From the NCBI RefSeq assembly GCF_013167455.1, contig NZ_CP038328.1: a stretch of 64,000 nucleotides of DNA; one strand, given 5' to 3'. Source of the DNA: Escherichia coli O157:H7 (GTDB taxonomy: Bacteria > Pseudomonadota > Gammaproteobacteria > Enterobacterales > Enterobacteriaceae). The notes under the pieces were generated by a model. The model was given only the letters and a program-made list of their open reading frames with translations. It was not told the DNA's origin and ran no database searches. Of this stretch, positions 1 to 64,000 are shown piece after piece (positions within the stretch are counted from its first letter, which is position 1; each line of letters opens with the position of its first letter). The position numbers were made by a program, and so were the translations under genes.

Positions 1-9875: not shown

Positions 9876-10070
9876 ATGAGATATGACGATGTTAAACCAT
9901 GTCCGTTTTGTGGTTGTCCATCTGTTACGGTGAAAGCAATTTCAGGATATTACCGGGCAAAATGCAACGGATGCGAATCCCGAACTGGCTATGGTGGAAG
10001 TGAAAAAGAAGCACTCGAAAGATGGAATAAACGAACTACTGGAAATAATAATGGAGGTGTTCATGTATAA
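9876..10070 (+). CDS. ralR: RalR (restriction alleviation; type I toxin with DNase activity)
   Basis: 64 aa MRYDDVKPCPFCGCPSVTVKA...; Cys-rich. Confidence 0.75.
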   Translation: MRYDDVKPCPFCGCPSVTVKAISGYYRAKCNGCESRTGYGGSEKEALERWNKRTTGNNNGGVHV

Positions 10071-10251
10071 AATAACTGCCACTATTGAAAAAGAAGGTGG
10101 CACTCCTACTAACTGGACAAGATATTCAAAATCTAAATTAACGAAATCAGAATGCGAAAAAATGCTCTCAGGGAAAAAAGAAGCAGGCGTGTCCAGAGAG
10201 CAGAAAGTAAAGCTGATAAATTTTAATTGCGAGAAACTTCTGTCCTCGTGA
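10063..10251 (+). CDS. ydaC: YdaC-like small prophage protein
   Basis: about 62 aa MYKITATIEKEGG...; start uncertain (alternative ATG at 10051). Confidence 0.55.
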   Translation: MYKITATIEKEGGTPTNWTRYSKSKLTKSECEKMLSGKKEAGVSREQKVKLINFNCEKLLSS

Positions 10252-10350
10252 GTTGCATTATATACAAATTAAAACTTCATAGCTGATTATTAATAATCAA
10301 CATCAGGCGTCAATTTCAGTCTAACATTGGCGCCTGCCAGAGGTGATGCG

Positions 10351-10566
10351 ATGGCACAAGTAATCTTTAATGAAGAGTGGATGGTTGAATACGGCCTGAT
10401 GCTTCGCACTGGTCTGGGGGCCAGACAAATTGAAGCATACCGCCAGAACTGTTGGGTGGAGGGCTTCCACTTCAAACGAGTATCTCCTTTAGGTAAGCCA
10501 GACAGCAAACGAGGGATTATCTGGTACAACTATCCAAAGATAAATCAGTTTATCAAAGACTCATGA
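10351..10566 (+). CDS. xisR: excisionase
   Basis: 71 aa immediately upstream of the integrase gene. Confidence 0.7.
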
Positions 10567-10567
10567 T

Positions 10568-11803
10568 ATGTCTAAATTACCAACAGGTGTCGAGATTAGA
10601 GGTAGAAACATTCGCATCTGGTTCATGTTTCGAGGAAAACGATGTCGGGAAACATTAAAAGGCTGGGAGATTACAAACAGTAATATTAAAAAGGCCGGAA
10701 ATTTAAGAGCGCTGATAGTTCATGAAATAAACTCCGGTGAATTTGAGTATTTAAGACGTTTTCCCCAGTCCAGCACTGGGGCAAAAATGGTGACAACGAG
10801 AGTCATAAAAACGTTCGGGGAGCTTTGTGATATCTGGACAAAAATTAAAGAGACAGAGTTAACAACAAACACAATGAAGAAAACGAAATCACAATTAAAA
10901 ACACTCAGAATAATAATTTGTGAAAGTACCCCGATATCATATATTCGTTATAGCGATATCTTAAACTACCGGAATGAACTGCTGCATGGAGAAACGCTTT
11001 ACCTGGATAATCCAAGATCCAACAAAAAAGGAAGAACCGTGCGCACAGTTGATAACTATATCGCCCTGCTCTGTTCGCTGTTACGTTTTGCGTATCAGTC
11101 GGGATTTATATCAACCAAACCATTTGAAGGAGTAAAAAAATTACAGCGAAACAGAATAAAGCCTGACCCGTTATCTAAAACAGAATTCAATGCATTAATG
11201 GAAAGTGAAAAAGGACAGAGCCAAAACTTGTGGAAATTTGCCGTTTACTCCGGGCTTCGTCACGGGGAACTGGCAGCTCTGGCGTGGGAGGATGTGGATT
11301 TCGAGAAGGGAACTGTGAATGTCAGAAGAAACCTGACGATACTGGATATGTTCGGTCCCCCAAAAACAAATGCCGGGATCCGGACAGTAACATTACTGCA
11401 GCCTGCTCTTGAAGCACTGAAGGTGCAATACAAACTGACCGGGCATCATCGCAAAAGCGAAATCACCTTTTATCATCGGGAGTACGGCAGAACCGAAAAG
11501 CAAAAACTGCATTTTGTTTTCATGCCCAGGGTGTGTAACGGAAAACAGAAACCTTATTACTCGGTAAGCAGTTTGGGGGCAAGGTGGAATGCAGCAGTAA
11601 AACGTGCTGGTATTCGCCGCCGTAATCCGTACCATACGCGGCATACTTTTGCCTGCTGGCTGTTGACGGCAGGAGCGAACCCGGCATTTATAGCCAGCCA
11701 GATGGGGCATGAAACTGCGCAGATGGTGTATGAAATTTACGGTATGTGGATTGATGATATGAACGACGAACAGGTAGCCATGTTGAATGCGCGGCTATCG
11801 TAG
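10568..11803 (+). CDS. intR: tyrosine integrase
   Basis: 411 aa; C-terminal catalytic region with R...HxxR...Y pattern (HTRHTFA); adjacent to ttcA. Confidence 0.9.
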   Translation: MSKLPTGVEIRGRNIRIWFMFRGKRCRETLKGWEITNSNIKKAGNLRALIVHEINSGEFEYLRRFPQSSTGAKMVTTRVIKTFGELCDIWTKIKETELTTNTMKKTKSQLKTLRIIICESTPISYIRYSDILNYRNELLHGETLYLDNPRSNKKGRTVRTVDNYIALLCSLLRFAYQSGFISTKPFEGVKKLQRNRIKPDPLSKTEFNALMESEKGQSQNLWKFAVYSGLRHGELAALAWEDVDFEKGTVNVRRNLTILDMFGPPKTNAGIRTVTLLQPALEALKVQYKLTGHHRKSEITFYHREYGRTEKQKLHFVFMPRVCNGKQKPYYSVSSLGARWNAAVKRAGIRRRNPYHTRHTFACWLLTAGANPAFIASQMGHETAQMVYEIYGMWIDDMNDEQVAMLNARLS

Positions 11804-11854
11804 TTGCAAAGTTTGCCCCCAATTTGCCCCATTTAGTACCAGAGAACCGAAATA

Positions 11855-12790
11855 ATGCAAGAAAATCAAAAGAATACGAAGAAAGAACAATACAACCTGA
11901 ACAAATTACAAAAACGCCTGCGTCGTAACGTGGGCGAAGCCATTGCTGACTTCAATATGATTGAAGAAGGCGATCGCATCATGGTTTGCCTCTCCGGGGG
12001 TAAAGACAGCTATACCATGCTGGAGATTCTGCGCAATTTGCAGCAAAGCGCGCCAATCAATTTTTCGCTGGTGGCTGTTAACCTCGATCAAAAGCAACCG
12101 GGCTTCCCGGAACACGTTCTGCCCGAGTATCTTGAAAAGCTGGGCGTTGAGTACAAGATTGTTGAAGAGAACACTTACGGTATCGTGAAAGAGAAGATTC
12201 CAGAGGGCAAAACCACTTGCTCACTGTGTTCTCGGCTACGTCGCGGTATCCTTTATCGCACCGCAACGGAACTGGGGGCGACGAAGATCGCGTTGGGCCA
12301 CCATCGTGACGATATCCTGCAAACGTTGTTCTTAAATATGTTCTACGGCGGCAAGATGAAAGGTATGCCTCCGAAACTGATGAGCGATGATGGCAAACAT
12401 ATCGTTATTCGTCCGCTGGCCTACTGCCGCGAGAAAGATATTCAGCGATTTGCCGATGCAAAAGCGTTCCCGATTATTCCGTGCAACCTGTGCGGTTCAC
12501 AGCCTAACCTGCAACGTCAGGTGATTGCTGACATGTTGCGTGACTGGGATAAACGTTATCCAGGGCGTATCGAGACGATGTTCAGCGCGATGCAGAATGT
12601 GGTGCCGTCGCATCTGTGCGATACCAACCTGTTCGATTTCAAAGGCATCACCCACGGTTCTGAAGTGGTTAACGGGGGTGATCTGGCGTTTGATCGCGAA
12701 GAGATCCCACTACAACCGGCGGGCTGGCAGCCAGAAGAAGATGAAAATCAGTTGGATGAGTTACGGCTGAATGTGGTTGAAGTGAAATAA
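11855..12790 (+). CDS. ttcA: tRNA 2-thiocytidine synthase (PP-loop ATPase)
   Basis: 311 aa; SGGKDS PP-loop motif and CxxC pairs. Confidence 0.9.
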
Positions 12791-12918
12791 CTCGGATAGC
12801 GCCCGATGCGCAAACGTATCGGGCTACTCTAATGGAGGCTGAATAAGACGCGGTCAGCGTCGCATCCGACAATCCCGACGAAGATGTTTACTTTTGCATC
12901 AGGCAATTCAACATTTTA

Positions 12919-14292
12919 TTATTTTAATAACCGCACCCGGCACGTTTTTCCTTTAATCTTCCCGCCCTGTAACTGTTTCCATGCTTTATGAGCAACAGCC
13001 TGACGGACCGCGACATAGACATGCGCCGGATGCACGGCGATTTTGCCAATATCTGCGCCATCAAGCCCGATATCTCCTGTCAGTGCACCTAATACATCAC
13101 CCGGGCGCATTTTGGCTTTTTTCCCGCCATCGATACACAACGTTGCCATTTCTGCTTCCAGCGTCACAATGGAACTATTAGCTGGTGGCGTTTGCCAGTT
13201 AAGTTTTATCTGCAACATGTCAGAAATGATATTGGCCCGCTGTGCTTCTTCCGGAGCACAGAAACTGATCGCCAGACCGCTATTTCCTGCACGAGCTGTA
13301 CGACCGATGCGATGTACATGAACTTCAGGGTCCCACGCCAGCTCAAAGTTCACCACCAGCTCAAGCGATTTAATATCCAGACCACGCGCAGCAACATCAG
13401 TCGCGACCAGTACACGGGCGCTACCGTTAGCAAAACGTACCAGGGTCTGATCACGATCGCGTTGCTCCAGATCGCCGTGTAATGACAATGCACTTTGCCC
13501 TACTTCATTCAGCGCGTCGCAGACAGCCTGGCAATCTTTTTTGGTATTGCAAAACACCACGCAAGAGGATGGCTGATGCAAGCTTAATAACCGTTGCAAC
13601 AGAGGAATTTTGCCTTTGCTGGATGTCTCATAAAATTGTTGTTCAATGGGTGGCAAAGCATCTGTTGAGTCAATTTCAATCGCCAAAGGATCGCGTTGCA
13701 CTCGTCCGCTGATTGCGGCGATGGCTTCCGGCCAGGTTGCCGAAAACAGAAGCGTCTGTCGAGATGCAGGCGCAAAACGGATGACATCATCAATGGCATC
13801 GCTAAATCCCATATCCAGCATGCGGTCGGCCTCATCCATCACCAAAGTATTCAGCGCATCCAGTGATACCGTGCCTTTTTGCAGGTGATCCAGCAAACGG
13901 CCCGGCGTTGCCACGATAATATGCGGCGCATGTTGCAACGAATCACGCTGCATACCGAACGGTTGACCACCGCACAACGTCAAAATTTTGGTATTTGGCA
14001 GAAAACGCGCCAGCCGACGCAATTCACCTGCCACCTGATCCGCCAGTTCACGCGTAGGACACAGCACTAAAGCCTGGGTTTGAAATAGCGACGCATCAAT
14101 TTGCTGTAACAAGCCGAGGCCAAAAGCCGCCGTTTTGCCGCTGCCAGTTTTCGCCTGCACGCGAACATCTTTTCCGGCAAGGATCGCCGGAAGCGCGGCG
14201 GCCTGCACCGGCGTCATGGTTAAATAACCCAACTCATTAAGGTTCGTGAGTTGGGCGGGAGGCAAAACATTCAGGGTAGAAAAAGCGGTCAC
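12919..14292 (-). CDS. dbpA: ATP-dependent RNA helicase DbpA
   Basis: 457 aa; DEAD-box motifs AKTGSGKT, DEAD, SAT. Confidence 0.95.
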   Translation of the reverse strand: MTAFSTLNVLPPAQLTNLNELGYLTMTPVQAAALPAILAGKDVRVQAKTGSGKTAAFGLGLLQQIDASLFQTQALVLCPTRELADQVAGELRRLARFLPNTKILTLCGGQPFGMQRDSLQHAPHIIVATPGRLLDHLQKGTVSLDALNTLVMDEADRMLDMGFSDAIDDVIRFAPASRQTLLFSATWPEAIAAISGRVQRDPLAIEIDSTDALPPIEQQFYETSSKGKIPLLQRLLSLHQPSSCVVFCNTKKDCQAVCDALNEVGQSALSLHGDLEQRDRDQTLVRFANGSARVLVATDVAARGLDIKSLELVVNFELAWDPEVHVHRIGRTARAGNSGLAISFCAPEEAQRANIISDMLQIKLNWQTPPANSSIVTLEAEMATLCIDGGKKAKMRPGDVLGALTGDIGLDGADIGKIAVHPAHVYVAVRQAVAHKAWKQLQGGKIKGKTCRVRLLK

Positions 14293-14321
14293 AATCTATT
14301 CTCGTGGTCATCGACGCAAAG

Positions 14322-14495
14322 TCATCAGGCGCGTATCCTCGCAGATCTACGCTCACGATGCGACAATTTAATCGGTTCTTCATCGGGTGGTGGGTCAGGC
14401 ATGGGTTGCGGGCGAGGGATCGGATCGGGCACTGGAACAGGATCGCCAGGAATCGGTTCAGGGACAGGAATTTGCAAATAAATAAGTGTCGTCAT
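14322..14495 (-). CDS. candidate small proline-rich protein (57 aa) upstream of dbpA
   Basis: ATG with GGAGGG SD 4 nt upstream; MTTLIYLQIPVPEPIPGDPVPVPDPIPRPQPMPDPPPDEEPIKLSHRERRSARIRA. Confidence 0.3.
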
Positions 14496-14552
14496 ATTTC
14501 CCTCCGGTCATTGGGTGGACTCTTAAAGGGTAGACGCTGATAAATAACAGGC

Positions 14553-14674
14553 AAAAAAAAGCCGACTCATCAAAGTCGGCGTCGTACGAATCAATTGTGC
14601 TATGCAGTAATTCAAAAAAGGAAGTAAGACAATATGGAGCGCAACGCCCATCGCTTGACGTTGCATTCACCTGC
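14553..14674 (-). ncRNA. fnrS: FnrS small RNA
   Basis: minus-strand sequence GCAGGTGAATGCAACG...CGCCGACTTTGATGAGTCGGCTTTTTTTT matches my recollection of FnrS; intrinsic terminator; zntB-dbpA intergenic. Confidence 0.8.
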
Positions 14675-14705
14675 AAGAGAGATATTGCCCTGAATGGGTA
14701 GAGAG

Positions 14706-14719
14706 TTTATTGACTTCGC
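14706..14719 (-). promoter_or_regulatory. FNR box upstream of fnrS
   Basis: TTGAG-CGAA-GTCAA fits TTGAT-N4-ATCAA, centred about 40 nt upstream of the FnrS 5' end. Confidence 0.6.
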
Positions 14720-14769
14720 TCAAACTTTGCGGCGTTTTTGTATACAGACAGCCGGAAAAATTGCTTTTG

Positions 14770-15774
<1,005 letters not shown>

Positions 15775-16007
15775 TTATTTTGTAGTCTAGCCTTCTGGCC
15801 CTGTTACGCAACATCTCATCACCCCATTACCCTGAAATGATTAATAAAATTCTGTCTAAATTGAATACAAAAAGCAAAATGCTTTTCCGTATACAAACCG
15901 TGTGAAGTGTTAAATAGCGTCTATCATTATCAGAATTATCTGATCATATGACGTGGCTTTTTTGCGATCGGATAGCAACAAAAATTGATAAAAATAATGG
16001 GATCTCA

Positions 16008-17240
16008 ATGATTACGCACAACTTCAATACTCTGGACTTACTCACCAGTCCTGTCTGGATCGTTTCGCCCTTTGAGGAACAGTTAATTTATGCCAACAGC
16101 GCGGCGCGACTGTTGATGCAAGACCTCACGTTTAGTCAGCTACGAACCGGTCCCTATTCCGTCTCCTCACAAAAAGAACTGCCGAAATACCTCTCCGATC
16201 TGCAAAACCAACACGATATTATCGAAATCCTCACTGTTCAGCGTAAAGAAGAGGAAACAGCATTAAGCTGTCGGCTTGTTTTGCGAGAGCTGACAGAAAC
16301 AGAACCGGTGATTATTTTCGAAGGTATCGAAGCGCCGGCAACGCTGGGTTTAAAAGCCAGTCGCTCGGCAAATTATCAGCGCAAAAAACAAGGTTTTTAT
16401 GCGCGCTTTTTTCTGACTAACTCTGCACCAATGTTGTTGATTGACCCGTCACGAGATGGACAAATCGTCGATGCTAACCTCGCCGCGCTCAATTTCTATG
16501 GTTATAACCATGAAACGATGTGCCAGAAACATACCTGGGAAATAAATATGCTCGGGCGTCGCGTCATGCCTATCATGCATGAAATCTCGCATTTACCCGG
16601 TGGTCATAAACCTCTGAATTTTATTCATAAGCTGGCGGATGGTTCGACTCGTCATGTGCAGACCTATGCCGGACCGATTGAAATTTATGGCGACAAGCTC
16701 ATGTTATGTATTGTGCATGATATTACTGAGCAAAAACGGCTGGAGGAGCAGCTGGAACATGCTGCTCACCATGACGCGATGACCGGATTACTGAATCGGC
16801 GACAGTTTTATCACATTACGGAACCAGGCCAAATGCAGCACCTCGCCATCGCTCAGGATTACAGCTTATTGCTCATCGACACAGATCGTTTTAAACACAT
16901 TAACGATCTCTATGGGCATTCTAAAGGTGATGAGGTGTTATGCGCCCTCGCCCGCACTCTCGAAAGTTGCGCTCGCAAAGGCGATTTGGTGTTTCGTTGG
17001 GGAGGCGAAGAGTTTGTCTTATTACTACCAAGAACCCCACTGGATACCGCGCTTTCGCTGGCTGAAACTATCCGCGTAAGCGTGGCAAAAGTGAGTATTT
17101 CGGGCTTACCACGCTTTACCGTCAGCATTGGTGTGGCGCATCACGAAGGAAATGAAAGCATCGATGAACTGTTTAAACGCGTTGATGATGCTTTGTATCG
17201 GGCGAAAAATGATGGACGCAACCGCGTGCTGGCGGCATAA
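16008..17240 (+). CDS. dgcM: diguanylate cyclase with PAS domains
   Basis: 410 aa from MITHNF; GGEEF motif in RWGGEEFVLLL. Confidence 0.9.
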   Translation: MITHNFNTLDLLTSPVWIVSPFEEQLIYANSAARLLMQDLTFSQLRTGPYSVSSQKELPKYLSDLQNQHDIIEILTVQRKEEETALSCRLVLRELTETEPVIIFEGIEAPATLGLKASRSANYQRKKQGFYARFFLTNSAPMLLIDPSRDGQIVDANLAALNFYGYNHETMCQKHTWEINMLGRRVMPIMHEISHLPGGHKPLNFIHKLADGSTRHVQTYAGPIEIYGDKLMLCIVHDITEQKRLEEQLEHAAHHDAMTGLLNRRQFYHITEPGQMQHLAIAQDYSLLLIDTDRFKHINDLYGHSKGDEVLCALARTLESCARKGDLVFRWGGEEFVLLLPRTPLDTALSLAETIRVSVAKVSISGLPRFTVSIGVAHHEGNESIDELFKRVDDALYRAKNDGRNRVLAA

Positions 17241-17260
17241 GCCACGGATGCGTCTCGAGA

Positions 17261-17824
17261 TCAACGACTGCGCTTAGCGTGGCGCTCCCAGTTTTCTTGC
17301 TTTGCCTGTGCCGTTTTACGTAGTGCGACGTAACACGCCCCGCTGCCGCCATGATGCGGTAGCGCGGTACAATATGCCTGGACATCATCAAATTCGGTCA
17401 ACCAGCGCGCCACATAGCTGCGGACAATATTGGCATGCGATTTATCATCCCGCCCTTTACCATGAATAATCAGCACGTTACGCAAACCATCCGCCATGGC
17501 TTGTTGAATGAAACTGAACATCATTTTGCGGCACTCTTCCACCGGCTGGCGCAAAAGATTCAGGCTCGCCTGTTGCGGATATTTACCACTGCGCAGCTTA
17601 TCCAGCACCCCATGTTGCAACCCTTCCCGCCGAAACTCCAGCGGCTGACTTAGCGGGATGATGTCGAGAAATCCGGTGGTGAGGAAATTATCAAGTTGCA
17701 GCGTGTCGATACGCTGCGGCGCACGTTGGTTACGCGTTGGATGCCAGTGGACATCGGTAGCACGTTTCAGCGGCTGGACATCTTCCATGGCGTCAAGAAA
17801 CAGCGATTTGTCGTCAAGGTTCAT
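17261..17824 (-). CDS. smrA: Smr-domain DNA endonuclease
   Basis: 187 aa; Smr region LIIHGKG. Confidence 0.85.
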   Translation of the reverse strand: MNLDDKSLFLDAMEDVQPLKRATDVHWHPTRNQRAPQRIDTLQLDNFLTTGFLDIIPLSQPLEFRREGLQHGVLDKLRSGKYPQQASLNLLRQPVEECRKMMFSFIQQAMADGLRNVLIIHGKGRDDKSHANIVRSYVARWLTEFDDVQAYCTALPHHGGSGACYVALRKTAQAKQENWERHAKRSR

Positions 17825-18051
17825 GTTACATCCTCCCGCAATTAAGAGCGCGATATGATAACCAGACCGGGTCGGTCCAACAACGTATTACCCAAAATTC
17901 CAGTAATAAGTTCCAAATATTGCCGATATTTTAAGCAAAATGCTTATGCATGATTATTCATTCACGATATTAATAATGTAACTTATATTTTCGTGAAATC
18001 TGTCACTGAAGAAAATTGGCAACTAAAGGTTAAAACCGTTATAACACAGTC

Positions 18052-18145
18052 ACCGGCGCAGAGGAGACAATGCCGGATTTAAGACGCGGATGCACTGCTG
18101 TGTGTACTGTAGAGTCTGGCGGATGTCGACAGACTCTATTTTTTT
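18052..18145 (+). ncRNA. mcaS: McaS (IsrA) small RNA
   Basis: ACCGGCGCAGAGGAGACAAUGCCGGA...AGAGUCUG-GCGGAUGUCGA-CAGACUCU-U7 matches my recollection of McaS; candidate promoter TTGGCA-17-TTATAA upstream; abgR-smrA intergenic. Confidence 0.7.
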
Positions 18146-18153
18146 ATGCAGTT

Positions 18154-19062
18154 TTAACTTTGCAGATAGCCGCATTCTCGCCGGAATTGCGTGATTAATG
18201 ACGCGGTCAGTGGTGTCTGGCGACTATCACGCCGCTGAATCAAATAATAGGCCGCTTTCGGTAAAATTTCGCTAACCGGCAACATCACCAGCCCCTGTCC
18301 GTGCAAGGGATCGCAGCCCATTTCTTCAGGCAGTATGCTGAGAAAATCGCTTTTTGCCACCAGACTGATACAGGCTGAGAACGTCTCGCAGACTACACCG
18401 ACCTGTGGCGTTTGCGCCTGATCGTCAAGCAATTCACTCAACTGTTTGTAGTAGCTGCCGTGTGGCGTCGGCATTGTCCAGCTGTAATCCAGTAACTGTT
18501 TGATCGAACGGGCACCAATGGCGGGGTGTCCCGGGCGGCAAAAGATCGCGAATTGCTTTTCCAGTAATTTCTCAAAAGTAAATTCGTGGTCGTACGGTCC
18601 CTGATAATAGGTATTGATGGTGAAATCCAATTCTCCCTGACGCAATTCATTAATCATCGACACCAGTTGCCCTTCCATAATGCGTACTTTTACCTGCGGA
18701 TGCTGCTGATGAAAACGAGATATTACAGCTGGCATCAGACTGCGGGAAATACTGGCCCCCATGCCGATATTAATCTGCCCTGCCAGTTGCCCTTGTCGTT
18801 GGCGAATATCCTCTTGGGCTGCGCGCAGTTCTTCAAGAATAAGACTGGCGTGCTGATAAAAACTTTCACCGGCATCAGTTAACGTCACGCCTTTACTACG
18901 GCGAAAAAAGAGTTGCGCCGCTAACCCTTCTTCCAGCTCCTGAATAGATTTACTCAGTGCCGGTTGCGACATATTCAACATTCGGCTCGCTCCGCGAATG
19001 CTGCCCTGACGAGCCACTTCAACAAAAGCCCGAATTTGATGAATTTTTACCTGAAAAGCCAT
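18154..19062 (-). CDS. abgR: LysR-family transcriptional regulator
   Basis: 302 aa; N-terminal HTH; divergent from abgA. Confidence 0.9.
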   Translation of the reverse strand: MAFQVKIHQIRAFVEVARQGSIRGASRMLNMSQPALSKSIQELEEGLAAQLFFRRSKGVTLTDAGESFYQHASLILEELRAAQEDIRQRQGQLAGQINIGMGASISRSLMPAVISRFHQQHPQVKVRIMEGQLVSMINELRQGELDFTINTYYQGPYDHEFTFEKLLEKQFAIFCRPGHPAIGARSIKQLLDYSWTMPTPHGSYYKQLSELLDDQAQTPQVGVVCETFSACISLVAKSDFLSILPEEMGCDPLHGQGLVMLPVSEILPKAAYYLIQRRDSRQTPLTASLITQFRRECGYLQS

Positions 19063-19237
19063 GACGCCACCGATAACCGTTATTTATCAGACCAAAGAAA
19101 CTGGCATCTACTTTAATGCAGATGATTGTGTCAGGGTAATTTATGAACGGTTAAAACTGTGAAAAATCAGTTAGTGATAAGTAAAAACTATCGCTACGTG
19201 AACCGGGTCACACTTTTTACTGATGACGGGAAAGGTT

Positions 19238-20548
19238 ATGGAGTCTTTGAATCAATTTGTTAATTCGCTTGCCCCAAAATTATCGCACTGGCGACGTGAT
19301 TTTCATCACTATGCAGAGTCTGGCTGGGTGGAATTCCGCACTGCCACCCTTGTTGCGGAAGAATTGCAGCAGCTCGGCTACTCACTGGCGCTGGGCCGCG
19401 AAGTAGTTAATGAAAATAGCCGGATGGGACTACCTGATGAACTCACTCTACAACGCGAATTCGAGCGCGCTCGTCAACAGGGTGCGCTAGCACAATGGAT
19501 TGCGGCTTTTGAAGGTGGTTTCACGGGTATCGTCGCCACCCTGGATACCGGTCGCCCCGGTCCGGTGATGGCTTTCCGTGTCGATATGGACGCGCTGGAT
19601 CTCAGTGAAGAGCAGGATGTCAGCCATCGCCCCTACCGCGACGGTTTTGCGTCATGTAACGCCGGAATGATGCATGCCTGTGGTCATGATGGGCATACCA
19701 CCATTGGGCTTGGGCTGGCGCATACCCTTAAACAATTCGAGTCCGGACTACATGGCGTCATCAAACTGATTTTTCAGCCTGCAGAGGAAGGTACGCGTGG
19801 CGCGCGGGCGATGGTCGATGCAGGTGTCGTAGATGATGTTGATTATTTTACTGCCGTGCACATTGGCACTGGCGTACCTGCGGGCACCGTGGTGTGCGGC
19901 AGTGATAATTTTATGGCAACCACCAAATTTGACGCGCACTTCACCGGTACCGCCGCTCACGCAGGCGCAAAACCAGAAGACGGTTACAATGCCTTGTTGG
20001 CGGCAGCACAAGCCACTCTTGCACTGCATGCAATCGCCCCGCACAGCGAAGGAGCTTCCAGAGTAAACGTGGGCGTTATGCAGGCAGGAAGCGGTCGTAA
20101 CGTTGTTCCTGCCTCGGCGTTGCTGAAAGTGGAAACACGCGGGGCCAGCGACGTCATTAATCAATATGTTTTTGACCGTGCTCAGCAAGCGATTCAGGGC
20201 GCAGCAACCATGTATGGTGTCGGCGTTGAAACTCGTCTGATGGGTGCAGCTACCGCCAGTTCTCCTTCGCCGCAATGGGTCGCATGGTTGCAAAGTCAGG
20301 CGGCTCAGGTCGCGGGGGTCAATCAGGCCATTGAACGTGTTGAAGCGCCTGCGGGTTCCGAAGATGCCACATTAATGATGGCCCGCGTGCAGCAACATCA
20401 AGGGCAAGCCTCCTACGTGGTGTTTGGCACACAGCTGGCGGCAGGTCATCACAACGAAAAATTCGATTTTGACGAGCAGGTTCTCGCTATTGCCGTCGAA
20501 ACGCTGGCGCGCACCGCGCTCAATTTTCCCTGGACGCGAGGTATCTGA
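19238..20548 (+). CDS. abgA: p-aminobenzoyl-glutamate hydrolase subunit A (M20 peptidase family)
   Basis: 436 aa from MESLNQ. Confidence 0.9.
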   Translation: MESLNQFVNSLAPKLSHWRRDFHHYAESGWVEFRTATLVAEELQQLGYSLALGREVVNENSRMGLPDELTLQREFERARQQGALAQWIAAFEGGFTGIVATLDTGRPGPVMAFRVDMDALDLSEEQDVSHRPYRDGFASCNAGMMHACGHDGHTTIGLGLAHTLKQFESGLHGVIKLIFQPAEEGTRGARAMVDAGVVDDVDYFTAVHIGTGVPAGTVVCGSDNFMATTKFDAHFTGTAAHAGAKPEDGYNALLAAAQATLALHAIAPHSEGASRVNVGVMQAGSGRNVVPASALLKVETRGASDVINQYVFDRAQQAIQGAATMYGVGVETRLMGAATASSPSPQWVAWLQSQAAQVAGVNQAIERVEAPAGSEDATLMMARVQQHQGQASYVVFGTQLAAGHHNEKFDFDEQVLAIAVETLARTALNFPWTRGI

Positions 20549-21993
20549 TGCAGGAAATCTATCGTTTTATCGACGATGCGATTGAAGCCGATCGCCAACG
20601 TTATACCGATATTGCCGATCAAATCTGGGATCATCCAGAAACACGTTTTGAAGAGTTCTGGTCAGCGGAGCATCTGGCTTCGGCGCTGGAATCTGCAGGC
20701 TTCACCGTTACCCGCAACGTAGGCAATATCCCAAATGCCTTTATTGCTTCGTTTGGTCAAGGCAAACCGGTTATCGCCCTGCTGGGAGAATATGACGCCC
20801 TGGCAGGTTTAAGTCAGCAAGCAGGTTGCGCGCAACCTACATCCGTGACGCCCGGTGAAAATGGTCACGGTTGCGGACACAATTTGCTGGGAACCGCCGC
20901 CTTTGCCGCTGCAATAGCCATCAAGAAATGGCTGGAACAATATGGGCAAGGCGGCACAGTGCGCTTTTATGGTTGTCCTGGCGAAGAAGGCGGCTCGGGT
21001 AAAACGTTCATGGTCCGCGAGGGGGTATTTGATGATGTGGATGCGGCACTCACCTGGCACCCGGAAGCCTTTGCCGGTATGTTCAATACCCGTACGCTGG
21101 CAAACATTCAGGCATCATGGCGCTTTAAAGGGATCGCAGCACATGCCGCGAATTCCCCTCATTTGGGACGCAGCGCCCTTGATGCCGTAACGTTGATGAC
21201 CACTGGCACCAACTTCCTCAACGAACATATTATTGAAAAAGCGCGCGTACACTATGCCATCACAAATAGTGGCGGGATCTCGCCCAACGTGGTCCAGGCG
21301 CAGGCAGAAGTGCTTTATCTTATCCGCGCCCCCGAAATGACCGACGTGCAGCATATTTATGATCGGGTCGCCAAAATCGCCGAAGGTGCGGCATTGATGA
21401 CCGAAACCACGGTTGAATGCCGCTTCGACAAAGCCTGTTCCAGTTATCTCCCGAATCGCACCTTAGAAAATGCCATGTACCAGGCCCTATCCCATTTTGG
21501 TACCCCGGAATGGAACTCCGAAGAACTGGCTTTTGCGAAACAAATTCAGGCTACGCTTACCTCCAACGATCGGCAAAACAGTCTGAATAATATCGCCGCA
21601 ACCGGTGGCGAAAACGGCAAGGTTTTTGCACTACGTCATCGTGAAACGGTACTGGCGAATGAAGTCGCTCCATATGCCGCCACCGATAACGTGCTTGCGG
21701 CATCGACTGATGTCGGCGACGTCAGTTGGAAACTGCCTGTTGCCCAGTGTTTCAGCCCCTGTTTTGCCGTCGGTACACCCCTACATACGTGGCAACTGGT
21801 TAGCCAGGGGCGAACATCTATTGCTCATAAAGGAATGCTGCTGGCGGCGAAAACTATGGCAGCAACCACACTCAATCTCTTCATTGATTCAGGGCTATTG
21901 CAAGAATGCCAACAAGAGCATCAGCAAGTTACGGACACGCAACCGTATCACTGCCCTATCCCGAAAAACGTGACACCGTCACCTTTAAAATAA
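20548..21993 (+). CDS. abgB: p-aminobenzoyl-glutamate hydrolase subunit B (M20 peptidase family)
   Basis: 481 aa; start overlaps abgA stop. Confidence 0.9.
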   Translation: MQEIYRFIDDAIEADRQRYTDIADQIWDHPETRFEEFWSAEHLASALESAGFTVTRNVGNIPNAFIASFGQGKPVIALLGEYDALAGLSQQAGCAQPTSVTPGENGHGCGHNLLGTAAFAAAIAIKKWLEQYGQGGTVRFYGCPGEEGGSGKTFMVREGVFDDVDAALTWHPEAFAGMFNTRTLANIQASWRFKGIAAHAANSPHLGRSALDAVTLMTTGTNFLNEHIIEKARVHYAITNSGGISPNVVQAQAEVLYLIRAPEMTDVQHIYDRVAKIAEGAALMTETTVECRFDKACSSYLPNRTLENAMYQALSHFGTPEWNSEELAFAKQIQATLTSNDRQNSLNNIAATGGENGKVFALRHRETVLANEVAPYAATDNVLAASTDVGDVSWKLPVAQCFSPCFAVGTPLHTWQLVSQGRTSIAHKGMLLAAKTMAATTLNLFIDSGLLQECQQEHQQVTDTQPYHCPIPKNVTPSPLK

Positions 21994-22851
21994 CAACAAC
22001 AACGCAAACACAACAACCGAGGAATGCCCATGAGTATGTCATCCATACCGTCGTCCTCCCAATCCGGGAAGCTCTATGGCTGGGTCGAAAGAATTGGTAA
22101 CAAGGTTCCCCATCCTTTTTTGCTCTTTATCTATTTGATTATCGTACTCATGGTGACGACGGCAATTTTGTCGGCCTTTGGCGTCAGTGCGAAAAACCCG
22201 ACCGATGGTACGCCGGTGGTGGTGAAAAACCTGCTCAGTGTGGAAGGATTACACTGGTTTTTACCCAATGTTATTAAAAACTTTAGCGGTTTTGCTCCAC
22301 TTGGTGCGATCCTGGCGCTGGTTTTAGGTGCCGGTCTGGCGGAGCGCGTCGGCTTACTGCCAGCACTAATGGTTAAAATGGCATCGCATGTTAATGCCCG
22401 CTACGCCAGTTATATGGTGCTGTTTATTGCTTTTTTCAGCCACATTTCTTCCGATGCGGCGTTAGTGATCATGCCACCGATGGGTGCGCTGATTTTTCTG
22501 GCGGTGGGCAGGCATCCAGTTGCAGGTTTACTGGCTGCCATTGCAGGCGTAGGTTGCGGCTTTACGGCTAATTTACTGATTGTCACAACCGACGTGTTGC
22601 TGTCGGGGATCAGCACGGAAGCGGCAGCTGCGTTCAATCCGCAAATGCACGTCAGTGTAATTGATAACTGGTATTTTATGGCCAGCTCCGTAGTCGTACT
22701 GACGATTGTTGGCGGCCTGATAACCGACAAAATCATCGAGCCACGGTTAGGTCAATGGCAGGGAAACAGCGATGAGAAACTGCAGACATTGACCAAATGA
22801 ACCGCCCCGGAAATCCTGGAGACTAAACTCCCTGAGAAAGAGGTAAACAGG

Positions 22852-23178
22852 ATGACTAAAAATACTCGTTTTTCCCCCGAAGTCCGTCAGCGGGCGATTC
22901 GTATGGTTCTGGAAAGTCAGGATGAATATGACTCACAGTGGGCGGCAATTTGTTCCATTGCCCCAAAGATTGGCTGTACGCCGGAGACTCTGCGTGTCTG
23001 GGTTCGCCAGCATGAGCGGGATACCGGGGGCGGTGATGGTGGGCTCACCAGCGCTGAACGTCAGCGTCTGAAAGAGCTGGAACGTGAAAATCGTGAACTG
23101 CGCCGCAGTAACGATATCCTTCGCCAGGCTTCCGCTTATTTTGCGAAGGCGGAGTTCGACCGCCTCTGGAAAAAATGA
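22852..23178 (+). CDS. IS3-family OrfA (HTH plus leucine zipper)
   Basis: 108 aa [22 protein letters not shown]...; ends at A-AAA-AAT slippery region. Confidence 0.9.
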
Positions 23179-23828
23179 TGCCACTGCTGGATAAGCTGCG
23201 TGAGCAGTACGGGGTCGGACCGGTATGCAGCGAACTGCATATTGCCCCGTCAACGTATTACCATTGTCAGCAACAGCGACATCATCCGGATAAACGCAGT
23301 GCCCGTGCGCAGCACGACGACTGGCTGAAGAGAGAGATACAGCGCGTATACGATGAAAATCATCAGGTGTACGGTGTGCGTAAAGTCTGGCGTCAGTTGT
23401 TACGGGAAGGAATCAGGGTGGCCAGATGTACAGTGGCACGTCTCATGGCGGTTATGGGACTTGCCGGTGTTCTCCGGGGTAAATGGGCCCGTCGTCCGTC
23501 TGGCACCATCCATCACAGCGATAAAGGCTCTCAGTATGTGTCACTGGCCTATACGGAGCGACTAAAAGAAGCCGGATTACTGGCATCAACAGGGAGTACA
23601 GGCGACTCGTATGACAACGCGATGGCTGAGAGCATCAATGGTCTTTACAAAGCGGAGGTAATACACCGTAAGAGCTGGAAAAACCGTGCAGAAGTGGAAC
23701 TGGCCACACTAACGTGGGTGGACTGGTATAACAATCGACGATTGCTGGGAAGGCTGGGCCATACTCCTCCGGCAGAAGCAGAAAAAGCTTATTATGCTTC
23801 CATCGGAAACGATGATCTGGCAGCCTGA
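23175..23828 (+). CDS. IS3-family OrfB transposase, internally deleted (first DDE Asp missing)
   Basis: 217-aa ORF; retains HSDKGSQY and DNAMAES motifs but no W..D.TY motif upstream. Confidence 0.75.
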
Positions 23829-24641
23829 GTTCACAGATAAAACACTCTCCAGGAAACCCGGGGCGGTTCAAAAGTCAGCGTTTTGGTTTACGCATAGCAG
23901 GTGTCGTATCGCTACTTTTTATTGCTGCGATTGCGCTGATGGTGATCCCGGAAAACGGGATATTGCGCGATCCGATTAATCACACCGTGATGCCATCACC
24001 CTTTATTAAAGGTATCGTGCCACTGATCATTCTTTTTTTCTTTGTTGTCTCGCTGGCTTATGGCATCGCTACCCGCACAATTCGACGTCAGGCGGATTTA
24101 CCGCATTTAATGATTGAACCGATGAAAGAGATGGCGGGATTTATCGTGATGGTTTTTCCCCTCGCCCAGTTTGTCGCCATGTTTAACTGGAGCAACATGG
24201 GGAAATTCATCGCCGTGGGGCTGACCGATATCCTGGAAAGTTCAGGGCTTAGCGGCATCCCGGCGTTTGTCGGTCTGGCGTTGCTTTCCTCTTTCTTATG
24301 CATGTTTATCGCCAGCGGTTCCGCAATCTGGTCGATTCTGGCCCCCATTTTCGTACCAATGTTTATGCTACTTGGCTTTCACCCGGCATTTGCGCAAATC
24401 CTCTTTCGTATTGCCGACTCATCCGTATTGCCTTTAGCGCCAGTATCTCCTTTTGTTCCACTGTTTCTTGGATTCCTGCAACGCTACAAACCAGACGCGA
24501 AACTGGGTACTTACTATTCGTTAGTCTTGCCCTATCCGCTTATCTTTTTGGTGGTATGGCTGCTGATGTTGCTGGCGTGGTATCTTGTGGGCCTGCCGAT
24601 AGGTCCGGGTATTTACCCACGTTTGTCTTAAGAGAGAACGG

Positions 24642-25157
24642 ATGCTGAGATTACTTGAAGAAAAAATTGCCACACCACTGGGTCCACTGTGGGTGATTTG
24701 CGATGAGCAATTTCGCCTGCGGGCGGTTGAATGGGAAGAGTACAGCGAACGCATGGTGCAGCTGCTGGACATCCATTATCGCAAAGAAGGCTATGAGCGC
24801 ATTTCTGCCACCAATCCAGGCGGTTTAAGCGACAAGCTTCGTGAATATTTTGCCGGTAATCTTAGCATTATTGATACGCTTCCCACTGCTACGGGGGGGA
24901 CGCCATTTCAGCGCGAAGTCTGGAAAACACTACGCACTATCCCCTGCGGGCAGGTAATGCATTACGGCGAACTGGCTGAGCAATTGGGCCGTCCTGGCGC
25001 GGCGCGTGCCGTTGGTGCGGCAAACGGATCGAATCCCATCAGCATCGTCGTACCTTGCCATCGGGTTATTGGCCGAAACGGCACCATGACCGGATATGCA
25101 GGCGGAGTTCAGCGAAAAGAGTGGTTATTGCGCCACGAAGGTTATCTTTTGCTGTAA
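24642..25157 (+). CDS. ogt: O6-methylguanine-DNA methyltransferase
   Basis: 171 aa; active-site PCHRV. Confidence 0.9.
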
Positions 25158-25351
25158 ACATTAAACAATTTGTGCCAGCTTGTTCACACTTTTATGTAAA
25201 GTTACCCTTAACAACTTAAGGGTTTTCAAATAGATAGACATATATTTACATCTAATATCGGAATTCTCTGCTGTTAAGGTTTGCTTAGACTTACTTGCTC
25301 CCTAAAAAGATGTTAAAATTGACAAATATCAATTACGGCTTGAGCAGACCT

Positions 25352-26104
25352 ATGATCCCGGAAAAGCGAATTATACGGCGCATTCAGTCTGGCGGTTGTG
25401 CTATCCATTGCCAGGATTGCAGCATCAGCCAGCTTTGCATCCCGTTCACACTCAACGAACATGAGCTTGATCAGCTTGATAATATCATTGAGCGGAAGAA
25501 GCCTATTCAGAAAGGCCAGACGCTGTTTAAGGCTGGTGATGAACTTAAATCGCTTTATGCCATCCGCTCCGGTACGATTAAAAGTTATACCATCACTGAG
25601 CAAGGCGACGAGCAAATCACTGGTTTCCATTTAGCAGGCGACCTGGTGGGATTTGACGCCATCGGCAGCGGCCATCACCCGAGCTTCGCGCAGGCGCTGG
25701 AAACCTCGATGGTATGTGAAATCCCGTTCGAAACGCTGGACGATTTGTCCGGTAAAATGCCGAATCTGCGTCAGCAGATGATGCGTCTGATGAGCGGTGA
25801 AATCAAAGGCGATCAGGACATGATCCTGCTGTTGTCAAAGAAAAATGCCGAGGAACGTCTGGCTGCATTCATCTACAACCTGTCCCGTCGTTTTGCCCAA
25901 CGCGGCTTCTCCCCTCGTGAATTCCGCCTGACGATGACTCGTGGCGATATCGGTAACTATCTGGGCCTGACGGTAGAAACCATCAGCCGTCTGCTGGGTC
26001 GCTTCCAGAAAAGCGGTATGCTGGCAGTCAAAGGTAAATACATCACCATCGAAAATAACGATGCGCTGGCCCAGCTTGCTGGTCATACGCGTAACGTTGC
26101 CTGA
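25352..26104 (+). CDS. fnr: FNR anaerobic global regulator
   Basis: 250 aa from [24 protein letters not shown]-terminal Cys cluster; CRP-family HTH. Confidence 0.95.
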
Positions 26105-26255
26105 TTTTTCCGCATAACTCACTATCCTTCTGTCATATCATTAAATTTTTCTGATTTATTGATCTGGCAGAAGGTTCATCACTGTTTCATTCACCAGATA
26201 TGGGTTAATCTTTTAATTACAAACTGCGTTGACAGTTGTTGTAAGGAGACCCTGT

Positions 26256-27206
26256 ATGGCTATGTATCAGAACATGCTCGTTGTTATCGATCCTAACCAG
26301 GACGACCAACCAGCATTGCGGCGAGCTGTTTATTTACATCAACGGATTGGTGGCAAAATTAAAGCCTTTTTGCCGATCTATGACTTCTCATACGAAATGA
26401 CCACCCTGCTCTCCCCGGACGAACGTACCGCTATGCGTCAGGGCGTCATCAGCCAGCGTACAGCCTGGATCCACGAGCAGGCAAAATATTATCTCAATGC
26501 TGGCGTTCCCATTGAAATTAAAGTGGTCTGGCATAACCGTCCTTTCGAAGCCATCATTCAGGAAGTGATCAGCGGCGGGCACGATTTGGTGCTAAAAATG
26601 GCGCACCAACATGACCGTCTGGAAGCGGTGATTTTTACGCCAACGGACTGGCACCTGTTACGCAAATGCCCAAGCCCGGTGTGGATGGTGAAAGACCAGC
26701 CGTGGCCGGAAGGAGGTAAGGCGCTGGTGGCGGTGAATCTCGCCAGTGAAGAGCCGTATCATAATGCGCTCAATGAAAAACTGGTCAAAGAGACGATCGA
26801 ACTGGCAGAACAAGTCAACCATACCGAAGTTCATCTGGTTGGCGCTTATCCGGTAACGCCAATTAATATCGCGATTGAACTGCCGGAATTTGATCCGAGC
26901 GTTTATAACGATGCCATTCGTGGGCAACATTTGCTGGCAATGAAAGCCCTGCGGCAGAAATTCGGCATTAATGAAAACATGACGCACGTAGAAAAAGGTC
27001 TGCCAGAAGAGGTGATTCCTGATTTGGCGGAGCACTTACAGGCGGGGATTGTGGTTCTGGGCACGGTAGGACGCACCGGTATTTCAGCAGCATTCCTCGG
27101 CAACACGGCGGAACAGGTGATTGATCATCTTCGCTGCGATCTGTTGGTCATTAAACCTGACCAGTATCAGACACCCGTTGAACTGGATGACGAAGAAGAC
27201 GATTAA
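26256..27206 (+). CDS. uspE: tandem universal stress protein UspE
   Basis: 316 aa from MAMYQNM; two Usp domains. Confidence 0.9.
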
Positions 27207-27227
27207 CGACTCCTCAATAACTGACAA

Positions 27228-27253
27228 GGCCCGAGTTATCGGGCCTATTTTTT
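27228..27253 (+). terminator. intrinsic terminator after uspE
   Basis: GGCCCGA-GTTA-TCGGGCC followed by TATTTTTT. Confidence 0.7.
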
Positions 27254-27255
27254 AC

Positions 27256-27513
27256 TTACTGCTCTTCGCCGCCAAGGAAATAAATTCCCAACGGGATTGC
27301 CAGCAACACAGTAAAGACCAGGCTATAAACAAAAATCATCGATGACTGAATCACATACATTGATGTCGTCCACTCCGACAGCGGAATATTGTACTGTTCT
27401 ATAACGCCGCCGATAGTCGCGCGAGTCACAACCGACGCCGCAATAATGAAAACCGCCAACAAACCAAAGAGAAATTTCTTCCCTTTCGCTGACTTCAGTT
27501 TCGCCATAATCAT
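27256..27513 (-). CDS. ynaJ: small inner-membrane protein
   Basis: 85 aa, two predicted TM segments. Confidence 0.8.
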   Translation of the reverse strand: MIMAKLKSAKGKKFLFGLLAVFIIAASVVTRATIGGVIEQYNIPLSEWTTSMYVIQSSMIFVYSLVFTVLLAIPLGIYFLGGEEQ

Positions 27514-27756
27514 GATGTAATCCTTGTGCAGACAAATTTCTTGTTACCTAAACGTAACAATACCATGACATTTCACCATTGTCTGCTCTGAAAACCTCAC
27601 CTCTTAGCTGGATTTACAATCAACGCATTGATTAGTTAGCTAATGTTGCTACTTCCTTCCCTGACTATTGATGATCTGAATGAATTGTCGCGGTAAAATA
27701 GCCCCGCCAGGGGTTTCCGGCATGACGACAATTATCTGGAGGAGCCTGATAAAACA

Positions 27757-28788
27757 ATGATCGCTGAACTGTTTACAAATAATGCGCTTAATCTGGTCAT
27801 TATTTTCGGTAGCTGCGCAGCATTGATTCTGATGAGCTTTTGGTTTCGCCGCGGAAATCGTAAAAGAAAAGGCTTTTTATTCCATGCGGTGCAATTTTTA
27901 ATCTACACCATAATTATCAGTGCTGTTGGTAGCATTATTAATTATGTTATAGAAAACTATAAACTCAAATTTATCACTCCAGGCGTTATCGATTTTATCT
28001 GTACGTCCCTGATTGCGGTTATTCTGACGATTAAGCTATTTTTGCTGATTAATCAGTTTGAAAAACAGCAGATTAAAAAGGGTCGCGATATCACCAGTGC
28101 GCGGATTATGTCGCGCATTATCAAAATCACCATTATTGTGGTGCTTGTTCTGCTTTATGGCGAACATTTCGGCATGAGCCTTTCTGGCTTGCTGACCTTT
28201 GGTGGTATTGGTGGTCTGGCTGTCGGTATGGCTGGCAAAGATATTCTGAGTAATTTCTTTTCCGGGATCATGCTCTATTTCGACCGTCCTTTCAGTATTG
28301 GCGACTGGATCCGTTCACCGGACAGAAATATCGAAGGTACAGTAGCGGAAATTGGCTGGCGAATTACCAAAATTACGACCTTTGATAATCGTCCATTGTA
28401 CGTACCGAACTCGCTGTTTTCATCGATCAGCGTAGAAAACCCAGGACGAATGACCAACCGCCGCATTACCACGACCATTGGTTTACGTTATGAGGATGCG
28501 GCAAAAGTGGGCGTTATCGTCGAAGCCGTACGTGAGATGCTGAAAAATCACCCGGCCATCGACCAGCGACAAACCTTACTGGTTTATTTCAACCAGTTTG
28601 CTGACTCGTCATTGAATATTATGGTTTATTGCTTTACCAAAACCACGGTATGGGCTGAGTGGCTTGCTGCACAGCAAGACGTTTATTTGAAGATTATCGA
28701 TATTGTACAGTCACACGGCGCGGACTTTGCCTTCCCCAGCCAGACGCTGTATATGGATAACATTACACCGCCGGAACAGGGTCGCTAA
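27757..28788 (+). CDS. ynaI: MscS-family mechanosensitive channel
   Basis: 343 aa; N-terminal TM helices plus MscS-like C-terminal domain. Confidence 0.9.
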
Positions 28789-28798
28789 ATCAGACATC

Positions 28799-28828
28799 AC
28801 TGGCGTTATCCACAAGGGTAACGCCAGT
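28799..28828. terminator. hairpin between convergent ynaI and mppA (no T-run)
   Basis: ACTGGCGTTA-N10-TAACGCCAGT perfect 10-bp stem. Confidence 0.35.
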
Positions 28829-28838
28829 TCCCATCACA

Positions 28839-30452
28839 TCAATGCTTCACAATATACATAGTCCGACTGTACGCCACATCCTCAGGGTTATTAATGGGAT
28901 AACCTTTCAGCCACGGTTTGATTAATCGTCCATTGGTATATTGATAAATTGGTGCAATCGGTGCTTGCTCCATGAGGATTTTTTCTGCCGCGTTGTAATC
29001 GGCATTACGCGCTTTAACGGTATTTTCCGTCGATGCCTGGGCCAGAACTTTGTCGTATGCCGGATTGTTAAAGCGTGAAATATTTCCTGAATGCGTTGAC
29101 GTTAATAATGTCAGGAAAGTGGAGGGTTCATTATAATCCCCCACCCATGAGGCGCGGATAACATCAAAATTGCCGGTGTTACGGCTATCGATATAGGTTT
29201 TCCATTCCTGATTTTGCAATTTAACATCTACGCCAAGGTTCTTTTTCCACATCGATGCTACAGCAATCGCAATTTTTTGATGGTTTTCTGAAGTGTTATA
29301 CAAAAGCGTCAGCTTCAGCGGTTTTTGCGGACCATAACCAGCTGCGCTCAACAAAGTTTTTGCCTGCGCATTCAGTTCTTCCTGACTCATTTGTTCAAAC
29401 GGCGAAGGTTCCGGCGTAAATCCGGCGGTAACATCTGGTGTAAAATGCCACGCTGGCTTTTCGCCCGTCCCTAATACTTTTTCGGTCATCAGGCGGCGAT
29501 CTATCGTCATACTTAATGCCAGACGAACGCGCTGATCTGCCGTCGGCCCTTTTTGCGTGTTAAACGCATAATAATAGGTCCCGAGCTGCGGCGGCGTATA
29601 AACCTGCCCCGGAATATCCTTCAACAGCTTCTGATACATATTTTTCGGGAAGGATTCGGTGATATCAATATCCCCCGCGAGGTAACGCTTAGTGGCTGCG
29701 GATTCCTGATTAATTGGCAGGAAGGTCACTTTTTGCAGTACCGTTTTGGCGTTATCCCAATAATGGGTATTCGGTACCACGACCAGTTTTTCATTGACTA
29801 CGCGCTCTTTAAGAACATAAGCGCCATTGCCGATCAGATTTCCGGGTTTCGTCCACTCTTTACCGCTTTCTACGTTGGCTTTTTGCACCGGGAAGAAGGC
29901 AAAGTTAGCGGTTAAATTCACAAACCACGGCAACGGTTTATCAAGCTGAATTTTCAAAGTATGGACATCAACTGCGGTGACGCCAAGCTGGTCAGGTGTA
30001 GCTTTACCATCAATAATCGCCTGTGCGTTGTTGATTCCCGCCAGCGCGGCAAACCATGCAAATGGCGATAGCGTTTTCGGGTCCACCAGACGCTGCCAGC
30101 TGTAGACAAAATCTTGCGCCGTTACCGGTGTGCCATCCGCCCATTTTGCGTTATCGCGCAGGGTAAAAGTCCAGATACGGTTGTCATTACTTTTCCACTG
30201 AGTCGCAACGCCGGGGACAATCTCCCCTTTCTCGTTCTGATTCACCAGTCCTTCAAACAGATCGCGAATGACCTGAATCTCTGGCAGGCCCACGGCTTTA
30301 GCGGGATCCAGCGACGCAGGCTCATCTTTAATGTGGCGCACCAGCTCCTGCTTCTCTGCCAGTACTGTGCCGCTCGGAACTTCTGCAGCATACGAAAGAG
30401 AAATGCTGCTGACCAACAGCGCACAACACGTGACTGAAACAGAGTGCTTCAT
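28839..30452 (-). CDS. mppA: periplasmic murein tripeptide-binding protein
   Basis: 537 aa from MKHSVSV; signal peptide; OppA-like family 5 SBP. Confidence 0.9.
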   Translation of the reverse strand: MKHSVSVTCCALLVSSISLSYAAEVPSGTVLAEKQELVRHIKDEPASLDPAKAVGLPEIQVIRDLFEGLVNQNEKGEIVPGVATQWKSNDNRIWTFTLRDNAKWADGTPVTAQDFVYSWQRLVDPKTLSPFAWFAALAGINNAQAIIDGKATPDQLGVTAVDVHTLKIQLDKPLPWFVNLTANFAFFPVQKANVESGKEWTKPGNLIGNGAYVLKERVVNEKLVVVPNTHYWDNAKTVLQKVTFLPINQESAATKRYLAGDIDITESFPKNMYQKLLKDIPGQVYTPPQLGTYYYAFNTQKGPTADQRVRLALSMTIDRRLMTEKVLGTGEKPAWHFTPDVTAGFTPEPSPFEQMSQEELNAQAKTLLSAAGYGPQKPLKLTLLYNTSENHQKIAIAVASMWKKNLGVDVKLQNQEWKTYIDSRNTGNFDVIRASWVGDYNEPSTFLTLLTSTHSGNISRFNNPAYDKVLAQASTENTVKARNADYNAAEKILMEQAPIAPIYQYTNGRLIKPWLKGYPINNPEDVAYSRTMYIVKH

Positions 30453-30787
30453 AAGTTTCCCTCTAACCGACATTAAAATTGATGCGTAATTATTTGTTTC
30501 GCCTTAAAGAAATGCAAACAACTTCCATCAGAAAGTGACACAGGAAGCATAAAATGTTTTATGTATCAATATATTAAATCAGATTTAGTGTAAATAATAG
30601 ACGCCAAAATGCGGCAAAGCACATAGAACACCGAACACTACGTTCGGGCTTCACACGTTCAAACCAGTTTTCGGTATCATAATCAGCATCTGTCGCCATT
30701 GTACGAAGAATAAAAAATAACCAAAACGTTGAAAGGAACTGAGAATACGTTAAGAGAAGAATTAAATTAATGTATCAGCAAGTAGTG

Positions 30788-31687
30788 CTAAACAGCACCT
30801 TTATACTTCAGCCTATCTATAAATAATGAGAATGCCGAGCCAGCATGTCGACGGTGTGGATAGTACAGGTGATAACCGGGTAAATCTGGTGTGAATTTAT
30901 CCAAAACACGTATCAGTTTTTTTTCTTTAATCGCCCGCTCAACCTGATCATAAGGTAGATACGCCAATCCATGCCCATCAATTGCAGCATCAATGATCAG
31001 GTCTATCGTATTCAGTAAAAGCTGACCTTCCATGCGAACACGAACTTCACGTCCACCGCGTATTAATCTCCAGCGATTTGCTGTACCCGATGTGGGAAGA
31101 TACAAATTAATTGCCTGATGATCTATTAATTGTGACACTGACGTTGGAACACTTCGGCGAGAAAAATAATCCGGTGAGCCAACAATAGCCATTGGTATAT
31201 CTGGCCCGATTCGAATGGCGATCATATCTTTATCCATCTCCCCACCCAGACGGACGCCTGCATCAAAACGTTCAGAAACGACATCAGTCAAACCATAATC
31301 AATGATAAGCTGAATATCAATTTCAGGGTGTGATTTCAGGAATGTGCGCATGGCTGGTAACAATATCGTTTTTGCTGCATGTTCTACAGTAGTAATACGT
31401 ATTGTCCCGGATGGGCGGTTCTGCAGATCGCTCAGGGATGCCAGGGCAGAATCTATGTCATGCAGCATAGGGCCAAGAACAGACAAAAGATGCTCGCCCG
31501 CTTCAGTGGGTACAACACTGCGCGTGGTTCGCGTCAGAAGCCGCAATCCCAATCGTTCTTCTATACGGCGCACTATCTGGCTTAAAGCTGACTGCGCCAT
31601 GCTCAGGCGGGCTGCTGCGCGAGTGAAGCTACGCTCCTCTGCAACGACGACAAACGCCATCAGATCAGCGATCTCTTCACGCTTCAT
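30788..31687 (-). CDS. pgrR: LysR-family regulator (peptidoglycan recycling regulator)
   Basis: 299 aa; N-terminal HTH; divergent from ycjY. Confidence 0.85.
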   Translation of the reverse strand: MKREEIADLMAFVVVAEERSFTRAAARLSMAQSALSQIVRRIEERLGLRLLTRTTRSVVPTEAGEHLLSVLGPMLHDIDSALASLSDLQNRPSGTIRITTVEHAAKTILLPAMRTFLKSHPEIDIQLIIDYGLTDVVSERFDAGVRLGGEMDKDMIAIRIGPDIPMAIVGSPDYFSRRSVPTSVSQLIDHQAINLYLPTSGTANRWRLIRGGREVRVRMEGQLLLNTIDLIIDAAIDGHGLAYLPYDQVERAIKEKKLIRVLDKFTPDLPGYHLYYPHRRHAGSAFSLFIDRLKYKGAV

Positions 31688-31712
31688 TCAGTATCTCCAT
31701 ACAATCTATTAA

Positions 31713-31726
31713 TCATTTAAATGATA
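31713..31726. promoter_or_regulatory. candidate LysR-type operator in the pgrR-ycjY divergent region
   Basis: perfect palindrome ATCATTTAAATGAT (T-N11-A type); GGTCTAATCA direct repeats downstream. Confidence 0.35.
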
Positions 31727-31812
31727 GGTCTAATCATGATTTAGGGTCTAATCAACTTAATGATCAATATCTATAGTGATATCACCAACCGTTAAAACGA
31801 ACCAACAACTCC

Positions 31813-43319: not shown

Positions 43320-44402
43320 TTAGCGAATTGCTATTTCCGTTTCTGCATCAAAGAAATGACATTTAGTCATATCAAAATGAATAGTGATATTTTCTCCTGC
43401 ATGATAATCATTTAACGCACCAGCACGGACCACTAACTCGTGCCCCCCAACCGTGGTGTAGAGCATAAATTCCGCACCGGTTAATTCTACCACGCTAATT
43501 TTGGCGGAAATATTATTTTCCTCTTGCGCGTCCGGATGAATATCTTCCGGGCGCATTCCCATCACGATGGGCTTATGCAAACTTTCCTGTGTTTTCAGAA
43601 CCGCTAATTTCTCTTCGGGAATGGTTAATTTAAGCGTTTCCGTAACGAATTTATCGCCATCGATCGTGCCGCGAATAAAATTCATCGCTGGTGATCCAAT
43701 AAATCCGGCAACAAACATATTCGCGGGTTGGTTATAAACGGTTTTCGGCGCACCCACTTGCTGAACAATCCCGTCTTTCATAATCACAATCCGCGTCGCC
43801 ATGGTCATCGCTTCGGTCTGATCGTGGGTCACGTAGATCATGGTGGTGTTCAGTTTCTGATGCAGCTTGCTGATCTCTGCGCGCATTTGTACGCGCAGCT
43901 TGGCATCAAGGTTAGAGAGCGGTTCATCCATTAAAAACACGCCCGCTTCGCGCACAATCGCCCGCCCGAGCGCCACACGCTGGCGTTGCCCGCCGGAAAG
44001 CGCGCCCGGCTTGCGCTTCAGGTACTCACGCAGGCCGAGAATTTGCGCCGCCCAGTTCACCCGCTCATCAATCACCTCTTTGGCGATTTTTTGCATCTTC
44101 AGGCCAAACGCCATGTTGTCGTAAACCGTCATATGCGGATACAACGCGTAGTTCTGGAACACCATTGCGATATTGCGTGCTTTGGCTGGAACGTCATTCA
44201 TTCGTTTGCCGTCGATCAACAGATCGCCGCCGCTGATCTCCTCAAGCCCGGCAATCATGCGCAGGGTGGTCGATTTACCGCAGCCCGACGGGCCGACAAA
44301 TACGATGAACTCTTTATCGGCAATTTCCAGGTTGAAGTCCTTCACCACATGCACCTGGTTATCGTAGATTTTTTGAATATGTTGTAACGAAAGCTGAGCC
44401 AT
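43320..44402 (-). CDS. ycjV: ABC transporter ATP-binding protein (sugar importer type), apparently intact
   Basis: 360 aa; Walker A GPSGCGKST, signature LSGGQRQR, Walker B FLMDEP. Confidence 0.85.
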   Translation of the reverse strand: MAQLSLQHIQKIYDNQVHVVKDFNLEIADKEFIVFVGPSGCGKSTTLRMIAGLEEISGGDLLIDGKRMNDVPAKARNIAMVFQNYALYPHMTVYDNMAFGLKMQKIAKEVIDERVNWAAQILGLREYLKRKPGALSGGQRQRVALGRAIVREAGVFLMDEPLSNLDAKLRVQMRAEISKLHQKLNTTMIYVTHDQTEAMTMATRIVIMKDGIVQQVGAPKTVYNQPANMFVAGFIGSPAMNFIRGTIDGDKFVTETLKLTIPEEKLAVLKTQESLHKPIVMGMRPEDIHPDAQEENNISAKISVVELTGAEFMLYTTVGGHELVVRAGALNDYHAGENITIHFDMTKCHFFDAETEIAIR

Positions 44403-44415
44403 GTTGATTCCTTTG

Positions 44416-45075
44416 CTATACGTTTTGCCAGAAGGCCGATAACCGCGGCCAGGTCAGGGAGTCCGTTGAGGGCAACAATAATTGCGCCCCGGTTAAGCCT
44501 GCGCCGATCCCCACCGAGCGCATACCGCTGGCGTTAATGGCGTCAATGCCCGCCTGCGCATCTTCAATGCCGATACATGCCTGCGGCGGCACGCCCAGCC
44601 CGGCACAGGCAGCGAGAAAGATTTCCGGATCCGGTTTCGAGTTTTTAAGTTGGGAAGCATCCGCGCAGAAGGTGAAAAACTCGCGCAGCTCCAGCGCCGC
44701 TAAAATCGTCGGCGCATTCAGGGAGACAGAAGCCAGCCCTACCGGGATCTGCTGTGCGCGGAGCTCTGCCAGCAAATTGCGAATACCGGGCAGCACAGCA
44801 TTAACCGTCAGCTCGCGCAGTGAGTGGACGTAAAGCAGATTTTTGCGATACGCCAGTTGCGTCCGCTCCTGCGGGTTAAAGTCGCCCTCTTTGCCCCCGT
44901 GTTGCAGAATGCGCCGCAGAGACTCATCGCGGCTGATCCCTTTTAGGGATTCGTTAAACTGCGCATCAATGCTGATGCCAATTTCAGCGGCAATCTGCTG
45001 CCACGCCTGGAAATGCAGATGCGCGGTATCGGTGATTACACCATCCAGATCGAAAATTACCCCTTGCAGTTTCAT
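44416..45075 (-). CDS. ycjU: beta-phosphoglucomutase (HAD family)
   Basis: 219 aa; N-terminal DLDGV HAD motif. Confidence 0.9.
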
Positions 45076-47339
45076 TCATCCTCCTGATGCGTGGTAGCGG
45101 TCCCATTGAAGGGCAAAATAAAATCACCCAAACAGAAAACAGATTCTTCAGCCACGGATATAAGCTGCCCGTTCAAACGCAGTGAAACGGGCGCAGAAGT
45201 TCGAATCGCAATACGCTGCGCGTCGAGCGTGACCTGTAATTCGCAGCCCTGCCAGAACAGAGGGAAAGACAACTGTTGCCACTGCTCCGGTAACGCCGGA
45301 TTGAGATGTAATTCACCGTCACGCACGCTCACCCCGGCAAAACCCTGAATCGCCCCCAGCCAGATAGCGCCAGTTGCGGCAGCGTGGATACCATCATCAC
45401 AACTATGCGGATCAGCACCAAGATCGATTTCAGTCCCCTCGCGCCAGAACTGATAACTTTGGGTCAGCAGGCCACAGCGTGCGGCAACAATGCCGTGGAT
45501 TGCTTTACTTAATGACGAGTCGTGAATAGTGCGCGGTTCATAAAATTGCAGATTGGCAAGACACGATACCGCTGAGAACTGCTCCGGCAGCATGTAATTG
45601 AGCATCACCACATCAGCTTGTTTGAGGATCTGCATCTCGTTCACTTCTGCGCGTGAATAATCCAGCAGAATGGTTTGCTTCCCCGCCGCCGCTTTGTATT
45701 TAGCCAGATTAATCGCCGGCTTAGCCATAAACGAATCATCCTGCGGCAAAACGCCATCGGGCTGCGTTTCTGGCATCCATAGCTCTTTGAGGAACATTTC
45801 GGCGCGATGGATAAACGCATCGTCGCTACAGCCGAACTGGCGGGCAATATTCAGCGCCTGTTGAACGTTGTAGCGGGCCATATAGCTGGTGAAGGCGTTA
45901 TTATTGACATGTTCGGTATATTCGTCTGGCCCAATAACATCATGAATTTCCAGACGGTCGTTAACCCTCACCGCGCGGCTAATCCAGAACTTTGCAGTTT
46001 CCAGAAGTAGCGCCATGCCTTCATGAGCAATGAAACTTTCATCCCCCGTGGTCTGCCAGTATTGAATAACCGCCCAGGCGATATCGGCCACCAGATGATG
46101 TTCCGCCTGCGCCGAGGCCACTTTTTGCCGCAGCCCGGTACGAATGTTAATGGCGGCAAATTCTGGCGTCTCTTCTTCGCCGCTGCGCGCGCTTTCCCAC
46201 GGAAATAGCGCGCCCTGCCAGCCGCTGCGCCGTGCTTTCTCCTGCGCGCCTGGCAAGTTGTGCCAGCGATAACGCAGTAAACTTCGGGCAACCGTCGGAT
46301 CGCTAAACAGATGGAACGGCAGCAAAAATACTTCTGTATCCCAGAAAACGTGGCCTTTGTAGCCTTCGCCGGTTAAGCCTTTTGCCGCAATACTGCTGCG
46401 CTCGTCGTGAGCCGGCGTCATGATGCGCAGATGATAAAGCGCATAATCTAACGCTTGCTGATCGTGCGCATCGCCGCCATTTACCGTGATACGACGTTTC
46501 TGCCACCATTGACGCCAGTTTTCTGTTGATGCTGCAAGAAGTTGGTCGTAACTCTGCTGCGCGCATATTTCAAGCTGGCGAAGCGACGCGCTGCCCCACT
46601 CGTCTAAAACGGCTTGCCTGTCATCCCGCCAGTCGATCCACACCAGTTTTTGCAACGTCACTGTCTCGCCTGCATGAAGCTGCGCACTGGTATGTTGCAG
46701 CAAACGGCGCTCTTTGGCGGTATAGCATTGCTGCACATCACCGCTCACCTTACAGCAACAGCTGATGGCCACATCACTGCGTCCATCCTGGGTGGTGTAG
46801 ATCCCCTGCATCAGATGCTGACCAAACACCCGCACCTGGGTTTCGTCGAGATGTTGGCGACCGTGGTTGGTTTGCGTGGCGTCGATACCTGTTGAAATCA
46901 GCACTGACGCGTCGGCGTCCAGTGGCGTAATAGTGATTTCCAGCGCAATGAGCGGCAGTTGGTCTGCCGAAACAAAGCGACGGCTGGCGATGGTGTAACC
47001 TGCGCCGTTGCTGGTACGCCAGACAACGTTGCGGCGTAATTCGCCACTGGCAAAGTCAAGCTCACGCTGCCAGGCTTCGTGGGATAACGAGAAAACCTCA
47101 CCATTTATGGCAATCTCCATCCCCAAGATATCAGGCAGGTTCACCAGTTCGTTGATTTCACCTTTTCCCGCCCGATGATACAGCCCCGCCAGATACATCC
47201 CTCGCGTCTGGCGCGTGTAATCTTCTTCATGGCTGGCGCGAAGCCCAAGATAGCCGTTCCCCTGCGCCATCAGCGATGCATACTTGTTCAGGGTATGCTG
47301 GCTGAAATGGGGTTCTGATAACGTTACTGGCCTGGTCAT
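45072..47339 (-). CDS. ycjT: glycoside hydrolase family 65 phosphorylase (kojibiose phosphorylase)
   Basis: 755 aa; coupled to ycjS and ycjU. Confidence 0.9.
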
Positions 47340-48391
47340 AATTCCACACGCGTCCCTGTTTCTGCGGATTGATATAACGCCGCCACCAGTTGCTGGATGA
47401 TGTACCCCTGCTCGGCGTCGGCTATCATCACGGGCTTGCCCTGTACGTGATTGATAAAGGCTTCCATGCTGCCCAAATGGCGGTTGTCGTCTGCCATTTC
47501 CCGTTGCATCAGCGTCATTAATTCACCGTTGTTATCGGTGTAGATATGTGCTGGAAACAGCGTCGCACCGGCTTTATCACCACAAAAGCTGACGTTCATA
47601 ATCGACTGTTCGCGGATGTTGAGCGCAAATGACGTTTCCAGCCACAGAATGCCGCCGTTATGAAATTCAATGGTGCCAAACAGCGAATCTTCGACGCTGT
47701 AAGTTGCCGGATCCCACTCGCCAAATTGACCACAGCTCTTTTGCGTGCCGATCTTTTGAAAGCTATGCGCATTCACGCTTTTCACCGCAGGATAGCCCAG
47801 CACATACATCGCAGCATCCAGCATATGAATGCCGATGTCGATCAGCGGGCCACCACCCTGCAGTTCTTTATTGGTAAAGACACCCCAGCCGGGAACGCCG
47901 CAGCGACGCAGGGCGCGGGCGGTGGTAACGTAAATCTCTCCCAAAACGCCGTTGGTCACCTGTTCACGCAGCTGTTGCGTATCGAGCGCAAAACGATGGT
48001 GAAAGTCGTAGGCCAGCACCTTGCCCTGTTTGCGCGCGGTATCGCACATTTCCCGCGCCTGTTCTGGCGTCATGGCGGGCGGTTTTTCGCACATCACATG
48101 GCAGCCCGCTTCCAGCGCCATCAGGGTATGTTCGTAATGAAAACGGTTAGGTGAGCAGACGCTAACCACATCAGGTTTCACCGCCAGCAGCATGGCCTGC
48201 GGATCGTCCCACACGGATGCATTCCCGTATTTTTCTGCCAGCGCCTGCGCCTGGGAAAGGCGGCTGTCACAGACAGCCACCAGTTCCAGATCGTTGCGGG
48301 TGCAGTAGTACGAAGCATGAACCTTATCCGCCACCTGGCCTGCGCCTATTATCGCGACCCGCAGTGGAGAGCTTGTCATTGCACTTTTCAC
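47336..48391 (-). CDS. ycjS: Gfo/Idh/MocA-family oxidoreductase
   Basis: 351 aa; N-terminal Rossmann RVAIIGAGQVA. Confidence 0.85.
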   Translation of the reverse strand: MKSAMTSSPLRVAIIGAGQVADKVHASYYCTRNDLELVAVCDSRLSQAQALAEKYGNASVWDDPQAMLLAVKPDVVSVCSPNRFHYEHTLMALEAGCHVMCEKPPAMTPEQAREMCDTARKQGKVLAYDFHHRFALDTQQLREQVTNGVLGEIYVTTARALRRCGVPGWGVFTNKELQGGGPLIDIGIHMLDAAMYVLGYPAVKSVNAHSFQKIGTQKSCGQFGEWDPATYSVEDSLFGTIEFHNGGILWLETSFALNIREQSIMNVSFCGDKAGATLFPAHIYTDNNGELMTLMQREMADDNRHLGSMEAFINHVQGKPVMIADAEQGYIIQQLVAALYQSAETGTRVEL

Positions 48392-48400
48392 AAAGACCTC

Positions 48401-49189
48401 TTAGCAGGTACGCAACCAGGTCAACGAATCACGGTACGCCTGGGCAGGATCTTCTGCCCGGATACGCCCTTCATACACCACATAACCCTGATAGTTATCG
48501 GCGCGCAGCTGTTCAAACAGCGCGTGGAAATCGAGGGTGCCGCTGCCCGGCTGGTAACGATGGTTATCGGCAATATGCACATGACCGAGCAAGTCGCGGT
48601 TGTCATGCAGCGCCTGCGCCAGGTTATCTTCTTCGATGTTCATGTGATAGAAATCGCCGATAATCTGCACATGTTTAAGATTGTTTTCGACGCTGTAACG
48701 ACGAGCATCGGCGAGGGTGTTGATCATATGATCCTGATAGCGGTTTAACGGTTCGAGATACACCACGGTTCCGGTACGCGCGGCGACCTGTTCCAGTACG
48801 CGCAGGGAATCACTCACCATTTTGCGGTCGCCGTCCAGGCTACGCGGCGAGGTCATCGGCGGTAAGCGGAAGGTAAACATGCCCCACGCTGCCGGAACGA
48901 CGATACCTTTACCCCCCACTTCTGCCAGCGCTTCGAGAATGCGTTCGATCTGCTTTAAGCCATTAAGACGACGCTCTTCGATAAAGTCACCAATCCAGCC
49001 GTCATAGCCGCCGCAGGCGGTGGTCACCGGTAAACCGGTTTCTTTGATCGCCGATTTGACTTCTTCGATGTTGTTGACCAGCAGTTTGCCGTCAATCTCA
49101 AAACCATCGAAGCCCATCTCTTTGATATAACGAAATTTCTCCAGAATATTTTCCGGGAAGAACGCCTGATTCTGTGTGCCTATTTTCAT
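48401..49189 (-). CDS. ycjR: sugar phosphate isomerase/epimerase (TIM barrel)
   Basis: 262 aa from MKIGTQNQAF; the ORF-track ORF extends 43 codons upstream into ycjQ. Confidence 0.85.
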   Translation of the reverse strand: MKIGTQNQAFFPENILEKFRYIKEMGFDGFEIDGKLLVNNIEEVKSAIKETGLPVTTACGGYDGWIGDFIEERRLNGLKQIERILEALAEVGGKGIVVPAAWGMFTFRLPPMTSPRSLDGDRKMVSDSLRVLEQVAARTGTVVYLEPLNRYQDHMINTLADARRYSVENNLKHVQIIGDFYHMNIEEDNLAQALHDNRDLLGHVHIADNHRYQPGSGTLDFHALFEQLRADNYQGYVVYEGRIRAEDPAQAYRDSLTWLRTC

Positions 49190-49206
49190 TTTTTCATTCC
49201 TTTGAA

Positions 49207-50259
49207 TTAAAACGTGACGCCCATTTTGATGCTCTGTTCCGGATGCTGATCGACATACTGCATGTAGCTTTCCGGGCTGTTGGCAAAGGTCACTACCGGG
49301 TCGATTAAATCTTCGCAATTGAGATAACCGTTCATCAGCAGTTTCCAGCAGGTTTCTTCAATACGCTTACGGCTCCAGCGCGGATAATCCGGGTTCGGTT
49401 CACTGCACGCGCGAGAGAAGACAATTTTGGCGTTATTGAAATGCGCTTCGCGTCCGAGGTTAAAACCTTCAGCAAACGGTTTAGCAAACGCGACATAGGA
49501 GATGGTGCCACCGTAAGCCAGGCCGCGCAGCGCCGACTGCAGCGCGTCGGCGTAACCGCTGGTTTCGATAATCACATCGGCACCCTGCTTGCCGGTCAGC
49601 GTTTTGATCTCTTTGCCTACGTCAGTGCCAATGGGATTAAGGCAGAAATCCGCACCGTGACGACGAGCAATATCACAACGATGGGCAATAGGATCGACGC
49701 CAATTACCACCGACGCGCCAGCGCGTTTAGCCAGTTGGATGGCAATTTGACCGATCGCGCCAAGCCCTACCACCACTACAAAATCCCCTACGCGTACGTT
49801 GGCATCGCGAACGCCACTCATGGCAAACTGCGCCGGGTCGTAGCAGACAGCGTTTTTCCAGGAGCTGCCTTCCGGCATTTTGCGCAGCTTGTAGTTATTC
49901 ACTGCGTTAATGATGATCGTCTCGGAGAGCGGGCCGTAGCCGCATACGCTGTCGCCCACCGCGTAGTCGGTAACGTCGCTGCCGCACTCGATAATGTCGC
50001 CAACCACCATGTTGCCAAGCTGGAATTTGCCAAACTCAATGCCGCGCGGCGCATCTGCCGGACGCGGGGTGAACATCTGCCATTCGCCGTTAAAGTCTTC
50101 ATCGATAAACGGGCTGGCGGCGCGGAAGTCGACCACTTCCGTTCCGTGTTTCGGTGCACCGAAACGCACGCGGATCTTCACTTCATTGGCTAAAATCGCC
50201 CGATCTTCATACTCAACCAGCGCAGCAACGCGCGGTGCTGTGGCTACTAACTTTTTCAT
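49207..50259 (-). CDS. ycjQ: zinc-dependent alcohol/sugar dehydrogenase (MDR family)
   Basis: 350 aa; GLGAIG NAD-binding motif. Confidence 0.85.
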   Translation of the reverse strand: MKKLVATAPRVAALVEYEDRAILANEVKIRVRFGAPKHGTEVVDFRAASPFIDEDFNGEWQMFTPRPADAPRGIEFGKFQLGNMVVGDIIECGSDVTDYAVGDSVCGYGPLSETIIINAVNNYKLRKMPEGSSWKNAVCYDPAQFAMSGVRDANVRVGDFVVVVGLGAIGQIAIQLAKRAGASVVIGVDPIAHRCDIARRHGADFCLNPIGTDVGKEIKTLTGKQGADVIIETSGYADALQSALRGLAYGGTISYVAFAKPFAEGFNLGREAHFNNAKIVFSRACSEPNPDYPRWSRKRIEETCWKLLMNGYLNCEDLIDPVVTFANSPESYMQYVDQHPEQSIKMGVTF

Positions 50260-50289
50260 GTAAAACTCCTTGTAAAGAAACTGGCCGCT

Positions 50290-51132
50290 TTAGCCCTTCA
50301 CGCCACCGGCGGTCAAACCACTCTTAATAAAACGTTCCGAAAGCGCATACATAATCACCACCGGCAATGCGGTCACCAGCGAGGCCGCCATCATCCGTCC
50401 CCAGATGTAATCTGGCGTACTGAACAGCGCGTTCAGGCCGACTGGTAAGGTGAAATTGCTGGCGCTGGAGAGGAAAATCGACGCAAACAGATAGTCGTTC
50501 CATGCCACCATAAAGCAGTAGACGAATACGGATATCAGCCCGGACATCGCCAGGGGCACGGTGATACGGAAGATAATTTGCAGACGGTTGAGGCCATCCA
50601 TCATCGCCGCTTCTTCGATCTCATCAGGGATGGTGTCGAAGTAACTTTTCAGCATAAACACGGCGGTGGGCAGAGTTTGCGTCACCATGGTAATGATCAG
50701 CGCCATCTCGGTGTCGTAAATGCCAAGTGCGGTGATAATTTTGAACAGCGGCACCACCAGCAAAATGCCGGAGAACATATACACCGTGTAAAAGCTGGCG
50801 TTGATGGTCATCCGGCCTTTAAAGCGCAGGCGAGAAAGCGCGTAAGCTCCGAGAATGCCGAGAAATACCGCCACCACGGATGAAACCACCGACACCACCA
50901 TGCTGTTACGGAAGTAGTCGACAAACGGGAAAATCACCGGGTTAAAAATGTCGACATAATGCTCCAGCGTCCACTGTTGCGGCAGCAGCGTAGGATGCAG
51001 CGAGATCGCCTCTTTTGCGCTCTTGAACGAGGTCATCAGCATCACAAAAAACGGAAACAGCGTGATGATGAGAAACAGCGCCAGCCCGCGGTAAAAACCG
51101 ATACGACTGAGTGTGCGTTTATTTGTTGCCAT
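50290..51132 (-). CDS. ycjP: ABC transporter permease
   Basis: 280 aa; multi-TM; coupled to ycjO. Confidence 0.85.
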   Translation of the reverse strand: MATNKRTLSRIGFYRGLALFLIITLFPFFVMLMTSFKSAKEAISLHPTLLPQQWTLEHYVDIFNPVIFPFVDYFRNSMVVSVVSSVVAVFLGILGAYALSRLRFKGRMTINASFYTVYMFSGILLVVPLFKIITALGIYDTEMALIITMVTQTLPTAVFMLKSYFDTIPDEIEEAAMMDGLNRLQIIFRITVPLAMSGLISVFVYCFMVAWNDYLFASIFLSSASNFTLPVGLNALFSTPDYIWGRMMAASLVTALPVVIMYALSERFIKSGLTAGGVKG

Positions 51133-51760
51133 TGAGGTTCACCCGTTTCCTGGTCAGCAGAATGACAGCGAAAATAATGATGAAGAGCACCACCGAGATC
51201 GCCGCCGCTTTCCCTAAGTCATTAAAGGCAAAGGCGGTTTTGTAGAGATAGACACCAAGAATATCGACCTTGGTTGTCAGCAGATAAACATCCGCGAACA
51301 TGTAGAACATCCAGATGGTGCGAAGGGTCACCACCGTCGCCAGGACCGGCATAATCGCGGGCAGCGTGACGATACGAAACCGTTGCCAGGCATTAGCGCC
51401 ATCCATCTCTGCCGCTTCGTACAGCGATTTGTCGATGGTCTGCAAAATCGCCAGAAACGAGATAAAGGCATACGGGAAGTAGCGCCAGATGGCGAAGATC
51501 ACCACCAGCACAAAACTACTGCCCGGATTATCGAACCACAGCGGTGCCTGCTCATAAAGATGCAGAAGATCGACGCCGAGGTAGTTCACAATGCCGTAGC
51601 CGTTGTTGAACATGTATTTCCAGGCGAACACCAGCGAAATAGACGGCGTTACGTAGGAGAGGATCACCAGCGAACGCGCGGTTTTGCGCAGGCGGAACTC
51701 GCGGTTGAAAAACATCGCCACTGCCAGCCCGAGCACGGTGCTGCCCGCCACCACCAACGC
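51119..51760 (-). pseudogene. ycjO: ycjO ABC transporter permease, 5'-truncated by prophage insertion
   Basis: permease frame is open from the stop at 51119 up to ~51760, then phage-end sequence; no start codon or N-terminal segment present. Confidence 0.8.
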
Positions 51761-51777
51761 GTGTAACCAGGTGAATC

Positions 51778-51936
51778 ATTTGATACCGACAAGGGTTTTA
51801 GTGAAAGGAGGTGAAATCACCTGTAAGATGCTGAAATAAAACAGGTGATGTATACTTCGGACGGAAAACTCTTTTTGATACCGACTGCTCAACAAATAGT
51901 CAAAAGATCAAAAAACGGCGACACATTTGATACTGC
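51778..51936 (+). repeat. candidate transposase end-binding sites (attL-type direct repeats)
   Basis: TTTGATACCGAC at 51778 and 51873, TTTGATACTGC at 51925. Confidence 0.5.
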
Positions 51937-52117
51937 TAATTTACCCTTAAAATCTTCTTCAAAACATCTTCAAACTGCCAAAATGCTCACATAATCGATC
52001 TAACTATAATCAGTATGATAATCATCATGAATTACTATTCAATAGCGTGATTATCTTGGGATGAGTCATATGATCTCTATATGTATTTACAGCACCACCT
52101 CATGATAGCGATGGCGC

Positions 52118-52729
52118 TTAACCAACAACATTTTTCTTTACTGTCACTGCCCCTGATTCCTGGGTGGCGTTATTGCTCGAGTTGTACTTCTCAATAACGC
52201 GCAAAATCTCTTTGTCTGTTTCTTCACTTCCCGCCATTCCTATCTTTATTGCATTTTTTAGTACGGGACGTAATGGCAAGGCATCAATGATGCTTTCTAC
52301 CGCATCCTGGCTGATTGTAGATGTATTCATTGCTGCCAGCCTGACAAGGTTGTTAGTACCTTCTCGCCTGATGAATGTAAGGATTAATTGCTTCTCTTGG
52401 GGGCTTAGAGAGCTAAGCGCCTGATCAATACCCGAACCTGAATCGCAATTGTTTTCGATTTTTCCGCATTCATCTTCGTTCTTGCCTGTGGCCAACCATT
52501 CGAGTGAACAATTACAGGCTTTAGCTATTAAGGCCAGTTTATCCAAAGGAGGGAAGTTTTTCCCCTTCCTGTAATTTCTTACTGTGGCTTCAGATAGTCC
52601 ACAAAGGGTCGCCAGTTCGACGTTTGTCATGTTTCCCATAGCCATAGCTAAGCGTTCTGAAAATCGGTTTATTCCTTCCATATCAATAAACCGTTCCGCA
52701 CTGGATACGGTTTTTTCTGCCTTATCCAT
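52118..52729 (-). CDS. prophage repressor (Mu c position), XRE-type HTH
   Basis: 203 aa; HTH VELATLCGLSEATVRNYRKG; AGGGGG SD; leftward at prophage left end. Confidence 0.8.
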   Translation of the reverse strand: MDKAEKTVSSAERFIDMEGINRFSERLAMAMGNMTNVELATLCGLSEATVRNYRKGKNFPPLDKLALIAKACNCSLEWLATGKNEDECGKIENNCDSGSGIDQALSSLSPQEKQLILTFIRREGTNNLVRLAAMNTSTISQDAVESIIDALPLRPVLKNAIKIGMAGSEETDKEILRVIEKYNSSNNATQESGAVTVKKNVVG

Positions 52730-52885
52730 ATAACCCCCTATAAAACAAAGAAATTATCAACATCGCATTTAATTTCGATGTGCTCGCAAAAAACCGTTGA
52801 TATCGAATTATTTTGCGATTATGATTTACCTAAATCGATAACCGGTTTTGATTATCGGTTCAGGTAAACATGAGAGGATCACACA
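52730..52885. promoter_or_regulatory. repressor/ner divergent operator-promoter region
   Basis: repeated GATTAT/CGATAA motifs and inverted repeat CGATAA-N10-TTATCG between divergent regulators. Confidence 0.45.
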
Positions 52886-53152
52886 ATGAGGGTATCCAGA
52901 CAAGCATCGAATAATTTGTTTGTTCGAGAGGGGTGTGACTGGTCTGCTAAAGCGGTATATGCAGCCCTTGAAAACAAAGGCACAGACCTCCCTGAACTGG
53001 AAAGGGAGTTAGGATTAAAAAGCGGATCAATGCGCAATGTGTTTTACCGCCAGTGCCGTAAATACGAAGCCGCCATCGCCGAAAAAATAGGGGTTGAACC
53101 TGCTGTAATCTGGCCCAGCAGATACCAGGTGGACGCCAGAGAAGTGGCTTGA
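52886..53152 (+). CDS. Ner-like DNA-binding protein
   Basis: 88 aa; C-terminal VIWPSRYQ matches the Mu Ner C-terminus as I recall it. Confidence 0.8.
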   Translation: MRVSRQASNNLFVREGCDWSAKAVYAALENKGTDLPELERELGLKSGSMRNVFYRQCRKYEAAIAEKIGVEPAVIWPSRYQVDAREVA

Positions 53153-53162
53153 TGGGGGATGT

Positions 53163-55253
53163 ATGTGGGTAACAGCAAAAGAATGTGTTGGTCTTCCTGA
53201 TTTACCAATGATGGAACATAACATTCGCCATCGACTCACAAAAGCAGCTGCGGGAAATGCAGCCATGTTACGCAAACGTAAGGGGACAAAAGCAATCGAA
53301 TTTAATATCGATTGTTTGCCTTCTGGCGCGCAACAAGTATTGCGTGAACGTTATGCCCTTCAACTGATGACGCAAAAAGCTGATGAATCACCGGCTCCGG
53401 TGGTGACAAAGGCCAGACGCTCGCCTGCCGTGGTTGATGCGGTGGAGGCATATCGCGGATCACCACAACTGATGGTTGAACGCCTTAATGCCCTGACTGA
53501 AAACCAGCGCCAGGTGGCTGATGCACGAATCGCGATCGTCAGCGAAGTGATGAAAGTCGCGCAACAACCCGGTTTCAGCTGTGCGAAAGCTATCCGGTTT
53601 ATCGTTGACAACCTGGCACGTTCGCAACTGGACGAGCGCATTGTGGCAATGGTTGAGACGGCGAACGCCAAAAAGGGAAACAGCCGTGCGTTGAGTGAAA
53701 TAACGCTGAAACGCTGGATTGCGGCCTTTAACAAGGCGCAGAACGCCGCTGAACGCCTGCTTTTACTGGCACCGGGTAAGCGCCAGGAAATAAAAGCCGA
53801 AGATATTAACTGGCTGCCCGAATTTCTGGCGCAGTATCGCCAGTCAAACGGCCGACCAATGACCGAGGCTTACGAGGATTTTGTCGCTGAATGGCAGCAC
53901 CGGCACGCTGATGAGCCTTATATGCTCGATATCATGCCGTCTTATGACACCATTCGCCGCGCAATGAAGAAACTGCCGGAAGTGGTGAAACAAAAAGGCC
54001 GGGTGACCGGCAGTGAATACCGCCAGCTTGAGGGATTCACGCGCCGCGACTGGTCCAGAATGCCGGTGAATTATGTCTGGATTGGTGACGGTCACGGCAT
54101 GAAGCTGAAATGCGCACACCCGGTTCACGGTCGGCCATTTGCACCGGAAGTGACCTTTGTTATCGACGGTGGCACGCGCTTTGTGGTGGGCTGGAGCCTT
54201 GACCTGGCTGAAAATGTTTTCGCCGTAGCCGGTGCCATACAGCACGGCATTCGCCATCACGGCAAACCGTTTCTGTATTACTCGGATAACGGCTCCGGGG
54301 AAACCGCCGACATCCTGGATAAGGAGGTTGTGGGGATACTGCCGCGACTGGGGATTAATCACCCGACCGGGATTGCCGGTAATCCGCAGGGACGAGGCAT
54401 TATCGAACGGCTTAACCGCACATTACCGATGCGCATAGCCCGTAAATACCGCACCTATTTCGGGAAAGGTGCAGATCGCGAGACGTTACGCAAAACCAAC
54501 CGCGATTTACGCTCGGCATTTACTGCCCTGCAACAGGGCAAACGGCTGAACGCCCGGCAGCAGTCAGCGATGCGTGATTTACCGTCCTGGTCTGAACTGA
54601 TTGATGCCATTCGTGACGGTGTTGAGTGGTACAACAACCGGCCGCACGATGAATTACCGGTGAAGCCGAACGGCAAGCATTACAGCCCGGCGGAGTTCAG
54701 AAAAAAACGCCTGGCGGAAGAGGACACGGAAATTGAATGGCTGTCCGATGTTGAGCTGCGGGATATGTTCCGGCCGATGGTGGAACGCCCTGTAAGACGC
54801 TGTGAAATACGCTGGCTGAATAATATTTACTACGCGCCCGAGCTGCGTGACGAGCATGGTCGTAAGGTGCTTATCAGCTATGACATTCATGATGCCGAAC
54901 GAATTACCGTACGTCGCCTGGATGGCAGCGTGATTTGCGAGGCGGTATGGGACGGTAATAAACGCGAAGCCTTCCCGGTTAGCGCGGAATACTACAAACA
55001 GCAGCAACGCCTTAAAGGCATGCGTAAACGCGCAGAGGAAAAAATCCGTGATGCCGAGGATGAGGTTGTCAACGTGCTGGAGCACAAGCCGCAGGAGCCC
55101 TGGCTGGAAAACATATACCGCCCTGTGGGTAATACGGTGACCGTTCAGCAACCGGTCGCTGACGATGAACCTGATGAAGAATACGAGCGTAATTTCCAGC
55201 GGGGATTGCAGTTGCTGGAAGCGAAATTAAAAGAAAATGACCCGCTGGCCTGA
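53163..55253 (+). CDS. MuA-like DDE transposase
   Basis: 696 aa; N-terminal W..KEC..LP..P like Mu A; candidate DDE residues in WIGDGHG, YYSDNGSG, IERLNRT. Confidence 0.9.
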   Translation: MWVTAKECVGLPDLPMMEHNIRHRLTKAAAGNAAMLRKRKGTKAIEFNIDCLPSGAQQVLRERYALQLMTQKADESPAPVVTKARRSPAVVDAVEAYRGSPQLMVERLNALTENQRQVADARIAIVSEVMKVAQQPGFSCAKAIRFIVDNLARSQLDERIVAMVETANAKKGNSRALSEITLKRWIAAFNKAQNAAERLLLLAPGKRQEIKAEDINWLPEFLAQYRQSNGRPMTEAYEDFVAEWQHRHADEPYMLDIMPSYDTIRRAMKKLPEVVKQKGRVTGSEYRQLEGFTRRDWSRMPVNYVWIGDGHGMKLKCAHPVHGRPFAPEVTFVIDGGTRFVVGWSLDLAENVFAVAGAIQHGIRHHGKPFLYYSDNGSGETADILDKEVVGILPRLGINHPTGIAGNPQGRGIIERLNRTLPMRIARKYRTYFGKGADRETLRKTNRDLRSAFTALQQGKRLNARQQSAMRDLPSWSELIDAIRDGVEWYNNRPHDELPVKPNGKHYSPAEFRKKRLAEEDTEIEWLSDVELRDMFRPMVERPVRRCEIRWLNNIYYAPELRDEHGRKVLISYDIHDAERITVRRLDGSVICEAVWDGNKREAFPVSAEYYKQQQRLKGMRKRAEEKIRDAEDEVVNVLEHKPQEPWLENIYRPVGNTVTVQQPVADDEPDEEYERNFQRGLQLLEAKLKENDPLA

Positions 55254-55324
55254 AATAAAAAAATAACCCGAGCGGCGACTCAGGTTATTTGATTAAACAA
55301 GGTATCAAATGAGAGGTTAATAAT

Positions 55325-56257
55325 ATGACTGATATTAACGATGTAATCAAGACCATTGATGAACTTATTGATGGCGGCGTACTGACGCAGTATGCCATCG
55401 CCAGAGAGGCGGGAATTTCCGACGGCACATTATCGGCTTTCCGTAAGGGAAAATATAAAGGCGATAACGCTGCTGTGGCTGCTTCCCTGCGTTCCTGGTA
55501 TGAGAACTGGAATAAACAAAGCGCACTGCCGGAACCGCCGCAGTTTGTGGAAACGCAGACAGTCCAGGAGCTGCGCGCACTGTTTCAGGCGGTTCGTCTG
55601 ATGGGCTGTATTAACGTTATTGTGGGCGTACCGGGTGTGGGTAAAACGGCCACTGCCCGTAATTACTGCCAGGAGCAACCAAACACCTGGATGATCACCC
55701 TGTCACCCGCGCACTCCAGCGTCACGGAGTGTCTGCTGGAGCTGGCCGATGCGCTGGGGATTGATTACACCCGCGCGAACAAAGGGGCATTATCCCGCGC
55801 CATCCGCCGTCGCCTGACGGGAACGCGTGGACTGGTTATTGTGGATGAGGCGGATCATCTTGGTATTGACGGTCTGGAGCAACTCCGGGCAATTCAGGAC
55901 GCCACGGGGATCGGGATGGTGCTTATTGGTAACCCGCGCGGATTGTTTAAAGGTGGACGCCGCACCTTTGATGATTTATCGCGCCTGTTCAGCCGTCTTG
56001 CCCGTACAAAACAACTTCGCAAGGCCAAAAAGGCGGATGTGCTGGCCATTGCCAGGGCGTGGGGGATCAGTGGTGAGGCCGAGCTGGCCGTCATGCAGGC
56101 TATCGCTGAAAAGCCGGGAGCGTTACGCGTTCTGACACATACGCTTAACCAGGCGTGGCTCACCGCCAGCGGTGAAGGCGCGGCGCTGACAGAAAAACAT
56201 ATTAATGCGGCCTTTAAAGAGGTTTATACCAACCCTGAATTACTCTCACAGGTGTGA
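55325..56257 (+). CDS. MuB-like AAA+ target DNA activator
   Basis: 310 aa; Walker A GVPGVGKT, Walker B VIVDEADHL; LPEPPQFVETQTV resembles Mu B. Confidence 0.9.
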   Translation: MTDINDVIKTIDELIDGGVLTQYAIAREAGISDGTLSAFRKGKYKGDNAAVAASLRSWYENWNKQSALPEPPQFVETQTVQELRALFQAVRLMGCINVIVGVPGVGKTATARNYCQEQPNTWMITLSPAHSSVTECLLELADALGIDYTRANKGALSRAIRRRLTGTRGLVIVDEADHLGIDGLEQLRAIQDATGIGMVLIGNPRGLFKGGRRTFDDLSRLFSRLARTKQLRKAKKADVLAIARAWGISGEAELAVMQAIAEKPGALRVLTHTLNQAWLTASGEGAALTEKHINAAFKEVYTNPELLSQV

Positions 56258-56481
56258 TTATGGCGGTATTTAATATTCCTGATATTTACGGACGCTTTTA
56301 CCTGGTTAATTTCGATAACGTGAAGGTGATTTCACTGGCCGAAAATAAAGAATGTGGCGATTTACTTTTTGAATTTAATGACCGCACACGAATGGTGATA
56401 TCTGCCGGACTTGATCGAGAAGGTGCGACAGACGTTTACAGCGGAATATGCCGTTCTGTTGGTGCGAAACAAGTCAGCTAA
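56254..56481 (+). CDS. hypothetical Mu-like early protein
   Basis: 75-aa ORF coupled to B stop. Confidence 0.5.
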   Translation: MIMAVFNIPDIYGRFYLVNFDNVKVISLAENKECGDLLFEFNDRTRMVISAGLDREGATDVYSGICRSVGAKQVS

Positions 56482-56748
56482 ATGAGGTGTTATATGAATA
56501 TGCAATCCTGCGGTAACAAAATGAATTTATTCGACTCCCTGAACAGCGCGCGCCGTCTGACCGAACTTGCCGGTGCGGTACTGGAACGCAGTAAGCGCTA
56601 TCCGCAACGTTTTGCACTGAAAACCACGCCGCCGGTAGGCAACGTGCAGGGAACCGGTGAAATTGAAATCACCATACAGACCAACGGCCTGCGCCGCCGT
56701 GTGAAGGCCACCCGCATCAGCGGCTGCACGGTTTACTGGGAGGTGTGA
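56482..56748 (+). CDS. hypothetical Mu-like early protein
   Basis: 88-aa ORF in tightly packed operon. Confidence 0.5.
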   Translation: MRCYMNMQSCGNKMNLFDSLNSARRLTELAGAVLERSKRYPQRFALKTTPPVGNVQGTGEIEITIQTNGLRRRVKATRISGCTVYWEV

Positions 56749-56749
56749 G

Positions 56750-57031
56750 GTGAAAAAAAATCTCATTGCATGGGCGTGGTCGAGTGGTCTTATTGAGTTT
56801 GGTTACGTCCTGCCGGAAGGTGCATTGCCGATAGTTGCCGGAAAGCCTGCCACGGTACGGCATGTGATTGAGGTTATGGCGCGTCATGGACGTGATGAAC
56901 AGGAGCAGTTACTGGTTCCGGGGATACCGGAAGCGGTGACGGAGGAAGAAGCCTTTAATGCCATGATTCGGTTCTGCCGTGAGGTCAGACGCCGGGTCAG
57001 TTATCCAAACAGAACGAGGACCAGAGGATGA
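56750..57031 (+). CDS. hypothetical Mu-like early protein
   Basis: 93-aa ORF. Confidence 0.5.
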   Translation: MKKNLIAWAWSSGLIEFGYVLPEGALPIVAGKPATVRHVIEVMARHGRDEQEQLLVPGIPEAVTEEEAFNAMIRFCREVRRRVSYPNRTRTRG

Positions 57032-57300
57032 GTAAAGTCGTACGCATTATTTTCGAATACAAGGAGCACGTTATCCATAAAAACGCTGATGGAACAGTGC
57101 GCATGGGGGTAAGTCTGGACATACGTTCAACCGGGATAAAGCAGAAAGGTGATGGACCCGCCATGATTTTTGGGGTGGTTATGCTCGCGGAAAGCAGAGA
57201 CTTTGCTGAACTTGTGGCAATGAAAGCCAGTGCGCTCATGAAAGATATGAGCATGCGTTCCGGGGTTATTAAAGGTAATGAATTTAATCAGCAGGGGTAA
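57028..57300 (+). CDS. hypothetical Mu-like early protein (paralog pair, copy 1)
   Basis: 90 aa, begins MSKVVRIIFEYKEHV. Confidence 0.5.
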   Translation: MSKVVRIIFEYKEHVIHKNADGTVRMGVSLDIRSTGIKQKGDGPAMIFGVVMLAESRDFAELVAMKASALMKDMSMRSGVIKGNEFNQQG

Positions 57301-57304
57301 TTCC

Positions 57305-57598
57305 ATGAGCAAAGTACGCGTTATTTTTGAATTTAAGCATGTTTCGCATGACGAAAAACCGGCAGGCAATGACTGTGTTGAAGTGCATGAAAAGATTGGT
57401 GTGGATGTAAAAACAGAACGTGATACGAATAACAGGCCGACGTCACTCTGTGACGTTTATGCAAGTATTCTCCAGTATCACAGTCCTGAAATTATTCAGT
57501 TTCTCTCAGCGGAATTTCAGGCATCTGTACAGGCTTTTGGGGCGGATGCCATCATTAAACGCCACCGCGTGCATAAAGCATCAGGCACACTGCAATAA
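57305..57598 (+). CDS. hypothetical Mu-like early protein (paralog pair, copy 2)
   Basis: 97 aa, begins MSKVRVIFEFKHV. Confidence 0.5.
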   Translation: MSKVRVIFEFKHVSHDEKPAGNDCVEVHEKIGVDVKTERDTNNRPTSLCDVYASILQYHSPEIIQFLSAEFQASVQAFGADAIIKRHRVHKASGTLQ

Positions 57599-57609
57599 GG
57601 AAAAACAAA

Positions 57610-58140
57610 ATGGCAAAACGCGTTACAAAATTAAAGGCCGCAGCAGAGGCGGCACCGCAGACCCGTGAAGAGGTCAGCCGCGATATCCGCACCCTGGGCG
57701 ATATTCAGCGAGAGGCGCTGCGCCTGGAAACAGCGATGAATGATGAAGTGGCAGAAATCACCGCCCGTTATACGCCGCAGATTGAAAACCTTAAAAAAGA
57801 AATCAAAGTGCTTTTTAAGGGGATTCAGGACTGGTGCAAAACCAACCGTGATGAGCTGACGAACGGCGGCAAAACCAAAACTGCCAATCTGACCACCGGA
57901 ACGGTGTCATGGCGACTGGGGAATCCATCATGCAGCGTCAGTCGTGATGTGGAAGGTGTGATTGAAATGCTGCGCCGTATGGGCCTTGAGCGTTTTATCC
58001 GCACGAAAGAGGAAGTGAACAAGGAAGCGGTCCTGGCGGAGCCGGATGCGGTGAAAGGGATTGCCGGTATTAAGGTGAATAAAGGCGCTGAAAGTTTTTA
58101 TGTCGAGCCTTTTGAACAGGACGCCGGACTGAATAAATAA
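57610..58140 (+). CDS. gam: Gam-like host-nuclease inhibitor (DNA end-binding)
   Basis: 176 aa; extensive similarity to Mu Gam as recalled (RLETEMND...ANRDELTNGGK.KTANL.TG.VSWR). Confidence 0.9.
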   Translation: MAKRVTKLKAAAEAAPQTREEVSRDIRTLGDIQREALRLETAMNDEVAEITARYTPQIENLKKEIKVLFKGIQDWCKTNRDELTNGGKTKTANLTTGTVSWRLGNPSCSVSRDVEGVIEMLRRMGLERFIRTKEEVNKEAVLAEPDAVKGIAGIKVNKGAESFYVEPFEQDAGLNK

Positions 58141-58237
58141 CACCGCATTAATCAATTAAATATCACTTCGTTTTAATTATGGCGCTCGCGTCAGGGGACT
58201 GCCTGCGCCTGTAAACTGAAAATAAGGAACAGGATAT

Positions 58238-58780
58238 ATGGCATATTTTTATTTCAAATTAGACCGTGTGCAGACAAATAAATATTTCACCAAATATCAA
58301 CAGACTGTTTTACCGCTACGCAACAGTATTCTTCGGGCATTACTGAAAAATACAGGCGCTGCCGGATTGCGCTTAAAGCCGTTTGCCATGGACGTAATCA
58401 GTGAGTTTTATTTTTCTGGTGCTCTGCCTGCGGGCTGGCGTAAGCGCGATGATGTGGCTTTTGTCGGGGACGGACCGTGCTTTATTGCCAGACCTGATGA
58501 GTCATGCCCTGAAGGACCGGCGATTGCCGCAATGATTGAAGCCGCTGAACGCGAGTTAAGAAAGCGTCCTGATTTCCTTGTCTGGCTCTGTGAAAAGCTG
58601 GGGGTAATGAGAATCCCCTCCATGTTTAACATGGACTCCTGGTGGACCCCGTCGCTCTCCCGTGATGCCCTGTGCGTGGTGTTTAAAGTAGGCGCTTATG
58701 GCAGGGAAATAAAAGGGGGTATTCCTGAAGAATGCCAGGAGATTAAACATTCTGAATATGTGGCGCTGACGGAGGAATAA
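58238..58780 (+). CDS. hypothetical Mu-like early protein
   Basis: 180-aa ORF. Confidence 0.55.
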   Translation: MAYFYFKLDRVQTNKYFTKYQQTVLPLRNSILRALLKNTGAAGLRLKPFAMDVISEFYFSGALPAGWRKRDDVAFVGDGPCFIARPDESCPEGPAIAAMIEAAERELRKRPDFLVWLCEKLGVMRIPSMFNMDSWWTPSLSRDALCVVFKVGAYGREIKGGIPEECQEIKHSEYVALTEE

Positions 58781-58783
58781 TTC

Positions 58784-59317
58784 ATGATTGATGCAAAAGT
58801 GCTTGAAGGGGTTAAAAACTGGCTGAGTATTTACGGGCGTCTGACCTGCGGCATTCTGGCTGAAAAAATGAATATGCCGCCATCCTCGATGGTTTATTTT
58901 CTGCGTGATGCGGTCGATGCCGGGGTGCTGACGGAATGTAACGGTTTTTATGATATTCCGCGTCCCCGCCCGGTGCAGCCGGTTCGTCGCAAATGCAGCC
59001 AGGAAGGTGCGGCTGATGATGTTCAGTGGTGCAGCTTCAGAAAATCCCTGCCGTGGATTGAGGGGCATGATATTCCGTCAATGGCGTGGGAATTTGCTCA
59101 GGGCGTTCTGACCTGTGAAACCGTTTATGTGGTGGCTGAAGTTGATGAGCAGGCCATGAAAGAAGGCGTGCCCCAGTTTGTGATGGCGTATATCGACATA
59201 CGCCTGGGTGTCATTATCTGCGGTTTAAGCGGCTGGAATATCACCTCGCGCGTTCTGCGTTACCTGATTGTTGACCGGACGGCCGCGCCTGCTGGGATAT
59301 CTGCGGAGGTGGCGTAA
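58784..59317 (+). CDS. hypothetical Mu-like early protein
   Basis: 177-aa ORF. Confidence 0.55.
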   Translation: MIDAKVLEGVKNWLSIYGRLTCGILAEKMNMPPSSMVYFLRDAVDAGVLTECNGFYDIPRPRPVQPVRRKCSQEGAADDVQWCSFRKSLPWIEGHDIPSMAWEFAQGVLTCETVYVVAEVDEQAMKEGVPQFVMAYIDIRLGVIICGLSGWNITSRVLRYLIVDRTAAPAGISAEVA

Positions 59318-59832
59318 TGTTCTTTAAAACATCAAACCCTTCCGCGCTGGCCGCGTGGCAAAAATATCAGCAGGACTGCCAGAAAGTTAAGGATGAGGCA
59401 AAACGCCTTGAGGCCGTGCTGAATGTTGCGTGCCGGTCGGTATTTGTATCCGGTATCAGTGGCTTTTGTTTTAAAGGGCTGCGCTTTATGGATGACAAAT
59501 ATCCTTTTCATCGCGACTTATGGCGAAAACCGACTGCGTCGAATGGCTGGAGCTGCACACCGCGCACATCACGTATTCCCAAAGCCCTGCGCGTTGCCTC
59601 TGACGAACTTAACAGTCTGTGGCGTGAATATTCGCCCGTCACGTATGCCAGAACCGATGCACTGTTGTTCTGGCTGGGTATTGATTTCTCGGCAATCATG
59701 TTTGGCCCTGTGAAGTGGTTCTGCGTTGACGATGTGATTTACCTTGAGTGCGGCGTAAAACCCGCAAATCAGAAAATGACCGAAATTCTGTCTGATGAGT
59801 TTTATGCTGCTGAAAAGCGAGTCAGGGGGTGA
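59317..59832 (+). CDS. hypothetical Mu-like early protein
   Basis: 171-aa ORF, start overlaps upstream stop. Confidence 0.55.
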   Translation: MFFKTSNPSALAAWQKYQQDCQKVKDEAKRLEAVLNVACRSVFVSGISGFCFKGLRFMDDKYPFHRDLWRKPTASNGWSCTPRTSRIPKALRVASDELNSLWREYSPVTYARTDALLFWLGIDFSAIMFGPVKWFCVDDVIYLECGVKPANQKMTEILSDEFYAAEKRVRG

Positions 59833-59835
59833 TGT

Positions 59836-60387
59836 ATGATGATTTTACAACCCATGGGGCGAAAAGGTCAGGCACCTGCTCATGTCCGTGCGTGGACACC
59901 TGAAGAAGATGCGCTGCTGATTGCGCTTTATCCATCCACCCCGGTTAAGGATATTGCTGTCAGGGTAAAAAGAAGTTTCTGGGGTGTACATAACCGGATT
60001 GTTTTATTACGCGGTACTTACCCGGAGTTGCTCAAATGCAAACGTCCAAGATTTAAACATGATGAAGATAAATTTATCCGAAAAAATGCCAGAACGATGA
60101 CCGGTAAGCAAATAGGAGAATATCTGGGGCGAGACCGGGATTCTGTCCACAATCGGGCGCGATATATTGGCGTAAGCATGAAAAAATACGGAGAATTGCT
60201 GCCCTTCACCCGTATACCTGACGATGATGTTCATCTTATTCGTGAATTACGGGATGCTGAATCACCACGACGTCTTACCTTCCGGGAAATAGGCGAGAAA
60301 TTTGAATTATCCGAGAGTACGGTGAATTTTATTTATCACCATCGCCGGACTGCCGAGGACGCTGTATTACGGGAGTTAACGCCATGA
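59836..60387 (+). CDS. putative DNA-binding protein with three tandem HTH-like repeats
   Basis: 183 aa; three ~45-aa repeats each with an acidic patch then a T/S.x.EIG....R...V.NR-like helix pattern. Confidence 0.5.
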   Translation: MMILQPMGRKGQAPAHVRAWTPEEDALLIALYPSTPVKDIAVRVKRSFWGVHNRIVLLRGTYPELLKCKRPRFKHDEDKFIRKNARTMTGKQIGEYLGRDRDSVHNRARYIGVSMKKYGELLPFTRIPDDDVHLIRELRDAESPRRLTFREIGEKFELSESTVNFIYHHRRTAEDAVLRELTP

Positions 60388-60569
60388 TAAAGAGACTTGT
60401 ATTTTTCGCAATTTTCGTTCCGGTGTTGGGGGTTGGTTTTATATTTGCGATTACAGGAAACCTGTCCATGATGCCAGATATTTGGTTCTTTATCAGGATG
60501 TCGCTCTTCCTGTTTATTATGAATCTTCTTATCGACATATATATCCGTATTACTGGAAAACATAAATGA
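60384..60569 (+). CDS. small hydrophobic membrane protein
   Basis: 61 aa, two predicted TM segments. Confidence 0.5.
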   Translation: MIKRLVFFAIFVPVLGVGFIFAITGNLSMMPDIWFFIRMSLFLFIMNLLIDIYIRITGKHK

Positions 60570-60940
60570 GAAAAATCACGTCCTTGTCAGAGTTACAGGA
60601 GATGAATATGAGTATTGAATTAAGATCGTCTTATGAGTATCGCAAATTTCTTATCGCCGGAGGCATGAAACCGGAAGATGTGGAAAAAATCGTTTCTTTT
60701 ATGGATAAGGAATGTGATAAGCGGGATGTGTCAGAAATTATTATGGATGACATGATTCTGGATTCAGTCGTGGCGTTAAGTCCGTTATGGATTGTGCATT
60801 CTCTTGCGGAAATTGCCAAAGGCACCGATAAACAGGCAGCTGTTGCTGCCCTTCAGACGCTTAATGAAATGCGTATATCTCCACGCCCGACATTAATACA
60901 GATGATTTTGTCCAGTATGGAGGATAAAGCAAATGAATAG
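60566..60940 (+). CDS. hypothetical protein
   Basis: 124-aa ORF coupled to neighbours. Confidence 0.5.
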   Translation: MRKITSLSELQEMNMSIELRSSYEYRKFLIAGGMKPEDVEKIVSFMDKECDKRDVSEIIMDDMILDSVVALSPLWIVHSLAEIAKGTDKQAAVAALQTLNEMRISPRPTLIQMILSSMEDKANE

Positions 60941-61130
60941 TCTACCCGCTGGATGGGCGCGCCCTCTGATGGCTAAGAAGCATCATTTTTTTAAAACTGG
61001 CGATAATATCAGTATATGTAGGCGGTGGTTATATCTGGCTCATAATCGCGAGCCGGATACATTTGAAAGCCCTGATGACTGTGCCGAATGTCGCAGAAGA
61101 CTGAATAAGGAGAAAGATAATGGACAGTAG
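60933..61130 (+). CDS. hypothetical small Cys-containing protein
   Basis: 65 aa with ICRRW...DDCAECRRR. Confidence 0.4.
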   Translation: MNSLPAGWARPLMAKKHHFFKTGDNISICRRWLYLAHNREPDTFESPDDCAECRRRLNKEKDNGQ

Positions 61131-61416
61131 TTCGCAGTTGTTCTGGTGTTTATATATCACATCGTTTTTCGGTGCATTCGTCATTACACGATGGCTGTGC
61201 CGGAAAGTTATCAGTATTTTTCATAAAAAATACCTGATTGGGCTGGCGGCGACTTCTCTGATTAATGCACTTGCCAGATATCATAAGGGGGAATACTACT
61301 CAAGAATAAAAACTGATGATGGTTTTAATATTTTTGTGATTCCTCCGGAGTATCGGGTTCAGCTCGATCGGGAAAGTAATATCTATCATATCAGCAGGAG
61401 TGTTGATACAGCATGA
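61120..61416 (+). CDS. hypothetical protein with N-terminal TM segment
   Basis: 98-aa ORF. Confidence 0.45.
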   Translation: MDSSSQLFWCLYITSFFGAFVITRWLCRKVISIFHKKYLIGLAATSLINALARYHKGEYYSRIKTDDGFNIFVIPPEYRVQLDRESNIYHISRSVDTA

Positions 61417-61922
61417 GAGGGAAACTGATATCCGCTATTCATGTGGCAAAGCGCGAGCTTGCCCTAGATGATGAGACCTACACATTCGTACTACTGGCAG
61501 CCACCGGCAAAACCAGCTGCCGGGATATGTCACCCGGTGAGTTATCCCGCGTGCTGGATGTTTTCAAAAAACGCGGTTTTAAAGTGCGTCAGAAACCGGT
61601 TAACCGGGCCTTAAAACCGGGTACGGTGACCGCCAAAATTCGCGCCATCTGGAAAGTGATGCACCGGCAGGGCTTTATCTCTGATGGTGCGGAAACCGCT
61701 CTTAACCGCTGGGTGAAATCGCAGACGGCCGCGCAGAACGGCGGCGAAGGTGTGGCAAACTGGCAGTGGCTGGAGCAACACCCCGCCCTGGCCTCAGATG
61801 TGCTGGAGCGTCTCAAGCGATGGCACCGCCGCAAAATGCTGGCCGCGATGGGAATGCCCGAACGCACGCTGATGGGGTATGACGCCGTTTGCAGGCAGTA
61901 TGAAAAATCACTTCCCCGTTAA
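61413..61922 (+). CDS. GemA (Mu gp16)-like regulatory protein
   Basis: 169 aa; N-terminal ISAIHVAKRELALDDETY pattern typical of Mu-like gp16 as recalled. Confidence 0.75.
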   Translation: MRGKLISAIHVAKRELALDDETYTFVLLAATGKTSCRDMSPGELSRVLDVFKKRGFKVRQKPVNRALKPGTVTAKIRAIWKVMHRQGFISDGAETALNRWVKSQTAAQNGGEGVANWQWLEQHPALASDVLERLKRWHRRKMLAAMGMPERTLMGYDAVCRQYEKSLPR

Positions 61923-61991
61923 CCCCAAATCCCGCCACAACGCGGGATTTTTATTTTAAACTTACCGGGAACGCGAGAACCGGAGGCTGAT

Positions 61992-62417
61992 ATGGCAGAA
62001 ACTCAGATGAGCATGTTTGGTGGTGACAGTGAGCAACTGCACGCCCTTATCGACCGCCTTGATGACATCCCTGATGATGTTCTCAAAAAGAACTGGCCGC
62101 GGACCCTGTCAGAACTGGTTGAAGTCACCGGCGCAGAACTTCAGCGTCAGGGGATTGAGCCGGTACTGGCCGGTAAACTGGCACGCAAGGTGGCTGCGGC
62201 TCAGGCAGCCTATATGGGCGGACGGGGTTATTACCTGCCGGTCGGGGAATCTCTCTTTGCCGAGCTGCGAAACAATGAGATATTTTCGCGCTGGGACCGG
62301 GGCGAGAAAATTGAATCCCTTCGCCGCCATTACCGGATGTCAGAAACCCAGATTTATACCGTCATACGCGAACAGCGCCGTCTGCATCTGGCAAGAACGC
62401 AACCGCCACTTTTCTGA
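61992..62417 (+). CDS. Mor-like middle-operon transcriptional activator
   Basis: 141 aa; position after gemA; C-terminal HTH-like SETQIYTVIREQRR. Confidence 0.75.
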   Translation: MAETQMSMFGGDSEQLHALIDRLDDIPDDVLKKNWPRTLSELVEVTGAELQRQGIEPVLAGKLARKVAAAQAAYMGGRGYYLPVGESLFAELRNNEIFSRWDRGEKIESLRRHYRMSETQIYTVIREQRRLHLARTQPPLF

Positions 62418-62488
62418 TATTCCGCAAAGCCTGCCGCCTCTCCTTCACCGTTACGCTGACTCAGAGAACATCATGAGACAGCGTAACA

Positions 62489-62989
62489 ATGCCAAAACTC
62501 CCCGCACCACTGCGTAAAAAGCTGATTGCCCTTGTTCTGGCCGGTGCCGGGACGTTCACGATTGCCACGCATTACACCGGTTACTGGGAAGGGAAAGAAA
62601 ACTCCACGTATATCGATCCCACCGGTACACCCACCATCTGTTACGGCCATACCGGCCCGGATGTGAAACCGGGTATGACCCTGACAGATGAAGAATGCCT
62701 GGAACTACTGGAAAAGGACATGAAATGGGCCTTTGCGGCCATTGATCGGCGTGTTCAGGTGCCGCTTACCCGTGGTCAGACGGTGGCGCTGGCTTCGTGG
62801 ATCTTCTGGGCCGGTGAAACGAACTTTCGCAACTCCACGCTTCTGCGCCTGATCAATGCCGGGCAGATGCCCGCGTCCTGTAAGCAGTATATCCGCTGGA
62901 TTTATTCAAAGGGGGTGAAACTCCCCGGCCTTGAGGCCCGCCGTTCGGCGGATGAATGGTTATGTCGCTACGACTTGCCGAAAGTCTGA
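62489..62989 (+). CDS. endolysin, T4-lysozyme-like (GH24) with N-terminal SAR-type signal anchor
   Basis: 166 aa; Gly/Ala-rich TM LIALVLAGAGTFTIATHY; catalytic-type motif WEGKENSTYIDPTGTPTICYGHTG. Confidence 0.85.
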   Translation: MPKLPAPLRKKLIALVLAGAGTFTIATHYTGYWEGKENSTYIDPTGTPTICYGHTGPDVKPGMTLTDEECLELLEKDMKWAFAAIDRRVQVPLTRGQTVALASWIFWAGETNFRNSTLLRLINAGQMPASCKQYIRWIYSKGVKLPGLEARRSADEWLCRYDLPKV

Positions 62990-63062
62990 ACCGCTTCTGG
63001 CGACCGCTCATGATAGCGCTGCTGTGTGCGGTACTGCTGTTACGGGGTGTCCTGTGGCTGCG

Positions 63063-64000: not shown

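Follow-up and report, generated by a model that had tools for sequence, protein, structure and literature searches.

What does the DNA between positions 9,876 and 10,251 encode, and where does the antitoxin RNA of its toxin gene lie? An earlier note on this DNA gave the whole interval to ralR, left the antisense RNA RalA without coordinates and expected it to overlap or abut ralR on the minus strand. In the window (the whole stretch of Escherichia coli O157:H7 DNA analysed, 64,000 nucleotides), the previously unplaced RalA is now located on the minus strand, opposite a second small gene that follows ralR. The genes and the RNA of the locus are as follows.

9010-9819, plus strand: recT, ORF upstream of ralR.
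9876-10070, plus strand: ralR (lar) coding sequence, 64 aa (ORF list; Pfam PF14354; RefSeq annotation of identical DNA).
10053-10057, plus strand: GGAGG Shine-Dalgarno sequence of rcbA, within the ralR coding sequence, 5 nt before the ATG.
10063-10251, plus strand: rcbA/ydaC homologue, DUF1187 family ORF, 62 aa (Pfam PF06688; RefSeq 'DUF1187 family protein').
10069-10247, minus strand: RalA small RNA, 179 nt (Rfam RF02694, full length).
10351-10566, plus strand: excisionase gene (ORF).
10568-11803, plus strand: integrase gene (ORF).

The interval 9876-10251 (plus strand) holds two overlapping small genes rather than one, by the ORF list and Pfam. The start of ralR at 9876 on the plus strand agrees with the earlier note; the end does not, ralR terminating at 10070 and position 10251 being the stop of the DUF1187 ORF. 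A single longer ralR ORF over the interval was rejected: the 9837/9876 frame stops at 10070, and the frame from 10063 belongs to a separate family. The toxin ORF is intact (64 codons plus stop). RalR scores 53.8 bits against Pfam PF14354, Lar_restr_allev (above the cutoff of 28.6), and is identical to K-12 RalR at 63 of 64 residues (sole difference D5 versus N5). K52, needed for the DNase activity of RalR in K-12 (PMC4041452), is retained. The rcbA ORF scores 129.5 bits against Pfam PF06688, DUF1187 (cutoff 20.7). Its ATG overlaps the ralR stop codon (ATGTATAA). K-12 rcbA encodes 69 aa; the window ORF ends 7 codons earlier, at a TGA created by an A-to-T change.

By sequence, RalR belongs to the same family (PF14354) as the Lar and lambda Ral proteins, and its gene likewise occupies the early-left operon of a lambdoid prophage, with the recombination genes on one side and xis/int on the other. 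Lar and lambda Ral act in restriction alleviation; the K-12 study instead ascribes to RalR non-specific DNase activity and toxicity (PMC4041452). The sequence does not decide between the two roles.

Comparison of the whole window with Rfam returned RalA (RF02694) over model positions 1-179 of 179, with 219.2 bits against a gathering score of 170 and E 3.8e-52, a match far beyond chance. RF02694 is the sole Rfam family matched in 9500-10700, even at E<=1. The Rfam search proposed in the earlier note does recover the RNA, at full length and within 10000-10300, and the expected contact with ralR is there: RalA overlaps the ralR stop codon by 2 nt. It is wholly antisense to the DUF1187/rcbA ORF downstream, and not to ralR itself. 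The geometry is the same in K-12 MG1655, where ralA (b4714) lies inside rcbA (b1347) on the opposite strand and over the last 2 nt of ralR (b1348). RalA of the window is identical to K-12 ralA b4714 at 171 of 179 positions (96%), with eight substitutions. No ncRNA feature is entered at 10069-10247 in the RefSeq record of identical sequence, and an annotation-only pipeline would therefore miss RalA. RalA is reported to act on the ralR mRNA in trans, via a 16-nt complementarity inside the ralR coding region (PMC4041452).

The locus is the known RalR/RalA module, carried by a Rac-like lambdoid prophage integrated beside ttcA, and so an already known system. A segment of 521 bp round ralR and the DUF1187 ORF is 100% identical in many RefSeq E. 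coli chromosomes, including O157:H7 and O103 (human, cattle), where the labels read 'ralR, type I toxin-antitoxin system endodeoxyribonuclease toxin' and 'DUF1187 family protein' and the gene order is recE-recT-ralR-DUF1187-xisR-intR-ttcA-dbpA. The locus is carried by about 1,920 of 5,426 complete E. coli genomes. K-12 RalR/RalA (Rac; RF02694; Guo et al. 2014, PMC4041452) matches it in gene content, order and orientation, next to xisR-intR-ttcA; the window copy is an allelic variant common to STEC/O157/O103-type genomes.

The prophage is of a STEC-type, Rac-like kind and less decayed than K-12 Rac. Its RecE has 889 aa, and Rfam matches to DicF, IsrK and the C4 antisense RNA lie just upstream of recE (4755-4805, 5032-5108 and 5133-5220, plus strand). 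K-12 Rac is without the DicF, IsrK and C4 RNAs; the window prophage is therefore taken as the less decayed of the two. Past ttcA/dbpA, Rfam matches in the host flank are FnrS at 14557-14674 (minus strand) and McaS/IsrA at 18052-18147 (plus strand), a flank that presumably corresponds to the K-12 chromosomal neighbourhood of the Rac attachment site. At 23133-23249 (plus strand), Rfam RF01497 marks an ALIL pseudoknot, the frameshift signal belonging to an insertion sequence of the IS3 family. Between the recT stop and ralR lies a GC-rich hairpin, GGCGGTG-TAATG-CACCGCC (9828-9846), with no T run directly after it; alleles whose recT module differs likewise have its 3' arm, CACCGCC, ahead of ralR.

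Pairing of RalA with the ralR mRNA involves the following sites.

9998-10013, plus strand: 16-nt RalA target site in the ralR mRNA, AAGTGAAAAAGAAGCA, equal to the wild-type repeat implied by the mutants of PMC4041452.
10003-10013, plus strand: perfect 11-nt core of the target site, recovered independently as the longest complement.
10170-10185, minus strand: RalA nt 63-78, the published pairing site, UGCUUCUUUUUUCCCU (K-12: ...UUACCU), placed by comparison with K-12.
10086-10096, minus strand: RalA nt 152-162, CUUCUUUUUCA, loop of the terminator hairpin and second 11-nt perfect complement.

In K-12, a repeat in RalA pairs with 16 nt of the ralR coding region, 11 of them in an unbroken perfect run (PMC4041452). 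The core is kept in the window: RalA nt 63-73 are perfectly complementary to nt 128-138 of the ralR coding sequence (11 nt). Counted by hand, the 16-nt site has 13 Watson-Crick pairs and one G-U pair, versus 14 and one G-U in K-12. The A-to-C change at RalA nt 75 relative to K-12 adds one mismatch outside the core and weakens the distal part of the 16-nt site. A second difference from K-12, C to U at RalA nt 156, creates another perfect complement of 11 nt, between RalA nt 152-162 and ralR coding nt 126-136 (direct repeat 10001-10011/10086-10096). This change is synonymous in rcbA (AAG to AAA), and the second complement is present in the window allele only among the nine E. coli variants compared. 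The core complement measures 11 nt in seven of the nine E. coli alleles and 10 nt in the other two, in which one end is lost with the partner unchanged.

The longest perfect complement was compared with that in dinucleotide shuffles. The fraction of shuffles at least as long was 0.013-0.043 for the 11-nt cases and 0.077-0.080 for the 10-nt cases; with 11 nt turning up in 1-4% of shuffled trials, the match exceeds chance by a modest margin only. No long complement was found in the Citrobacter-type ralR-DUF1187 loci L005, L006 and L013 (longest 7-8 nt, reached by 38-86% of shuffles), which bears on the age of the RNA function and not on the membership of the window copy. RNAduplex with full-length RalA and the ralR mRNA predicted hybrids over the whole length, which are unrealistic and, for the window allele, did not surpass those of shuffles.

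By analogy with K-12, the window probably carries a working RalR/RalA module, in which RalA is read opposite rcbA and pairs with the ralR mRNA; a probability of about three in four is given to this reading. The gene identities (all three), the geometry, the 11-nt core and the hairpin with its U tail are present in the window; RalA transcription, Hfq binding and neutralisation of RalR in this strain we infer from the K-12 experiments. On this model, the early-left operon of the prophage would express ralR and rcbA, which overlap and are co-oriented. RalA would be transcribed convergently from the rcbA-xisR spacer, from 10247 down to 10069. With the help of Hfq, its nt 63-78 would base-pair to the ralR coding sequence at nt 123-138. 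Pairing would lower RalR synthesis and so hold the DNase/restriction-alleviation protein below toxic levels.

The K-12 evidence is that RalA rescues from toxicity in trans, that mutation of the repeat abolishes rescue, and that RalA requires Hfq, which binds it in vitro (PMC4041452). A literature search for independent detection of RalA (RIL-seq, RNase III mapping) yielded only one RNase III study with a negative outcome and RNA-seq counts of a generic kind. The transcriptome-wide RNase III study reports no cleavage at ralR/ralA (PMC6212723), a result that neither supports nor excludes short Hfq-mediated pairing. In K-12 RNA-seq, reads are counted over ralA in all conditions (PMC12266141), reads that may not be resolved by strand from the rcbA mRNA.

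RalA could instead act mainly in cis: by forming a 179-nt duplex with the rcbA part of a bicistronic ralR-rcbA mRNA, it would govern stability or translation for both genes, and the 16-nt pairing would be secondary. RalA lies fully inside rcbA and is perfectly complementary to it over 179 nt. The overlap of the rcbA ATG with the ralR stop makes co-transcription of the two genes very likely, and a 2014 review noted a possible interaction via the overlapping ends, end mapping lacking (PMC4147584). K-12 RalA supplied from a second plasmid, however, neutralised a construct with ralR only, and mutation of the 16-nt repeat abolished the effect (PMC4041452); long perfect duplexes are typical substrates of RNase III, and yet no cleavage was detected. 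A mainly cis-acting RalA is accordingly considered improbable, and short pairing in trans is kept as the preferred reading.

Candidate signals at the two ends of RalA are listed below.

10077-10102, minus strand: terminator-like hairpin, 6-bp stem UGCCAC/GUGGCA, 14-nt loop (Rfam structure; local fold -9.8 kcal/mol).
10257-10262, minus strand: candidate -10 element, perfect TATAAT (K-12: TACAAT), 9 nt from the annotated RalA 5' end.
10286-10313, minus strand: candidate sigma-70 promoter, TTGACG-16 nt-AATAAT, the better match (sequence match).

K-12 RalA is a 179-nt RNA. Primer extension on a plasmid construct placed its 5' end 62 nt ahead of the 16-nt repeat; its 3' end is predicted only, from a hairpin with a 14-nt loop on a 5-bp stem and four U after it (PMC4041452). 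The main text of that study does not mention a northern blot, and the promoter was not mapped (PMC4041452). Of the minus-strand promoter and terminator that the earlier note had suggested looking for, candidate -10 elements and a terminator-like hairpin were found; a recognisable -35 for TATAAT at 10257-10262 and a call by the terminator scan were not. The scan of 9700-10500 for intrinsic terminators called none, the RalA hairpin being passed over because its loop exceeds 8 nt. The hairpin is weak and is followed by GUUAUUUU, down to 10069, a tail that includes UUAUUUU. The TATAAT region is a conserved block among the variants aligned. The distal candidate promoter lies 38 nt further up; from it, transcription would begin near 10279, some 32 nt ahead of the annotated RalA 5' end.

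The rcbA-xisR spacer also contains a perfect 16-bp AT-rich palindrome, TGATTATTAATAATCA (10284-10299), whose halves are -10-like hexamers: TTAAAA-17-AATAAT on the plus strand (10269-10297, towards xisR-intR) and TTGACG-16-AATAAT on the minus strand (10313-10286, towards RalA). The palindrome block is largely conserved even with a different excisionase/integrase module.

Besides the 11-nt pairing core, the window shares with K-12 the 5' stem region of RalA and the terminator hairpin with its U tail; 96% of the 48 Rfam consensus pairs form in window RalA. Its single-sequence fold has z = -1.28, not unusually stable and uninformative as a test. The differences from K-12 beyond nt 75 and nt 156 include the proximal -10 (TACAAT in K-12, TATAAT in the window) and the shorter rcbA.

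The evolution of the locus was followed in nine distinct E. coli alleles, Citrobacter braakii, an Izhakiella genome, two Buttiauxella loci, several metagenome contigs and one further locus, whose DUF1187 protein is assigned to Klebsiella oxytoca by one source. RalA appears, on these alignments, to carry no evolutionary signal of its own: no covariation, no synonymous constraint, and no structure or pairing conserved outside E. coli. Compensatory changes in the 48 Rfam consensus pairs number zero across the nine E. coli variants, which with such limited variation is absence of support, not disproof. Stem positions that vary among these variants mostly break pairs, including two positions of the 6-bp terminator stem. 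The Rfam RalA score is 35 and 29 bits in the distant, Citrobacter-type loci, and elsewhere there is no match. In distant DUF1187 loci, 46-58% of the consensus pairs can form, versus 27-52% with the partners slid by 1-2 columns, i.e. background. Synonymous divergence under RalA (pS 0.216) is not lower than in ralR (0.199); the overlapping RNA therefore imposes no detectable extra constraint.

The ORF opposite RalA gives a different picture. The DUF1187 ORF is intact in 23 of 23 loci (61-72 codons, start MYKITA) in at least five genera, and a purine-rich Shine-Dalgarno sequence stands 5-10 nt before its ATG in all 17 loci examined for it, including those with upstream genes other than ralR. In the first 58 codons of the nine E. 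coli alleles, variable sites at codon positions 1/2/3 number 4/1/20 (chi-square versus an even spread about 25, 2 df, by hand). Pooled over all pairs, pN/pS is 0.065 in rcbA versus 0.103 in ralR. DUF1187 also stands without ralR upstream, the neighbour being a Dam-like methyltransferase in locus L011 and unrelated ORFs in L007-L010 and L012; ralR directly upstream of DUF1187 is found in Citrobacter braakii and two metagenome loci as well.

To judge from these substitution patterns, rcbA under RalA evolves as a protein gene under purifying selection, which contradicts the statement of the K-12 study that ydaC is not a protein (PMC4041452). The Shine-Dalgarno sequences, the occurrence in other genera and a confident AlphaFold2 model of the product (described below) point the same way. 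That statement is based on a tagged product that was undetected and on start and stop mutants that still rescued (PMC4041452). The mutants show that the protein is dispensable for plasmid rescue; they are no evidence against its synthesis. On balance, it is somewhat more likely than not that rcbA/ydaC encodes a real small protein that is translated, and that its conservation in the prophages of several Enterobacterales genera does not depend on ralR. If so, RalA would be a young antisense RNA, specific to E. coli Rac, inside a protein gene and lacking an evolutionary footprint of its own, and the deletion phenotypes (more chromosome breaks, antitoxin loss) would need to be divided anew between the RcbA protein and RalA RNA. 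The comparison argues for a dual-use locus and for re-examination of the statement on ydaC; it does not overturn the K-12 genetics. A selected protein gene beneath a small RNA that lacks a signature of selection is of modest, specialist interest.

These data also bear on the possibility that RalA is no independently selected gene: conservation of the region would be due to RcbA coding, the minus-strand RNA would be incidental, the 11-nt match a lineage-specific accident, and the effect on RalR seen only on overexpression. The codon-position pattern, the low pN/pS and a synonymous divergence equal to that of ralR fit this account, as do stems broken by synonymous changes with zero compensatory pairs, Rfam scores that fall away outside E. 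coli, and kept pairs no different from the slid controls. So do the 11-nt complement, modestly rarer than expected by chance (about 0.02-0.04) and absent from the other ralR-DUF1187 loci, the DUF1187 genes without ralR, and an O157 copy in which ralR is truncated and DUF1187 intact. Against it stand K-12 experiments in which ydaC start-codon and early-stop mutants still rescued and repeat mutants failed, and in which RalA needed Hfq and was bound by it (PMC4041452), together with the RNA-seq reads over ralA, with the reservation on strand noted above. All comparative tests favour an incidental antisense RNA; the K-12 genetics disfavour it. An incidental RNA is rated as rather unlikely, and the K-12-like module with a functional RalA is retained.

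The O157 copy just mentioned comes from a derivative of E. coli O157:H7 86-24 (NZ_CP017249.1; locus L017, 401-550). Its ralR is truncated to 49 codons, the DUF1187 ORF and the RalA sequence are intact, and the locus has an orphan 'antitoxin'/rcbA without a full toxin.

A role of the protein itself was also weighed: RcbA, translationally coupled to RalR, might modulate RalR or DNA damage, the RNA being an additional layer. The start/stop overlap with a strong Shine-Dalgarno sequence and the adjacency of RalR and DUF1187 in Citrobacter braakii and two metagenome loci would be consistent with this, as would the gene name, given for a reduction of chromosome (double-strand) breaks (as cited in PMC4041452). 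An AlphaFold2 model of RcbA (10063-10248; 15-sequence alignment) predicts, with confidence, a small beta-beta-alpha-beta fold (mean pLDDT 81). The ydaC start-codon and stop-codon mutants, however, still protected in K-12 (PMC4041452), DUF1187 also occurs beside unrelated genes such as the Dam-like methyltransferase, and the model had no significant structural match indicating a function. Control of RalR or of DNA damage by RcbA is held to be quite improbable, and silencing of ralR by RalA remains the favoured explanation.

Among type I systems with divergently encoded antitoxins, TisB/IstR-1, ShoB/OhsC and ZorO/OrzO resemble RalR/RalA in that the antitoxin RNA is encoded on the strand opposite the adjoining toxin gene and that pairing covers a short region (16-21 nt), not a full overlap. 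In these systems pairing is in the 5' UTR; the site used by RalA falls within the coding sequence of the toxin. Their toxins are small membrane peptides; RalR is a soluble, zinc-ribbon-like Lar protein. RalR/RalA further differs from them in that Hfq is reportedly required and that the antitoxin gene lies entirely inside another protein-coding gene.

A Foldseek search of the RcbA model against the PDB gave no significant match. The closest, non-significant structural neighbours are the p56 uracil-DNA-glycosylase inhibitors of phages phi29/PZA (best E 0.4, prob 0.82). With the break-reduction phenotype, this offers a lead, not supported yet, that RcbA may be a small inhibitor of a DNA-processing enzyme. 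In some Enterobacterales prophages (loci L011, 1671-2686, and L010, 2319-2686), the partner to which DUF1187 is translationally coupled is not ralR but the Dam-like methyltransferase or an unrelated ORF of 64 aa; a conserved Cys-rich ORF of 138 aa comes next after DUF1187.

What the first reader, a model, noticed from the sequence alone, without database searches (positions are those of the whole stretch)
14322..14495. Small proline-rich ORF with a strong Shine-Dalgarno between the FnrS terminator and dbpA
A 57-codon minus-strand ORF starts 4 nt after GGAGGG and encodes a hydrophobic N-terminus followed by about 14 X-Pro repeats, then a basic tail. It lies directly downstream of the FnrS terminator and upstream of the dbpA start. 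Such Pro-rich stretches are translated slowly, so this could be a regulatory leader peptide for dbpA or a small protein; it is too short for the ORF track.
Basis: seen in the sequence. Interest (0 to 1): 0.35.

Follow-up and report, generated by a model that had tools for sequence, protein, structure and literature searches.

The report
Known small protein gene ynaL
The proline-rich mini-ORF is the already annotated, experimentally detected E. coli small-protein gene ynaL; its proline-rich core is conserved as a peptide, its basic tail is the dbpA promoter read as codons, and it does not look like a classical leader peptide for dbpA.

Summary
The ORF is real: window 14325..14495 (-), 56 codons plus TGA, with GGAGGG 4 nt upstream. 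It is ynaL ("proline-rich small protein YnaL"). RefSeq annotates it in about 5,390 E. coli genomes, it is a full-length member of Pfam PF23677, and a chromosomal SPA tag detected it in K-12 (VanOrsdel 2018).

New detail from 80 dbpA-anchored Enterobacteriaceae loci:
- **Presence.** 68 carry ynaL.
- **Core.** Residues 16-40 have dN/dS 0.05-0.08 at dS about 1.4, the same as dbpA, so the peptide sequence is selected.
- **Tail.** The last 16 or so codons have dS about 0. They are conserved as DNA, even where a stop removes the tail (12 species) or ynaL is deleted (Kluyvera).
- **dbpA promoter.** That DNA is the dbpA promoter. Mapped start sites in K-12 and O157:H7 EDL933 fall in ynaL's last codons (window 14326/14328).
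- **ynaL promoter.** ynaL has its own conserved promoter abutting the FnrS terminator (TSS 14520).

Most dbpA mRNA therefore lacks ynaL. Stop-to-start spacing varies from 14 to 63 nt, and no conserved RNA structure exists. The classical leader-peptide reading is not supported. A trans-acting polyproline peptide is the likeliest function, but function remains unknown. The gene is already known; interest is low.

The parts
14325..14495 (-). ynaL coding sequence: ATG, 56 codons, TGA. This is the O157-type allele; K-12 has one more codon, Cys57.
   Evidence: ORF list. RefSeq annotation 'ynaL: proline-rich small protein YnaL'. Pfam PF23677 at 131.7 bits against a cut-off of 27. Published SPA-tag detection.
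14500..14505 (-). Shine-Dalgarno GGAGGG, 4 nt before the ATG.
   Evidence: Sequence. A GGAG-type motif sits 4-9 nt before the start codon in nearly all 68 species.
14520..14554 (-). ynaL promoter: -35 TTGCCT (14554-14549, overlapping the end of the FnrS terminator U-tract), a 16-nt spacer, -10 TACCCT (14532-14527), and TSS G at 14520. The 5'UTR is 25 nt.
   Evidence: Cappable-seq TSS at EDL933 2177640, which is window 14520, in 4 of 8 conditions. TTGCCT and CTACCCT are at least 90% conserved in 67 species while the spacer varies.
14376..14450 (-). Proline-rich core, residues 16-40 (P.DPvPvPDPIPRPQPMPDPPPDEE), selected at the peptide level.
   Evidence: First and second codon positions are invariant, and third positions vary by 0.9-1.9 bits. 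dN/dS is 0.079, or 0.047 for residues 24-40, at dS 1.35-1.44. dbpA gives 0.046 at dS 1.44.
14382..14396 (-). DPPPD, residues 34-38, an EF-P-dependent-type polyproline motif.
   Evidence: The three Pro positions are conserved in 68/68, 65/68 and 67/68 species. Stalling itself is inferred from general knowledge of EF-P and was not tested.
14358..14375 (-). Block A, CCGATTAAATTGTCGCAT (codons PIKLSH), conserved as DNA. It is the upstream part of the dbpA promoter: an AT-rich stretch plus a TTGTCG -35-like hexamer.
   Evidence: Third-position entropy is about 0 and dS is 0.07 against a background of 1.4. The block is retained in Kluyvera, which lacks ynaL. It lies at -49 to -32 of the mapped K-12 TSS.
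14326..14348 (-). Block B and the dbpA core promoter inside ynaL codons 50-56: extended -10 TGCGAGGAT (14343-14335), GC-rich discriminator ACGCGCC, and TSS at 14328 (EDL933) or 14326 (K-12 equivalent).
   Evidence: Kim 2012 TSS at 1407501, with 126 reads and promoter sequence ...TCTGCGAGGATACGCGCCTG. EDL933 TSS at 2177448. dS is 0.00. Outgroup genera have TGCTAGAAT or TGCTAGCAT at the same position.
14557..14674 (-). FnrS sRNA gene with its intrinsic terminator (hairpin 14580-14561), directly upstream.
   Evidence: Rfam RF01796 at 134.8 bits. Terminator scan. EDL933 TSS 2177794 equals window 14674.
12919..14292 (-). dbpA, the 23S rRNA-dependent DEAD-box helicase, with a GTG start 32 nt after the ynaL stop.
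   Evidence: ORF list. Annotation.

Best explanation
**Shown.** The ORF is ynaL, a real, translated small-protein gene restricted to one clade of Enterobacteriaceae. The locus holds three nested transcription units:
- FnrS, with its terminator.
- A conserved ynaL promoter that abuts that terminator (TSS 14520). No terminator follows ynaL, so this transcript runs on into dbpA.
- The main dbpA promoter, which lies inside the last 16 or so codons of ynaL (TSS 14328/14326).

The gene therefore has two kinds of constraint. Residues 16-40, an acidic X-Pro/PPP core, are under purifying selection on the amino-acid sequence as strong as that on DbpA. The PIKLSH and RSARIRA(C) tail is conserved only because its DNA is the dbpA promoter. 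As peptide the tail is dispensable.

**Inferred.** YnaL most likely acts as a free, unstructured polyproline-II-type peptide, that is, in trans. It is probably made mainly in stationary phase or under oxygen limitation, from a promoter with sigma-S-like features. It probably has a role linked to DbpA or the ribosome, because the gene has stayed glued to dbpA. It is not a classical leader peptide, because most dbpA mRNA starts downstream of its coding sequence.
For: **Identity.** RefSeq annotation in 5,392 of 5,426 E. coli genomes, the K-12 and EDL933 records, and Pfam PF23677 at 131.7 bits.

**Translation.** SPA-tag immunoblot in LB and tetracycline ribosome profiling (PMC6001520).

**Conservation.** The ORF is intact in 68 of 80 dbpA-anchored species loci. 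The sense frame has stops in 0 of 68 species, against 8 of 68 for the wobble-sharing antisense frame. Core dN/dS is 0.047-0.079 at dS 1.35-1.44, equal to dbpA at 0.046. Length variants within species are all in frame.

**Tail equals promoter.**
- dS is 0.00-0.07 in the two blocks.
- Twelve species have a stop right after SHR or SR, yet the downstream DNA is unchanged.
- Kluyvera lacks ynaL but keeps both blocks, and the DbpA tree nests Kluyvera inside the ynaL-positive clade.
- Mapped TSSs place the dbpA start in ynaL's last codons.

**Own promoter.** TSS at 14520, 7 nt after the conserved TACCCT.

**Co-transcription.** An RNA-seq compendium calls ynaL-dbpA co-transcribed with p=0.68 (PMC10392735).

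**No attenuator.** No conserved structure or terminator lies between the genes.

**Growth phase.** DbpA protein is higher in exponential phase (PMC13393375). This fits a growth-regulated internal promoter that is separate from the ynaL promoter.
Against: No experiment assigns YnaL any function, and no partner is known.
- My AF2 attempt to dock YnaL on DbpA failed outright (mean pLDDT 36.8).
- The trans-acting reading rests on exclusion plus published tagged-protein accumulation.
- An invariant 25-residue stretch ending in DPPPDEE is also what a nascent-chain arrest element would look like.
- The sigma-S and stationary-phase assignment of the ynaL promoter is inferred from the -13C/CTACCCT/AT-rich motif and from its co-occurrence with the fnrS TSS in four conditions.
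- The K-12 TSS list shows no ynaL TSS.
Confidence: 0.6

Rival explanations
1. ynaL is a cis-acting sensor uORF. On the ynaL-dbpA bicistronic transcript, ribosomes pause at the invariant DPPPD, with the conserved upstream residues tuning the pause in the exit tunnel. The pause would depend on EF-P or proline-tRNA supply. Pausing would uncouple transcription from translation (Rho polarity), or change re-initiation at the weak GTG start of dbpA 14-63 nt downstream. DbpA output from this promoter would then report translation or peptidyl-transfer capacity.
For: PPP is conserved in about 65 of 68 species, flanked by D on both sides. The N-terminus is variable and the conserved block sits C-proximally, as in arrest peptides. 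No terminator lies between the genes, and RNA-seq calls them co-transcribed. dbpA has a GTG start and only a GAGA-type Shine-Dalgarno. Synteny is conserved in 68 species.
Against: The main dbpA TSS lies inside ynaL's last codons, so most dbpA mRNA lacks the uORF. Stop-to-start distance and stop position are not conserved, ranging from 14 to 63 nt. There is no conserved RNA structure. Kluyvera and the outgroups express dbpA from the same promoter without ynaL. Full-length tagged protein accumulates. Every non-proline core residue is as conserved as the prolines, which is more than known proline-codon leaders need.
Confidence: 0.2
2. ynaL is a translated but functionless young ORF. Its apparent conservation would merely reflect DNA-level constraints from the two promoters and the FnrS terminator in a crowded intergenic region.
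For: About a third of the ORF (blocks A and B) is conserved as DNA, not as protein. The N-terminal 15 or so residues are unconserved. The gene is confined to one clade and was lost in Kluyvera. The tail was lost in 12 species.
Against: In the core, synonymous sites are saturated (dS 1.35-1.44) while amino acids are nearly invariant (dN/dS 0.05-0.08), so the DNA there is not constrained but the peptide is. The frame is open in 68 of 68 species, and indels are always in frame.
Confidence: 0.04
3. The selected product is the antisense glycine-rich ORF (window 14251..14481 +, 76 aa), which shares wobble positions with ynaL.
For: The antisense frame also shows low dN/dS (0.117), because Pro CCN is read as Gly GGN on the other strand.
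Against: That frame has in-frame stops in 8 of 68 species, against 0 of 68 for the sense frame. It has no conserved start codon or Shine-Dalgarno. The mapped TSSs, the Shine-Dalgarno and the SPA tag are all on the minus strand.
Confidence: 0.01

Closest known systems
YnaL of E. coli K-12 (b4743; Pfam PF23677; VanOrsdel et al. 2018, PMC6001520)
   Same: It is the same gene. The sequence is identical except for the last codon, and the fnrS-ynaL-dbpA position is the same.
   Different: The window carries the O157-type allele, TGA-TGA, giving 56 aa with no terminal Cys. This allele occurs in 349 of 5,426 genomes. The K-12 type, TGC-TAA, occurs in 3,667, and TGC-TGA in 1,273.
Proline-codon leader ORFs mgtL and mgtP of Salmonella mgtA/mgtCBR, and polyproline- or EF-P-sensitive regulators generally (from my own knowledge)
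   Same: It is a short ORF upstream of a gene, with consecutive proline codons whose decoding speed depends on EF-P and Pro-tRNA.
   Different: Those ORFs lie inside the regulated gene's 5' leader and switch alternative RNA hairpins. Here the main dbpA TSS is downstream of the ORF body, no alternative structures exist, and the whole 25-residue peptide is conserved, not just the Pro codons.
Nascent-chain arrest peptides (SecM, TnaC, MifM; from my own knowledge)
   Same: It has a variable N-terminus and an invariant C-proximal block of tunnel length that ends at a poor peptidyl-transfer site (PPP).
   Different: There is no downstream structure or RBS-unmasking target. The geometry to dbpA is variable. 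The full-length product accumulates.
TonB (X-Pro)n spacer and proline-rich antimicrobial peptides (apidaecin/oncocin type; from my own knowledge)
   Same: It has alternating X-Pro runs expected to form an extended polyproline-II rod. The local string IPRPQP resembles PrAMP motifs.
   Different: The resemblance is compositional only. The TonB_N HMM scores 10.6 bits against a cut-off of 33, and the NCBIfam TonB model 20.5 against 315. The YnaL core is acidic (net -6), whereas PrAMPs are cationic. There is no signal peptide or export genes.
Promoters embedded in the 3' end of an upstream gene (a common bacterial arrangement)
   Same: The dbpA core promoter sits within ynaL's coding sequence and suppresses synonymous change there.
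   Different: Here the overlap covers about 30% of a 56-codon gene, so it dominates the family's apparent protein conservation, including the tail of the Pfam profile.

Membership tests
YnaL family (Pfam PF23677, 'proline-rich small protein YnaL') | Full-length match to the family HMM above the gathering score | tested here: met
   131.7 bits against a cut-off of 27, E 8.8e-39, residues 1-56 on profile positions 1-56 of 57.
YnaL family (Pfam PF23677, 'proline-rich small protein YnaL') | Genomic position between fnrS and dbpA, on the same strand | tested here: met
   The arrangement is the same in 68 species loci and in Salmonella enterica.
YnaL family (Pfam PF23677, 'proline-rich small protein YnaL') | The product is actually translated | not testable with these tools
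   This rests on published SPA-tag immunoblots and tetracycline ribosome profiling for the K-12 allele. Supporting evidence here: dN/dS 0.05-0.08 and a conserved Shine-Dalgarno and ATG.
Leader-peptide or attenuation-type regulators of a downstream gene | The ORF lies within the 5' leader of the regulated gene's main transcript | tested here: not met
   The main dbpA TSS is at 14326/14328, inside ynaL's last two codons. Only the transcript from the ynaL promoter (TSS 14520) contains both genes.
Leader-peptide or attenuation-type regulators of a downstream gene | A terminator or alternative RNA structures between the ORF and the gene, conserved with covariation | tested here: not met
   No terminator between 14292 and 14325. 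The RNAalifold consensus is -6.2 kcal/mol with a covariation term of +0.1. The ynaL mRNA is less structured than shuffled controls, z = +1.75.
Leader-peptide or attenuation-type regulators of a downstream gene | Conserved stop-to-start geometry (translational coupling) | tested here: not met
   The gap is 14, 19, 23, 27-32 or 57-63 nt in different genera, and the stop falls at different codons.
Leader-peptide or attenuation-type regulators of a downstream gene | A ribosome-stalling determinant in the ORF | tested here: inconclusive
   The DPPPD motif is present and conserved. Whether ribosomes stall there, and with what consequence, cannot be tested with these tools.
Small membrane proteins | A hydrophobic helix of about 19 residues | tested here: not met
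   The best 19-residue Kyte-Doolittle mean is 0.63. The hydrophobic stretch is 9 residues long and is absent in Klebsiella and Kosakonia homologues.
TonB N-terminal proline-rich region | HMM match above threshold | tested here: not met
   PF16031 scores 10.6 bits against 33, and NF008084 scores 20.5 against 315. The match is compositional.

The most novel reading that the evidence does not exclude
The invariant acidic polyproline core of YnaL could be a functional partner or sensor for large-subunit biogenesis. One version is a trans-acting PPII peptide, made in stationary phase, that binds DbpA or the ribosome (for example the exit tunnel or the peptidyl-transferase region, where DbpA's hairpin-92 substrate lies). 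The other is an EF-P-dependent arrest peptide that couples dbpA read-through expression to peptidyl-transfer capacity. Nothing here excludes either version. The evidence is only tight synteny with dbpA in 68 species, peptide-level selection as strong as on DbpA, and a conserved DPPPD.
Probability: 0.15. Interest if true: 0.55.

Novelty: already known. Interest (0 to 1): 0.18.

Why it matters
As a discovery it matters little. ynaL has been published since 2018 and is in RefSeq, EcoCyc numbering (b4743) and Pfam.

The second look adds practical points for anyone who studies it:
- **Which part is the functional peptide.** Only residues 16-40 or so are selected as peptide. The basic tail, which makes up much of the family profile, is promoter DNA.
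- **Constructs will hit dbpA.** The dbpA promoter and TSS sit in ynaL's last codons. Whole-ORF deletions and C-terminal tag insertions will disturb dbpA expression, and phenotypes could be mis-assigned.
- **Separate promoters.** ynaL has its own conserved promoter with a different condition profile from the dbpA promoter.

The locus is also a clean example of how overlapping regulatory DNA can pass for protein conservation in a small gene.

Tried and rejected
- **Consensus sigma-70 scan of 14150-14850.** It found no promoter. Both real promoters are non-consensus and were found only through cross-species conservation plus published TSS maps.
- **TSS look-ups that gave nothing.** These were the Cappable-seq K-12 supplement, Thomason 2015, which is not held, ROSE, Adams 2021 and the Klebsiella sheet of Kim 2012.
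- **EDL933 condition labels.** I could not read the column labels of the EDL933 TSS table because supplement look-ups were exhausted. 'Stationary-phase' for the ynaL promoter is therefore only inferred.
- **AlphaFold2 docking.** A YnaL-(G4S)6-DbpA fusion with an 11-sequence paired alignment gave mean pLDDT 36.8 and pTM 0.25. Even DbpA did not fold, so the run says nothing about binding.
- **Tandem Repeats Finder on the ORF.** It found no array. The X-Pro periodicity is at the protein level, although in-frame unit gains and losses occur between strains.
- **tblastn against plasmids and phages.** No copies were found, with the low-complexity filter on.
- **Literature searches.** Searches for ynaL with dbpA, with ribosome profiling, and for dbpA with EF-P or RpoS returned only VanOrsdel 2018, one proteomics paper and unrelated Borrelia DbpA papers.
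- **Rejected readings.** I rejected a membrane protein, a TonB relative, an antisense Gly-rich gene, and a purely DNA-constrained non-gene.

Full report
**1. The observation.** On the minus strand an ATG at 14495 opens a 56-codon frame that ends at TGA 14327-14325, followed at once by a second TGA. GGAGGG (14505-14500) lies 4 nt before the ATG. The peptide is MTTLIYLQIPVPEPIPGDPVPVPDPIPRPQPMPDPPPDEEPIKLSHRERRSARIRA.
- It has 16 Pro in 56 residues and 14 X-Pro dipeptides.
- The core is acidic (net -6) and the tail basic (net +5).
- It is the most proline-rich ATG ORF of at least 50 aa in the whole window.
- FnrS (Rfam RF01796, 134.8 bits) occupies 14557-14674, with its terminator at 14580-14561.
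- The dbpA GTG is at 14292.

The '57 codons' count includes the stop, and the coordinates include the second stop. The hydrophobic N-terminus is only about 9 residues long, so there is no membrane helix.

**2. Identity.** The ORF is the annotated gene ynaL.
- The 601-bp region is present in 5,392 of 5,426 complete E. coli genomes. RefSeq labels it 'proline-rich small protein YnaL' or 'protein YnaL', between zntB and dbpA.
- The peptide is a full-length member of Pfam PF23677 'YnaL' (131.7 bits).
- VanOrsdel et al. 2018 (PMC6001520) list ynaL between fnrS and dbpA at 1409308-1409481, 57 aa. They detected chromosomally SPA-tagged YnaL by immunoblot in LB cultures and noted it as a positive in tetracycline-arrest ribosome profiling. 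They remarked only that it might share an operon with dbpA.
- No other held paper discusses it.
- Window 14180-14780 is base-for-base identical to O157:H7 EDL933.
- The window allele, TGA-TGA with no terminal Cys, occurs in 349 genomes. The K-12 allele TGC-TAA occurs in 3,667, and TGC-TGA in 1,273.

**3. Comparative anatomy.** I fetched 80 species-level loci anchored on dbpA, not on ynaL.
- Sixty-eight carry the ORF directly upstream of dbpA. They include Escherichia, Salmonella, Citrobacter, Enterobacter, Lelliottia, Leclercia, Klebsiella, Raoultella, Kosakonia, Superficieibacter, Pseudocitrobacter and others.
- Twelve lack it: Kluyvera, Cedecea, Dryocola, Siccibacter, Atlantibacter and one 'Enterobacter' isolate.
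- On a DbpA neighbour-joining tree the ynaL-positive species form one clade. Kluyvera is nested inside it, which indicates secondary loss. The other ynaL-negative genera form the outgroup.
- Homologue searches found 165 proteins, all PF23677, and none on plasmids or phages. All hits that carried a source name were Enterobacteriaceae.

**4. Two kinds of constraint in one small gene.** An ungapped codon alignment of 68 sequences shows the following.

| Segment | Pattern | dN/dS and dS |
|---|---|---|
| First ~15 residues | Not conserved | not computed |
| Residues 16-40 (P.DPvPvPDPIPRPQPMPDPPPDEE) | First and second codon positions invariant; third positions vary 0.9-1.9 bits | dN/dS 0.079 (0.047 for residues 24-40) at dS 1.35-1.44 |
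| dbpA, for comparison | - | dN/dS 0.046 at dS 1.44 |
| Codons 41-46 (CCGATTAAATTGTCGCAT) | Third positions do not vary | dS 0.07 |
| Codons 50-55 (AGATCTGCGAGGATACGC) | Third positions do not vary | dS 0.00 |

- The core peptide is therefore under strong purifying selection.
- The two 3' blocks are conserved as DNA. They flank three freely varying codons.
- Twelve species have a stop codon (TAG, TAA or TGA, at two different positions) right after SHR or SR, yet the DNA beyond it is unchanged.
- Kluyvera, which has lost the Shine-Dalgarno, start and core, retains both blocks.
- The antisense glycine-rich frame shares wobble positions and so also shows low dN/dS (0.117). It is interrupted by stops in 8 of 68 species, against 0 of 68 for the sense frame.
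- Length variants within E. coli and Salmonella (42, 46, 68 and 70 aa) are all in-frame gains or losses of X-Pro units upstream of the invariant PRPQPMPDPPPDEE.

**5. What the conserved DNA is.** Block B reads TGCGAGGAT, an extended -10, followed by the GC-rich ACGCGCC. In the outgroup genera the same position reads TGCTAGAAT or TGCTAGCAT, preceded at 17 nt by ATGACC. Published maps confirm a promoter.
- Kim et al. 2012 (PMC3415461, Table S1) place a K-12 TSS at NC_000913.2 position 1407501, with 126 reads. They assign it to dbpA with a 34-nt 5'UTR and upstream sequence ACCGATTAAATTGTCGCATCGTGAGCGTAGATCTGCGAGGATACGCGCCTG. That G is the second base of ynaL codon 57.
- In EDL933 Cappable-seq (PMC10469882) a minus-strand TSS at 2177448 appears in 6 of 8 conditions. 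With the exact offset of 2,163,120 this is window 14328, 7 nt after GAGGAT.

The dbpA core promoter therefore lies inside ynaL codons 50-56. Block A (AT-rich plus TTGTCG, at -49 to -32) is its upstream part. The 20-nt spacing from TTGTCG to GAGGAT is too long for a standard -35, so its exact role (UP-like element or activator site) is open. The GC-rich discriminator suggests growth-rate or stringent control (inference). This fits DbpA protein being more abundant in exponential phase (PMC13393375).

**6. ynaL's own promoter.** Directly after the FnrS terminator, TTGCCT (overlapping the U-tract), a variable 16-nt spacer and CTACCCT are at least 90% conserved in 67 species.
- EDL933 Cappable-seq has a TSS at 2177640, which is window 14520, exactly 7 nt after TACCCT. 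It appears in 4 of 8 conditions.
- Those are the same four conditions in which the fnrS TSS (2177794, window 14674) is also seen. They differ from the dbpA-TSS pattern.
- The -13 C, CTACCCT and the following AT-rich stretch resemble sigma-S-type promoters.
- I infer, but could not verify, that the four conditions are the stationary-phase samples.
- No terminator follows ynaL, and an RNA-seq compendium calls ynaL-dbpA co-transcribed with p=0.68 (PMC10392735). This transcript is therefore bicistronic.

**7. Leader peptide or protein?**

Against a classical leader:
- Most dbpA mRNA starts downstream of the ynaL body.
- The stop-to-GTG distance ranges from 14 to 63 nt.
- There is no conserved RNA structure or covariation between the core and the dbpA start.
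- The ynaL mRNA is less structured than shuffled controls.
- dbpA keeps its promoter and is retained where ynaL is lost.
- The tagged full-length protein accumulates.

For some cis role:
- DPPPD is conserved. It combines DPP, PPP and PPD, all triplets of the EF-P-dependent type (from my own knowledge).
- The conserved block is C-proximal, as in arrest peptides.
- dbpA has a GTG start with a weak GAGA Shine-Dalgarno.

Every non-proline residue of the core is as conserved as the prolines. This points to sequence-specific recognition, either of a free PPII-type peptide or of the nascent chain. I put about 0.6 on a trans-acting small protein, about 0.2 on an EF-P- or translation-sensing uORF acting on the bicistronic transcript, and little on the rest. 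An AlphaFold2 attempt to dock YnaL on DbpA failed technically (mean pLDDT 36.8).

**8. Comparison and verdict.** The feature is a member of the YnaL family; indeed it is ynaL itself. It fails the tests for leader or attenuator systems, membrane small proteins and TonB-like regions. It is already known, and only the promoter-overlap anatomy and the selection analysis appear to be new detail. One practical consequence follows. Whole-ORF deletions or C-terminal tag insertions in ynaL will separate dbpA from its promoter and TSS. Interest is low (0.18).

Noticed in passing
window 14326-14375 (-): The dbpA promoter lies inside the last third of ynaL. It comprises the extended -10 TGCGAGGAT at 14343-14335, a GC-rich discriminator, TSS 14328/14326 and an upstream AT-rich/TTGTCG block. 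Whole-ORF deletion or C-terminal tagging of ynaL would cut dbpA from its promoter.
   Followed up: yes
window 14520-14560 (-): The -35 (TTGCCT) of the ynaL promoter overlaps the last bases of the FnrS terminator U-tract. The -10 region TCTACCCTTTAA has sigma-S-like features, notably C at -13. In EDL933 the TSS at 14520 appears in the same four conditions as the fnrS TSS.
   Followed up: partly
window 14358-14375 (-): Block A of the dbpA promoter (GATTAAATTGTCGCAT) is invariant across 68 species and Kluyvera. Its TTGTCG hexamer is 20 nt from the -10, too far for a normal -35, so it may be a UP-like element or an activator site. This is unexplained.
   Followed up: no
window 15767-15814 (-): A 15-codon [18 protein letters not shown], ends 13 nt before the zntB GTG at 15753. 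It is the annotated micro-protein gene ynaN.
   Followed up: partly
window 14710-14723: An FNR-type palindrome, TTGAGCGAAGTCAA, is centred 42.5 nt upstream of the FnrS 5' end (14674). This is the expected class II FNR site. It lies just downstream of the zntB stop (14770).
   Followed up: partly
window 14325-14327 (-); E. coli population: There are three stop-region alleles of ynaL in 5,426 genomes. TGA-TGA (56 aa, window/O157 lineage) occurs in 349, TGC-TAA (K-12) in 3,667 and TGC-TGA in 1,273. The polymorphic bases are at +1 to +4 of the dbpA transcript.
   Followed up: yes
L004 (E. coli E69), P0001, P0118, P0068 (Salmonella; L083 2001-2213): In-frame gains and losses of X-Pro units give 42-, 46-, 68- and 70-aa YnaL variants within species. 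All leave PRPQPMPDPPPDEE intact.
   Followed up: partly
L070, L072, L073, L075, L078 (Kluyvera and a relative), about 120 nt before dbpA: A clean deletion of the ynaL Shine-Dalgarno, start and proline core leaves the FnrS terminator, CTACCCT and the dbpA promoter blocks side by side. In Kluyvera ascorbata (L070) FnrS ends 119 nt before dbpA, against 265 nt in E. coli.
   Followed up: partly
window 14251-14481 (+): A 76-aa glycine-rich antisense ORF mirrors the proline codons and shares their wobble positions, so a naive dN/dS test also looks 'selected' (0.117). It is broken by stops in 8 of 68 species.
   Followed up: yes

Follow-up and report, generated by a model that had tools for sequence, protein, structure and literature searches.

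The DNA analysed here, referred to throughout as the window, is a stretch of 64,000 nucleotides (64 kb) from Escherichia coli O157:H7, in which the abgT gene is interrupted by a shortened copy of the insertion sequence IS629. The two abgT halves are followed by ogt and fnr. The features of the locus are, in order of position:

22024 to 22797, plus strand: abgT 5' fragment; position 22030 is equivalent to the first base of the start codon in K-12, the fragment ends in the left AAA, and one G is absent between 22794 and 22795
22795 to 22797, no strand: left copy of the AAA target-site duplication; the empty K-12 site is ACCGAAAGTCAG
22798 to 23870, plus strand: IS629/IS1203 with a 237-bp internal deletion, 1073 bp, inserted in abgT
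22798 to 22822, plus strand: left terminal inverted repeat, matching the right repeat at 22 of 25 positions
22852 to 23178, plus strand: orfA, 108 aa, intact, same as in full-length copies
23133 to 23249, plus strand: ALIL pseudoknot RF01497, 121.5 bits (gathering score 50)
23170 to 23175: A6 slippery run
23175 to 23828, plus strand: shortened orfB, 217 aa instead of 296
23483 to 23484, no strand: deletion junction; IS629 nt 687-923 are absent between the two bases
23846 to 23870, minus strand: right terminal inverted repeat
23857, plus strand: IS nt 1297, here a C, as in the allele of prophage Sp4
23871 to 24631, plus strand: abgT 3' fragment, beginning with the right AAA copy (23871-23873), with the reading frame from 23873

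The general architecture of the element is clearly that of the IS3 family. Specifically, the 25-bp inverted repeats are imperfect and begin TG...CA, and the sequence TGAACCGCCCCGG is present at both element ends; in the 64-kb window it has exactly two matches, at 22798-22810 on the plus strand and 23858-23870 on the minus strand, where 0.11 would be expected by chance. The layout for -1 frameshifting is also in place: orfA and orfB overlap at 23175-23178, and an A6 run is combined with a downstream pseudoknot, the match to the ALIL model RF01497 being full-length. This pseudoknot is an IS3-family signal stimulating programmed -1 frameshifting. At the isoform level, the 1073 retained nucleotides are 100% identical to copies annotated as IS629/IS1203 in Sakai and EDL933. 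The element thus has the same inverted repeats, 3-bp duplication, OrfA, A6 run, ALIL pseudoknot and abgT site as IS629 (isoforms IS1203 and IS3411) of these two strains. What its OrfAB does not contain is a complete DDE core and, judged by its sequence, the window element is a defective IS629 derivative, not an autonomous member of the group.

A reading of the window made earlier from the sequence alone (hereafter, the sequence-only reading) had described a 1073-bp element between inverted repeats, flanked by AAA; the ends are confirmed by the matches to TGAACCGCCCCGG, and the duplication by comparison with the uninterrupted gene. The empty site of K-12 reads ...TTG ACC GAA AGT CAG..., with a single GAAAG, and therefore the AAA found on both sides of the element is a true 3-bp duplication, within the 3-4 bp of the IS3 family. 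The same junctions in FRIK1989, EDL933 and Sakai read ACCGAAA[IS]AAAGTCAG, a clean AAA duplication. In the window, the sequence is ACCAAA[IS]AAAGTCAG, so that one G, present in FRIK1989, EDL933, Sakai and K-12, is absent three bases upstream of the element. This accounts for the one-base offset between the host frames that had been noticed, and attributed either to a 2-bp target duplication or to an extra indel: the offset is real and the indel is the missing G, while the 2-bp duplication is ruled out by the alignment with FRIK1989 and EDL933 and by the empty K-12 site. When the IS and one AAA are removed in silico and the G is restored, AbgT is a 508-aa protein with one substitution (Q283E) with respect to K-12; when the G is not restored, a stop is reached at codon 264. 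The frame offset therefore reflects either the loss of one further nucleotide or an error in the consensus, and the gene was dead already. If the G is truly missing and this is no sequencing error, precise excision of the IS would not restore abgT.

The inactivation of abgT proposed by the sequence-only reading holds, as the element splits the gene into two fragments, and abgT is dead with or without the deletion in IS629. The interrupted gene is annotated as a pseudogene in Sakai, where the IS genes are ECs_1918/1919, and IS629 is found at the same abgT site in 93 complete genomes. For these two reasons, the abgT::IS629 insertion is old and ancestral in the O157:H7 lineage.

The extent of the deletion was defined by using as a reference the EDL933 copy of IS629, which is inserted at this very position of abgT, the alignment to a reference copy having been proposed by the sequence-only reading. 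This partner is 1310 bp long, which agrees with the length given there for IS629, and the alignment shows a single 237-bp gap between 23483 and 23484, corresponding to IS nt 687-923. The gap equals 79 codons and is in frame, exactly as anticipated for a junction near 23483. Only three differences from EDL933 emerge from this alignment: the 237-bp gap, a C for A at 23857, and the G absent between 22794 and 22795. In addition, the alignment allows one placement of the gap only, which means that there is zero microhomology at the junction.

The deletion removes OrfB residues K104-L182, KVRTTISRKAVAAGDRVNRQFVAERPDQLWVADFTYVSTWQGFVYVAFIIDVFAGYIVGWRVSSSMETTFVLDALEQAL, including LWVADFTY with D136. 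The shortened OrfB retains HTH_21, the second aspartate D195 (HHSDKGSQY) and the glutamate E231 (AMAES), in line with the prediction that the first DDE motif, W..D.TY, was lost while the second Asp and the Glu were kept. In the full-length protein, 59 residues separate D136 from D195 and 36 residues separate D195 from E231, which is the spacing of the IS3-family D-D-E. A phmmer search of full-length OrfB against PDB sequences, run to find an integrase structure onto which the catalytic residues could be mapped, gave no match; these residues were placed through their positions in the Pfam rve and NCBIfam profiles and through the motifs W..D.TY, HSD..Q and E. The rve domain matches residues 127-223 of full OrfB over model positions 2-101, and the window OrfB over model positions 60-101 only, positions 2-59 falling in the deleted part. 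Likewise, the NCBIfam IS3-transposase profile NF033516 (369 positions) matches the full OrfAB end to end, whereas it matches the shortened fusion in two separate stretches, the first of which covers profile positions 1-185. Compared with IS629 of Sakai and EDL933, the window copy therefore lacks nt 687-923 and, with them, K104-L182 and the first catalytic Asp, even though OrfA, as had been noted, is untouched. Since the OrfAB fusion is devoid of this Asp and of about the N-terminal half of the integrase core, the element would be unable to catalyse its own transposition, in agreement with the sequence-only reading, which considered it probably transposition-defective unless complemented in trans.

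The closest complete genome to the window is that of FRIK1989 (NZ_CP111101.1), from which positions 1-51761 differ by two substitutions and a one-base indel. From 51762 to its end the window consists of a Mu-like prophage inserted in ycjO, which FRIK1989 does not have at that position. The best matches listed for this prophage are 99.0-99.3% identical, and FRIK1989 is not among the matches listed; the prophage/ycjO junction was found in no complete RefSeq E. coli genome. A variant of the Rac-like prophage is common, in the genome collection, only to the window and FRIK1989. The window is therefore from a different isolate than FRIK1989, set apart by the Mu-like prophage and the SNPs, and belongs to the same sublineage. 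Except for the features described here, the window has the same backbone around the IS (20 kb on the right and about 11 kb on the left) as EDL933 and Sakai, and for this reason backbone SNPs do not place the window among the abgT::IS629 genomes.

Starting from the 93 genomes with IS629 in abgT, the deleted form was found only in FRIK1989 among the matches listed, the others being full length. In related genomes, such as EDL933, Sakai and many other O157:H7 strains (1310 bp), the orthologous site holds the full-length, unconverted allele. The deleted abgT copy has the same orientation, site and AAA duplication as the full-length IS629 in abgT, and it is present there in two isolates, the window strain and FRIK1989.

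The deletion is by no means private to abgT. The 1073-bp sequence is 100% identical, including the junction and the C at nt 1297, to the copy that Sakai carries in its prophage Sp4, which is annotated as two 'IS1203 partial' repeat regions with an IS629 transposase, ECs_1089/ECs_1090. The deletion itself is as the sequence-only reading described it, and what could not be seen from the window is that the same allele is already present in Sp4. The two copies are the same base for base and differ in location and in flanks: the Sakai Sp4 copy has no target duplication (GAT and TTA flanks), in contrast with the ancestral AAA of the abgT copy. We then searched 5426 complete E. coli genomes with a 40-nt junction probe (window 23464-23503), which does not seed on full-length copies. 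The probe was found in 101 genomes, almost all of which have a single match (106 places in total), and the single copy of the roughly 100 O157 genomes is presumably the one at the Sp4 position. Outside chromosomes, the probe matched just one sequence, an EDL933 record of 286 kb with a plasmid label, and no phage record.

FRIK1989 has two junctions. The second lies in an Sp4-like prophage at serT, between a pchA-like regulator and a SASA esterase, with the flanks found in Sakai; it is inverted with respect to the abgT copy, from which about 660 kb separate it, and is identical to the window element at 1073 of 1073 positions. The abgT copy of FRIK1989 is likewise 100% identical to the window element. 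The putative donor allele is thus retained, unchanged, in FRIK1989, the genome of the window strain itself having been read over the 64 kb.

A second marker is provided by nt 1297, which is C in the window, in FRIK1989 and in Sp4, and A in the abgT copies of EDL933 and Sakai, as read directly. The other genomes listed with IS629 in abgT, with the exception of FRIK1989, FDAARGOS_293 and 146N4, have one mismatch (99.8%) over this stretch, which suggests that they also carry A. FDAARGOS_293 and 146N4 have a full-length IS629 with C at nt 1297 beside the abgT 3' half; both are rearranged, and the left flank of that IS629 is a truncated prophage integrase. In view of these two copies, the ancestral nt 1297 of the sublineage may have been either A or C; the same applies to the immediate ancestor, FRIK1989 being the only genome of the collection with the prophage variant of the window.

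All together, these data are best explained, and in our judgement probably so, by ectopic gene conversion from the Sp4 copy into the old abgT::IS629. According to this model, a full-length IS629 would have been present in abgT since early in the O157:H7 lineage, and its interior would have been overwritten by the 237-bp-deletion allele of Sp4 through non-reciprocal homologous recombination between two IS copies that, in FRIK1989, lie inverted and about 660 kb apart. The product retains OrfA and the frameshift signal along with its two inverted repeats, encodes an OrfAB without the first Asp, and would be non-autonomous; it could still be bound, moved or excised by the transposase of full-length copies and the IS-excision enhancer. 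The model rests on the ancestral nature of the site, on the donor kept in FRIK1989, on the identical junction without any repeat and on the shared C at nt 1297. This nucleotide is 13 bp from the IS end, and a resident copy with A would imply a conversion tract extending almost to the end of the homology.

The first alternative to be considered is that the same 237 bp were lost again inside the resident abgT copy. The absence of microhomology makes a second identical deletion very improbable: the end points are base-identical in all copies, with no flanking direct repeat that could have guided them, and nt 1297 of the window is that of the Sp4 allele, not the usual one of abgT. An independent loss finds some room in a Stx2a-prophage copy of TW14588, described below, in which the deletion is combined with the A at nt 1297 seen in other genomes at that site, a combination that loss in situ would also give. 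On balance, we regard recurrence of the deletion as extremely unlikely.

A second alternative, to which we also assign a very small probability, is an artefact of assembly or polishing, by which the abgT copy would truly be full length and the deleted sequence would have been misplaced by the assembler. It is an uncomfortable coincidence that a single study, with a pipeline of Nanopore R9.4.1 reads, Flye 2.7 and Pilon (bioRxiv 10.1101/2022.09.30.510420), produced both FRIK1989 and TW14588, which make up half of the four genomes carrying extra deleted copies. Nevertheless, ordinary long reads span a 1.3-kb repeat, and the window, a different isolate by its Mu-like prophage in ycjO and two SNPs, has the deleted allele in abgT as well. 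The other two genomes, NJS001 and STEC799, come from other laboratories and agree with each other.

The same allele was found at further loci, its copy number ranging from one to three per genome, with extra deleted copies in four genomes (FRIK1989, TW14588, NJS001 and STEC799). TW14588 has three junctions, one of which, in a copy flanked by a CTTT duplication, maps to a DUF6645 gene that lies downstream of stx2a. This Stx2a-prophage site is occupied by IS629 in 67 genomes, and the copy is full length in every other genome listed besides TW14588. At this site nt 1297 is A in TW14588 (deleted) and in strain 3384 (full length), and C in FORC_044. The nucleotide therefore segregates at two orthologous insertion sites, a pattern that transposition does not produce and that conversion or recurrent mutation can. 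The TW14588 copy can be considered a case parallel to that of abgT, in which the A at nt 1297 fits a conversion tract ending inside the element.

A different situation was observed in NJS001, a pig isolate, and STEC799, where the deleted allele lies beside the ure cluster with a TAT duplication of its own. The exact TAT site is empty in the three genomes read, 2009C-4687, Z1834 and OkiPb01688, in all of which IS629 is inserted elsewhere in the vicinity, and no full-length IS629 was seen at this ure-adjacent site in the comparison genomes read. By its sequence context, this insertion hints at mobilisation in trans, and it is the only such hint; it may also reflect an earlier full-length insertion that was later converted to the deleted allele.

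Mobilisation in trans could in principle account for abgT as well, if the full-length copy had been lost there, for example by IEE-assisted precise excision, and the deleted element had re-inserted at the same target. Replacement of the whole element would explain directly why all of it, including nt 1297 so close to its end, matches the Sp4 allele, and the empty TAT sites indicate that the allele may transpose. This scenario demands, however, the same nucleotide, orientation and 3-bp duplication as the ancestral insertion of the 93 genomes, and two rare events rather than one. IS3-family elements have only a weak target preference. We thus consider re-insertion at abgT highly unlikely, and return to gene conversion as the preferred explanation. 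Taking the loci together, most of the spread of the deleted allele in this genome collection concerns sites already held by full-length copies, which points to recombination. From the sequences compared, at least two further resident IS629 copies, each in a different strain, appear to have received the Sp4 allele, which may also have transposed once.

With regard to the residual activity of the element, IS3-family members (IS911, IS2 and IS3 being the models) follow a copy-out-paste-in pathway via a circle, and O157 genomes have from 14 to 39 IS629 places each. On these grounds, the ends of the window element would remain substrates for OrfAB supplied by full-length copies, and the element is probably still excisable with the help of IEE. 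It would also still make OrfA and a truncated OrfAB with the DNA-binding and multimerisation regions. A broader hypothesis is that the 237-bp-deletion allele is a slowly spreading non-autonomous IS629 variant, propagated by conversion and by transposition in trans, with products that are possibly dominant-negative; we hold this to be unlikely. If it were true, OrfA and the core-less OrfAB could reduce the activity of IS629 in O157:H7, much like the repression of P elements by KP elements. The allele resembles MITE-like elements, or internally deleted elements of the P or Ac/Ds type, in having intact ends, an inactivated transposase, autonomous copies in the same genome and several loci. It differs from MITE-like elements in that most of its spread is at sites with full-length copies, the single site of NJS001 and STEC799 suggesting transposition.

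The element is already known in kind, since the deletion is present and annotated in reference genomes, and little new information is gained; defective IS copies in long-standing pseudogenes are routine and of little consequence for biology at large. A full-text literature search for IS629 together with gene conversion or internal deletion retrieved no paper describing this allele, and the main text of Rump et al. 2011 (PMC3271280) gives the Sp4 IS629 sites only as 'ND'. The distribution of the allele over abgT and the Stx2a prophage, together with the segregation of nt 1297 at two orthologous sites, directly shows recombination between IS629 copies, and it follows that the identity between IS copies is not simply readable as recent transposition. 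The case thus illustrates how IS copies exchange sequence, and does not represent a novel type of element. In practical terms, IS629 insertion sites serve in O157 strain typing (IS-printing), and unexpected amplicons could result in such assays when the element at a conserved site is shorter by 237 bp.

At nucleotide 1297 of IS629 (position 23857 of the window), 14 nt from the right end, the copies read, L014 and L015 among them, show an A/C polymorphism, which segregates between strains at two orthologous sites, namely abgT and the DUF6645 gene of the Stx2a prophage. Such a pattern at orthologous sites cannot be generated by transposition, and it suggests that IS629 copies have repeatedly exchanged sequence.

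The deleted form of IS629 is also found in Sp4, a prophage of Sakai, and at the counterpart of this site in FRIK1989, the complete genome closest to the window:

4001-5073 of the extracted locus L001: deleted IS629 in Sakai Sp4, flanked by ...GCGGAT and TTAATT...
2070259-2071331 of FRIK1989 (locus L020): counterpart of the Sakai Sp4 copy

Reading of the flanks in both genomes revealed no target-site duplication around the Sp4 copy, which suggests that it took part in a flanking deletion or recombination event once inserted. Searches with the deletion junction identified three matches in TW14588 (NZ_CP111095.1). One was placed in the Stx2a prophage (L006), while the other two presumably correspond to the Sp4 copy and to one further copy. 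The sole plasmid-labelled match (positions 39541-39580) was NZ_CP124741.1, a 286,775-bp EDL933 record classed as non-mobilizable in PLSDB; our guess is that it represents a piece of chromosome mislabelled as a plasmid.

In FDAARGOS_293 and 146N4, IS629 adjoins only the 3' half of abgT:

19078-20387 in both L008 and L009, the loci extracted from these strains: IS629 bordering the 3' half of abgT

To the left of the element, a truncated prophage integrase replaces the 5' half of the gene, an arrangement that is an IS-associated rearrangement. In addition, nucleotides 14-16 at the left end of the 146N4 element read GTT instead of AAA, and owing to this GTT the left and right repeats are identical over all 25 nt.

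Outside the element, the following features and substitutions were mapped on the window:

1-12000: Rac-like prophage with recE, recT, ralR, xisR and intR, adjoining ttcA
3097: G/A substitution between the window and FRIK1989, ydaT-like gene region
50397: G/T substitution between the window and FRIK1989, ycjP
51762-64000: Mu-like prophage inserted in ycjO

These two substitutions, plus an indel close to IS629, are the only differences from FRIK1989 over 51.7 kb, and FRIK1989 alone shares the Rac-like prophage variant at 100% identity. EDL933 and Sakai differ from this prophage by about 130 substitutions, all within 7884 to approximately 12000, and show no differences from the backbone at 12000-43990.

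The Mu-like prophage encodes a Mu transposase C-terminal domain protein, an AAA ATPase and HTH regulators. Its left end, TGTAACCAGG..., directly follows ...CAACGCG of ycjO, a gene that alignment showed to be unbroken in FRIK1989. The prophage/ycjO junction was absent from all complete RefSeq E. coli genomes searched; among the matches listed, the best counterparts of the prophage elsewhere show 99.0-99.3% identity.

Follow-up and report, generated by a model that had tools for sequence, protein, structure and literature searches.

The 64-kb stretch of DNA analysed here (hereafter the window) carries the precise empty-site allele of the locus that is occupied by IS5F in Escherichia coli K-12. 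The divergent genes ynaJ and ynaI are separated in the window by an uninterrupted spacer, and the tetranucleotide that flanks the element on both sides in K-12 is found there only once. The relationship between the empty and the filled site is exact, and the distribution of the two states among complete E. coli genomes is established. We consider it very probable (around 0.95) that the window has kept the ancestral, never-occupied spacer and that the IS5 insertion of K-12 is derived and specific to that lineage, the O157:H7-like strain of the window being without the event.

The ynaJ-ynaI spacer and its counterpart in K-12

The gene on the left of the spacer, ynaJ (27256..27513, minus strand), was taken from the list of open reading frames and encodes a protein of 85 amino acids matching the Pfam family DUF2534 of small membrane proteins (E=4.5e-41). 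The same locus is named ynaJ in the annotation of identical O157:H7 genomes. On the right, ynaI (27757..28788, plus strand, 343 amino acids) encodes a low-conductance mechanosensitive channel of the MscS family according to the RefSeq annotation, and its product matches the Pfam families MS_channel_1st, MS_channel_2nd, and MS_channel_3rd. The intergenic region between them (27514..27756) has a G+C content of 41.6%, and the length of 243 bp given in the first-pass annotation is exact when computed from the sequence and the list of open reading frames. An O157:H7 genome with 100% identity is annotated in RefSeq with the same gene pair and the same 243-bp gap, in the gene order ogt, fnr, uspE, ynaJ, ynaI, mppA, and pgrR. 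Going by position, both divergent genes have this spacer as their upstream region.

A scan for consensus sigma-70 promoters between 27150 and 27900 revealed no sites, for 1.6 expected by chance. Rfam covariance models, searched between 27100 and 27900 with a permissive E-value, gave no match inside 27514-27756. The two matches that were obtained lie outside the spacer, with E-values around 0.5 and scores far below the gathering score. Two small features of the spacer were nevertheless visible in the sequence. A perfect 7-bp inverted repeat, TTGTTAC-N6-GTAACAA (27541-27560), is located 28-47 nt upstream of the start codon of ynaJ and looks like a putative operator for a dimeric regulator. On the minus strand, a small G+C-rich hairpin at around 27705-27722 precedes a T run and resembles a terminator. 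It is located within the leader region of ynaI, about 35-50 nt upstream of the start of this gene, and could equally be a 5'-UTR hairpin on the plus strand.

IS5 elements are about 1.2 kb long, have 16-bp terminal inverted repeats, encode a DDE transposase, and duplicate a 4-bp YTAR target upon insertion. The first-pass annotation had placed an IS5 copy (insH) in this neighbourhood in K-12 MG1655, and the reference annotation bears this out. The sequence NC_000913.3 has an 'insertion sequence:IS5F' at 1396044..1397238 (1195 bp), between ynaI (b1330) and ynaJ (b1332), which contains insH4 (b1331), annotated as 'IS5 transposase and trans-activator'. In MG1655, the ends of IS5F are GGAAGGTGCGAACAAG... 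and ...CTTATTCGCACCTTCC, with CTAA on either side (TTAG in the orientation of the window). Hence, the K-12 element used for comparison has the features of an IS5 in its length of 1195 bp, its ends, its flanking CTAA/CTAA, and its insH4 annotation.

The alignment with K-12 that had been proposed as a check shows flanks that are colinear with the window and join at 27636-27639. When 8.5 kb of the K-12 locus were compared with the window using blastn, positions 1-4044 of K-12 matched 31678-27636 (98.5% identity) and positions 5240-8501 matched 27639-24378 (99.4% identity), the two blocks sharing exactly four bases of the window, 27636-27639. In the genome search with a 745-bp query, the two pieces of K-12 correspond to positions 1-384 and 381-745 of the query. 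The four shared bases read TTAG, or CTAA on the opposite strand. This tetranucleotide is the target that IS5F has duplicated in K-12 and is single in the window, where it lies 122 nt from the start codon of ynaJ and 117 nt from that of ynaI. The K-12 flanks stop at ...GATTAGTTAG and resume at TTAGCTAATG..., such that the arrangement in K-12 reads ...TTAG[IS5]TTAG... in the orientation of the window.

In K-12, ynaJ and ynaI are separated by 1442 bp and not by 243 bp, a distance made up of 121 bp on the side of ynaI, the 1195 bp of the element, and 126 bp on the side of ynaJ. Removing the IS5 and one copy of the 4-bp duplication from the K-12 sequence results in a 243-bp spacer with a single mismatch to the window, at 27578, where the window and O157:H7 have an A, and K-12 and strain FDAARGOS_943 (see below) have a G. 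The two loci thus share the flanking genes, flanks that are 98.5-99.4% identical over 7.3 kb, and the TTAG/CTAA tetranucleotide, whereas the 1195-bp IS5 and the second copy of the tetranucleotide are present in K-12 and lacking in the window. We searched the 64-kb window for IS5F with blastn and found no IS5, but only chance matches of 12-17 nt (E-values of at least 0.77). The terminal repeat of IS5, GGAAGGTGCGAAYAAG, has no match in the window even when allowing 3 mismatches, and no IS5 remnants (terminal inverted repeats or transposase fragments) were found at or near the site.

Distribution of the two states among complete genomes

We then surveyed 5426 complete genomes of E. coli. The spacer was regarded as uninterrupted when a single place covered at least 80% of the spacer query, and the K-12 state was identified by the exact junction between the ynaI flank and IS5, using a 160-bp query. 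Some match to the spacer was found in 5422 genomes. The spacer is uninterrupted in 5055 genomes, with 95-100% identity to the window, 355 have the K-12 junction, and around 12 are, by subtraction, in neither state. Since 5055 of the 5426 genomes share the arrangement of the window, its earlier description as the uninterrupted state is a fair one. The uninterrupted spacer is found across pathotypes, including O157:H7, O111, CFT073, UTI89, Nissle 1917, and ST131 strains. The spacers of O157:H7 PV15-279, CFT073, UTI89, and Nissle 1917 have the same 243 bp as the window with only point differences, and the identity to the window is 100% in O157:H7 genomes and 98.4-99.6% in the other lineages compared.

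The K-12 junction is found once per genome in the 355 carriers and is always chromosomal. Among the matches listed (around 115 of the 355 carriers), every strain is a laboratory derivative or a hybrid of K-12, with a genome of 4.2-4.8 Mb. They include MG1655, W3110, DH1, DH5alpha, BW25113, J53, C600/EC600, JM109, MC4100, HB101, XL1-Blue, Origami2, and O16:H48 isolates from the mouse gut. These names, inspected for around 115 of the 355 carriers, strongly indicate that the insertion is restricted to the K-12 lineage, and a rare natural isolate with the K-12 insertion may conceivably be present among the 355.

These data are most simply read as one insertion event, in the lineage of K-12, into a spacer that is otherwise conserved, and we infer that the direction of change was an insertion in K-12 and not an excision elsewhere. 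No observation of ours contradicts this reading. One copy of IS5 (IS5F/insH4, 1195 bp) would have transposed into the TTAG/CTAA in the middle of the spacer in the ancestry of K-12, duplicating 4 bp of target as is usual for IS5 at YTAR sites. The O157:H7-like strain of the window would never have had this insertion and would thus have kept the native 243-bp shared upstream region.

Other histories of the site and other mobile elements

The TTAG used by IS5F is part of a cluster of three abutting YTAR tetranucleotides, TTAG-TTAG-CTAA (27632..27643, local sequence GATTAGTTAGCTAATG), revealed by a scan for YTAR sites. The IS5 of K-12 took the middle one, and the first was taken by another element in FDAARGOS_943 (NZ_CP065615.1, 5.27 Mb), which is not a K-12 strain and is one of the approximately 12 genomes in neither state. 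This genome has a 916-bp element of the IS5 family between ynaJ and ynaI (4122-5037 of the extracted locus), with perfect 16-bp terminal repeats, GGCTGTGTCCCTTAAT, and a transposase with a programmed frameshift. Reconstruction of the empty site shows a 2-bp duplication, TA, which corresponds to 27633-27634 of the window. The element thus lies 2 bp away from the K-12 site, in the TTAG that adjoins it on the left. FDAARGOS_943 also lacks 10 bp that correspond to 27667-27676 of the window. It shares with the window the spacer and its cluster of YTAR targets, but there an element of the IS5 family parts ynaJ from ynaI, and the 916-bp element, the TA duplication, and the 10-bp deletion are its own and have no equivalent in the window.

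The insertion of two elements within 4 bp hints at a preferred landing pad. One may thus ask if TTAG-TTAG-CTAA is a recurrent hotspot for elements of the IS5 family, in which case the locus would change often and its emptiness in the window would be but one of its states. The presence of two different elements, the IS5 of K-12 and the 916-bp element of FDAARGOS_943, independently inserted in adjacent tetranucleotides is in line with this idea, as are the approximately 12 genomes with neither an intact spacer nor the K-12 junction. However, interruptions other than that of K-12 concern at most around 12 of the 5071 non-K-12 genomes (0.2%), which shows a locus that is overwhelmingly stable. Furthermore, YTAR sites are no more frequent over the whole spacer than in shuffled sequences (5 found for 5.2 expected), and only their local tandem arrangement is notable. 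We therefore regard a hotspot as possible but rather doubtful. It would be compatible with an ancestral empty site and is no replacement for that explanation.

In another history, an ancestor common to K-12 and the strain of the window had the IS5, which was then precisely excised in the lineage of the window. Such an event would leave a single TTAG and a sequence identical to that of a never-occupied site. Yet, the site is empty in 5055 of the 5426 genomes, which belong to very different lineages, and filled, among the carriers listed, only in K-12 derivatives. This would require many independent precise excisions, or a single insertion and the loss of the element from all other lineages, and precise excision of IS5 is rare, which makes this history very improbable. 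Insertion sequences are a classical cause of gaps and collapses in assemblies, but that IS5 is missing here by such an artefact, the repeat having been collapsed or skipped, is even harder to believe, because the 745 bp spanning the site are 100% identical in many independently finished O157:H7 genomes, because a collapse normally interrupts the contig or leaves an incomplete IS end, where the window has a clean single TTAG, and because Mu-like and Rac-like prophages were assembled without trouble in the same window.

These prophages are among the other differences in mobile elements that we observed. The window is O157:H7-like, in that many O157:H7 genomes match it with 100% identity both at the ynaJ-ynaI locus and at the intR-ttcA junction. 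Next to ttcA, positions 1 to around 11850 belong to a Rac-like lambdoid prophage, of which the window has the integrase-proximal part, including genes for a DnaC/IstB-like protein (1314..2060), Rha/Ash (4981..5829), a RecE/exoVIII-like protein (6348..9017), RecT (8953..9819), and an intR-like integrase (10568..11803). This differs from O157:H7 PV15-279, where ttcA is directly beside uspF and there is no Rac-like prophage at the site. We considered and rejected a split nifJ in the window, as Pfam shows that the open reading frames in question are RecE and RecT of the Rac-like prophage absent from the PV15-279 site.

A Mu-like transposable prophage starts at 51762 and continues past the end of the window (51762-64000). 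It encodes a CI-type repressor (52118..52729, minus strand), a MuA-like transposase (53163..55253), MuB (55325..56257), Gam (57610..58140), Mor (61992..62417), and a lysozyme-like open reading frame (62489..62989). Its TG... end at 51762 is inside ycjO, whose open reading frame is cut to 212 amino acids. None of the 5426 complete genomes has this junction between ycjO and the prophage. In other strains, the prophage end lies at many different positions of the chromosome, which is the pattern expected of a phage that transposes. Finally, ycjG of PV15-279 (25257-28672 of the extracted locus) is split by ISEc8, an element of the IS66 family, and the window has one uninterrupted open reading frame of 335 amino acids at the corresponding position (35328-36335). 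By position, this is another putative presence/absence difference of an insertion sequence among O157-like strains.

Significance for ynaI and ynaJ

The IS5 polymorphism and its consequences are already known, and the absence of the element in the window is a correct but ordinary strain difference. The ynaI/ynaJ intergenic copy is among the 11 IS5 copies of BW25113 in Table 1 of PMC11677980, and this study reports its deletion. Another work mentions 'the known IS5 element b1331 to the right of ynaI' and describes a W3110 stock where ynaJ, uspE, and fnr were deleted by recombination between this element and a second IS5 near ogt (PMC2072959). Sawers 2005 is cited in PMC3149613 for certain K-12 strains that have an IS5 upstream of fnr. 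In some MG1655/W3110 stocks, ynaJ-uspE-fnr is lost by recombination between two IS5 copies (PMC2072959). The strain of the window is without one of the partners, and a substrate for such a deletion would thus be lacking at this locus.

The insertion may also have an effect on the expression of ynaI or ynaJ. The ynaI mRNA was described as readily detectable in K-12 (Edwards et al. 2012, PMC3508906), in a study where IS5 is not mentioned in connection with the expression of this gene, and as low in PMC12314656. Since the mRNA is detected in K-12, IS5 neither silences ynaI nor abolishes its expression in this background. The difference is relevant when promoter data on YnaI from K-12 are transferred to other strains, since in K-12 the element breaks the upstream region 117 nt ahead of the start codon.

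The finding matters very little in general: among the 11 IS5 copies of K-12, this one is very probably a peculiarity of a laboratory lineage, and natural strains, that of the window included, keep the native spacer. It is a tentative suggestion, on which we would not insist, that 27632-27643 is a recurrent landing pad for the IS5 family and that the expression data for ynaI and ynaJ in K-12 then come from a chimeric upstream region. If this were true, the upstream region of K-12 would be derived from IS5 beyond -117 (ynaI) and -122 (ynaJ), and the data obtained in K-12 would be unlike the native regulation in the window and in 93% of the E. coli genomes.

What the first reader, a model, noticed from the sequence alone, without database searches (positions are those of the whole stretch)
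43320..44402. ycjV reads as an intact 360-aa ABC ATPase
The ORF contains complete Walker A, ABC signature and Walker B motifs. From memory ycjV is annotated as a pseudogene in K-12 MG1655, so this strain may keep a functional ATPase for the ycjNOP transporter, although here the transporter itself is broken by the prophage insertion in ycjO.
Basis: partly seen in the sequence, partly recalled or inferred. Interest (0 to 1): 0.25.

Follow-up and report, generated by a model that had tools for sequence, protein, structure and literature searches.

The report
Ordinary intact ycjV sugar-transporter ATPase gene
The gene is the normal, full-length form of ycjV, the ATPase of an E. coli sugar importer, as found in most E. 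coli; the laboratory strain K-12 is the exception with a well-known one-base frameshift, so this is ordinary and already documented.

Summary
Observation confirmed. Window 43320-44402 (minus strand) is an uninterrupted 360-aa ORF. It has all the ABC-ATPase motifs and a complete MalK-type C-terminal domain, and it aligns end to end with MsmX (PDB 6YIR) and with 359-362-aa orthologs in other Enterobacteriaceae.

K-12 ycjV is 1 bp shorter: a G6 tract (window 43443-43448) is G5 in K-12. That gives a 322-aa truncated product, annotated as the pseudogenes ycjV/ymjB in NC_000913.3.

The intact form is the norm. The exact G6 71-mer is in 4379 of 4995 complete E. coli genomes that carry the gene. G5 is in 369; 58 of the 60 listed have K-12-sized genomes (about 4.5-4.8 Mb), and most of those are named K-12 laboratory derivatives.

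The window sequence is identical to O157:H7 EDL933 (WP_000057976.1). It is 357/360 identical to the BL21 protein, which has been purified and shown to be ATPase-active.

The transporter is indeed broken. A Mu-like prophage starts at 51762 and leaves only ycjO nt 240-882. In the O157:H7 lineage ycjN (Q210 stop) and ycjM (frameshift) are already dead.

Verdict: already known, low interest.

The parts
43320..44402 (-). ycjV coding sequence: 360 aa plus stop, the intact CUT1-type (MalK/UgpC/MsmX-like) ABC transporter ATP-binding subunit
   Evidence: ORF. NCBIfam and Pfam matches. 100% DNA identity to O157:H7 records annotated WP_000057976.1.
43443..43448 (-). G6 homopolymer tract (gene nt 955-960, codons G319-G320). 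This is the site of the K-12 G6-to-G5 frameshift.
   Evidence: Sequence, alignment with K-12, simulated slips.
44271..44294 (-). Walker A / P-loop GPSGCGKS (aa 37-44)
43986..44000 (-). ABC signature LSGGQ (aa 135-139)
43923..43940 (-). Walker B VFLMDE with catalytic Glu160 (aa 155-160)
43821..43829 (-). H-switch THD (aa 192-194)
43350..43697 (-). C-terminal MalK-type regulatory domain (OB_MalK plus TOBE_2, aa 236-351). Its last 40 residues are lost in K-12.
44409..44413 (-). Shine-Dalgarno-like AAGGA, 6 nt upstream of the ycjV ATG
45092..45105 (-). Candidate internal YcjW operator TGGGACCGCTACCA, 17 nt upstream of the ycjU/pgmB ATG. It is identical to the copy upstream of ycjM in K-12.
   Evidence: The position matches the second ChIP peak reported in PMC6599011.
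44416..45075 (-). ycjU/pgmB beta-phosphoglucomutase, intact, immediately upstream of ycjV in the operon
45072..47339 (-). ycjT kojibiose phosphorylase, intact
50290..51132 (-). ycjP permease, intact
51119..51761 (-). ycjO permease remnant: only nt 240-882 of the 882-nt gene, cut off from its 5' part by the prophage
51762..64000 (+). Left part of a Mu-like prophage (repressor-like HTH gene, ner-like gene, MuA-type transposase, MuB-type AAA ATPase, and further genes). It runs off the end of the window.
42370..43275 (-). ompG porin, the last gene of the operon, 44 nt downstream of ycjV
41261..42259 (+). ycjW, the LacI-family repressor of the cluster
   Evidence: PMC6599011

Best explanation
This is the ordinary wild-type allele of ycjV, the nucleotide-binding subunit of the YcjNOP-V carbohydrate ABC importer (CUT1 family), encoded in the ycjMNOPQRSTUV-ompG cluster.

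Inferred mechanism, by homology with MalK and MsmX: two YcjV protomers sit under the YcjO/YcjP permease pair. They close around two ATP molecules, each held between the Walker A of one protomer and the LSGGQ of the other. ATP hydrolysis (Walker B Glu160, His193) then drives the alternating-access cycle that imports the sugar delivered by the lipoprotein YcjN. The C-terminal OB/TOBE domain holds the dimer together and may be regulatory.

K-12 lost one G from a G6 tract. That replaces the last 40 residues with two wrong ones, which is why ycjV is called a pseudogene there.

In this O157:H7-type strain the ATPase gene itself is intact, but it is probably stranded. The permease gene ycjO is split by a Mu-like prophage. 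In the lineage, the binding-protein gene ycjN carries a stop codon.

Shown here: ORF integrity, the motifs, allele frequencies, the K-12 lesion, and the prophage junction. Inferred: ATPase activity of this exact variant, the partnership with YcjNOP, and loss of transport.
For: Intact ORF with all catalytic motifs and a full C-terminal domain.

End-to-end alignment with MsmX 6YIR (E = 1e-147) and with MalK structures.

Orthologs of 359-362 aa in Citrobacter, Enterobacter, Salmonella, Cronobacter and others.

The exact protein is seen on 1000 or more contigs, and one source names it 'Maltose import ATP-binding protein YcjV'.

The exact G6 allele is in 4379 of 4995 genomes; the G5 allele is in 369.

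K-12 is annotated as frameshifted and as the ycjV/ymjB pseudogenes.

dN/dS between the window allele and the repaired K-12 allele is 0.05, so the gene was under purifying selection until recently.

BL21 YcjV (WP_000057985.1) differs from the window protein at 3 of 360 residues. It has been purified and shown to retain ATPase activity (PMC7658222).

The operon context pgmB-ycjV-ompG is conserved. Published work assigns YcjV as the NBD of YcjNOP (PMC11398462) and shows that YcjW represses the whole ycjM-V-ompG unit (PMC6599011).

Prophage junction. ycjN stop and ycjM frameshift in EDL933 and AC-5.
Against: No experiment found here's literature searches shows that YcjV actually energises YcjNOP. 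The assignment rests on gene neighbourhood.

The window allele carries two O157-lineage substitutions (I283M, A305V). In the sequences compared here the other E. coli alleles, several other-species homologs and MsmX all have I and A at these positions. Their effect is untested.

Expression downstream of the Mu insertion is unknown. The simple promoter scan found no sigma-70-like site on the coding strand near ycjU or ycjV.

The state of ycjN and ycjM in this very strain cannot be seen, because they lie beyond the window.
Confidence: 0.9

Rival explanations
1. Orphan but still useful. YcjV is kept intact in O157:H7 because it has a job independent of YcjNOP. For example, it could energise another CUT1 importer as a shared 'multitask' ATPase, or act through its TOBE domain in regulation. 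On this reading the intact ORF reflects ongoing selection, not just recency.
For: ycjV stays intact in O157:H7 genomes although ycjN and ycjM are inactivated.

A paper lists ycjV among the factors reported to affect bovine gut colonisation by EHEC (PMC8009128).

The closest solved homolog, MsmX, is a multitask ATPase (PMC7658222).
Against: The O157:H7 lineage is young, so an intact ORF needs no selection to explain it.

Only 6 branch-specific substitutions exist, 2 of them nonsynonymous at otherwise conserved positions. That is uninformative, or if anything hints at relaxation.

E. coli YcjV could not replace MsmX in B. subtilis and lacks the proposed multitask signature residues.

The colonisation claim is second-hand here. 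A transposon hit in ycjV could also be polar on ompG.
Confidence: 0.07
2. Intact reading frame but functionally dead. The gene is silent because of the polar Mu insertion upstream, or is crippled by I283M/A305V. It would then be a pseudogene in waiting rather than a functional ATPase.
For: The Mu-like prophage separates ycjP through ompG from the ycjM promoter.

No promoter-like site was found on the coding strand near ycjU or ycjV.

Two lineage-specific substitutions fall in the C-terminal domain.
Against: An exact copy of the candidate YcjW operator sits 17 nt upstream of ycjU, at the position of the published second ChIP peak. This suggests an internal control point.

The Mu repressor-like gene is transcribed toward ycjO', so read-through is conceivable.

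I-to-M and A-to-V are conservative changes, away from the catalytic core.
Confidence: 0.3
3. K-12 ycjV is equally intact and the pseudogene call is an artefact.
For: None was found. Homopolymer runs are error-prone in some sequencing chemistries, which could in principle create false G5 calls.
Against: 369 complete assemblies carry the exact G5 70-mer; 58 of the 60 listed have K-12-sized genomes (about 4.5-4.8 Mb) and most are named K-12 laboratory derivatives. The curated MG1655 reference splits the gene into pseudogenes ycjV and ymjB. Metabolic engineers use 'the pseudogene ycjV locus' as a neutral integration site (PMC10380740).
Confidence: 0.01

Closest known systems
E. coli YcjV (BL21(DE3) WP_000057985.1; O157:H7 EDL933 WP_000057976.1)
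   Same: Identical to the EDL933 protein. The DNA shows no mismatches over 10.7 kb of the ycj region. It matches the BL21 protein at 357 of 360 residues. Same pgmB-ycjV-ompG context.
   Different: None for EDL933. Compared with BL21: A232 (BL21 has S), M283 (I) and V305 (A).
E. coli K-12 ycjV/ymjB pseudogene (b1318/b4524)
   Same: Same locus, with 98.1% DNA identity: 20 substitutions, of which 3 are nonsynonymous.
   Different: K-12 has G5 instead of G6 at gene nt 955-960. Its frame ends after 322 aa (...VGGTS) and the last 40 residues of the TOBE domain are lost.
Bacillus subtilis MsmX (PDB 6YIR), a multitask CUT1 ATPase
   Same: Best solved homolog, with an end-to-end alignment at E = 1e-147 and reported 64% identity (PMC7658222). 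Same NBD plus OB/TOBE architecture.
   Different: YcjV is operon-encoded with its own permeases, not orphan. It failed to replace MsmX in vivo and lacks the charged residues proposed as the multitask signature.
E. coli MalK (PDB 1Q12, 2R6G and others) and UgpC
   Same: Same family and domain order, with all catalytic motifs. The NCBIfam UgpC-subfamily model is passed (486 bits against a cut-off of 432).
   Different: The score is below the MalK equivalog cut-off (431 against 568), so this is a paralog, not MalK. No evidence was found here for MalT- or EIIAGlc-type regulation.

Membership tests
ABC transporter nucleotide-binding domain (PF00005) | Walker A GxxxxGK[ST] | tested here: met
   GPSGCGKS at aa 37-44. 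PF00005 E = 1e-31.
ABC transporter nucleotide-binding domain (PF00005) | ABC signature LSGGQ | tested here: met
   LSGGQ at aa 135-139.
ABC transporter nucleotide-binding domain (PF00005) | Walker B hhhhDE with catalytic Glu, D-loop, H-switch and Q-loop | tested here: met
   VFLMDE at aa 155-160, followed by PLSNLD. THD at aa 192-194. FQ at aa 82-83.
ABC transporter nucleotide-binding domain (PF00005) | ATP hydrolysis | not testable with these tools
   Reported for the 99.2%-identical BL21 protein in PMC7658222. Not measured for this variant.
CUT1-type sugar-importer ATPase (MalK/UgpC/MsmX group) | C-terminal MalK-type OB plus TOBE regulatory domain, full length | tested here: met
   OB_MalK at aa 236-288 and TOBE_2 at aa 282-351. 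Aligns to the last residue of MsmX.
CUT1-type sugar-importer ATPase (MalK/UgpC/MsmX group) | Passes a curated family model | tested here: met
   NF008653 UgpC subfamily, 486.3 bits against a cut-off of 432.
MalK proper (NF008233 equivalog) | Score above the equivalog cut-off | tested here: not met
   431.2 bits against a cut-off of 568. This is a paralog, not MalK.
ycjV ortholog group (ycjMNOPQRSTUV-ompG cluster) | Synteny between pgmB/ycjU and ompG, next to ycjW | tested here: met
ycjV ortholog group (ycjMNOPQRSTUV-ompG cluster) | Functional coupling to the YcjO/YcjP permeases and the YcjN binding protein | not testable with these tools
   Assigned from gene context only in the literature. 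In this strain ycjO is disrupted.
Pseudogene (as in K-12) | Frameshift or premature stop relative to full-length orthologs | tested here: not met
   The window has G6 and reads through to residue 360. K-12 has G5 and stops at residue 322.

The most novel reading that the evidence does not exclude
After loss of its cognate binding protein (ycjN stop) and, in this strain, of a permease (ycjO::Mu), the intact YcjV persists in O157:H7 as an orphan ATPase under selection. The reason would be that it cross-energises another CUT1 importer, or contributes to gut colonisation in some other way. A minor variant of this idea is that the G6 tract acts as a slip-prone on/off switch, since G5 and G7 alleles recur on unrelated backgrounds.
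Probability: 0.06. Interest if true: 0.35.

Novelty: already known. Interest (0 to 1): 0.07.

Why it matters
It matters little beyond bookkeeping. It is a reminder that K-12 is a poor reference for the ycj sugar-utilisation cluster. Experiments on YcjNOP transport done in K-12 lack a full-length ATPase, whereas BL21 and most wild isolates have one. In O157:H7 the cluster is decaying at different genes (ycjM and ycjN, plus ycjO in this strain), so no single strain's annotation should be taken as the state of the pathway. For anyone trying to find the still-unknown transported substrate, the practical point is to use a strain such as O145 RM12367-C1 or BL21, where the parts inspected here are intact. 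In the O145 strain every gene from ycjM to ompG is annotated intact; for BL21 only ycjV and its immediate neighbours were checked.

Tried and rejected
(1) A premature stop hidden in the C-terminal domain. Rejected: the protein aligns to the final residues of MsmX and of 359-362-aa orthologs.

(2) The intact allele as a special feature of this strain. Rejected: it is the majority allele.

(3) The K-12 lesion as unique to K-12. Partly rejected: strain 2014C-3051 has the same G5 on a gene that differs from K-12 at 21 sites. That means either an independent slip or a homopolymer assembly error, and I could not tell which.

(4) Relaxed selection on the O157 branch. There are only 6 branch-specific changes (4 synonymous, 2 nonsynonymous), too few to say anything.

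(5) An internal promoter for ycjU-ycjV. The consensus scan found none on the coding strand. Only the operator copy was found, so continued expression is not established.

(6) One repeat finder failed on a strand argument. It was replaced by a script.

(7) Structure prediction, fold search and the large representative-protein search were not run, because the sequence-level evidence was already decisive.

Full report
**1. The observation**

An ORF of 360 codons plus stop lies at window 43320..44402 on the minus strand. The plus-strand translation of the same interval is broken by many stops.

The ORF starts with ATG at 44402, which is 6 nt after an AAGGA ribosome-binding sequence and 13 nt after the stop of pgmB/ycjU. 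It ends 44 nt before ompG.

The protein carries all the catalytic motifs:
- Walker A GPSGCGKS at aa 37-44
- Q-loop Q83
- signature LSGGQ at aa 135-139
- Walker B VFLMDE at aa 155-160
- H-switch at aa 192-194

Pfam finds ABC_tran, OB_MalK and TOBE_2 across aa 21-351. The NCBIfam UgpC-subfamily model matches aa 1-356 at 486 bits, above its 432-bit cut-off. The MalK equivalog cut-off is not reached (431 against 568), so this is a MalK paralog.

**2. Is the C-terminus complete?**

Yes. The closest solved protein, B. subtilis MsmX (6YIR), aligns 1-360 to 1-365 with E = 1e-147, and MalK structures align over aa 1-353.

Orthologs in Citrobacter, Enterobacter, Salmonella, Cronobacter, Trabulsiella, Buttiauxella and others are 359-362 aa at 76-91% identity.

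The exact sequence is on record on at least 1000 contigs. One source names it 'Maltose import ATP-binding protein YcjV'.

**3. K-12**

The K-12 gene is 1082 nt against 1083 nt here. The two differ by 20 substitutions and one missing G in the tract that reads GGGGGG here (gene nt 955-960, window 43443-43448).

The K-12 frame therefore ends after 322 residues (...VGGTS), losing the last 40 residues of the TOBE domain. PGAP flags it as 'frameshifted'. The curated MG1655 record lists the two halves as pseudogenes ycjV (b1318) and ymjB (b4524).

Metabolic-engineering papers use 'the pseudogene ycjV locus' as an integration site (PMC10380740).

**4. How common is each allele?**

ycjV is found in 5001 of 5426 complete E. 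coli genomes.
- A 71-mer around the tract in its G6 form is matched exactly in 4379 of 4995 genomes, including BL21(DE3).
- The G5 form is matched exactly in 369 genomes.
- Of the 60 G5 genomes listed, 58 have K-12-sized chromosomes (about 4.5-4.8 Mb). Most are named K-12 laboratory derivatives such as MG1655, DH5alpha, DH1, C600, J53, TG1 and NCM3722.
- The two exceptions are human or food isolates, 2014C-3051 and 08-00022, both annotated as frameshifted.

The gene in 2014C-3051 differs from K-12's at 21 other sites. Its G5 is therefore either an independent slip or a homopolymer assembly error.

Simulated slips predict 322 aa for G5 and 331 aa for G7. Both product types exist in the protein database, and same-site truncations occur in other species as well (P0047, P0044, P0095, P0094). 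The tract is thus a recurrent weak point.

dN/dS between the window allele and the repaired K-12 allele is 0.05 (17 synonymous and 3 nonsynonymous changes). The gene was evidently under purifying selection until recently.

**5. What the sequence is**

The ycj region of the window, from ycjO' through ycjW, matches O157:H7 EDL933 with no mismatches over about 10.7 kb. The protein is WP_000057976.1.

BL21 YcjV, WP_000057985.1, differs at three residues: 232, 283 and 305. It is the protein that Leisico et al. purified. It retained ATPase activity but could not substitute for MsmX in B. subtilis (PMC7658222).

M283 and V305 are O157-branch changes. In the sequences compared here the other E. coli alleles, several other-species homologs and MsmX all have I and A at these positions. 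With only 6 branch-specific substitutions, nothing can be concluded about selection.

**6. Surroundings and the state of the transporter**

Homology to ycjO stops at 51761. From 51762 (TGTAACC...) the sequence matches Mu-like prophages found at many different sites in other STEC genomes. Their annotated genes include a repressor-like HTH gene, a ner-like gene, a Mu transposase, an AAA ATPase, Kil and Gam.

Only ycjO nt 240-882 remain on this side of the prophage. No complete E. coli genome shares this junction: none of the 5426 complete genomes covers 80% or more of a 146-nt junction probe. The insertion is therefore private to this strain.

Independently of the prophage, EDL933 and AC-5 carry CAG-to-TAG at ycjN codon 210 and a 1-bp deletion in ycjM. 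The nearest non-O157 relative examined, O145 RM12367-C1, has the entire cluster intact. Those two genes lie beyond the window, so their state here is inferred from the EDL933 identity.

**7. Mechanism**

By homology with MalK and MsmX, a YcjV dimer would bind two ATP molecules at the Walker A / LSGGQ interfaces beneath YcjO/YcjP. It would power the import of the sugar presented by the lipoprotein YcjN. The enzymes of the cluster point to kojibiose, glucosylglycerate or guloside-type substrates (PMC11398462; PMC6599011). This partnership is inferred from operon context and has not been shown.

YcjW represses the ycjM-V-ompG unit and binds at two sites, one upstream of ycjM and one between ycjT and ycjU. 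I recovered a single 14-bp candidate, TGGGACCGCTACCA, present identically at both places in K-12. It is also present at window 45092-45105, 17 nt upstream of the ycjU ATG.

No promoter-like site was found on the coding strand there. Whether ycjU-ycjV-ompG is still transcribed downstream of the prophage therefore remains open.

**8. Comparison with what is known, and verdict**

Everything in the finding is already documented:
- the K-12 pseudogene (MG1655 annotation)
- the intact gene in other E. coli (RefSeq proteins, and biochemical work on the BL21 protein)
- the operon and its repressor

One paper even lists ycjV among the genes absent as a protein from MG1655, and cites EHEC bovine-colonisation screens (PMC8009128).

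The only strain-specific feature nearby is the Mu-like insertion in ycjO, which is a separate matter from this finding. The finding is correct but ordinary: already known, low interest.

Noticed in passing
window 51762-64000: A Mu-like prophage (repressor-like gene 52118-52729 on the minus strand, MuA-type transposase 53163-55253, MuB-type ATPase 55325-56257) is inserted in ycjO. None of the 5426 complete E. coli genomes shares this junction, whereas near-identical prophages sit at many other sites in STEC genomes. The repressor-like gene is transcribed toward ycjO'-ycjP, so read-through into the ycj genes is conceivable.
   Followed up: partly
window 43443-43448, and proteins P0044, P0047, P0094, P0095: The G6 tract in ycjV is a recurrent slip site. 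G5 occurs in K-12 and also in the unrelated isolates 2014C-3051 and 08-00022. A G7-type 331-aa product and same-site truncations in other species are also on record. True mutations were not distinguished from homopolymer assembly errors.
   Followed up: partly
L003 (EDL933) 1479-4463 and L002 (AC-5) 9398-12382; outside the window: In O157:H7, ycjM carries a 1-bp deletion (first stop at codon 125) and ycjN has Q210 changed to TAG. In O145 RM12367-C1 (L010) the whole ycjM-ompG cluster is intact. The cluster is decaying at different genes in different lineages: ycjV in K-12, and ycjM and ycjN in O157:H7.
   Followed up: partly
window 45092-45105 (minus strand): TGGGACCGCTACCA is a candidate YcjW operator. 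It is identical to the copy 26 nt upstream of the ycjM ATG in K-12, and lies inside the 3' end of ycjT, 17 nt before the ycjU ATG. This matches the two published ChIP peaks.
   Followed up: yes
window about 22810-23870, breakpoint at 23483/23484: abgT is interrupted by an IS3-family IS1203/IS629 element, as in EDL933. The copy in the window lacks about 237 bp that are present inside the EDL933 transposase gene, so it is an internally deleted IS.
   Followed up: partly
window 1-11900: The Rac-type prophage region next to ttcA (recE, recT, intR and others) is only 87-94% identical to EDL933 and has gaps. Mismatches persist up to about 11.9 kb, whereas the chromosome from there to 51.7 kb is essentially identical. 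The prophage is mosaic or divergent relative to EDL933.
   Followed up: no
window 43297-43314: A GC-rich hairpin, GGGGGAATGCCTTCCCCC, lies in the 44-nt spacer between the ycjV stop and the ompG start. On the coding strand it has no T-run, so it is not an obvious terminator.
   Followed up: no
collection-level result: About 425 of the 5426 complete E. coli genomes have no ycjV match at all. Six matches lie on records typed as plasmids. A few genomes have only a C-terminal fragment annotated as 'TOBE domain-containing protein'.
   Followed up: no

What the first reader, a model, noticed from the sequence alone, without database searches (positions are those of the whole stretch)
57028..57598. 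Tandem pair of small early genes sharing only their N-terminus
Two adjacent ORFs begin MSKVVRIIFEYKEHV and MSKVRVIFEFKHV and then diverge completely. This suggests duplication followed by divergence or a recombination that exchanged C-terminal parts, within the Mu-like semi-essential region.
Basis: seen in the sequence. Interest (0 to 1): 0.25.

Follow-up and report, generated by a model that had tools for sequence, protein, structure and literature searches.

The report
Tandem Gnarl2-like early phage genes
Two neighbouring small early genes of a Mu-like E. coli prophage are very diverged copies of one hypervariable phage accessory gene family, whose only studied member (Mu E6/gp7, "Gnarl2") alters the host O-antigen; this is a tidy but fairly ordinary case of phage gene mosaicism.

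Summary
ORF1 (57028-57300, 90 aa) and ORF2 (57305-57598, 97 aa) begin MSKVVRIIFEYKEHV / MSKVRVIFEFKHV. Direct comparison finds nothing beyond about residue 35. Both are real genes: dN/dS is about 0.3, and they occur in 231 of 5426 complete E. coli genomes.

They lie in the early operon of an Sp18-type Mu-like prophage, between kil and gam. Profile comparison shows they are not unrelated beyond the N-terminus. An 85-aa Mangrovibacter prophage protein bridges the ORF1 family, the ORF2 family, a second allele type in the Mu gp7 slot, and Mu gp7 itself. The bridge covers nearly full length, and the C-terminal halves alone also match it.

Mu gp7 (E6/Mup07) is "Gnarl2", which down-shifts O-antigen and sensitises wild E. 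coli to T5. Its target is unknown.

The shared leader of about 13 codons is the family's most conserved strand. It also coincides with sharp mosaic boundaries: ORF1 and ORF2 alleles assort independently, and close and distant relatives carry one copy, always ORF2-type.

Best reading: two divergent alleles of one accessory gene stacked in tandem. Function is inferred, not shown. Interest is modest.

The parts
57028..57300 (+). ORF1, 90 aa (RefSeq WP_000049432.1, 'hypothetical protein'; phrog_4107). The divergent, lineage-specific member of the gp7/Gnarl2-like superfamily.
   Evidence: ORF and translation. PHROG match E 1e-61. RefSeq annotation. dN/dS about 0.30 over 20 alleles. Against superfamily profile S: prob 96%, E 3.8e-9, 75 columns. 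Against the bridging protein L119p: E 1.2e-5, 68 columns. The AF2 model has low confidence (pLDDT 55): hairpin 4-18/24-38, helix 57-73.
57305..57598 (+). ORF2, 97 aa (WP_000049304.1, 'hypothetical protein'; phrog_2230). Counterpart of the single-copy gene found in related Mu-like prophages and in the gp7 slot of some Mu-type phages.
   Evidence: dN/dS about 0.35 over 22 alleles. AF2 pLDDT 84, pTM 0.67: beta-hairpin 4-21/24-39 plus helices 48-58 and 60-77. Against the Muvirus 'MAKVIFEFN' alleles: prob 98%, E 7e-14, 75 columns. Distant representatives P0065 and P0067-70 align full length.
57028..57078 (+). Shared N-terminal leader of ORF1 (codons 1-17, MSKVVRIIFEYKEHVIH). Forms beta-strand 1 and coincides with a mosaic junction.
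   Evidence: Identity between alleles drops after about 57040-57070.
57305..57349 (+). Shared N-terminal leader of ORF2 (codons 1-15, MSKVRVIFEFKHVSH). Forms beta-strand 1 and coincides with a mosaic junction.
   Evidence: Window vs L044 is about 100% identical up to about 57340, then 50-76% until gam. Third-position diversity is low in codons 1-15.
56750..57031 (+). Upstream 93-aa gene ('p1518', phrog_1518). Its TGA stop overlaps the ORF1 ATG (ATGA), indicating translational coupling.
   Evidence: In single-copy relatives the same gene is ATGA-coupled to the ORF2-type gene. It is reduced to its last 22 codons in a subset of prophages.
56494..56748 (+). kil-like gene (phrog_2679), left landmark of the variable slot.
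   Evidence: PF26843 Kil_protein is recorded in related loci.
57610..58140 (+). gam (Phage_Mu_Gam), right landmark of the slot. It starts 11 nt after the ORF2 stop.
   Evidence: Pfam PF07352, E 1.5e-41. 57% identical to Mu Gam.
52797..52825 (+). Candidate early promoter (TTGATA-17-TATGAT), between the divergent repressor-like gene and the ner-like gene. It would drive the operon that contains both ORFs.
   Evidence: Consensus scan only, which found no more sites than in shuffled sequence. Gene layout. This is a weak, positional inference.

Best explanation
ORF1 and ORF2 are two very diverged members of one family of small (83-98 aa) early accessory proteins of Mu-like transposable phages. The family occupies a hypervariable slot between kil (and its small neighbours) and gam. 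In phage Mu itself this slot holds E6/gp7 (Mup07), named Gnarl2.

Shown here. Both are real protein-coding genes under purifying selection. They are co-oriented and tightly packed in the early operon: ATGA overlap with the upstream gene, a 4-nt gap between them, and 11 nt to gam. They share a conserved N-terminal beta-hairpin. Most related prophages carry one copy, of the ORF2 type. The first ~13 codons are the best-conserved part of the whole family and coincide with sharp recombination boundaries. ORF1 and ORF2 alleles assort independently.

Inferred. The fold is a beta-hairpin packed against two helices; this is confident for ORF2 only. The helical halves of ORF1 and ORF2 are homologous, but this is supported only through one bridging sequence. 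The tandem pair arose by stacking two divergent alleles, with the local leader retained on ORF1, rather than by a recent in-place duplication.

Inferred function. Like Gnarl2, they would be non-enzymatic binders of host proteins made early after induction. The most likely target is O-antigen/LPS synthesis, which would change the cell surface. The variable helical body would set which host variant is targeted, so two bodies would widen the range of host strains affected.
For: Reality of the genes: dN/dS 0.30 and 0.35. The region is present in 231 of 5426 complete E. coli genomes, and 225 cover at least 80% of it. Both match PHROG families.

Homology:
- ORF1 family vs ORF2 family: E 3e-6 to 4e-7, up to 74 columns.
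- Bridging protein L119p (Mangrovibacter) vs Mu gp7 family: prob 95%, E 3e-8, 84 columns. Vs ORF2 family: 92%, E 7e-7, 80 columns. Vs ORF1 family: 81%, E 1.2e-5, 68 columns.
- C-terminal halves alone vs the L119p C-half: scores 18.8, 18.3, 20.6 and 20.0 (ORF1 family, ORF2 family, Mu gp7 family, Muvirus MAKVIFEFN alleles), against nulls of about 9+-2. None of 100 shuffles reaches any of them.
- ORF1 family vs superfamily profile S: prob 96%, E 3.8e-9. Mu gp7 family vs S: 83%, E 9.5e-6.
- Mu gp7 hits ORF2's phrog_2230 at E 0.009.

Slot and copy number.

Mosaic boundaries and independent assortment.

The leader is constrained at protein level: its differences are synonymous or conservative, and the motif V-x-V-I-F-x-F-E is kept with other codons in distant homologs.

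The same 'N-terminus only' pattern occurs between the two allele types in the gp7 slot of Mu-type phages: 13 aa, E 6e-5.

Function of the characterised member: orf63 = gnarl2 = NP_050611.1 = Mup07. It down-shifts O-antigen bands and raises T5 infection 10^5-6-fold in ECOR1 and ECOR22. The target was not identified (PMC12373910).
Against: Direct profile comparison of Mu gp7 with either family is not significant: E 0.14-0.5, prob below 1%.

With the hairpin removed, ORF1 and ORF2 show no direct similarity. Against profile S without the bridging sequence, the ORF1 C-half is not significant (E 0.04, not colinear). Full-length homology therefore rests largely on one bridging protein family with 4 known members.

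Foldseek of the ORF2 model against BFVD (predicted viral structures) returned no significant match, and Mu gp7 was not among the matches listed.

No functional data exist for ORF1 or ORF2. Even for Gnarl2, the natural role and target are unknown.
Confidence: 0.6

Rival explanations
1. A conserved N-terminal beta-hairpin module is joined to unrelated C-terminal helical modules. The two genes would then share only the N-terminus because recombination at the leader swapped in a non-homologous body.
For: There is no direct similarity once the hairpin is removed. Mosaic boundaries lie at the leader. In Mu-type phages two allele types at one slot likewise share only 13 residues. Other genes starting MAKVIFEF have quite different bodies (L139, L155, L156).
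Against: The C-halves of all four families match the C-half of one bridging protein colinearly, at E 7e-4 to 2e-3, with 0 of 100 shuffles reaching the score. By my count from the sequences, the spacing from the conserved Pro after the hairpin to the Gly after helix 2 is 31-32 residues in four of the subfamilies, and ORF1 has Ser at the corresponding position. Lengths are alike, 83-98 aa.
Confidence: 0.2
2. A recent tandem duplication occurred in place, and the upstream copy (ORF1) then evolved very fast everywhere except its first strand.
For: The genes are adjacent, co-oriented and similar in length. The ORF1 leader resembles the local ORF2 leader (12 identities, including non-structural residues) more than the leaders of other subfamilies do. 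ORF1 was found only in E. coli.
Against: The ORF2 body is much closer to gp7-slot genes of a different phage genus (E 7e-14) than to ORF1. ORF1 alleles themselves evolve under purifying selection at an ordinary rate, dN/dS 0.30. The ORF1 body is closest to the Mangrovibacter protein.
Confidence: 0.12
3. The repeated 5' segment is conserved as a nucleic-acid element, for example a translation-control site, an sRNA target or a recombination site, rather than for the peptide it encodes.
For: Third-position diversity is lower in codons 1-15 of ORF2 than further along the gene: 0.10 against 0.22-0.30. The segment is a 24-nt direct repeat, and recombination junctions map to it.
Against: Most differences between the two leaders are at synonymous or conservative positions. 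Distant homologs keep the peptide motif with different codons. The upstream regions of the two genes are unrelated. There is no Rfam match in the region. The low synonymous diversity is also what recombination junctions in identical sequence would produce.
Confidence: 0.05
4. The N-terminal similarity is due to chance.
For: The pairwise BLASTP E-value is only 9e-4 for one comparison. A reader scanning many ORF pairs makes many implicit comparisons.
Against: Profile E-values are 1e-5 to 4e-7. The motif is conserved in every family member, including homologs with 26-30% overall identity. The genes are adjacent and the match is at the exact N-terminus of both.
Confidence: 0.01

Closest known systems
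Gnarl2 = phage Mu E6 / gp7 / Mup07 (NP_050611.1), from Silas et al., Nat Commun 2025;16:7828 (PMC12373910)
   Same: A small protein (87 aa) encoded in the early operon of a transposable phage, in the variable slot between kil and gam. It has a leader of the same type (MAKVIIEIKN...). It is linked to both ORFs through the bridging protein (E 3e-8) and profile S (E 9.5e-6), and to ORF2's PHROG at E 0.009.
   Different: Direct profile comparison with ORF1 or ORF2 is not significant. Mu has one copy, whereas this prophage has two. The flanking small genes differ: Mu has gp6, gp8 and gp9, while here there is p1518 and nothing between ORF2 and gam. The O-antigen phenotype has been shown only for Mu gp7.
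'MAKVIFEFN...GPHD...APEII' alleles in the gp7 slot of Mu/D108/SfMu-type prophages (unnamed; 'hypothetical protein')
   Same: Clear full-length homologs of ORF2: prob 98%, E 7e-14. They occupy the same slot and are about the same size (89 aa).
   Different: They belong to a different phage genus, are single-copy, and are not detectably similar to ORF1 (E 0.1).
PHROG families phrog_4107 (ORF1) and phrog_2230 (ORF2), both 'unknown function'
   Same: Both ORFs are full-length members: E 1e-61 and 1e-40.
   Different: PHROGs treats them as two unrelated families. The link between them, and to phrog_10252 (Mu gp7), is not recorded there.
Mosaic gene-boundary recombination in temperate phages, as described for lambdoid phages (from general knowledge; no paper was read for this here)
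   Same: Sharp transitions between near-identical and strongly diverged sequence, located at a short conserved segment. Neighbouring modules reassort independently.
   Different: Here the conserved segment lies inside the coding sequence, in the first ~13 codons, and it is repeated in tandem. It can therefore also mediate gain or loss of a copy.

Membership tests
Gnarl2 / Mu E6 (gp7) family | Direct sequence homology to Mu gp7 (NP_050611.1) | tested here: not met
   hhalign of the Mu gp7 family (A5) vs the ORF2 family (A4) gives E 0.34, and vs the ORF1 family (A1) E 0.14, both with prob below 1%. Single-sequence tests are also not significant. The only direct hint is Mu gp7 vs phrog_2230 at E 0.009.
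Gnarl2 / Mu E6 (gp7) family | Indirect (transitive) homology through intermediate sequences | tested here: met
   L119p vs A5: E 3e-8 over 84 columns. Vs A4: E 7e-7. Vs A1: E 1.2e-5. The C-halves alone each give E about 1e-3, with 0 of 100 shuffles reaching the score. Profile S vs A5: E 9.5e-6. Profile S vs A1: E 3.8e-9. This rests on one small bridging family.
Gnarl2 / Mu E6 (gp7) family | Position: early operon of a Mu-like phage, in the variable slot after kil and before gam | tested here: met
   The window order is MuA, MuB, small ORF, kil-like, p1518, ORF1, ORF2, gam. The Mu order is A, B, kil, gp6, gp7, gp8, gp9, gam. ORF2-like alleles sit in the gp7 slot of Mu-type contigs.
Gnarl2 / Mu E6 (gp7) family | Small non-enzymatic protein (Gnarl proteins are 40-90 aa) | tested here: met
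   90 and 97 aa. No Pfam, NCBIfam or PADLOC domain. No relative among PDB sequences.
Gnarl2 / Mu E6 (gp7) family | Phenotype: expression down-shifts O-antigen bands and sensitises wild E. coli to T5 | not testable with these tools
   Reported only for Mu gp7 (PMC12373910). Testing needs LPS gels and plaque assays.
Tandem paralog pair (one superfamily) | Significant similarity over the N-terminal beta-hairpin | tested here: met
   After removing 17 residues, the score is 20.0 vs 10.3+-2.5, and 2 of 150 shuffles reach it.
Tandem paralog pair (one superfamily) | Significant direct similarity over the C-terminal helical half | tested here: not met
   Score 9.0 vs a null of 10.0+-2.1. The similarity is only indirect, via L119p.
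Tandem paralog pair (one superfamily) | Same fold in predicted structures | tested here: inconclusive

The most novel reading that the evidence does not exclude
The invariant N-terminal strand could be a common docking or oligomerisation element, and the variable helical body a specificity cassette. The tandem pair would then make homo- and heterodimers that target different variants of a host surface-polysaccharide (O-antigen) pathway. The repeated leader would double as a built-in site for cassette exchange, gain and loss. The locus would thus be a phage-borne specificity-switching system for host seroconversion, present in EHEC O157 prophages.
Probability: 0.12. Interest if true: 0.6.

Novelty: new member of a known kind. 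Interest (0 to 1): 0.3.

Why it matters
It links two 'hypothetical' genes to the only characterised member of their family, Mu E6/Gnarl2. These genes are carried by about 4% of complete E. coli genomes (231 of 5426), and among the strains listed many are O157:H7 or from cattle. That gives a direct experiment: test whether they change the O-antigen and phage sensitivity of such strains.

It also shows that three PHROG families filed separately (4107, 2230, 10252) probably form one fast-evolving family. The conserved first strand of that family marks the recombination junctions of a hypervariable accessory locus.

This is a useful annotation and a small evolutionary insight. It is not a new kind of system.

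Tried and rejected
Domain libraries. Pfam, NCBIfam and PADLOC gave nothing for either ORF. Profile searches against PDB sequences gave only noise.

Sequence searches. The whole-library HMMER search with the ORF2 profile found only 5 distant representatives. It found neither ORF1 nor Mu gp7. ORF1 may be hidden there, because the 90% clustering files it under an ORF2 representative. tblastn against deposited phage genomes found both genes only in two Stx-phage records that carry an inserted Mu-like element.

Mu gp7 link. Direct profile comparison of Mu gp7 with the ORF1 or ORF2 family was not significant. The link came only from the p1518-anchored locus survey. The 83-aa gene in the same slot of L120-L123 (MAKQVITIVIED...) showed no significant similarity to any of the families.

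RNA and signals. There is no Rfam family in the region. There are no convincing internal promoters or terminators on the + strand between 56200 and 58200.

History. I considered ongoing gene conversion between the two leaders. The two leader types stay distinct in all 29 distinct ORF1/ORF2 protein combinations seen. A few ORF1 alleles carry ORF2-like codons (L082, L088), so this remains undecided. I could not decide whether the single-copy prophages (L087, CI5) are ancestral or deletion products.

Full report
**1. What is there**

The window from about 52 kb onward is a Mu-like transposable prophage. A 621-base query around the finding matches E. coli 13E0780 at 100%. It is found in 231 of 5426 complete E. 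coli genomes, and many of the strains listed are O157:H7 or cattle isolates. Among deposited phage records it occurs only as a 'Mu-like phage' inserted in two Stx phages.

The + strand gene order is:
- MuA, 53163-55253
- MuB, 55325-56257
- a 75-aa ORF
- a kil-like gene, 56494-56748
- a 93-aa gene here called p1518, 56750-57031
- ORF1, 57028-57300
- ORF2, 57305-57598
- gam, 57610-58140
- homologs of Mu gp11 and gp12

The genes are tightly packed. The p1518 stop overlaps the ORF1 start (ATGA). Four bases separate ORF1 from ORF2, and eleven separate ORF2 from gam. No + strand promoter-like or terminator-like site lies inside the stretch, and no Rfam family matches there. Both genes are annotated 'hypothetical protein' in RefSeq. 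PHROGs files them in two separate families of unknown function, phrog_4107 and phrog_2230.

**2. The observation**

The two N-termini are as reported. BLASTP aligns only residues 1-17 with 1-15: 12/17 identical, E 9e-4. At DNA level there is a 24-nt direct repeat at 83% identity. Most differences between the leaders are synonymous or conservative (AGT/AGC, TTC/TTT, CAC/CAT, ATT/GTT, TAC/TTT).

Family profiles extend the match through the second beta-strand: E 1e-5, columns 1-34 vs 2-38. A deeper ORF2 profile extends it to 66-75 columns, E 3e-6 to 4e-7.

Column-shuffle controls define the limit. Without the first 17 residues the score is 20.0 against 10.3+-2.5, and 2 of 150 shuffles reach it. 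Without the first ~35 residues it is 9.0 against 10.0+-2.1, which is no signal. Direct similarity is therefore real, and it is confined to the N-terminal beta-hairpin.

**3. Both are genuine genes**

Twenty ORF1 and 22 ORF2 full-length DNA alleles from related prophages give dN/dS of about 0.30 and 0.35. Frameshifted and truncated variants also exist. So does an in-frame deletion fusing ORF1 residues 1-49 to ORF2 residues 79-97 (P0036). The genes are therefore dispensable in the prophage state.

**4. Structure**

ORF2 is modelled with good confidence (pLDDT 84, pTM 0.67) as a long beta-hairpin (4-21, 24-39) followed by two helices (48-58, 60-77).

The ORF1 model is poor (pLDDT 55). It shows the same hairpin (4-18, 24-38) and a helix at 57-73, which lines up with ORF2 helix 2 in the profile alignment. 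It has a short strand where ORF2 has helix 1.

**5. Copy number and mosaicism in relatives**

In about 40 IMG/VR contigs of this prophage type, the order kil - p1518 - ORF1 - ORF2 - gam is the rule.

ORF1 alleles are 80-100% identical to the window. ORF2 alleles fall into two classes, 91-100% and about 60%. All four combinations of ORF1 and ORF2 allele types occur, so the two genes recombine independently.

Pairwise identity plots show sharp boundaries:
- Window vs L044 is about 100% identical through ORF1 and up to about codon 12 of ORF2. It then falls to 50-76% until the start of gam, where it returns to 100%.
- Window vs L077 falls from 100% to 70-90% after about codon 5-14 of ORF1, and recovers at the ORF1/ORF2 junction.

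Single-copy prophages exist:
- E. coli CP022279 (L087) has kil - p1518 - one gene - gam. Its codons 1-6 look like the ORF1 leader and the rest like ORF2.
- Strain CI5 and L045 have the ORF1-type upstream sequence joined to an ORF2 class-B gene.
- More distant prophages have a single ORF2-like gene of 26-30% identity, starting MSNKVQVIFTFE. It is ATGA-coupled to the p1518 homolog, exactly as ORF1 is here.

No ORF1-only prophage was found. The one locus in which only ORF1 was detected (L083) carries a frameshifted ORF1 and ends just after it, so it says nothing about ORF2. The single copy is always ORF2-type, and ORF1 is the extra, lineage-restricted gene.

**6. Link to Mu gp7 and to each other**

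A scan anchored on p1518 found an 85-aa protein starting MAKVIFEFK in a Mangrovibacter prophage (L119p). It bridges everything at nearly full length:
- vs the Mu gp7 family: prob 95%, E 3e-8, 84 columns
- vs the ORF2 family: prob 92%, E 7e-7, 80 columns
- vs the ORF1 family: prob 81%, E 1.2e-5, 68 columns

With the hairpin removed from both sides, its C-half still matches the C-half of each family. The scores are 18.8 (ORF1), 18.3 (ORF2), 20.6 (Mu gp7) and 20.0 (the Muvirus alleles described next). E ranges from 7e-4 to 2e-3, and no score is reached by any of 100 shuffles.

Searching with L119p, and with its leader as a DNA pattern, found a further family of 89 aa: MAKVIFEFN...GPHD...APEII. 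It sits in the gp7 slot of Mu/D108/SfMu-type prophages. It is an unambiguous ORF2 homolog: prob 98%, E 7e-14. Yet it shares only its first 13 residues with Mu gp7, its allelic alternative at the same slot (E 6e-5).

A combined profile S (L119p, these alleles and the ORF2 family) matches the ORF1 family at prob 96%, E 3.8e-9, 75 columns. It matches the Mu gp7 family at prob 83%, E 9.5e-6.

There are caveats. Direct comparison of Mu gp7 with ORF1 or ORF2 is not significant. C-half homology weakens when L119p is left out of the profile. The bridging family has only four known members.

I put full-length homology of ORF1, ORF2 and Mu gp7 at about 0.7. Homology of the hairpin is close to certain.

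**7. Function**

Mu gp7 (E6/Mup07, NP_050611.1) is orf63, 'gnarl2', in Silas et al. (Nat Commun 2025, PMC12373910; bioRxiv 10.1101/2023.04.06.535777). Expressed in wild E. coli ECOR1 and ECOR22, it down-shifts the O-antigen bands and raises T5 infection 10^5-6-fold. AP-MS gave no clear target. The authors propose that small Gnarl proteins alter host O-antigen synthesis without being enzymes, possibly for superinfection exclusion or to stop progeny binding to debris. I found no other study.

By homology and position, the most likely role of ORF1 and ORF2 is the same kind of early, host-directed binder. This is inference only. The high allelic diversity of the body, the strain-specific effect of Gnarl2, and the stacking of two very different bodies fit a specificity-cassette idea, but nothing here tests it.

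**8. History**

The ORF2 body is much closer to genes of another phage genus than to ORF1. ORF1 evolves at an ordinary rate. The single-copy state is widespread. The ORF1 leader resembles the local ORF2 leader more than any other.

The simplest account is that a divergent allele body was added next to the resident gene by recombination in or near the conserved leader, and the repeated leader then allows copy loss. Whether the L087- and CI5-type single-copy prophages are ancestral or deletion products could not be decided.

The leader is conserved at protein level: the peptide motif is kept with different codons in distant homologs. The reduced synonymous diversity in ORF2 codons 1-15 is what recombination junctions in identical sequence would give.

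**9. Verdict**

The pair is a new, remote member-pair of a known kind: the Mu E6/Gnarl2 accessory family at a mosaic, hypervariable early locus. Interest is modest (0.3). The result gives a clear annotation link and a simple experiment, not a new mechanism.

Noticed in passing
protein database; concerns window 57028-57598: The 90%-identity protein clustering files the exact ORF1 sequence (90 aa) and the exact ORF2 sequence (97 aa) in the same cluster, with an ORF2 sequence (P0042) as representative. The two are alike only in their first ~15 residues. ORF1-type proteins may therefore be hidden in representative-based searches, so their absence from the whole-library search is not informative.
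   Followed up: partly
L127-L135, L137-L159 (gp7 slot of Mu/D108/SfMu-type contigs); Mu NC_000929 4784-5047: In true Mu-type phages the gp7 slot holds two alternative allele types: Mu gp7 (MAKVIIEIKN...) and an 89-aa MAKVIFEFN...GPHD...APEII type. They share only the first 13 residues (E 6e-5). This is the same pattern as the finding, but between alleles rather than neighbours.
   Followed up: partly
window 56750-57031; L015, L018, L019, L032, L033 and others; L003: The upstream 93-aa gene (phrog_1518, labelled 'host nuclease inhibitor' in PHROGs) is cut down to its last 22 codons in a subset of otherwise similar prophages. In L124 and L125 its homolog carries an N-terminal CxxC...CPRCG zinc-ribbon-like extension. 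That extension resembles Mu gp6, which occupies the same position in Mu.
   Followed up: no
L119 1228-1485 and 1495-1749 (IMGVR_UViG_2751185697_000003, Mangrovibacter): In the Mangrovibacter prophage the gp7-like gene lies before the p1518 homolog instead of after it. A DUF3164-type gene replaces gam downstream, as it also does in L004 and L115-L118.
   Followed up: no
P0036, P0051, P0053, P0055, P0061, P0062; L083, L086: Many natural frameshifted or truncated variants of both genes exist. There is also an in-frame deletion fusing ORF1 1-49 to ORF2 79-97 at a short FG/TTTGG match. The locus tolerates loss in the prophage state.
   Followed up: partly
window about 51266-51943 (from L002 267-944) and 52193-53162: In the identical E. 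coli 13E0780 locus, the prophage left end abuts a truncated type VI secretion gene, icmH/dotU, annotated as missing its C-terminus. The Mu-like element has apparently inserted into a T6SS cluster. A divergent repressor-like gene and a ner-like HTH gene follow.
   Followed up: no
window 4755-5220, 10069-10247, 14557-14674, 18052-18147, 23133-23249: Rfam matches at gathering score elsewhere in the window: DicF, isrK and C4 antisense RNA clustered at 4.7-5.2 kb; RalA (the antitoxin sRNA of RalR); frnS; McaS; and an ALIL pseudoknot (an IS3-type frameshift element). These suggest another prophage or cryptic-prophage region and an IS element upstream of the Mu-like prophage.
   Followed up: no
L139, L155, L156: Three viral contigs carry genes that start with the identical octapeptide MAKVIFEF but continue with quite different, apparently all-helical bodies (71 and 104 aa). 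By my rough estimate, fewer than one such match is expected by chance in the collection. Whether they are related to the family or lie in Mu-like phages was not checked.
   Followed up: no

Follow-up and report, generated by a model that had tools for sequence, protein, structure and literature searches.

In bacteriophage Mu the early operon is shut off by the repressor, and the slot between gp12 and gemA is occupied by three small uncharacterised genes, gp13, gp14 and gp15. Variable slots in the early operons of phages tend to house genes for host takeover, exclusion and counter-defence. Several known prophage exclusion proteins are small membrane proteins, and T4 Imm and HK97 gp15 are examples of small membrane proteins acting in superinfection exclusion. 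As for Mu gp9 (E8), encoded elsewhere in the early region, we know of no established function.

In SfMu, ORF11 and ORF14 were described as unique proteins of unknown function encoded in the early region, and no homologue in Mu or D108 was reported for ORF14 (PMC4406740). Sp18, a Mu-like prophage carried by E. coli O157:H7 Sakai, was predicted to be intact (PMC2669165), and exclusion genes have been reported in the Pseudomonas transposable phage Fc02 (PMC9936078). A screening of 38 early ORFans of Pbunaviruses found few that were growth-inhibitory (PMC8085984); the set may or may not include ORF85 of Pseudomonas phage 14-1.

Here we analysed a block of five genes contained in a 64 kb stretch of DNA (the whole of which is called the window). 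The best overall explanation, and a probable one, was that an Sp18-type Mu-like prophage of E. coli has in this block a hypervariable accessory slot of its early (Pe-type) operon. The direct results of the analysis concern its position, composition, coding status, mosaic structure and gene separability, together with the fold class of the g183 protein.

Position and coding status of the block

Five plus-strand ORFs were confirmed in the ~1.6 kb block (Table 1). The gene junctions, those with the two flanking genes included, were in order +3, -4, -4 (or +38), -8, -11 and -4 bases, in agreement with an earlier note on this DNA that had described five tightly coupled genes.

Table 1. Features of the five-gene block and its flanks, in positions of the window.
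Feature	Position	Strand	Remarks
Left anchor, Mu gp12 homologue (171 aa)	59317..59832	+	54% identity to Mu gp12, E 7e-67; phrog_2314
g183 (183 aa)	59836..60387	+	phrog_323 'transcriptional regulator, D5-like', E 6e-59
g61 (61 aa)	60384..60569	+	weak phrog_19804 match, 1e-5; two hydrophobic segments
g110 (110 aa; ORF of 124 aa, 60566-60940, in the earlier note)	60608..60940	+	phrog_1988, E 5e-44
g65 (65 aa)	60933..61130	+	phrog_2358, E 3e-33
g98 (98 aa)	61120..61416	+	phrog_17269
g98 C-terminal domain	61225-61413	+	two old allelic types
Right anchor, gemA/gp16 homologue	61413..61922	+	43% identity to Mu GemA; RefSeq 'gp16 family protein'
Terminator-like hairpin just 3' of gemA	61927..61950	+	9-pair stem, then T run (consensus scan)

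The third ORF, previously given as a 124-aa protein, was present in its full extent, but its translation most likely begins at the internal ATG at 60608, because an AGGAG motif lies 7 nt upstream of this codon, the PHROG match covers the ORF only from residue 15 on, RefSeq annotates 110 aa and the starts of the relatives agree; relatives found in other gene orders all begin with M(M)SIEL.

When the flanking proteins were compared with those of Mu by BLASTP, homologues of gp11 (67% identity), gp12 and GemA were found in conserved order (Table 1), corroborating the location proposed before, between the conserved early genes and gemA. Judged by these flanks, the block is the positional equivalent of Mu gp13-gp15. 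It resembles the Mu slot in its position and strand, in the flanking gp11, gp12 and gemA, in the presence of small uncharacterised genes and in a GC content below that of the flanks. However, it is 1.58 kb long instead of ~0.75 kb, none of its five genes is homologous to gp13-15, and it opens with a gene for a presumed DNA-binding protein, which Mu does not have at that position. The four genes downstream of g183 had no significant relative in Mu by BLASTP; the resemblance of g98 to Mu gp8 (64 aa aligned at 36% identity, E 0.05) was treated as chance.

An identical order of five genes was found in Sp18 (ECs_4956, ECs_5772, ECs_4957, ECs_4958 and ECs_4959), where all of them are annotated only as 'hypothetical protein'. 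The first four were 93-95% identical to those of the window, whereas the 98-aa gene was of the other allelic type (50% identity, and 32% in the C-terminal domain). No paper found in our literature search mentioned ECs4956-4959.

A PHROG family exists for each of the five genes, and their dN/dS values (0.07-0.26) indicated that all are under purifying selection. Minus-strand ORFs within the block had no PHROG match, and an Rfam search of the block gave no RNA family. Promoter and terminator calls were made by consensus scans, which located no promoter-like site on the plus strand in 58700-62500 and no terminator inside the block; the hairpin that follows gemA is likely the end of the early transcript.

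Base composition

The earlier note had judged by eye that the block was AT-richer than its flanks, and the calculation bore this out: its GC content was 42.4%, against 52.9% for the remaining phage DNA in the window, and the GC3 of its genes was 0.40-0.44, against 0.48-0.65 in most of the flanking genes. Only 1.7% of sliding windows of 1581 bp across the 64 kb were as GC-poor. As a proxy for a ranking over the whole prophage we used the full-length copy of strain STEC2017-197 (38,750 bp, 53.4% GC, 99.5% identical), to which only positions 53329-64000 of the window match. On this copy the block fell within the lowest 0.3% of 1581-bp windows, and only the repressor end had a similarly low GC content. 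The Stx2c-prophage context is a property of STEC2017-197 and not of the window. All 30 variants of the slot (see below) had 42-47% GC, and Mu gp13-15 were also GC-poorer (45-47% versus 52-55%).

Gene content of the slot in related loci

The slot was compared in 30 related loci, which are not a random sample, and nine gene orders were found. The g183 gene was present in all 30 loci, g110 in 22, g98 in 21, g65 in 20 and g61 in 12, plus one locus in which it was frameshifted. The previous suggestion of strain-specific accessory genes agreed with this diversity of order among siblings with flanking genes 94-100% identical, but not with the constant presence of g183. Identity fell to ~50% between alleles of g98 and to ~70% between some alleles of g183 (including alleles with 72% identity). 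Five loci held homologues of Mu gp13 (88% identity) and gp14 (49%) in the slot. In other loci g61 was exchanged for genes of 103 and 116 aa while the three downstream genes remained, and many megablast matches to the block ended at query position 1393, at about codon 36 of g98. The ORFs o90 and o106 were rejected as paralogues, their likeness being confined to the first 15 residues.

The genes were also found apart from each other. A Salmonella Mu-like prophage had g65 adjoining GemA without any other gene of the block, and g65 occurred alone in Pbunaviruses, in phages of Klebsiella and Pantoea and in a Citrobacter contig resembling a phage-plasmid. Both SfMu and Mu-type prophages carried g110 without g65 or g98, and three loci had g98 without g110 or g65. 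The single uncharacterised module that the earlier note had envisaged did not withstand these observations: because its genes are separable, the block is very likely a mosaic accessory slot of independent early genes. We found no phage-like composition accompanied by the same genes, with known roles, in all Mu relatives, which is the outcome that the earlier note had set against its own proposal.

Among 5,426 complete E. coli genomes the slot was carried by 232, and the listed names of many of these are those of O157:H7 or of other Shiga-toxin-producing strains. Of the 232 genomes carrying the phage lineage, 231 gave matches to the block, and the shortest listed matches covered g183 only.

Properties of the encoded proteins

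The three tandem HTH-like repeats noticed previously in g183 corresponded to three 3-helix modules in its AlphaFold model (residues 22-61, 75-110 and 129-169; pLDDT 76.6 overall and 83-90 in the modules), although by sequence alone the internal repeats were weakly alike (z 1.1-2.5). According to this model, the fold class of g183 is HTH-like. All the matches to Pfam HTH families were below threshold, and the best Foldseek matches, none of them significant (best E 0.1) and used as a hint of fold class only, were to sigma factors and sigma region 4, SelB winged helices and the Tc3 bipartite DNA-binding domain. The phrog_323 profile matched residues 2-182 (E 6.3e-59), and residues 66-168 were 30% identical to Mu gp9 (E 2e-8), modules 2 and 3 aligning with the entire gp9. 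Apart from this low identity, g183 differs from gp9 in having an extra N-terminal module and in lying after gp12, while gp9 lies before gam; it was the sole gp9 relative in the Sp18-type phage. Relatives of g183 in P2-like phages were located directly upstream of, or two genes before, a replication gene. The protein is basic (pI 9.9), its dN/dS was 0.14-0.26, and it is presumably a sequence-specific DNA binder.

Two strongly hydrophobic segments were found in g61, with Kyte-Doolittle values of 2.79 (residues 5-23) and 1.91 (residues 36-54) and basic residues at both ends, as expected for the two-TM protein described before; it is predicted to be a two-helix inner-membrane hairpin encoded by an exchangeable cassette. 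The gene was confined to the Sp18-type lineage, with dN/dS of 0.20-0.26. The 98-aa protein, regarded before as membrane-anchored, had a single N-terminal segment of moderate hydrophobicity (residues 7-23, value 1.85), after which comes a basic run. Residues 2-31 of g98 were nearly all invariant, whereas its C-terminal domain had 32% identity between the two types, with saturated dS; this swapped domain is probably cytoplasmic. It was found in E. coli only, in 6 clusters. Like some superinfection-exclusion proteins, g61, and g98 with its moderate segment, have the appearance of small inner-membrane proteins. Their only matches were to PHROGs lacking a functional annotation and not to characterised exclusion proteins, and they had no relatives outside the Sp18 lineage.

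The g110 protein is acidic (pI 4.8), and its model was all-helical, with six helices and low confidence (pLDDT 66); Foldseek gave no match in the PDB below E 0.98. One source labels a relative as a HEAT-repeat protein; neither this fold search, with its low-confidence model, nor Pfam, which gave no hit to HEAT or armadillo families, confirmed the label. Only 10 representatives were found in 1.84 billion proteins. Homologues occurred only in Mu-like phages (SfMu, Mu-like phages of Yersinia and Mu-type prophages) and in every case lay between the gp12 homologue, if one exists, and gemA. The SfMu match (37% identity, 8165-8431, early region), which we take from its position only to be ORF14, is divergent, and SfMu differs further from the window in lacking both g65 and g98.

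The g65 protein, previously noted as Cys-containing, has 3 Cys. Residues H18, C29, C50 and C53, four candidate metal ligands, as well as G7, W8, P11, F20 and W32, were invariant across the enterobacterial and Pbunavirus members, even in comparison with ORF85 (gp85) of Pseudomonas phage 14-1, suggesting a putative His/Cys3 zinc site. Pfam gave no hit even at E 10, and the matches to C2H2 fingers among PDB sequences were not significant (E 0.3-3). The 14-1 protein, encoded in a cluster of small function-unassigned genes at one end of the phage genome, was 45% identical to residues 5-56 of g65 and kept the His/Cys3 set. In contrast to g65, ORF85 and its Pbunavirus orthologues belong to virulent myoviruses of another host genus and lack the REPDTFESPDD motif. 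Of the 316 phage records with a match to g65, 289 were from Pseudomonas, and its relatives spanned unrelated temperate and virulent phages, including the virulent Pseudomonas Pbunaviruses. No neighbour family of g65 was conserved across lineages in 35 loci, and its dN/dS was 0.07-0.11.

Neither PADLOC nor NCBIfam gave a hit at or near the cut-off for the five proteins or for ten alternative cassette proteins, and the block proteins had no significant match in Pfam or among the sequences of solved structures. The DNA-binding family of g183 was the only functionally annotated PHROG matched.

Alternative explanations

The genes could serve the development of the phage itself, with g183 standing in for Mu gp9 as a regulator of early or middle transcription or of transposition, and with auxiliary factors of replication or lysis timing among the small proteins. 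The retention of g183 in every member of the lineage as the sole gp9 relative of the phage is consistent with this possibility, as are the closeness of its P2-like relatives to a replication gene and the location of the block among the regulatory genes gemA and mor. However, siblings can do without the four downstream genes, in place of which they have unrelated ones, and g65 is common to phages with very different replication and regulation, such as the Pbunaviruses, so that we consider phage development an unlikely explanation for the block.

It seems improbable that the block acts as a 'moron' in lysogenic conversion, with expression from the prophage to the benefit of the host. As in morons, its composition is unlike that of the surrounding phage genes, and it encodes small membrane proteins, but the consensus scans detected within it neither the promoter on the coding strand nor the terminator that a moron has of its own, and, if the operon logic of Mu applies, it would lie inside an operon shut off by the repressor.

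It is also very improbable that all five genes work together as a single system, either for exclusion or defence or as a toxin and antidote comprising a regulator, membrane effectors and soluble partners. The overlaps between start and stop codons suggest coupled translation, and the order g110-g65-g98 recurred in ~20 of the 30 loci (roughly two in three of the E. coli loci sampled), which makes some functional linkage among these three genes possible. Nevertheless, each of the three is found without the others, g61 is replaced alone, PADLOC recognised no system, and the junctions show cassettes swapped singly, once even inside a gene (g98).

Finally, the notion of conserved Mu-like housekeeping early genes, or else of spurious ORFs in AT-rich non-coding DNA, which has the early-operon position and nothing more in its favour, was refuted by the Mu comparison (four genes without a significant relative, and g183 with only the distant gp9, encoded elsewhere in the early region), by the variation of the gene set among siblings in the 30 loci, and by the dN/dS values and the PHROG families, which the minus-strand ORFs do not match.

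Proposed role of the slot

According to the mosaic slot that we favour, the block would consist of a lineage-conserved g183 and four small genes exchanged independently by recombination. Because it appears to have no promoter of its own and lies between the transposition genes and gemA, its genes would be switched on early, once the prophage is induced or a cell infected, and would be silent in the lysogen. Each gene would most likely act alone, as a small binder tuning a process of the host or else an element that competes or defends; candidate roles are host takeover, exclusion of secondary infection and counter-defence, and for g183 the regulation of transcription, in the phage or in the host, is a possible alternative. 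Host-directed or anti-defence roles are, in our opinion, a tentative reading, somewhat doubtful as yet. It is rather unlikely that at least one of the small genes encodes a new inhibitor directed at a conserved target in bacteria; g65 would be the best candidate, with a His/Cys3 core that enterobacterial Mu-like prophages share with virulent Pbunaviruses, and g98 would be the second.

The block is a real feature of an ordinary kind in phages. Ever since the Sakai genome, databases have listed its genes as encoding hypothetical proteins, and no new mechanism was revealed. What the mapping provides is a short, ordered list of candidates, headed by g65 as the most widely shared and including the domain-swapped g98, and the genes are to be treated singly and not as a five-gene system. 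If these roles were true, the distribution of g65 would be in keeping with a factor for counter-defence or host takeover that has a broad host range, and the invariant membrane helix of g98, joined to two ancient swapped cytoplasmic domains, would point to an arms race in which the partner, of host or phage origin, is polymorphic.

Composition and coding status of the block

The block is a run of five plus strand genes, named here by product length (g183, g61, g110, g65 and g98), in the early region of a Mu-like prophage. All five open reading frames of the earlier note were found, with junctions of -4, -8, -11 and -4 bases and a third-gene junction of -4 or +38 according to the start codon. 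The AT-richness, which had been seen by eye, was borne out by calculation: GC was 42.4% against 52.9% in the remaining phage DNA of the window, and just 1.7% of same-length windows across the 64 kb were as low. Third-codon-position GC was 0.40-0.44 in the block genes and 0.48-0.65 in most flanking genes. STEC2017-197 has a full-length prophage copy of 99.5% identity (38,750 bp, 53.4% GC), on which the block fell in the lowest 0.3% of windows, equalled solely by the repressor end.

Each ORF matched a PHROG family, and dN/dS against two diverged alleles was 0.07-0.26 for all five; judged by these sequence measures, the five are real genes. No family match was found for the minus-strand ORFs of the block, and no Rfam family within it. 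Elsewhere, Rfam matches at gathering score were obtained between 4755 and 23249, for RNAs that belong to cryptic-prophage remnants, an IS element and adjacent chromosome. Two adjacent early genes just before gam (90 and about 97 aa) were alike in their first 15 residues only (MSKV.R.IFE.K.HV.H, 71% identity), which could be a duplicated motif or a recombination scar.

Features of the window and their positions
Feature	Position	Remarks
DicF	4755	Rfam
isrK	5032	Rfam
C4 antisense RNA	5133	Rfam
RalA	10069	Rfam; most AT-rich part of the window
FnrS	14557	Rfam
McaS	18052	Rfam
ALIL frameshift pseudoknot	23133	Rfam
ycj-type region	49200-51760	
Truncated ORF	51119-51757	minus strand
Prophage left end	~51,761	TGTAACCAGGTGAATCATTTG...
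Repressor/ner end	51760-53330	38-44% GC in 500-bp windows
90-aa and ~97-aa genes	57028-57598	
gp11 homologue	58784-59317	67% identity to Mu
gp12 homologue	59317-59832	54% identity to Mu
g183	59836-60387	
g61	60384-60569	
g110	60608-60940	
g65	60933-61130	
g98	61120-61416	
gemA homologue	61413-61922	43% identity to Mu
Terminator-like hairpin	61927-61950	strong; 9 pairs and T run; directly after gemA, before mor-like gene
mor-like gene	61992-62417	39% identity to Mu C, 27% to Mu Mor

A variable slot between gp12 and gemA

BLASTP placed homologues of Mu gp11 and gp12 before the block and of GemA after it, so the block occupies the position that gp13, gp14 and the antisense gp15 have in Mu. No relation of the five genes to gp13-gp15 was found by BLASTP against Mu. 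The sole link to Mu was between g183 residues 66-168 and gp9/E8 (30% identity, E 2e-8), a gene positioned before gam in Mu, whereas g183 follows the gp12 homologue.

The lineage was carried by 232 of 5,426 complete E. coli genomes, and the block was matched in 231 of these. When ORFs of the gp12-to-gemA slot were clustered from 30 loci (E. coli genomes, one GenBank phage record and IMG/VR contigs), nine gene orders were found, in which alternative cassette genes (c46, o75, o79, o95, o103 and o116) appeared. In the order containing them, c46 had 88% identity to Mu gp13 and o95 49% to gp14. The first gene, g183, was present at all 30 loci, g110 at 22, g98 at 21, g65 at 20 and o103 at 19, while g61 was intact at 12 and frameshifted at 1 further locus.

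Gene orders in the slot at 30 loci
Order	Loci
g183, g61, g110, g65, g98 (window)	10
g183, o103, o116, g110, g65, g98	5
g183, o103, c46, o95, antisense o79	5
g183, o103, g98	3
g183, o103, g110, antisense DUF2513 gene	2
g183, g61, o75, o103, o116, g110, g65, g98	2
Three further orders	1 each

Slot GC was 42-47% in every variant and that of Mu gp13-15 was also lower than the flanks, so low GC belongs to the slot regardless of its content. Flanking genes were 94-100% identical among siblings, some g183 alleles about 70%, and the two types of g98 about 50%.

Strains 2012EL-2448 and S1-CAM-01-A had IS1 and ISKpn26 transposase genes annotated within the gp11-to-mor stretch (equivalent to 58784-62417), suggesting that insertions are tolerated in this part of the prophage, not necessarily in the slot itself. 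Opposite-strand genes were present between gemA and mor in JNEC-KY203 (140 and 78 aa; locus 2970-3627) and before gemA in JE86-ST05 (DUF2513; locus 2762-3172), pointing to a second variable spot adjoining the slot.

Properties of the encoded proteins

The three HTH-like repeats proposed for g183 agreed with its AlphaFold model (nine sequences, pLDDT 76.6), which had three 3-helix modules (residues 22-61, 75-110 and 129-169; pLDDT 83-90 each) joined by flexible linkers (pTM 0.39). The protein is basic (pI 9.9), matched PHROG 323 ("transcriptional regulator, D5-like"; E 6e-59) and had HTH and Myb matches in Pfam at three places, all sub-threshold; the whole of Mu gp9 aligned to modules 2 and 3. 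Foldseek gave no significant match, the best being sigma factors or sigma region 4, SelB winged helices and the bipartite Tc3 DNA-binding domain. Relatives occurred in phage D6, in Klebsiella phage SopranoGao and among the early genes of P2-like phages, where the replication gene follows either immediately or two genes on; similar segments in mycobacteriophages underlie regions annotated as HNH endonuclease or methyltransferase.

The 61-aa protein had, as predicted, two strongly hydrophobic segments; both of its ends carry basic residues, which makes an in-in hairpin the probable topology. It was found only in the Sp18-type lineage.

The third gene, described before as encoding 124 aa, was present as an ORF, and its length was revised: the most likely start is the ATG at 60608, giving 110 aa. 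AGGAG lies 7 nt 5' of this codon, the PHROG match of the longer ORF starts only at its residue 15, M(M)SIEL is the start of every relative from other gene orders, and RefSeq annotates 110 aa. The upstream ATG shares ATGA with the preceding stop codon, so a longer form is possible in the gene order of the window. The acidic product (pI 4.8) was modelled as six helices at low confidence (pLDDT 66), with no fold match found. Only ten members were retrieved when 1.84 billion representative proteins were searched exhaustively with a profile; all that could be placed belonged to Mu-like phages and lay among the early genes before gemA. Carriers were Mu-type prophages, one other Mu-like prophage, SfMu and four Yersinia Mu-like phages. 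For SfMu, two ORFs of the early region (11 and 14) are listed as lacking both a homologue in Mu or D108 and a known function (PMC4406740); by coordinates we take the g110 match to be ORF14.

Six aligned members of g65, from enterobacteria and Pseudomonas phage 14-1 (ORF85, 69 aa), shared invariant G7, W8, P11, K16, H18, F20, S27, C29, W32, E45, P47, D48, C50 and C53. H18, C29, C50 and C53 form a plausible zinc site; no match to zinc-finger models was found. With tblastn, g65 was detected in 316 phage records, 289 of them Pseudomonas phages, which among the matches listed all had genomes of ~62-66 kb (e.g. Pbunavirus 14-1); phages of Klebsiella, Pantoea, Escherichia and Shigella were among the others. 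Further copies came from a Buttiauxella phage contig, a Citrobacter contig resembling a phage-plasmid, and a Mu-like prophage of Salmonella in which g65 immediately precedes GemA. Among the neighbours at 35 loci, no gene family was common to more than one phage lineage.

The g98 family was found in E. coli only. Its N-terminus is nearly invariant, and residues 7-23, moderately hydrophobic, are followed by R24, R28, K29, K36 and K37, a pattern that would place the C-terminus in the cytoplasm. The N-terminal helix kept 83% protein identity despite a dS of 1.7, indicating that its sequence itself is constrained; over the C-terminal ~63 residues the two types shared 32% identity, and synonymous divergence had reached saturation. 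Many megablast matches to the block ended at query position 1393, about codon 36 of g98, indicating a recombination junction inside this gene.

Expression context

A consensus scan found no promoter-like site on the coding strand between 58700 and 62500; the hairpin after gemA came from the same kind of scan. Mu early genes are transcribed from the early promoter upon induction or infection and are repressed in the lysogen. By analogy, and from the promoter scan, we infer that the block genes would follow this pattern, being read from the early promoter once the phage is induced or infects a cell, and silent in the lysogen.

Prophage identity and insertion sites

The prophage is of the Mu-like Sp18 type. 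Sp18 of O157:H7 Sakai, predicted to be an intact Mu-like prophage (PMC2669165), has the same five genes (ECs_4956, ECs_5772, ECs_4957, ECs_4958 and ECs_4959). In the window, the insertion breaks an ABC-permease gene of a ycj-type sugar-transporter cluster; the remaining minus-strand ORF is truncated and adjoined by genes that look, by sequence, ycjP- and ycjQ-type. This left junction was absent from all 5,426 complete E. coli genomes.

The match to the STEC2017-197 record (NZ_CP075663.1) was limited to 53329-64000. The repressor/ner end, AT-rich like the block, was unmatched in that otherwise near-identical copy, suggesting that the immunity region is a further swapped cassette. The STEC2017-197 copy lies inside a Stx2c-converting lambdoid prophage, not in the context of the window, and splits a DUF4224 gene adjoining the integrase; near its right end are DUF6645, DUF1378 and DUF826 genes resembling those downstream of stx. 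This arrangement agrees with reported insertions of Sp18-like phages into Stx phages (PMC10132054).

Interpretation

The block is likely a recombination-prone accessory slot, in which independent small early genes follow one conserved gene whose product, on structural reading, would bind DNA. The earlier note had proposed an accessory module: the accessory part held, since the genes are absent from Mu and replaceable, which also does not fit housekeeping genes; the single module did not, since each downstream gene can be found without the others, which does not fit a five-gene system. A classical moron does not fit either, as neither a promoter nor a terminator of its own was found by the consensus scan.

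That at least some of these genes act on the host or against its defences is a tentative proposal that we consider somewhat improbable. Being small, early and patchy, with an old allelic split in g98 and a widely shared g65, they would resemble those phage proteins whose binding targets are components of the host or of rivals; no database match supporting a specific role was found for the block proteins, and an equally plausible role for g183 is regulation of the phage itself.

The block genes have been public for years as hypothetical proteins, and variable early-region slots are already familiar in phage genomes. Of most use from this analysis are a revised gene model, a map of the cassettes that are exchanged, and g65 and g98 as candidates for experiments.
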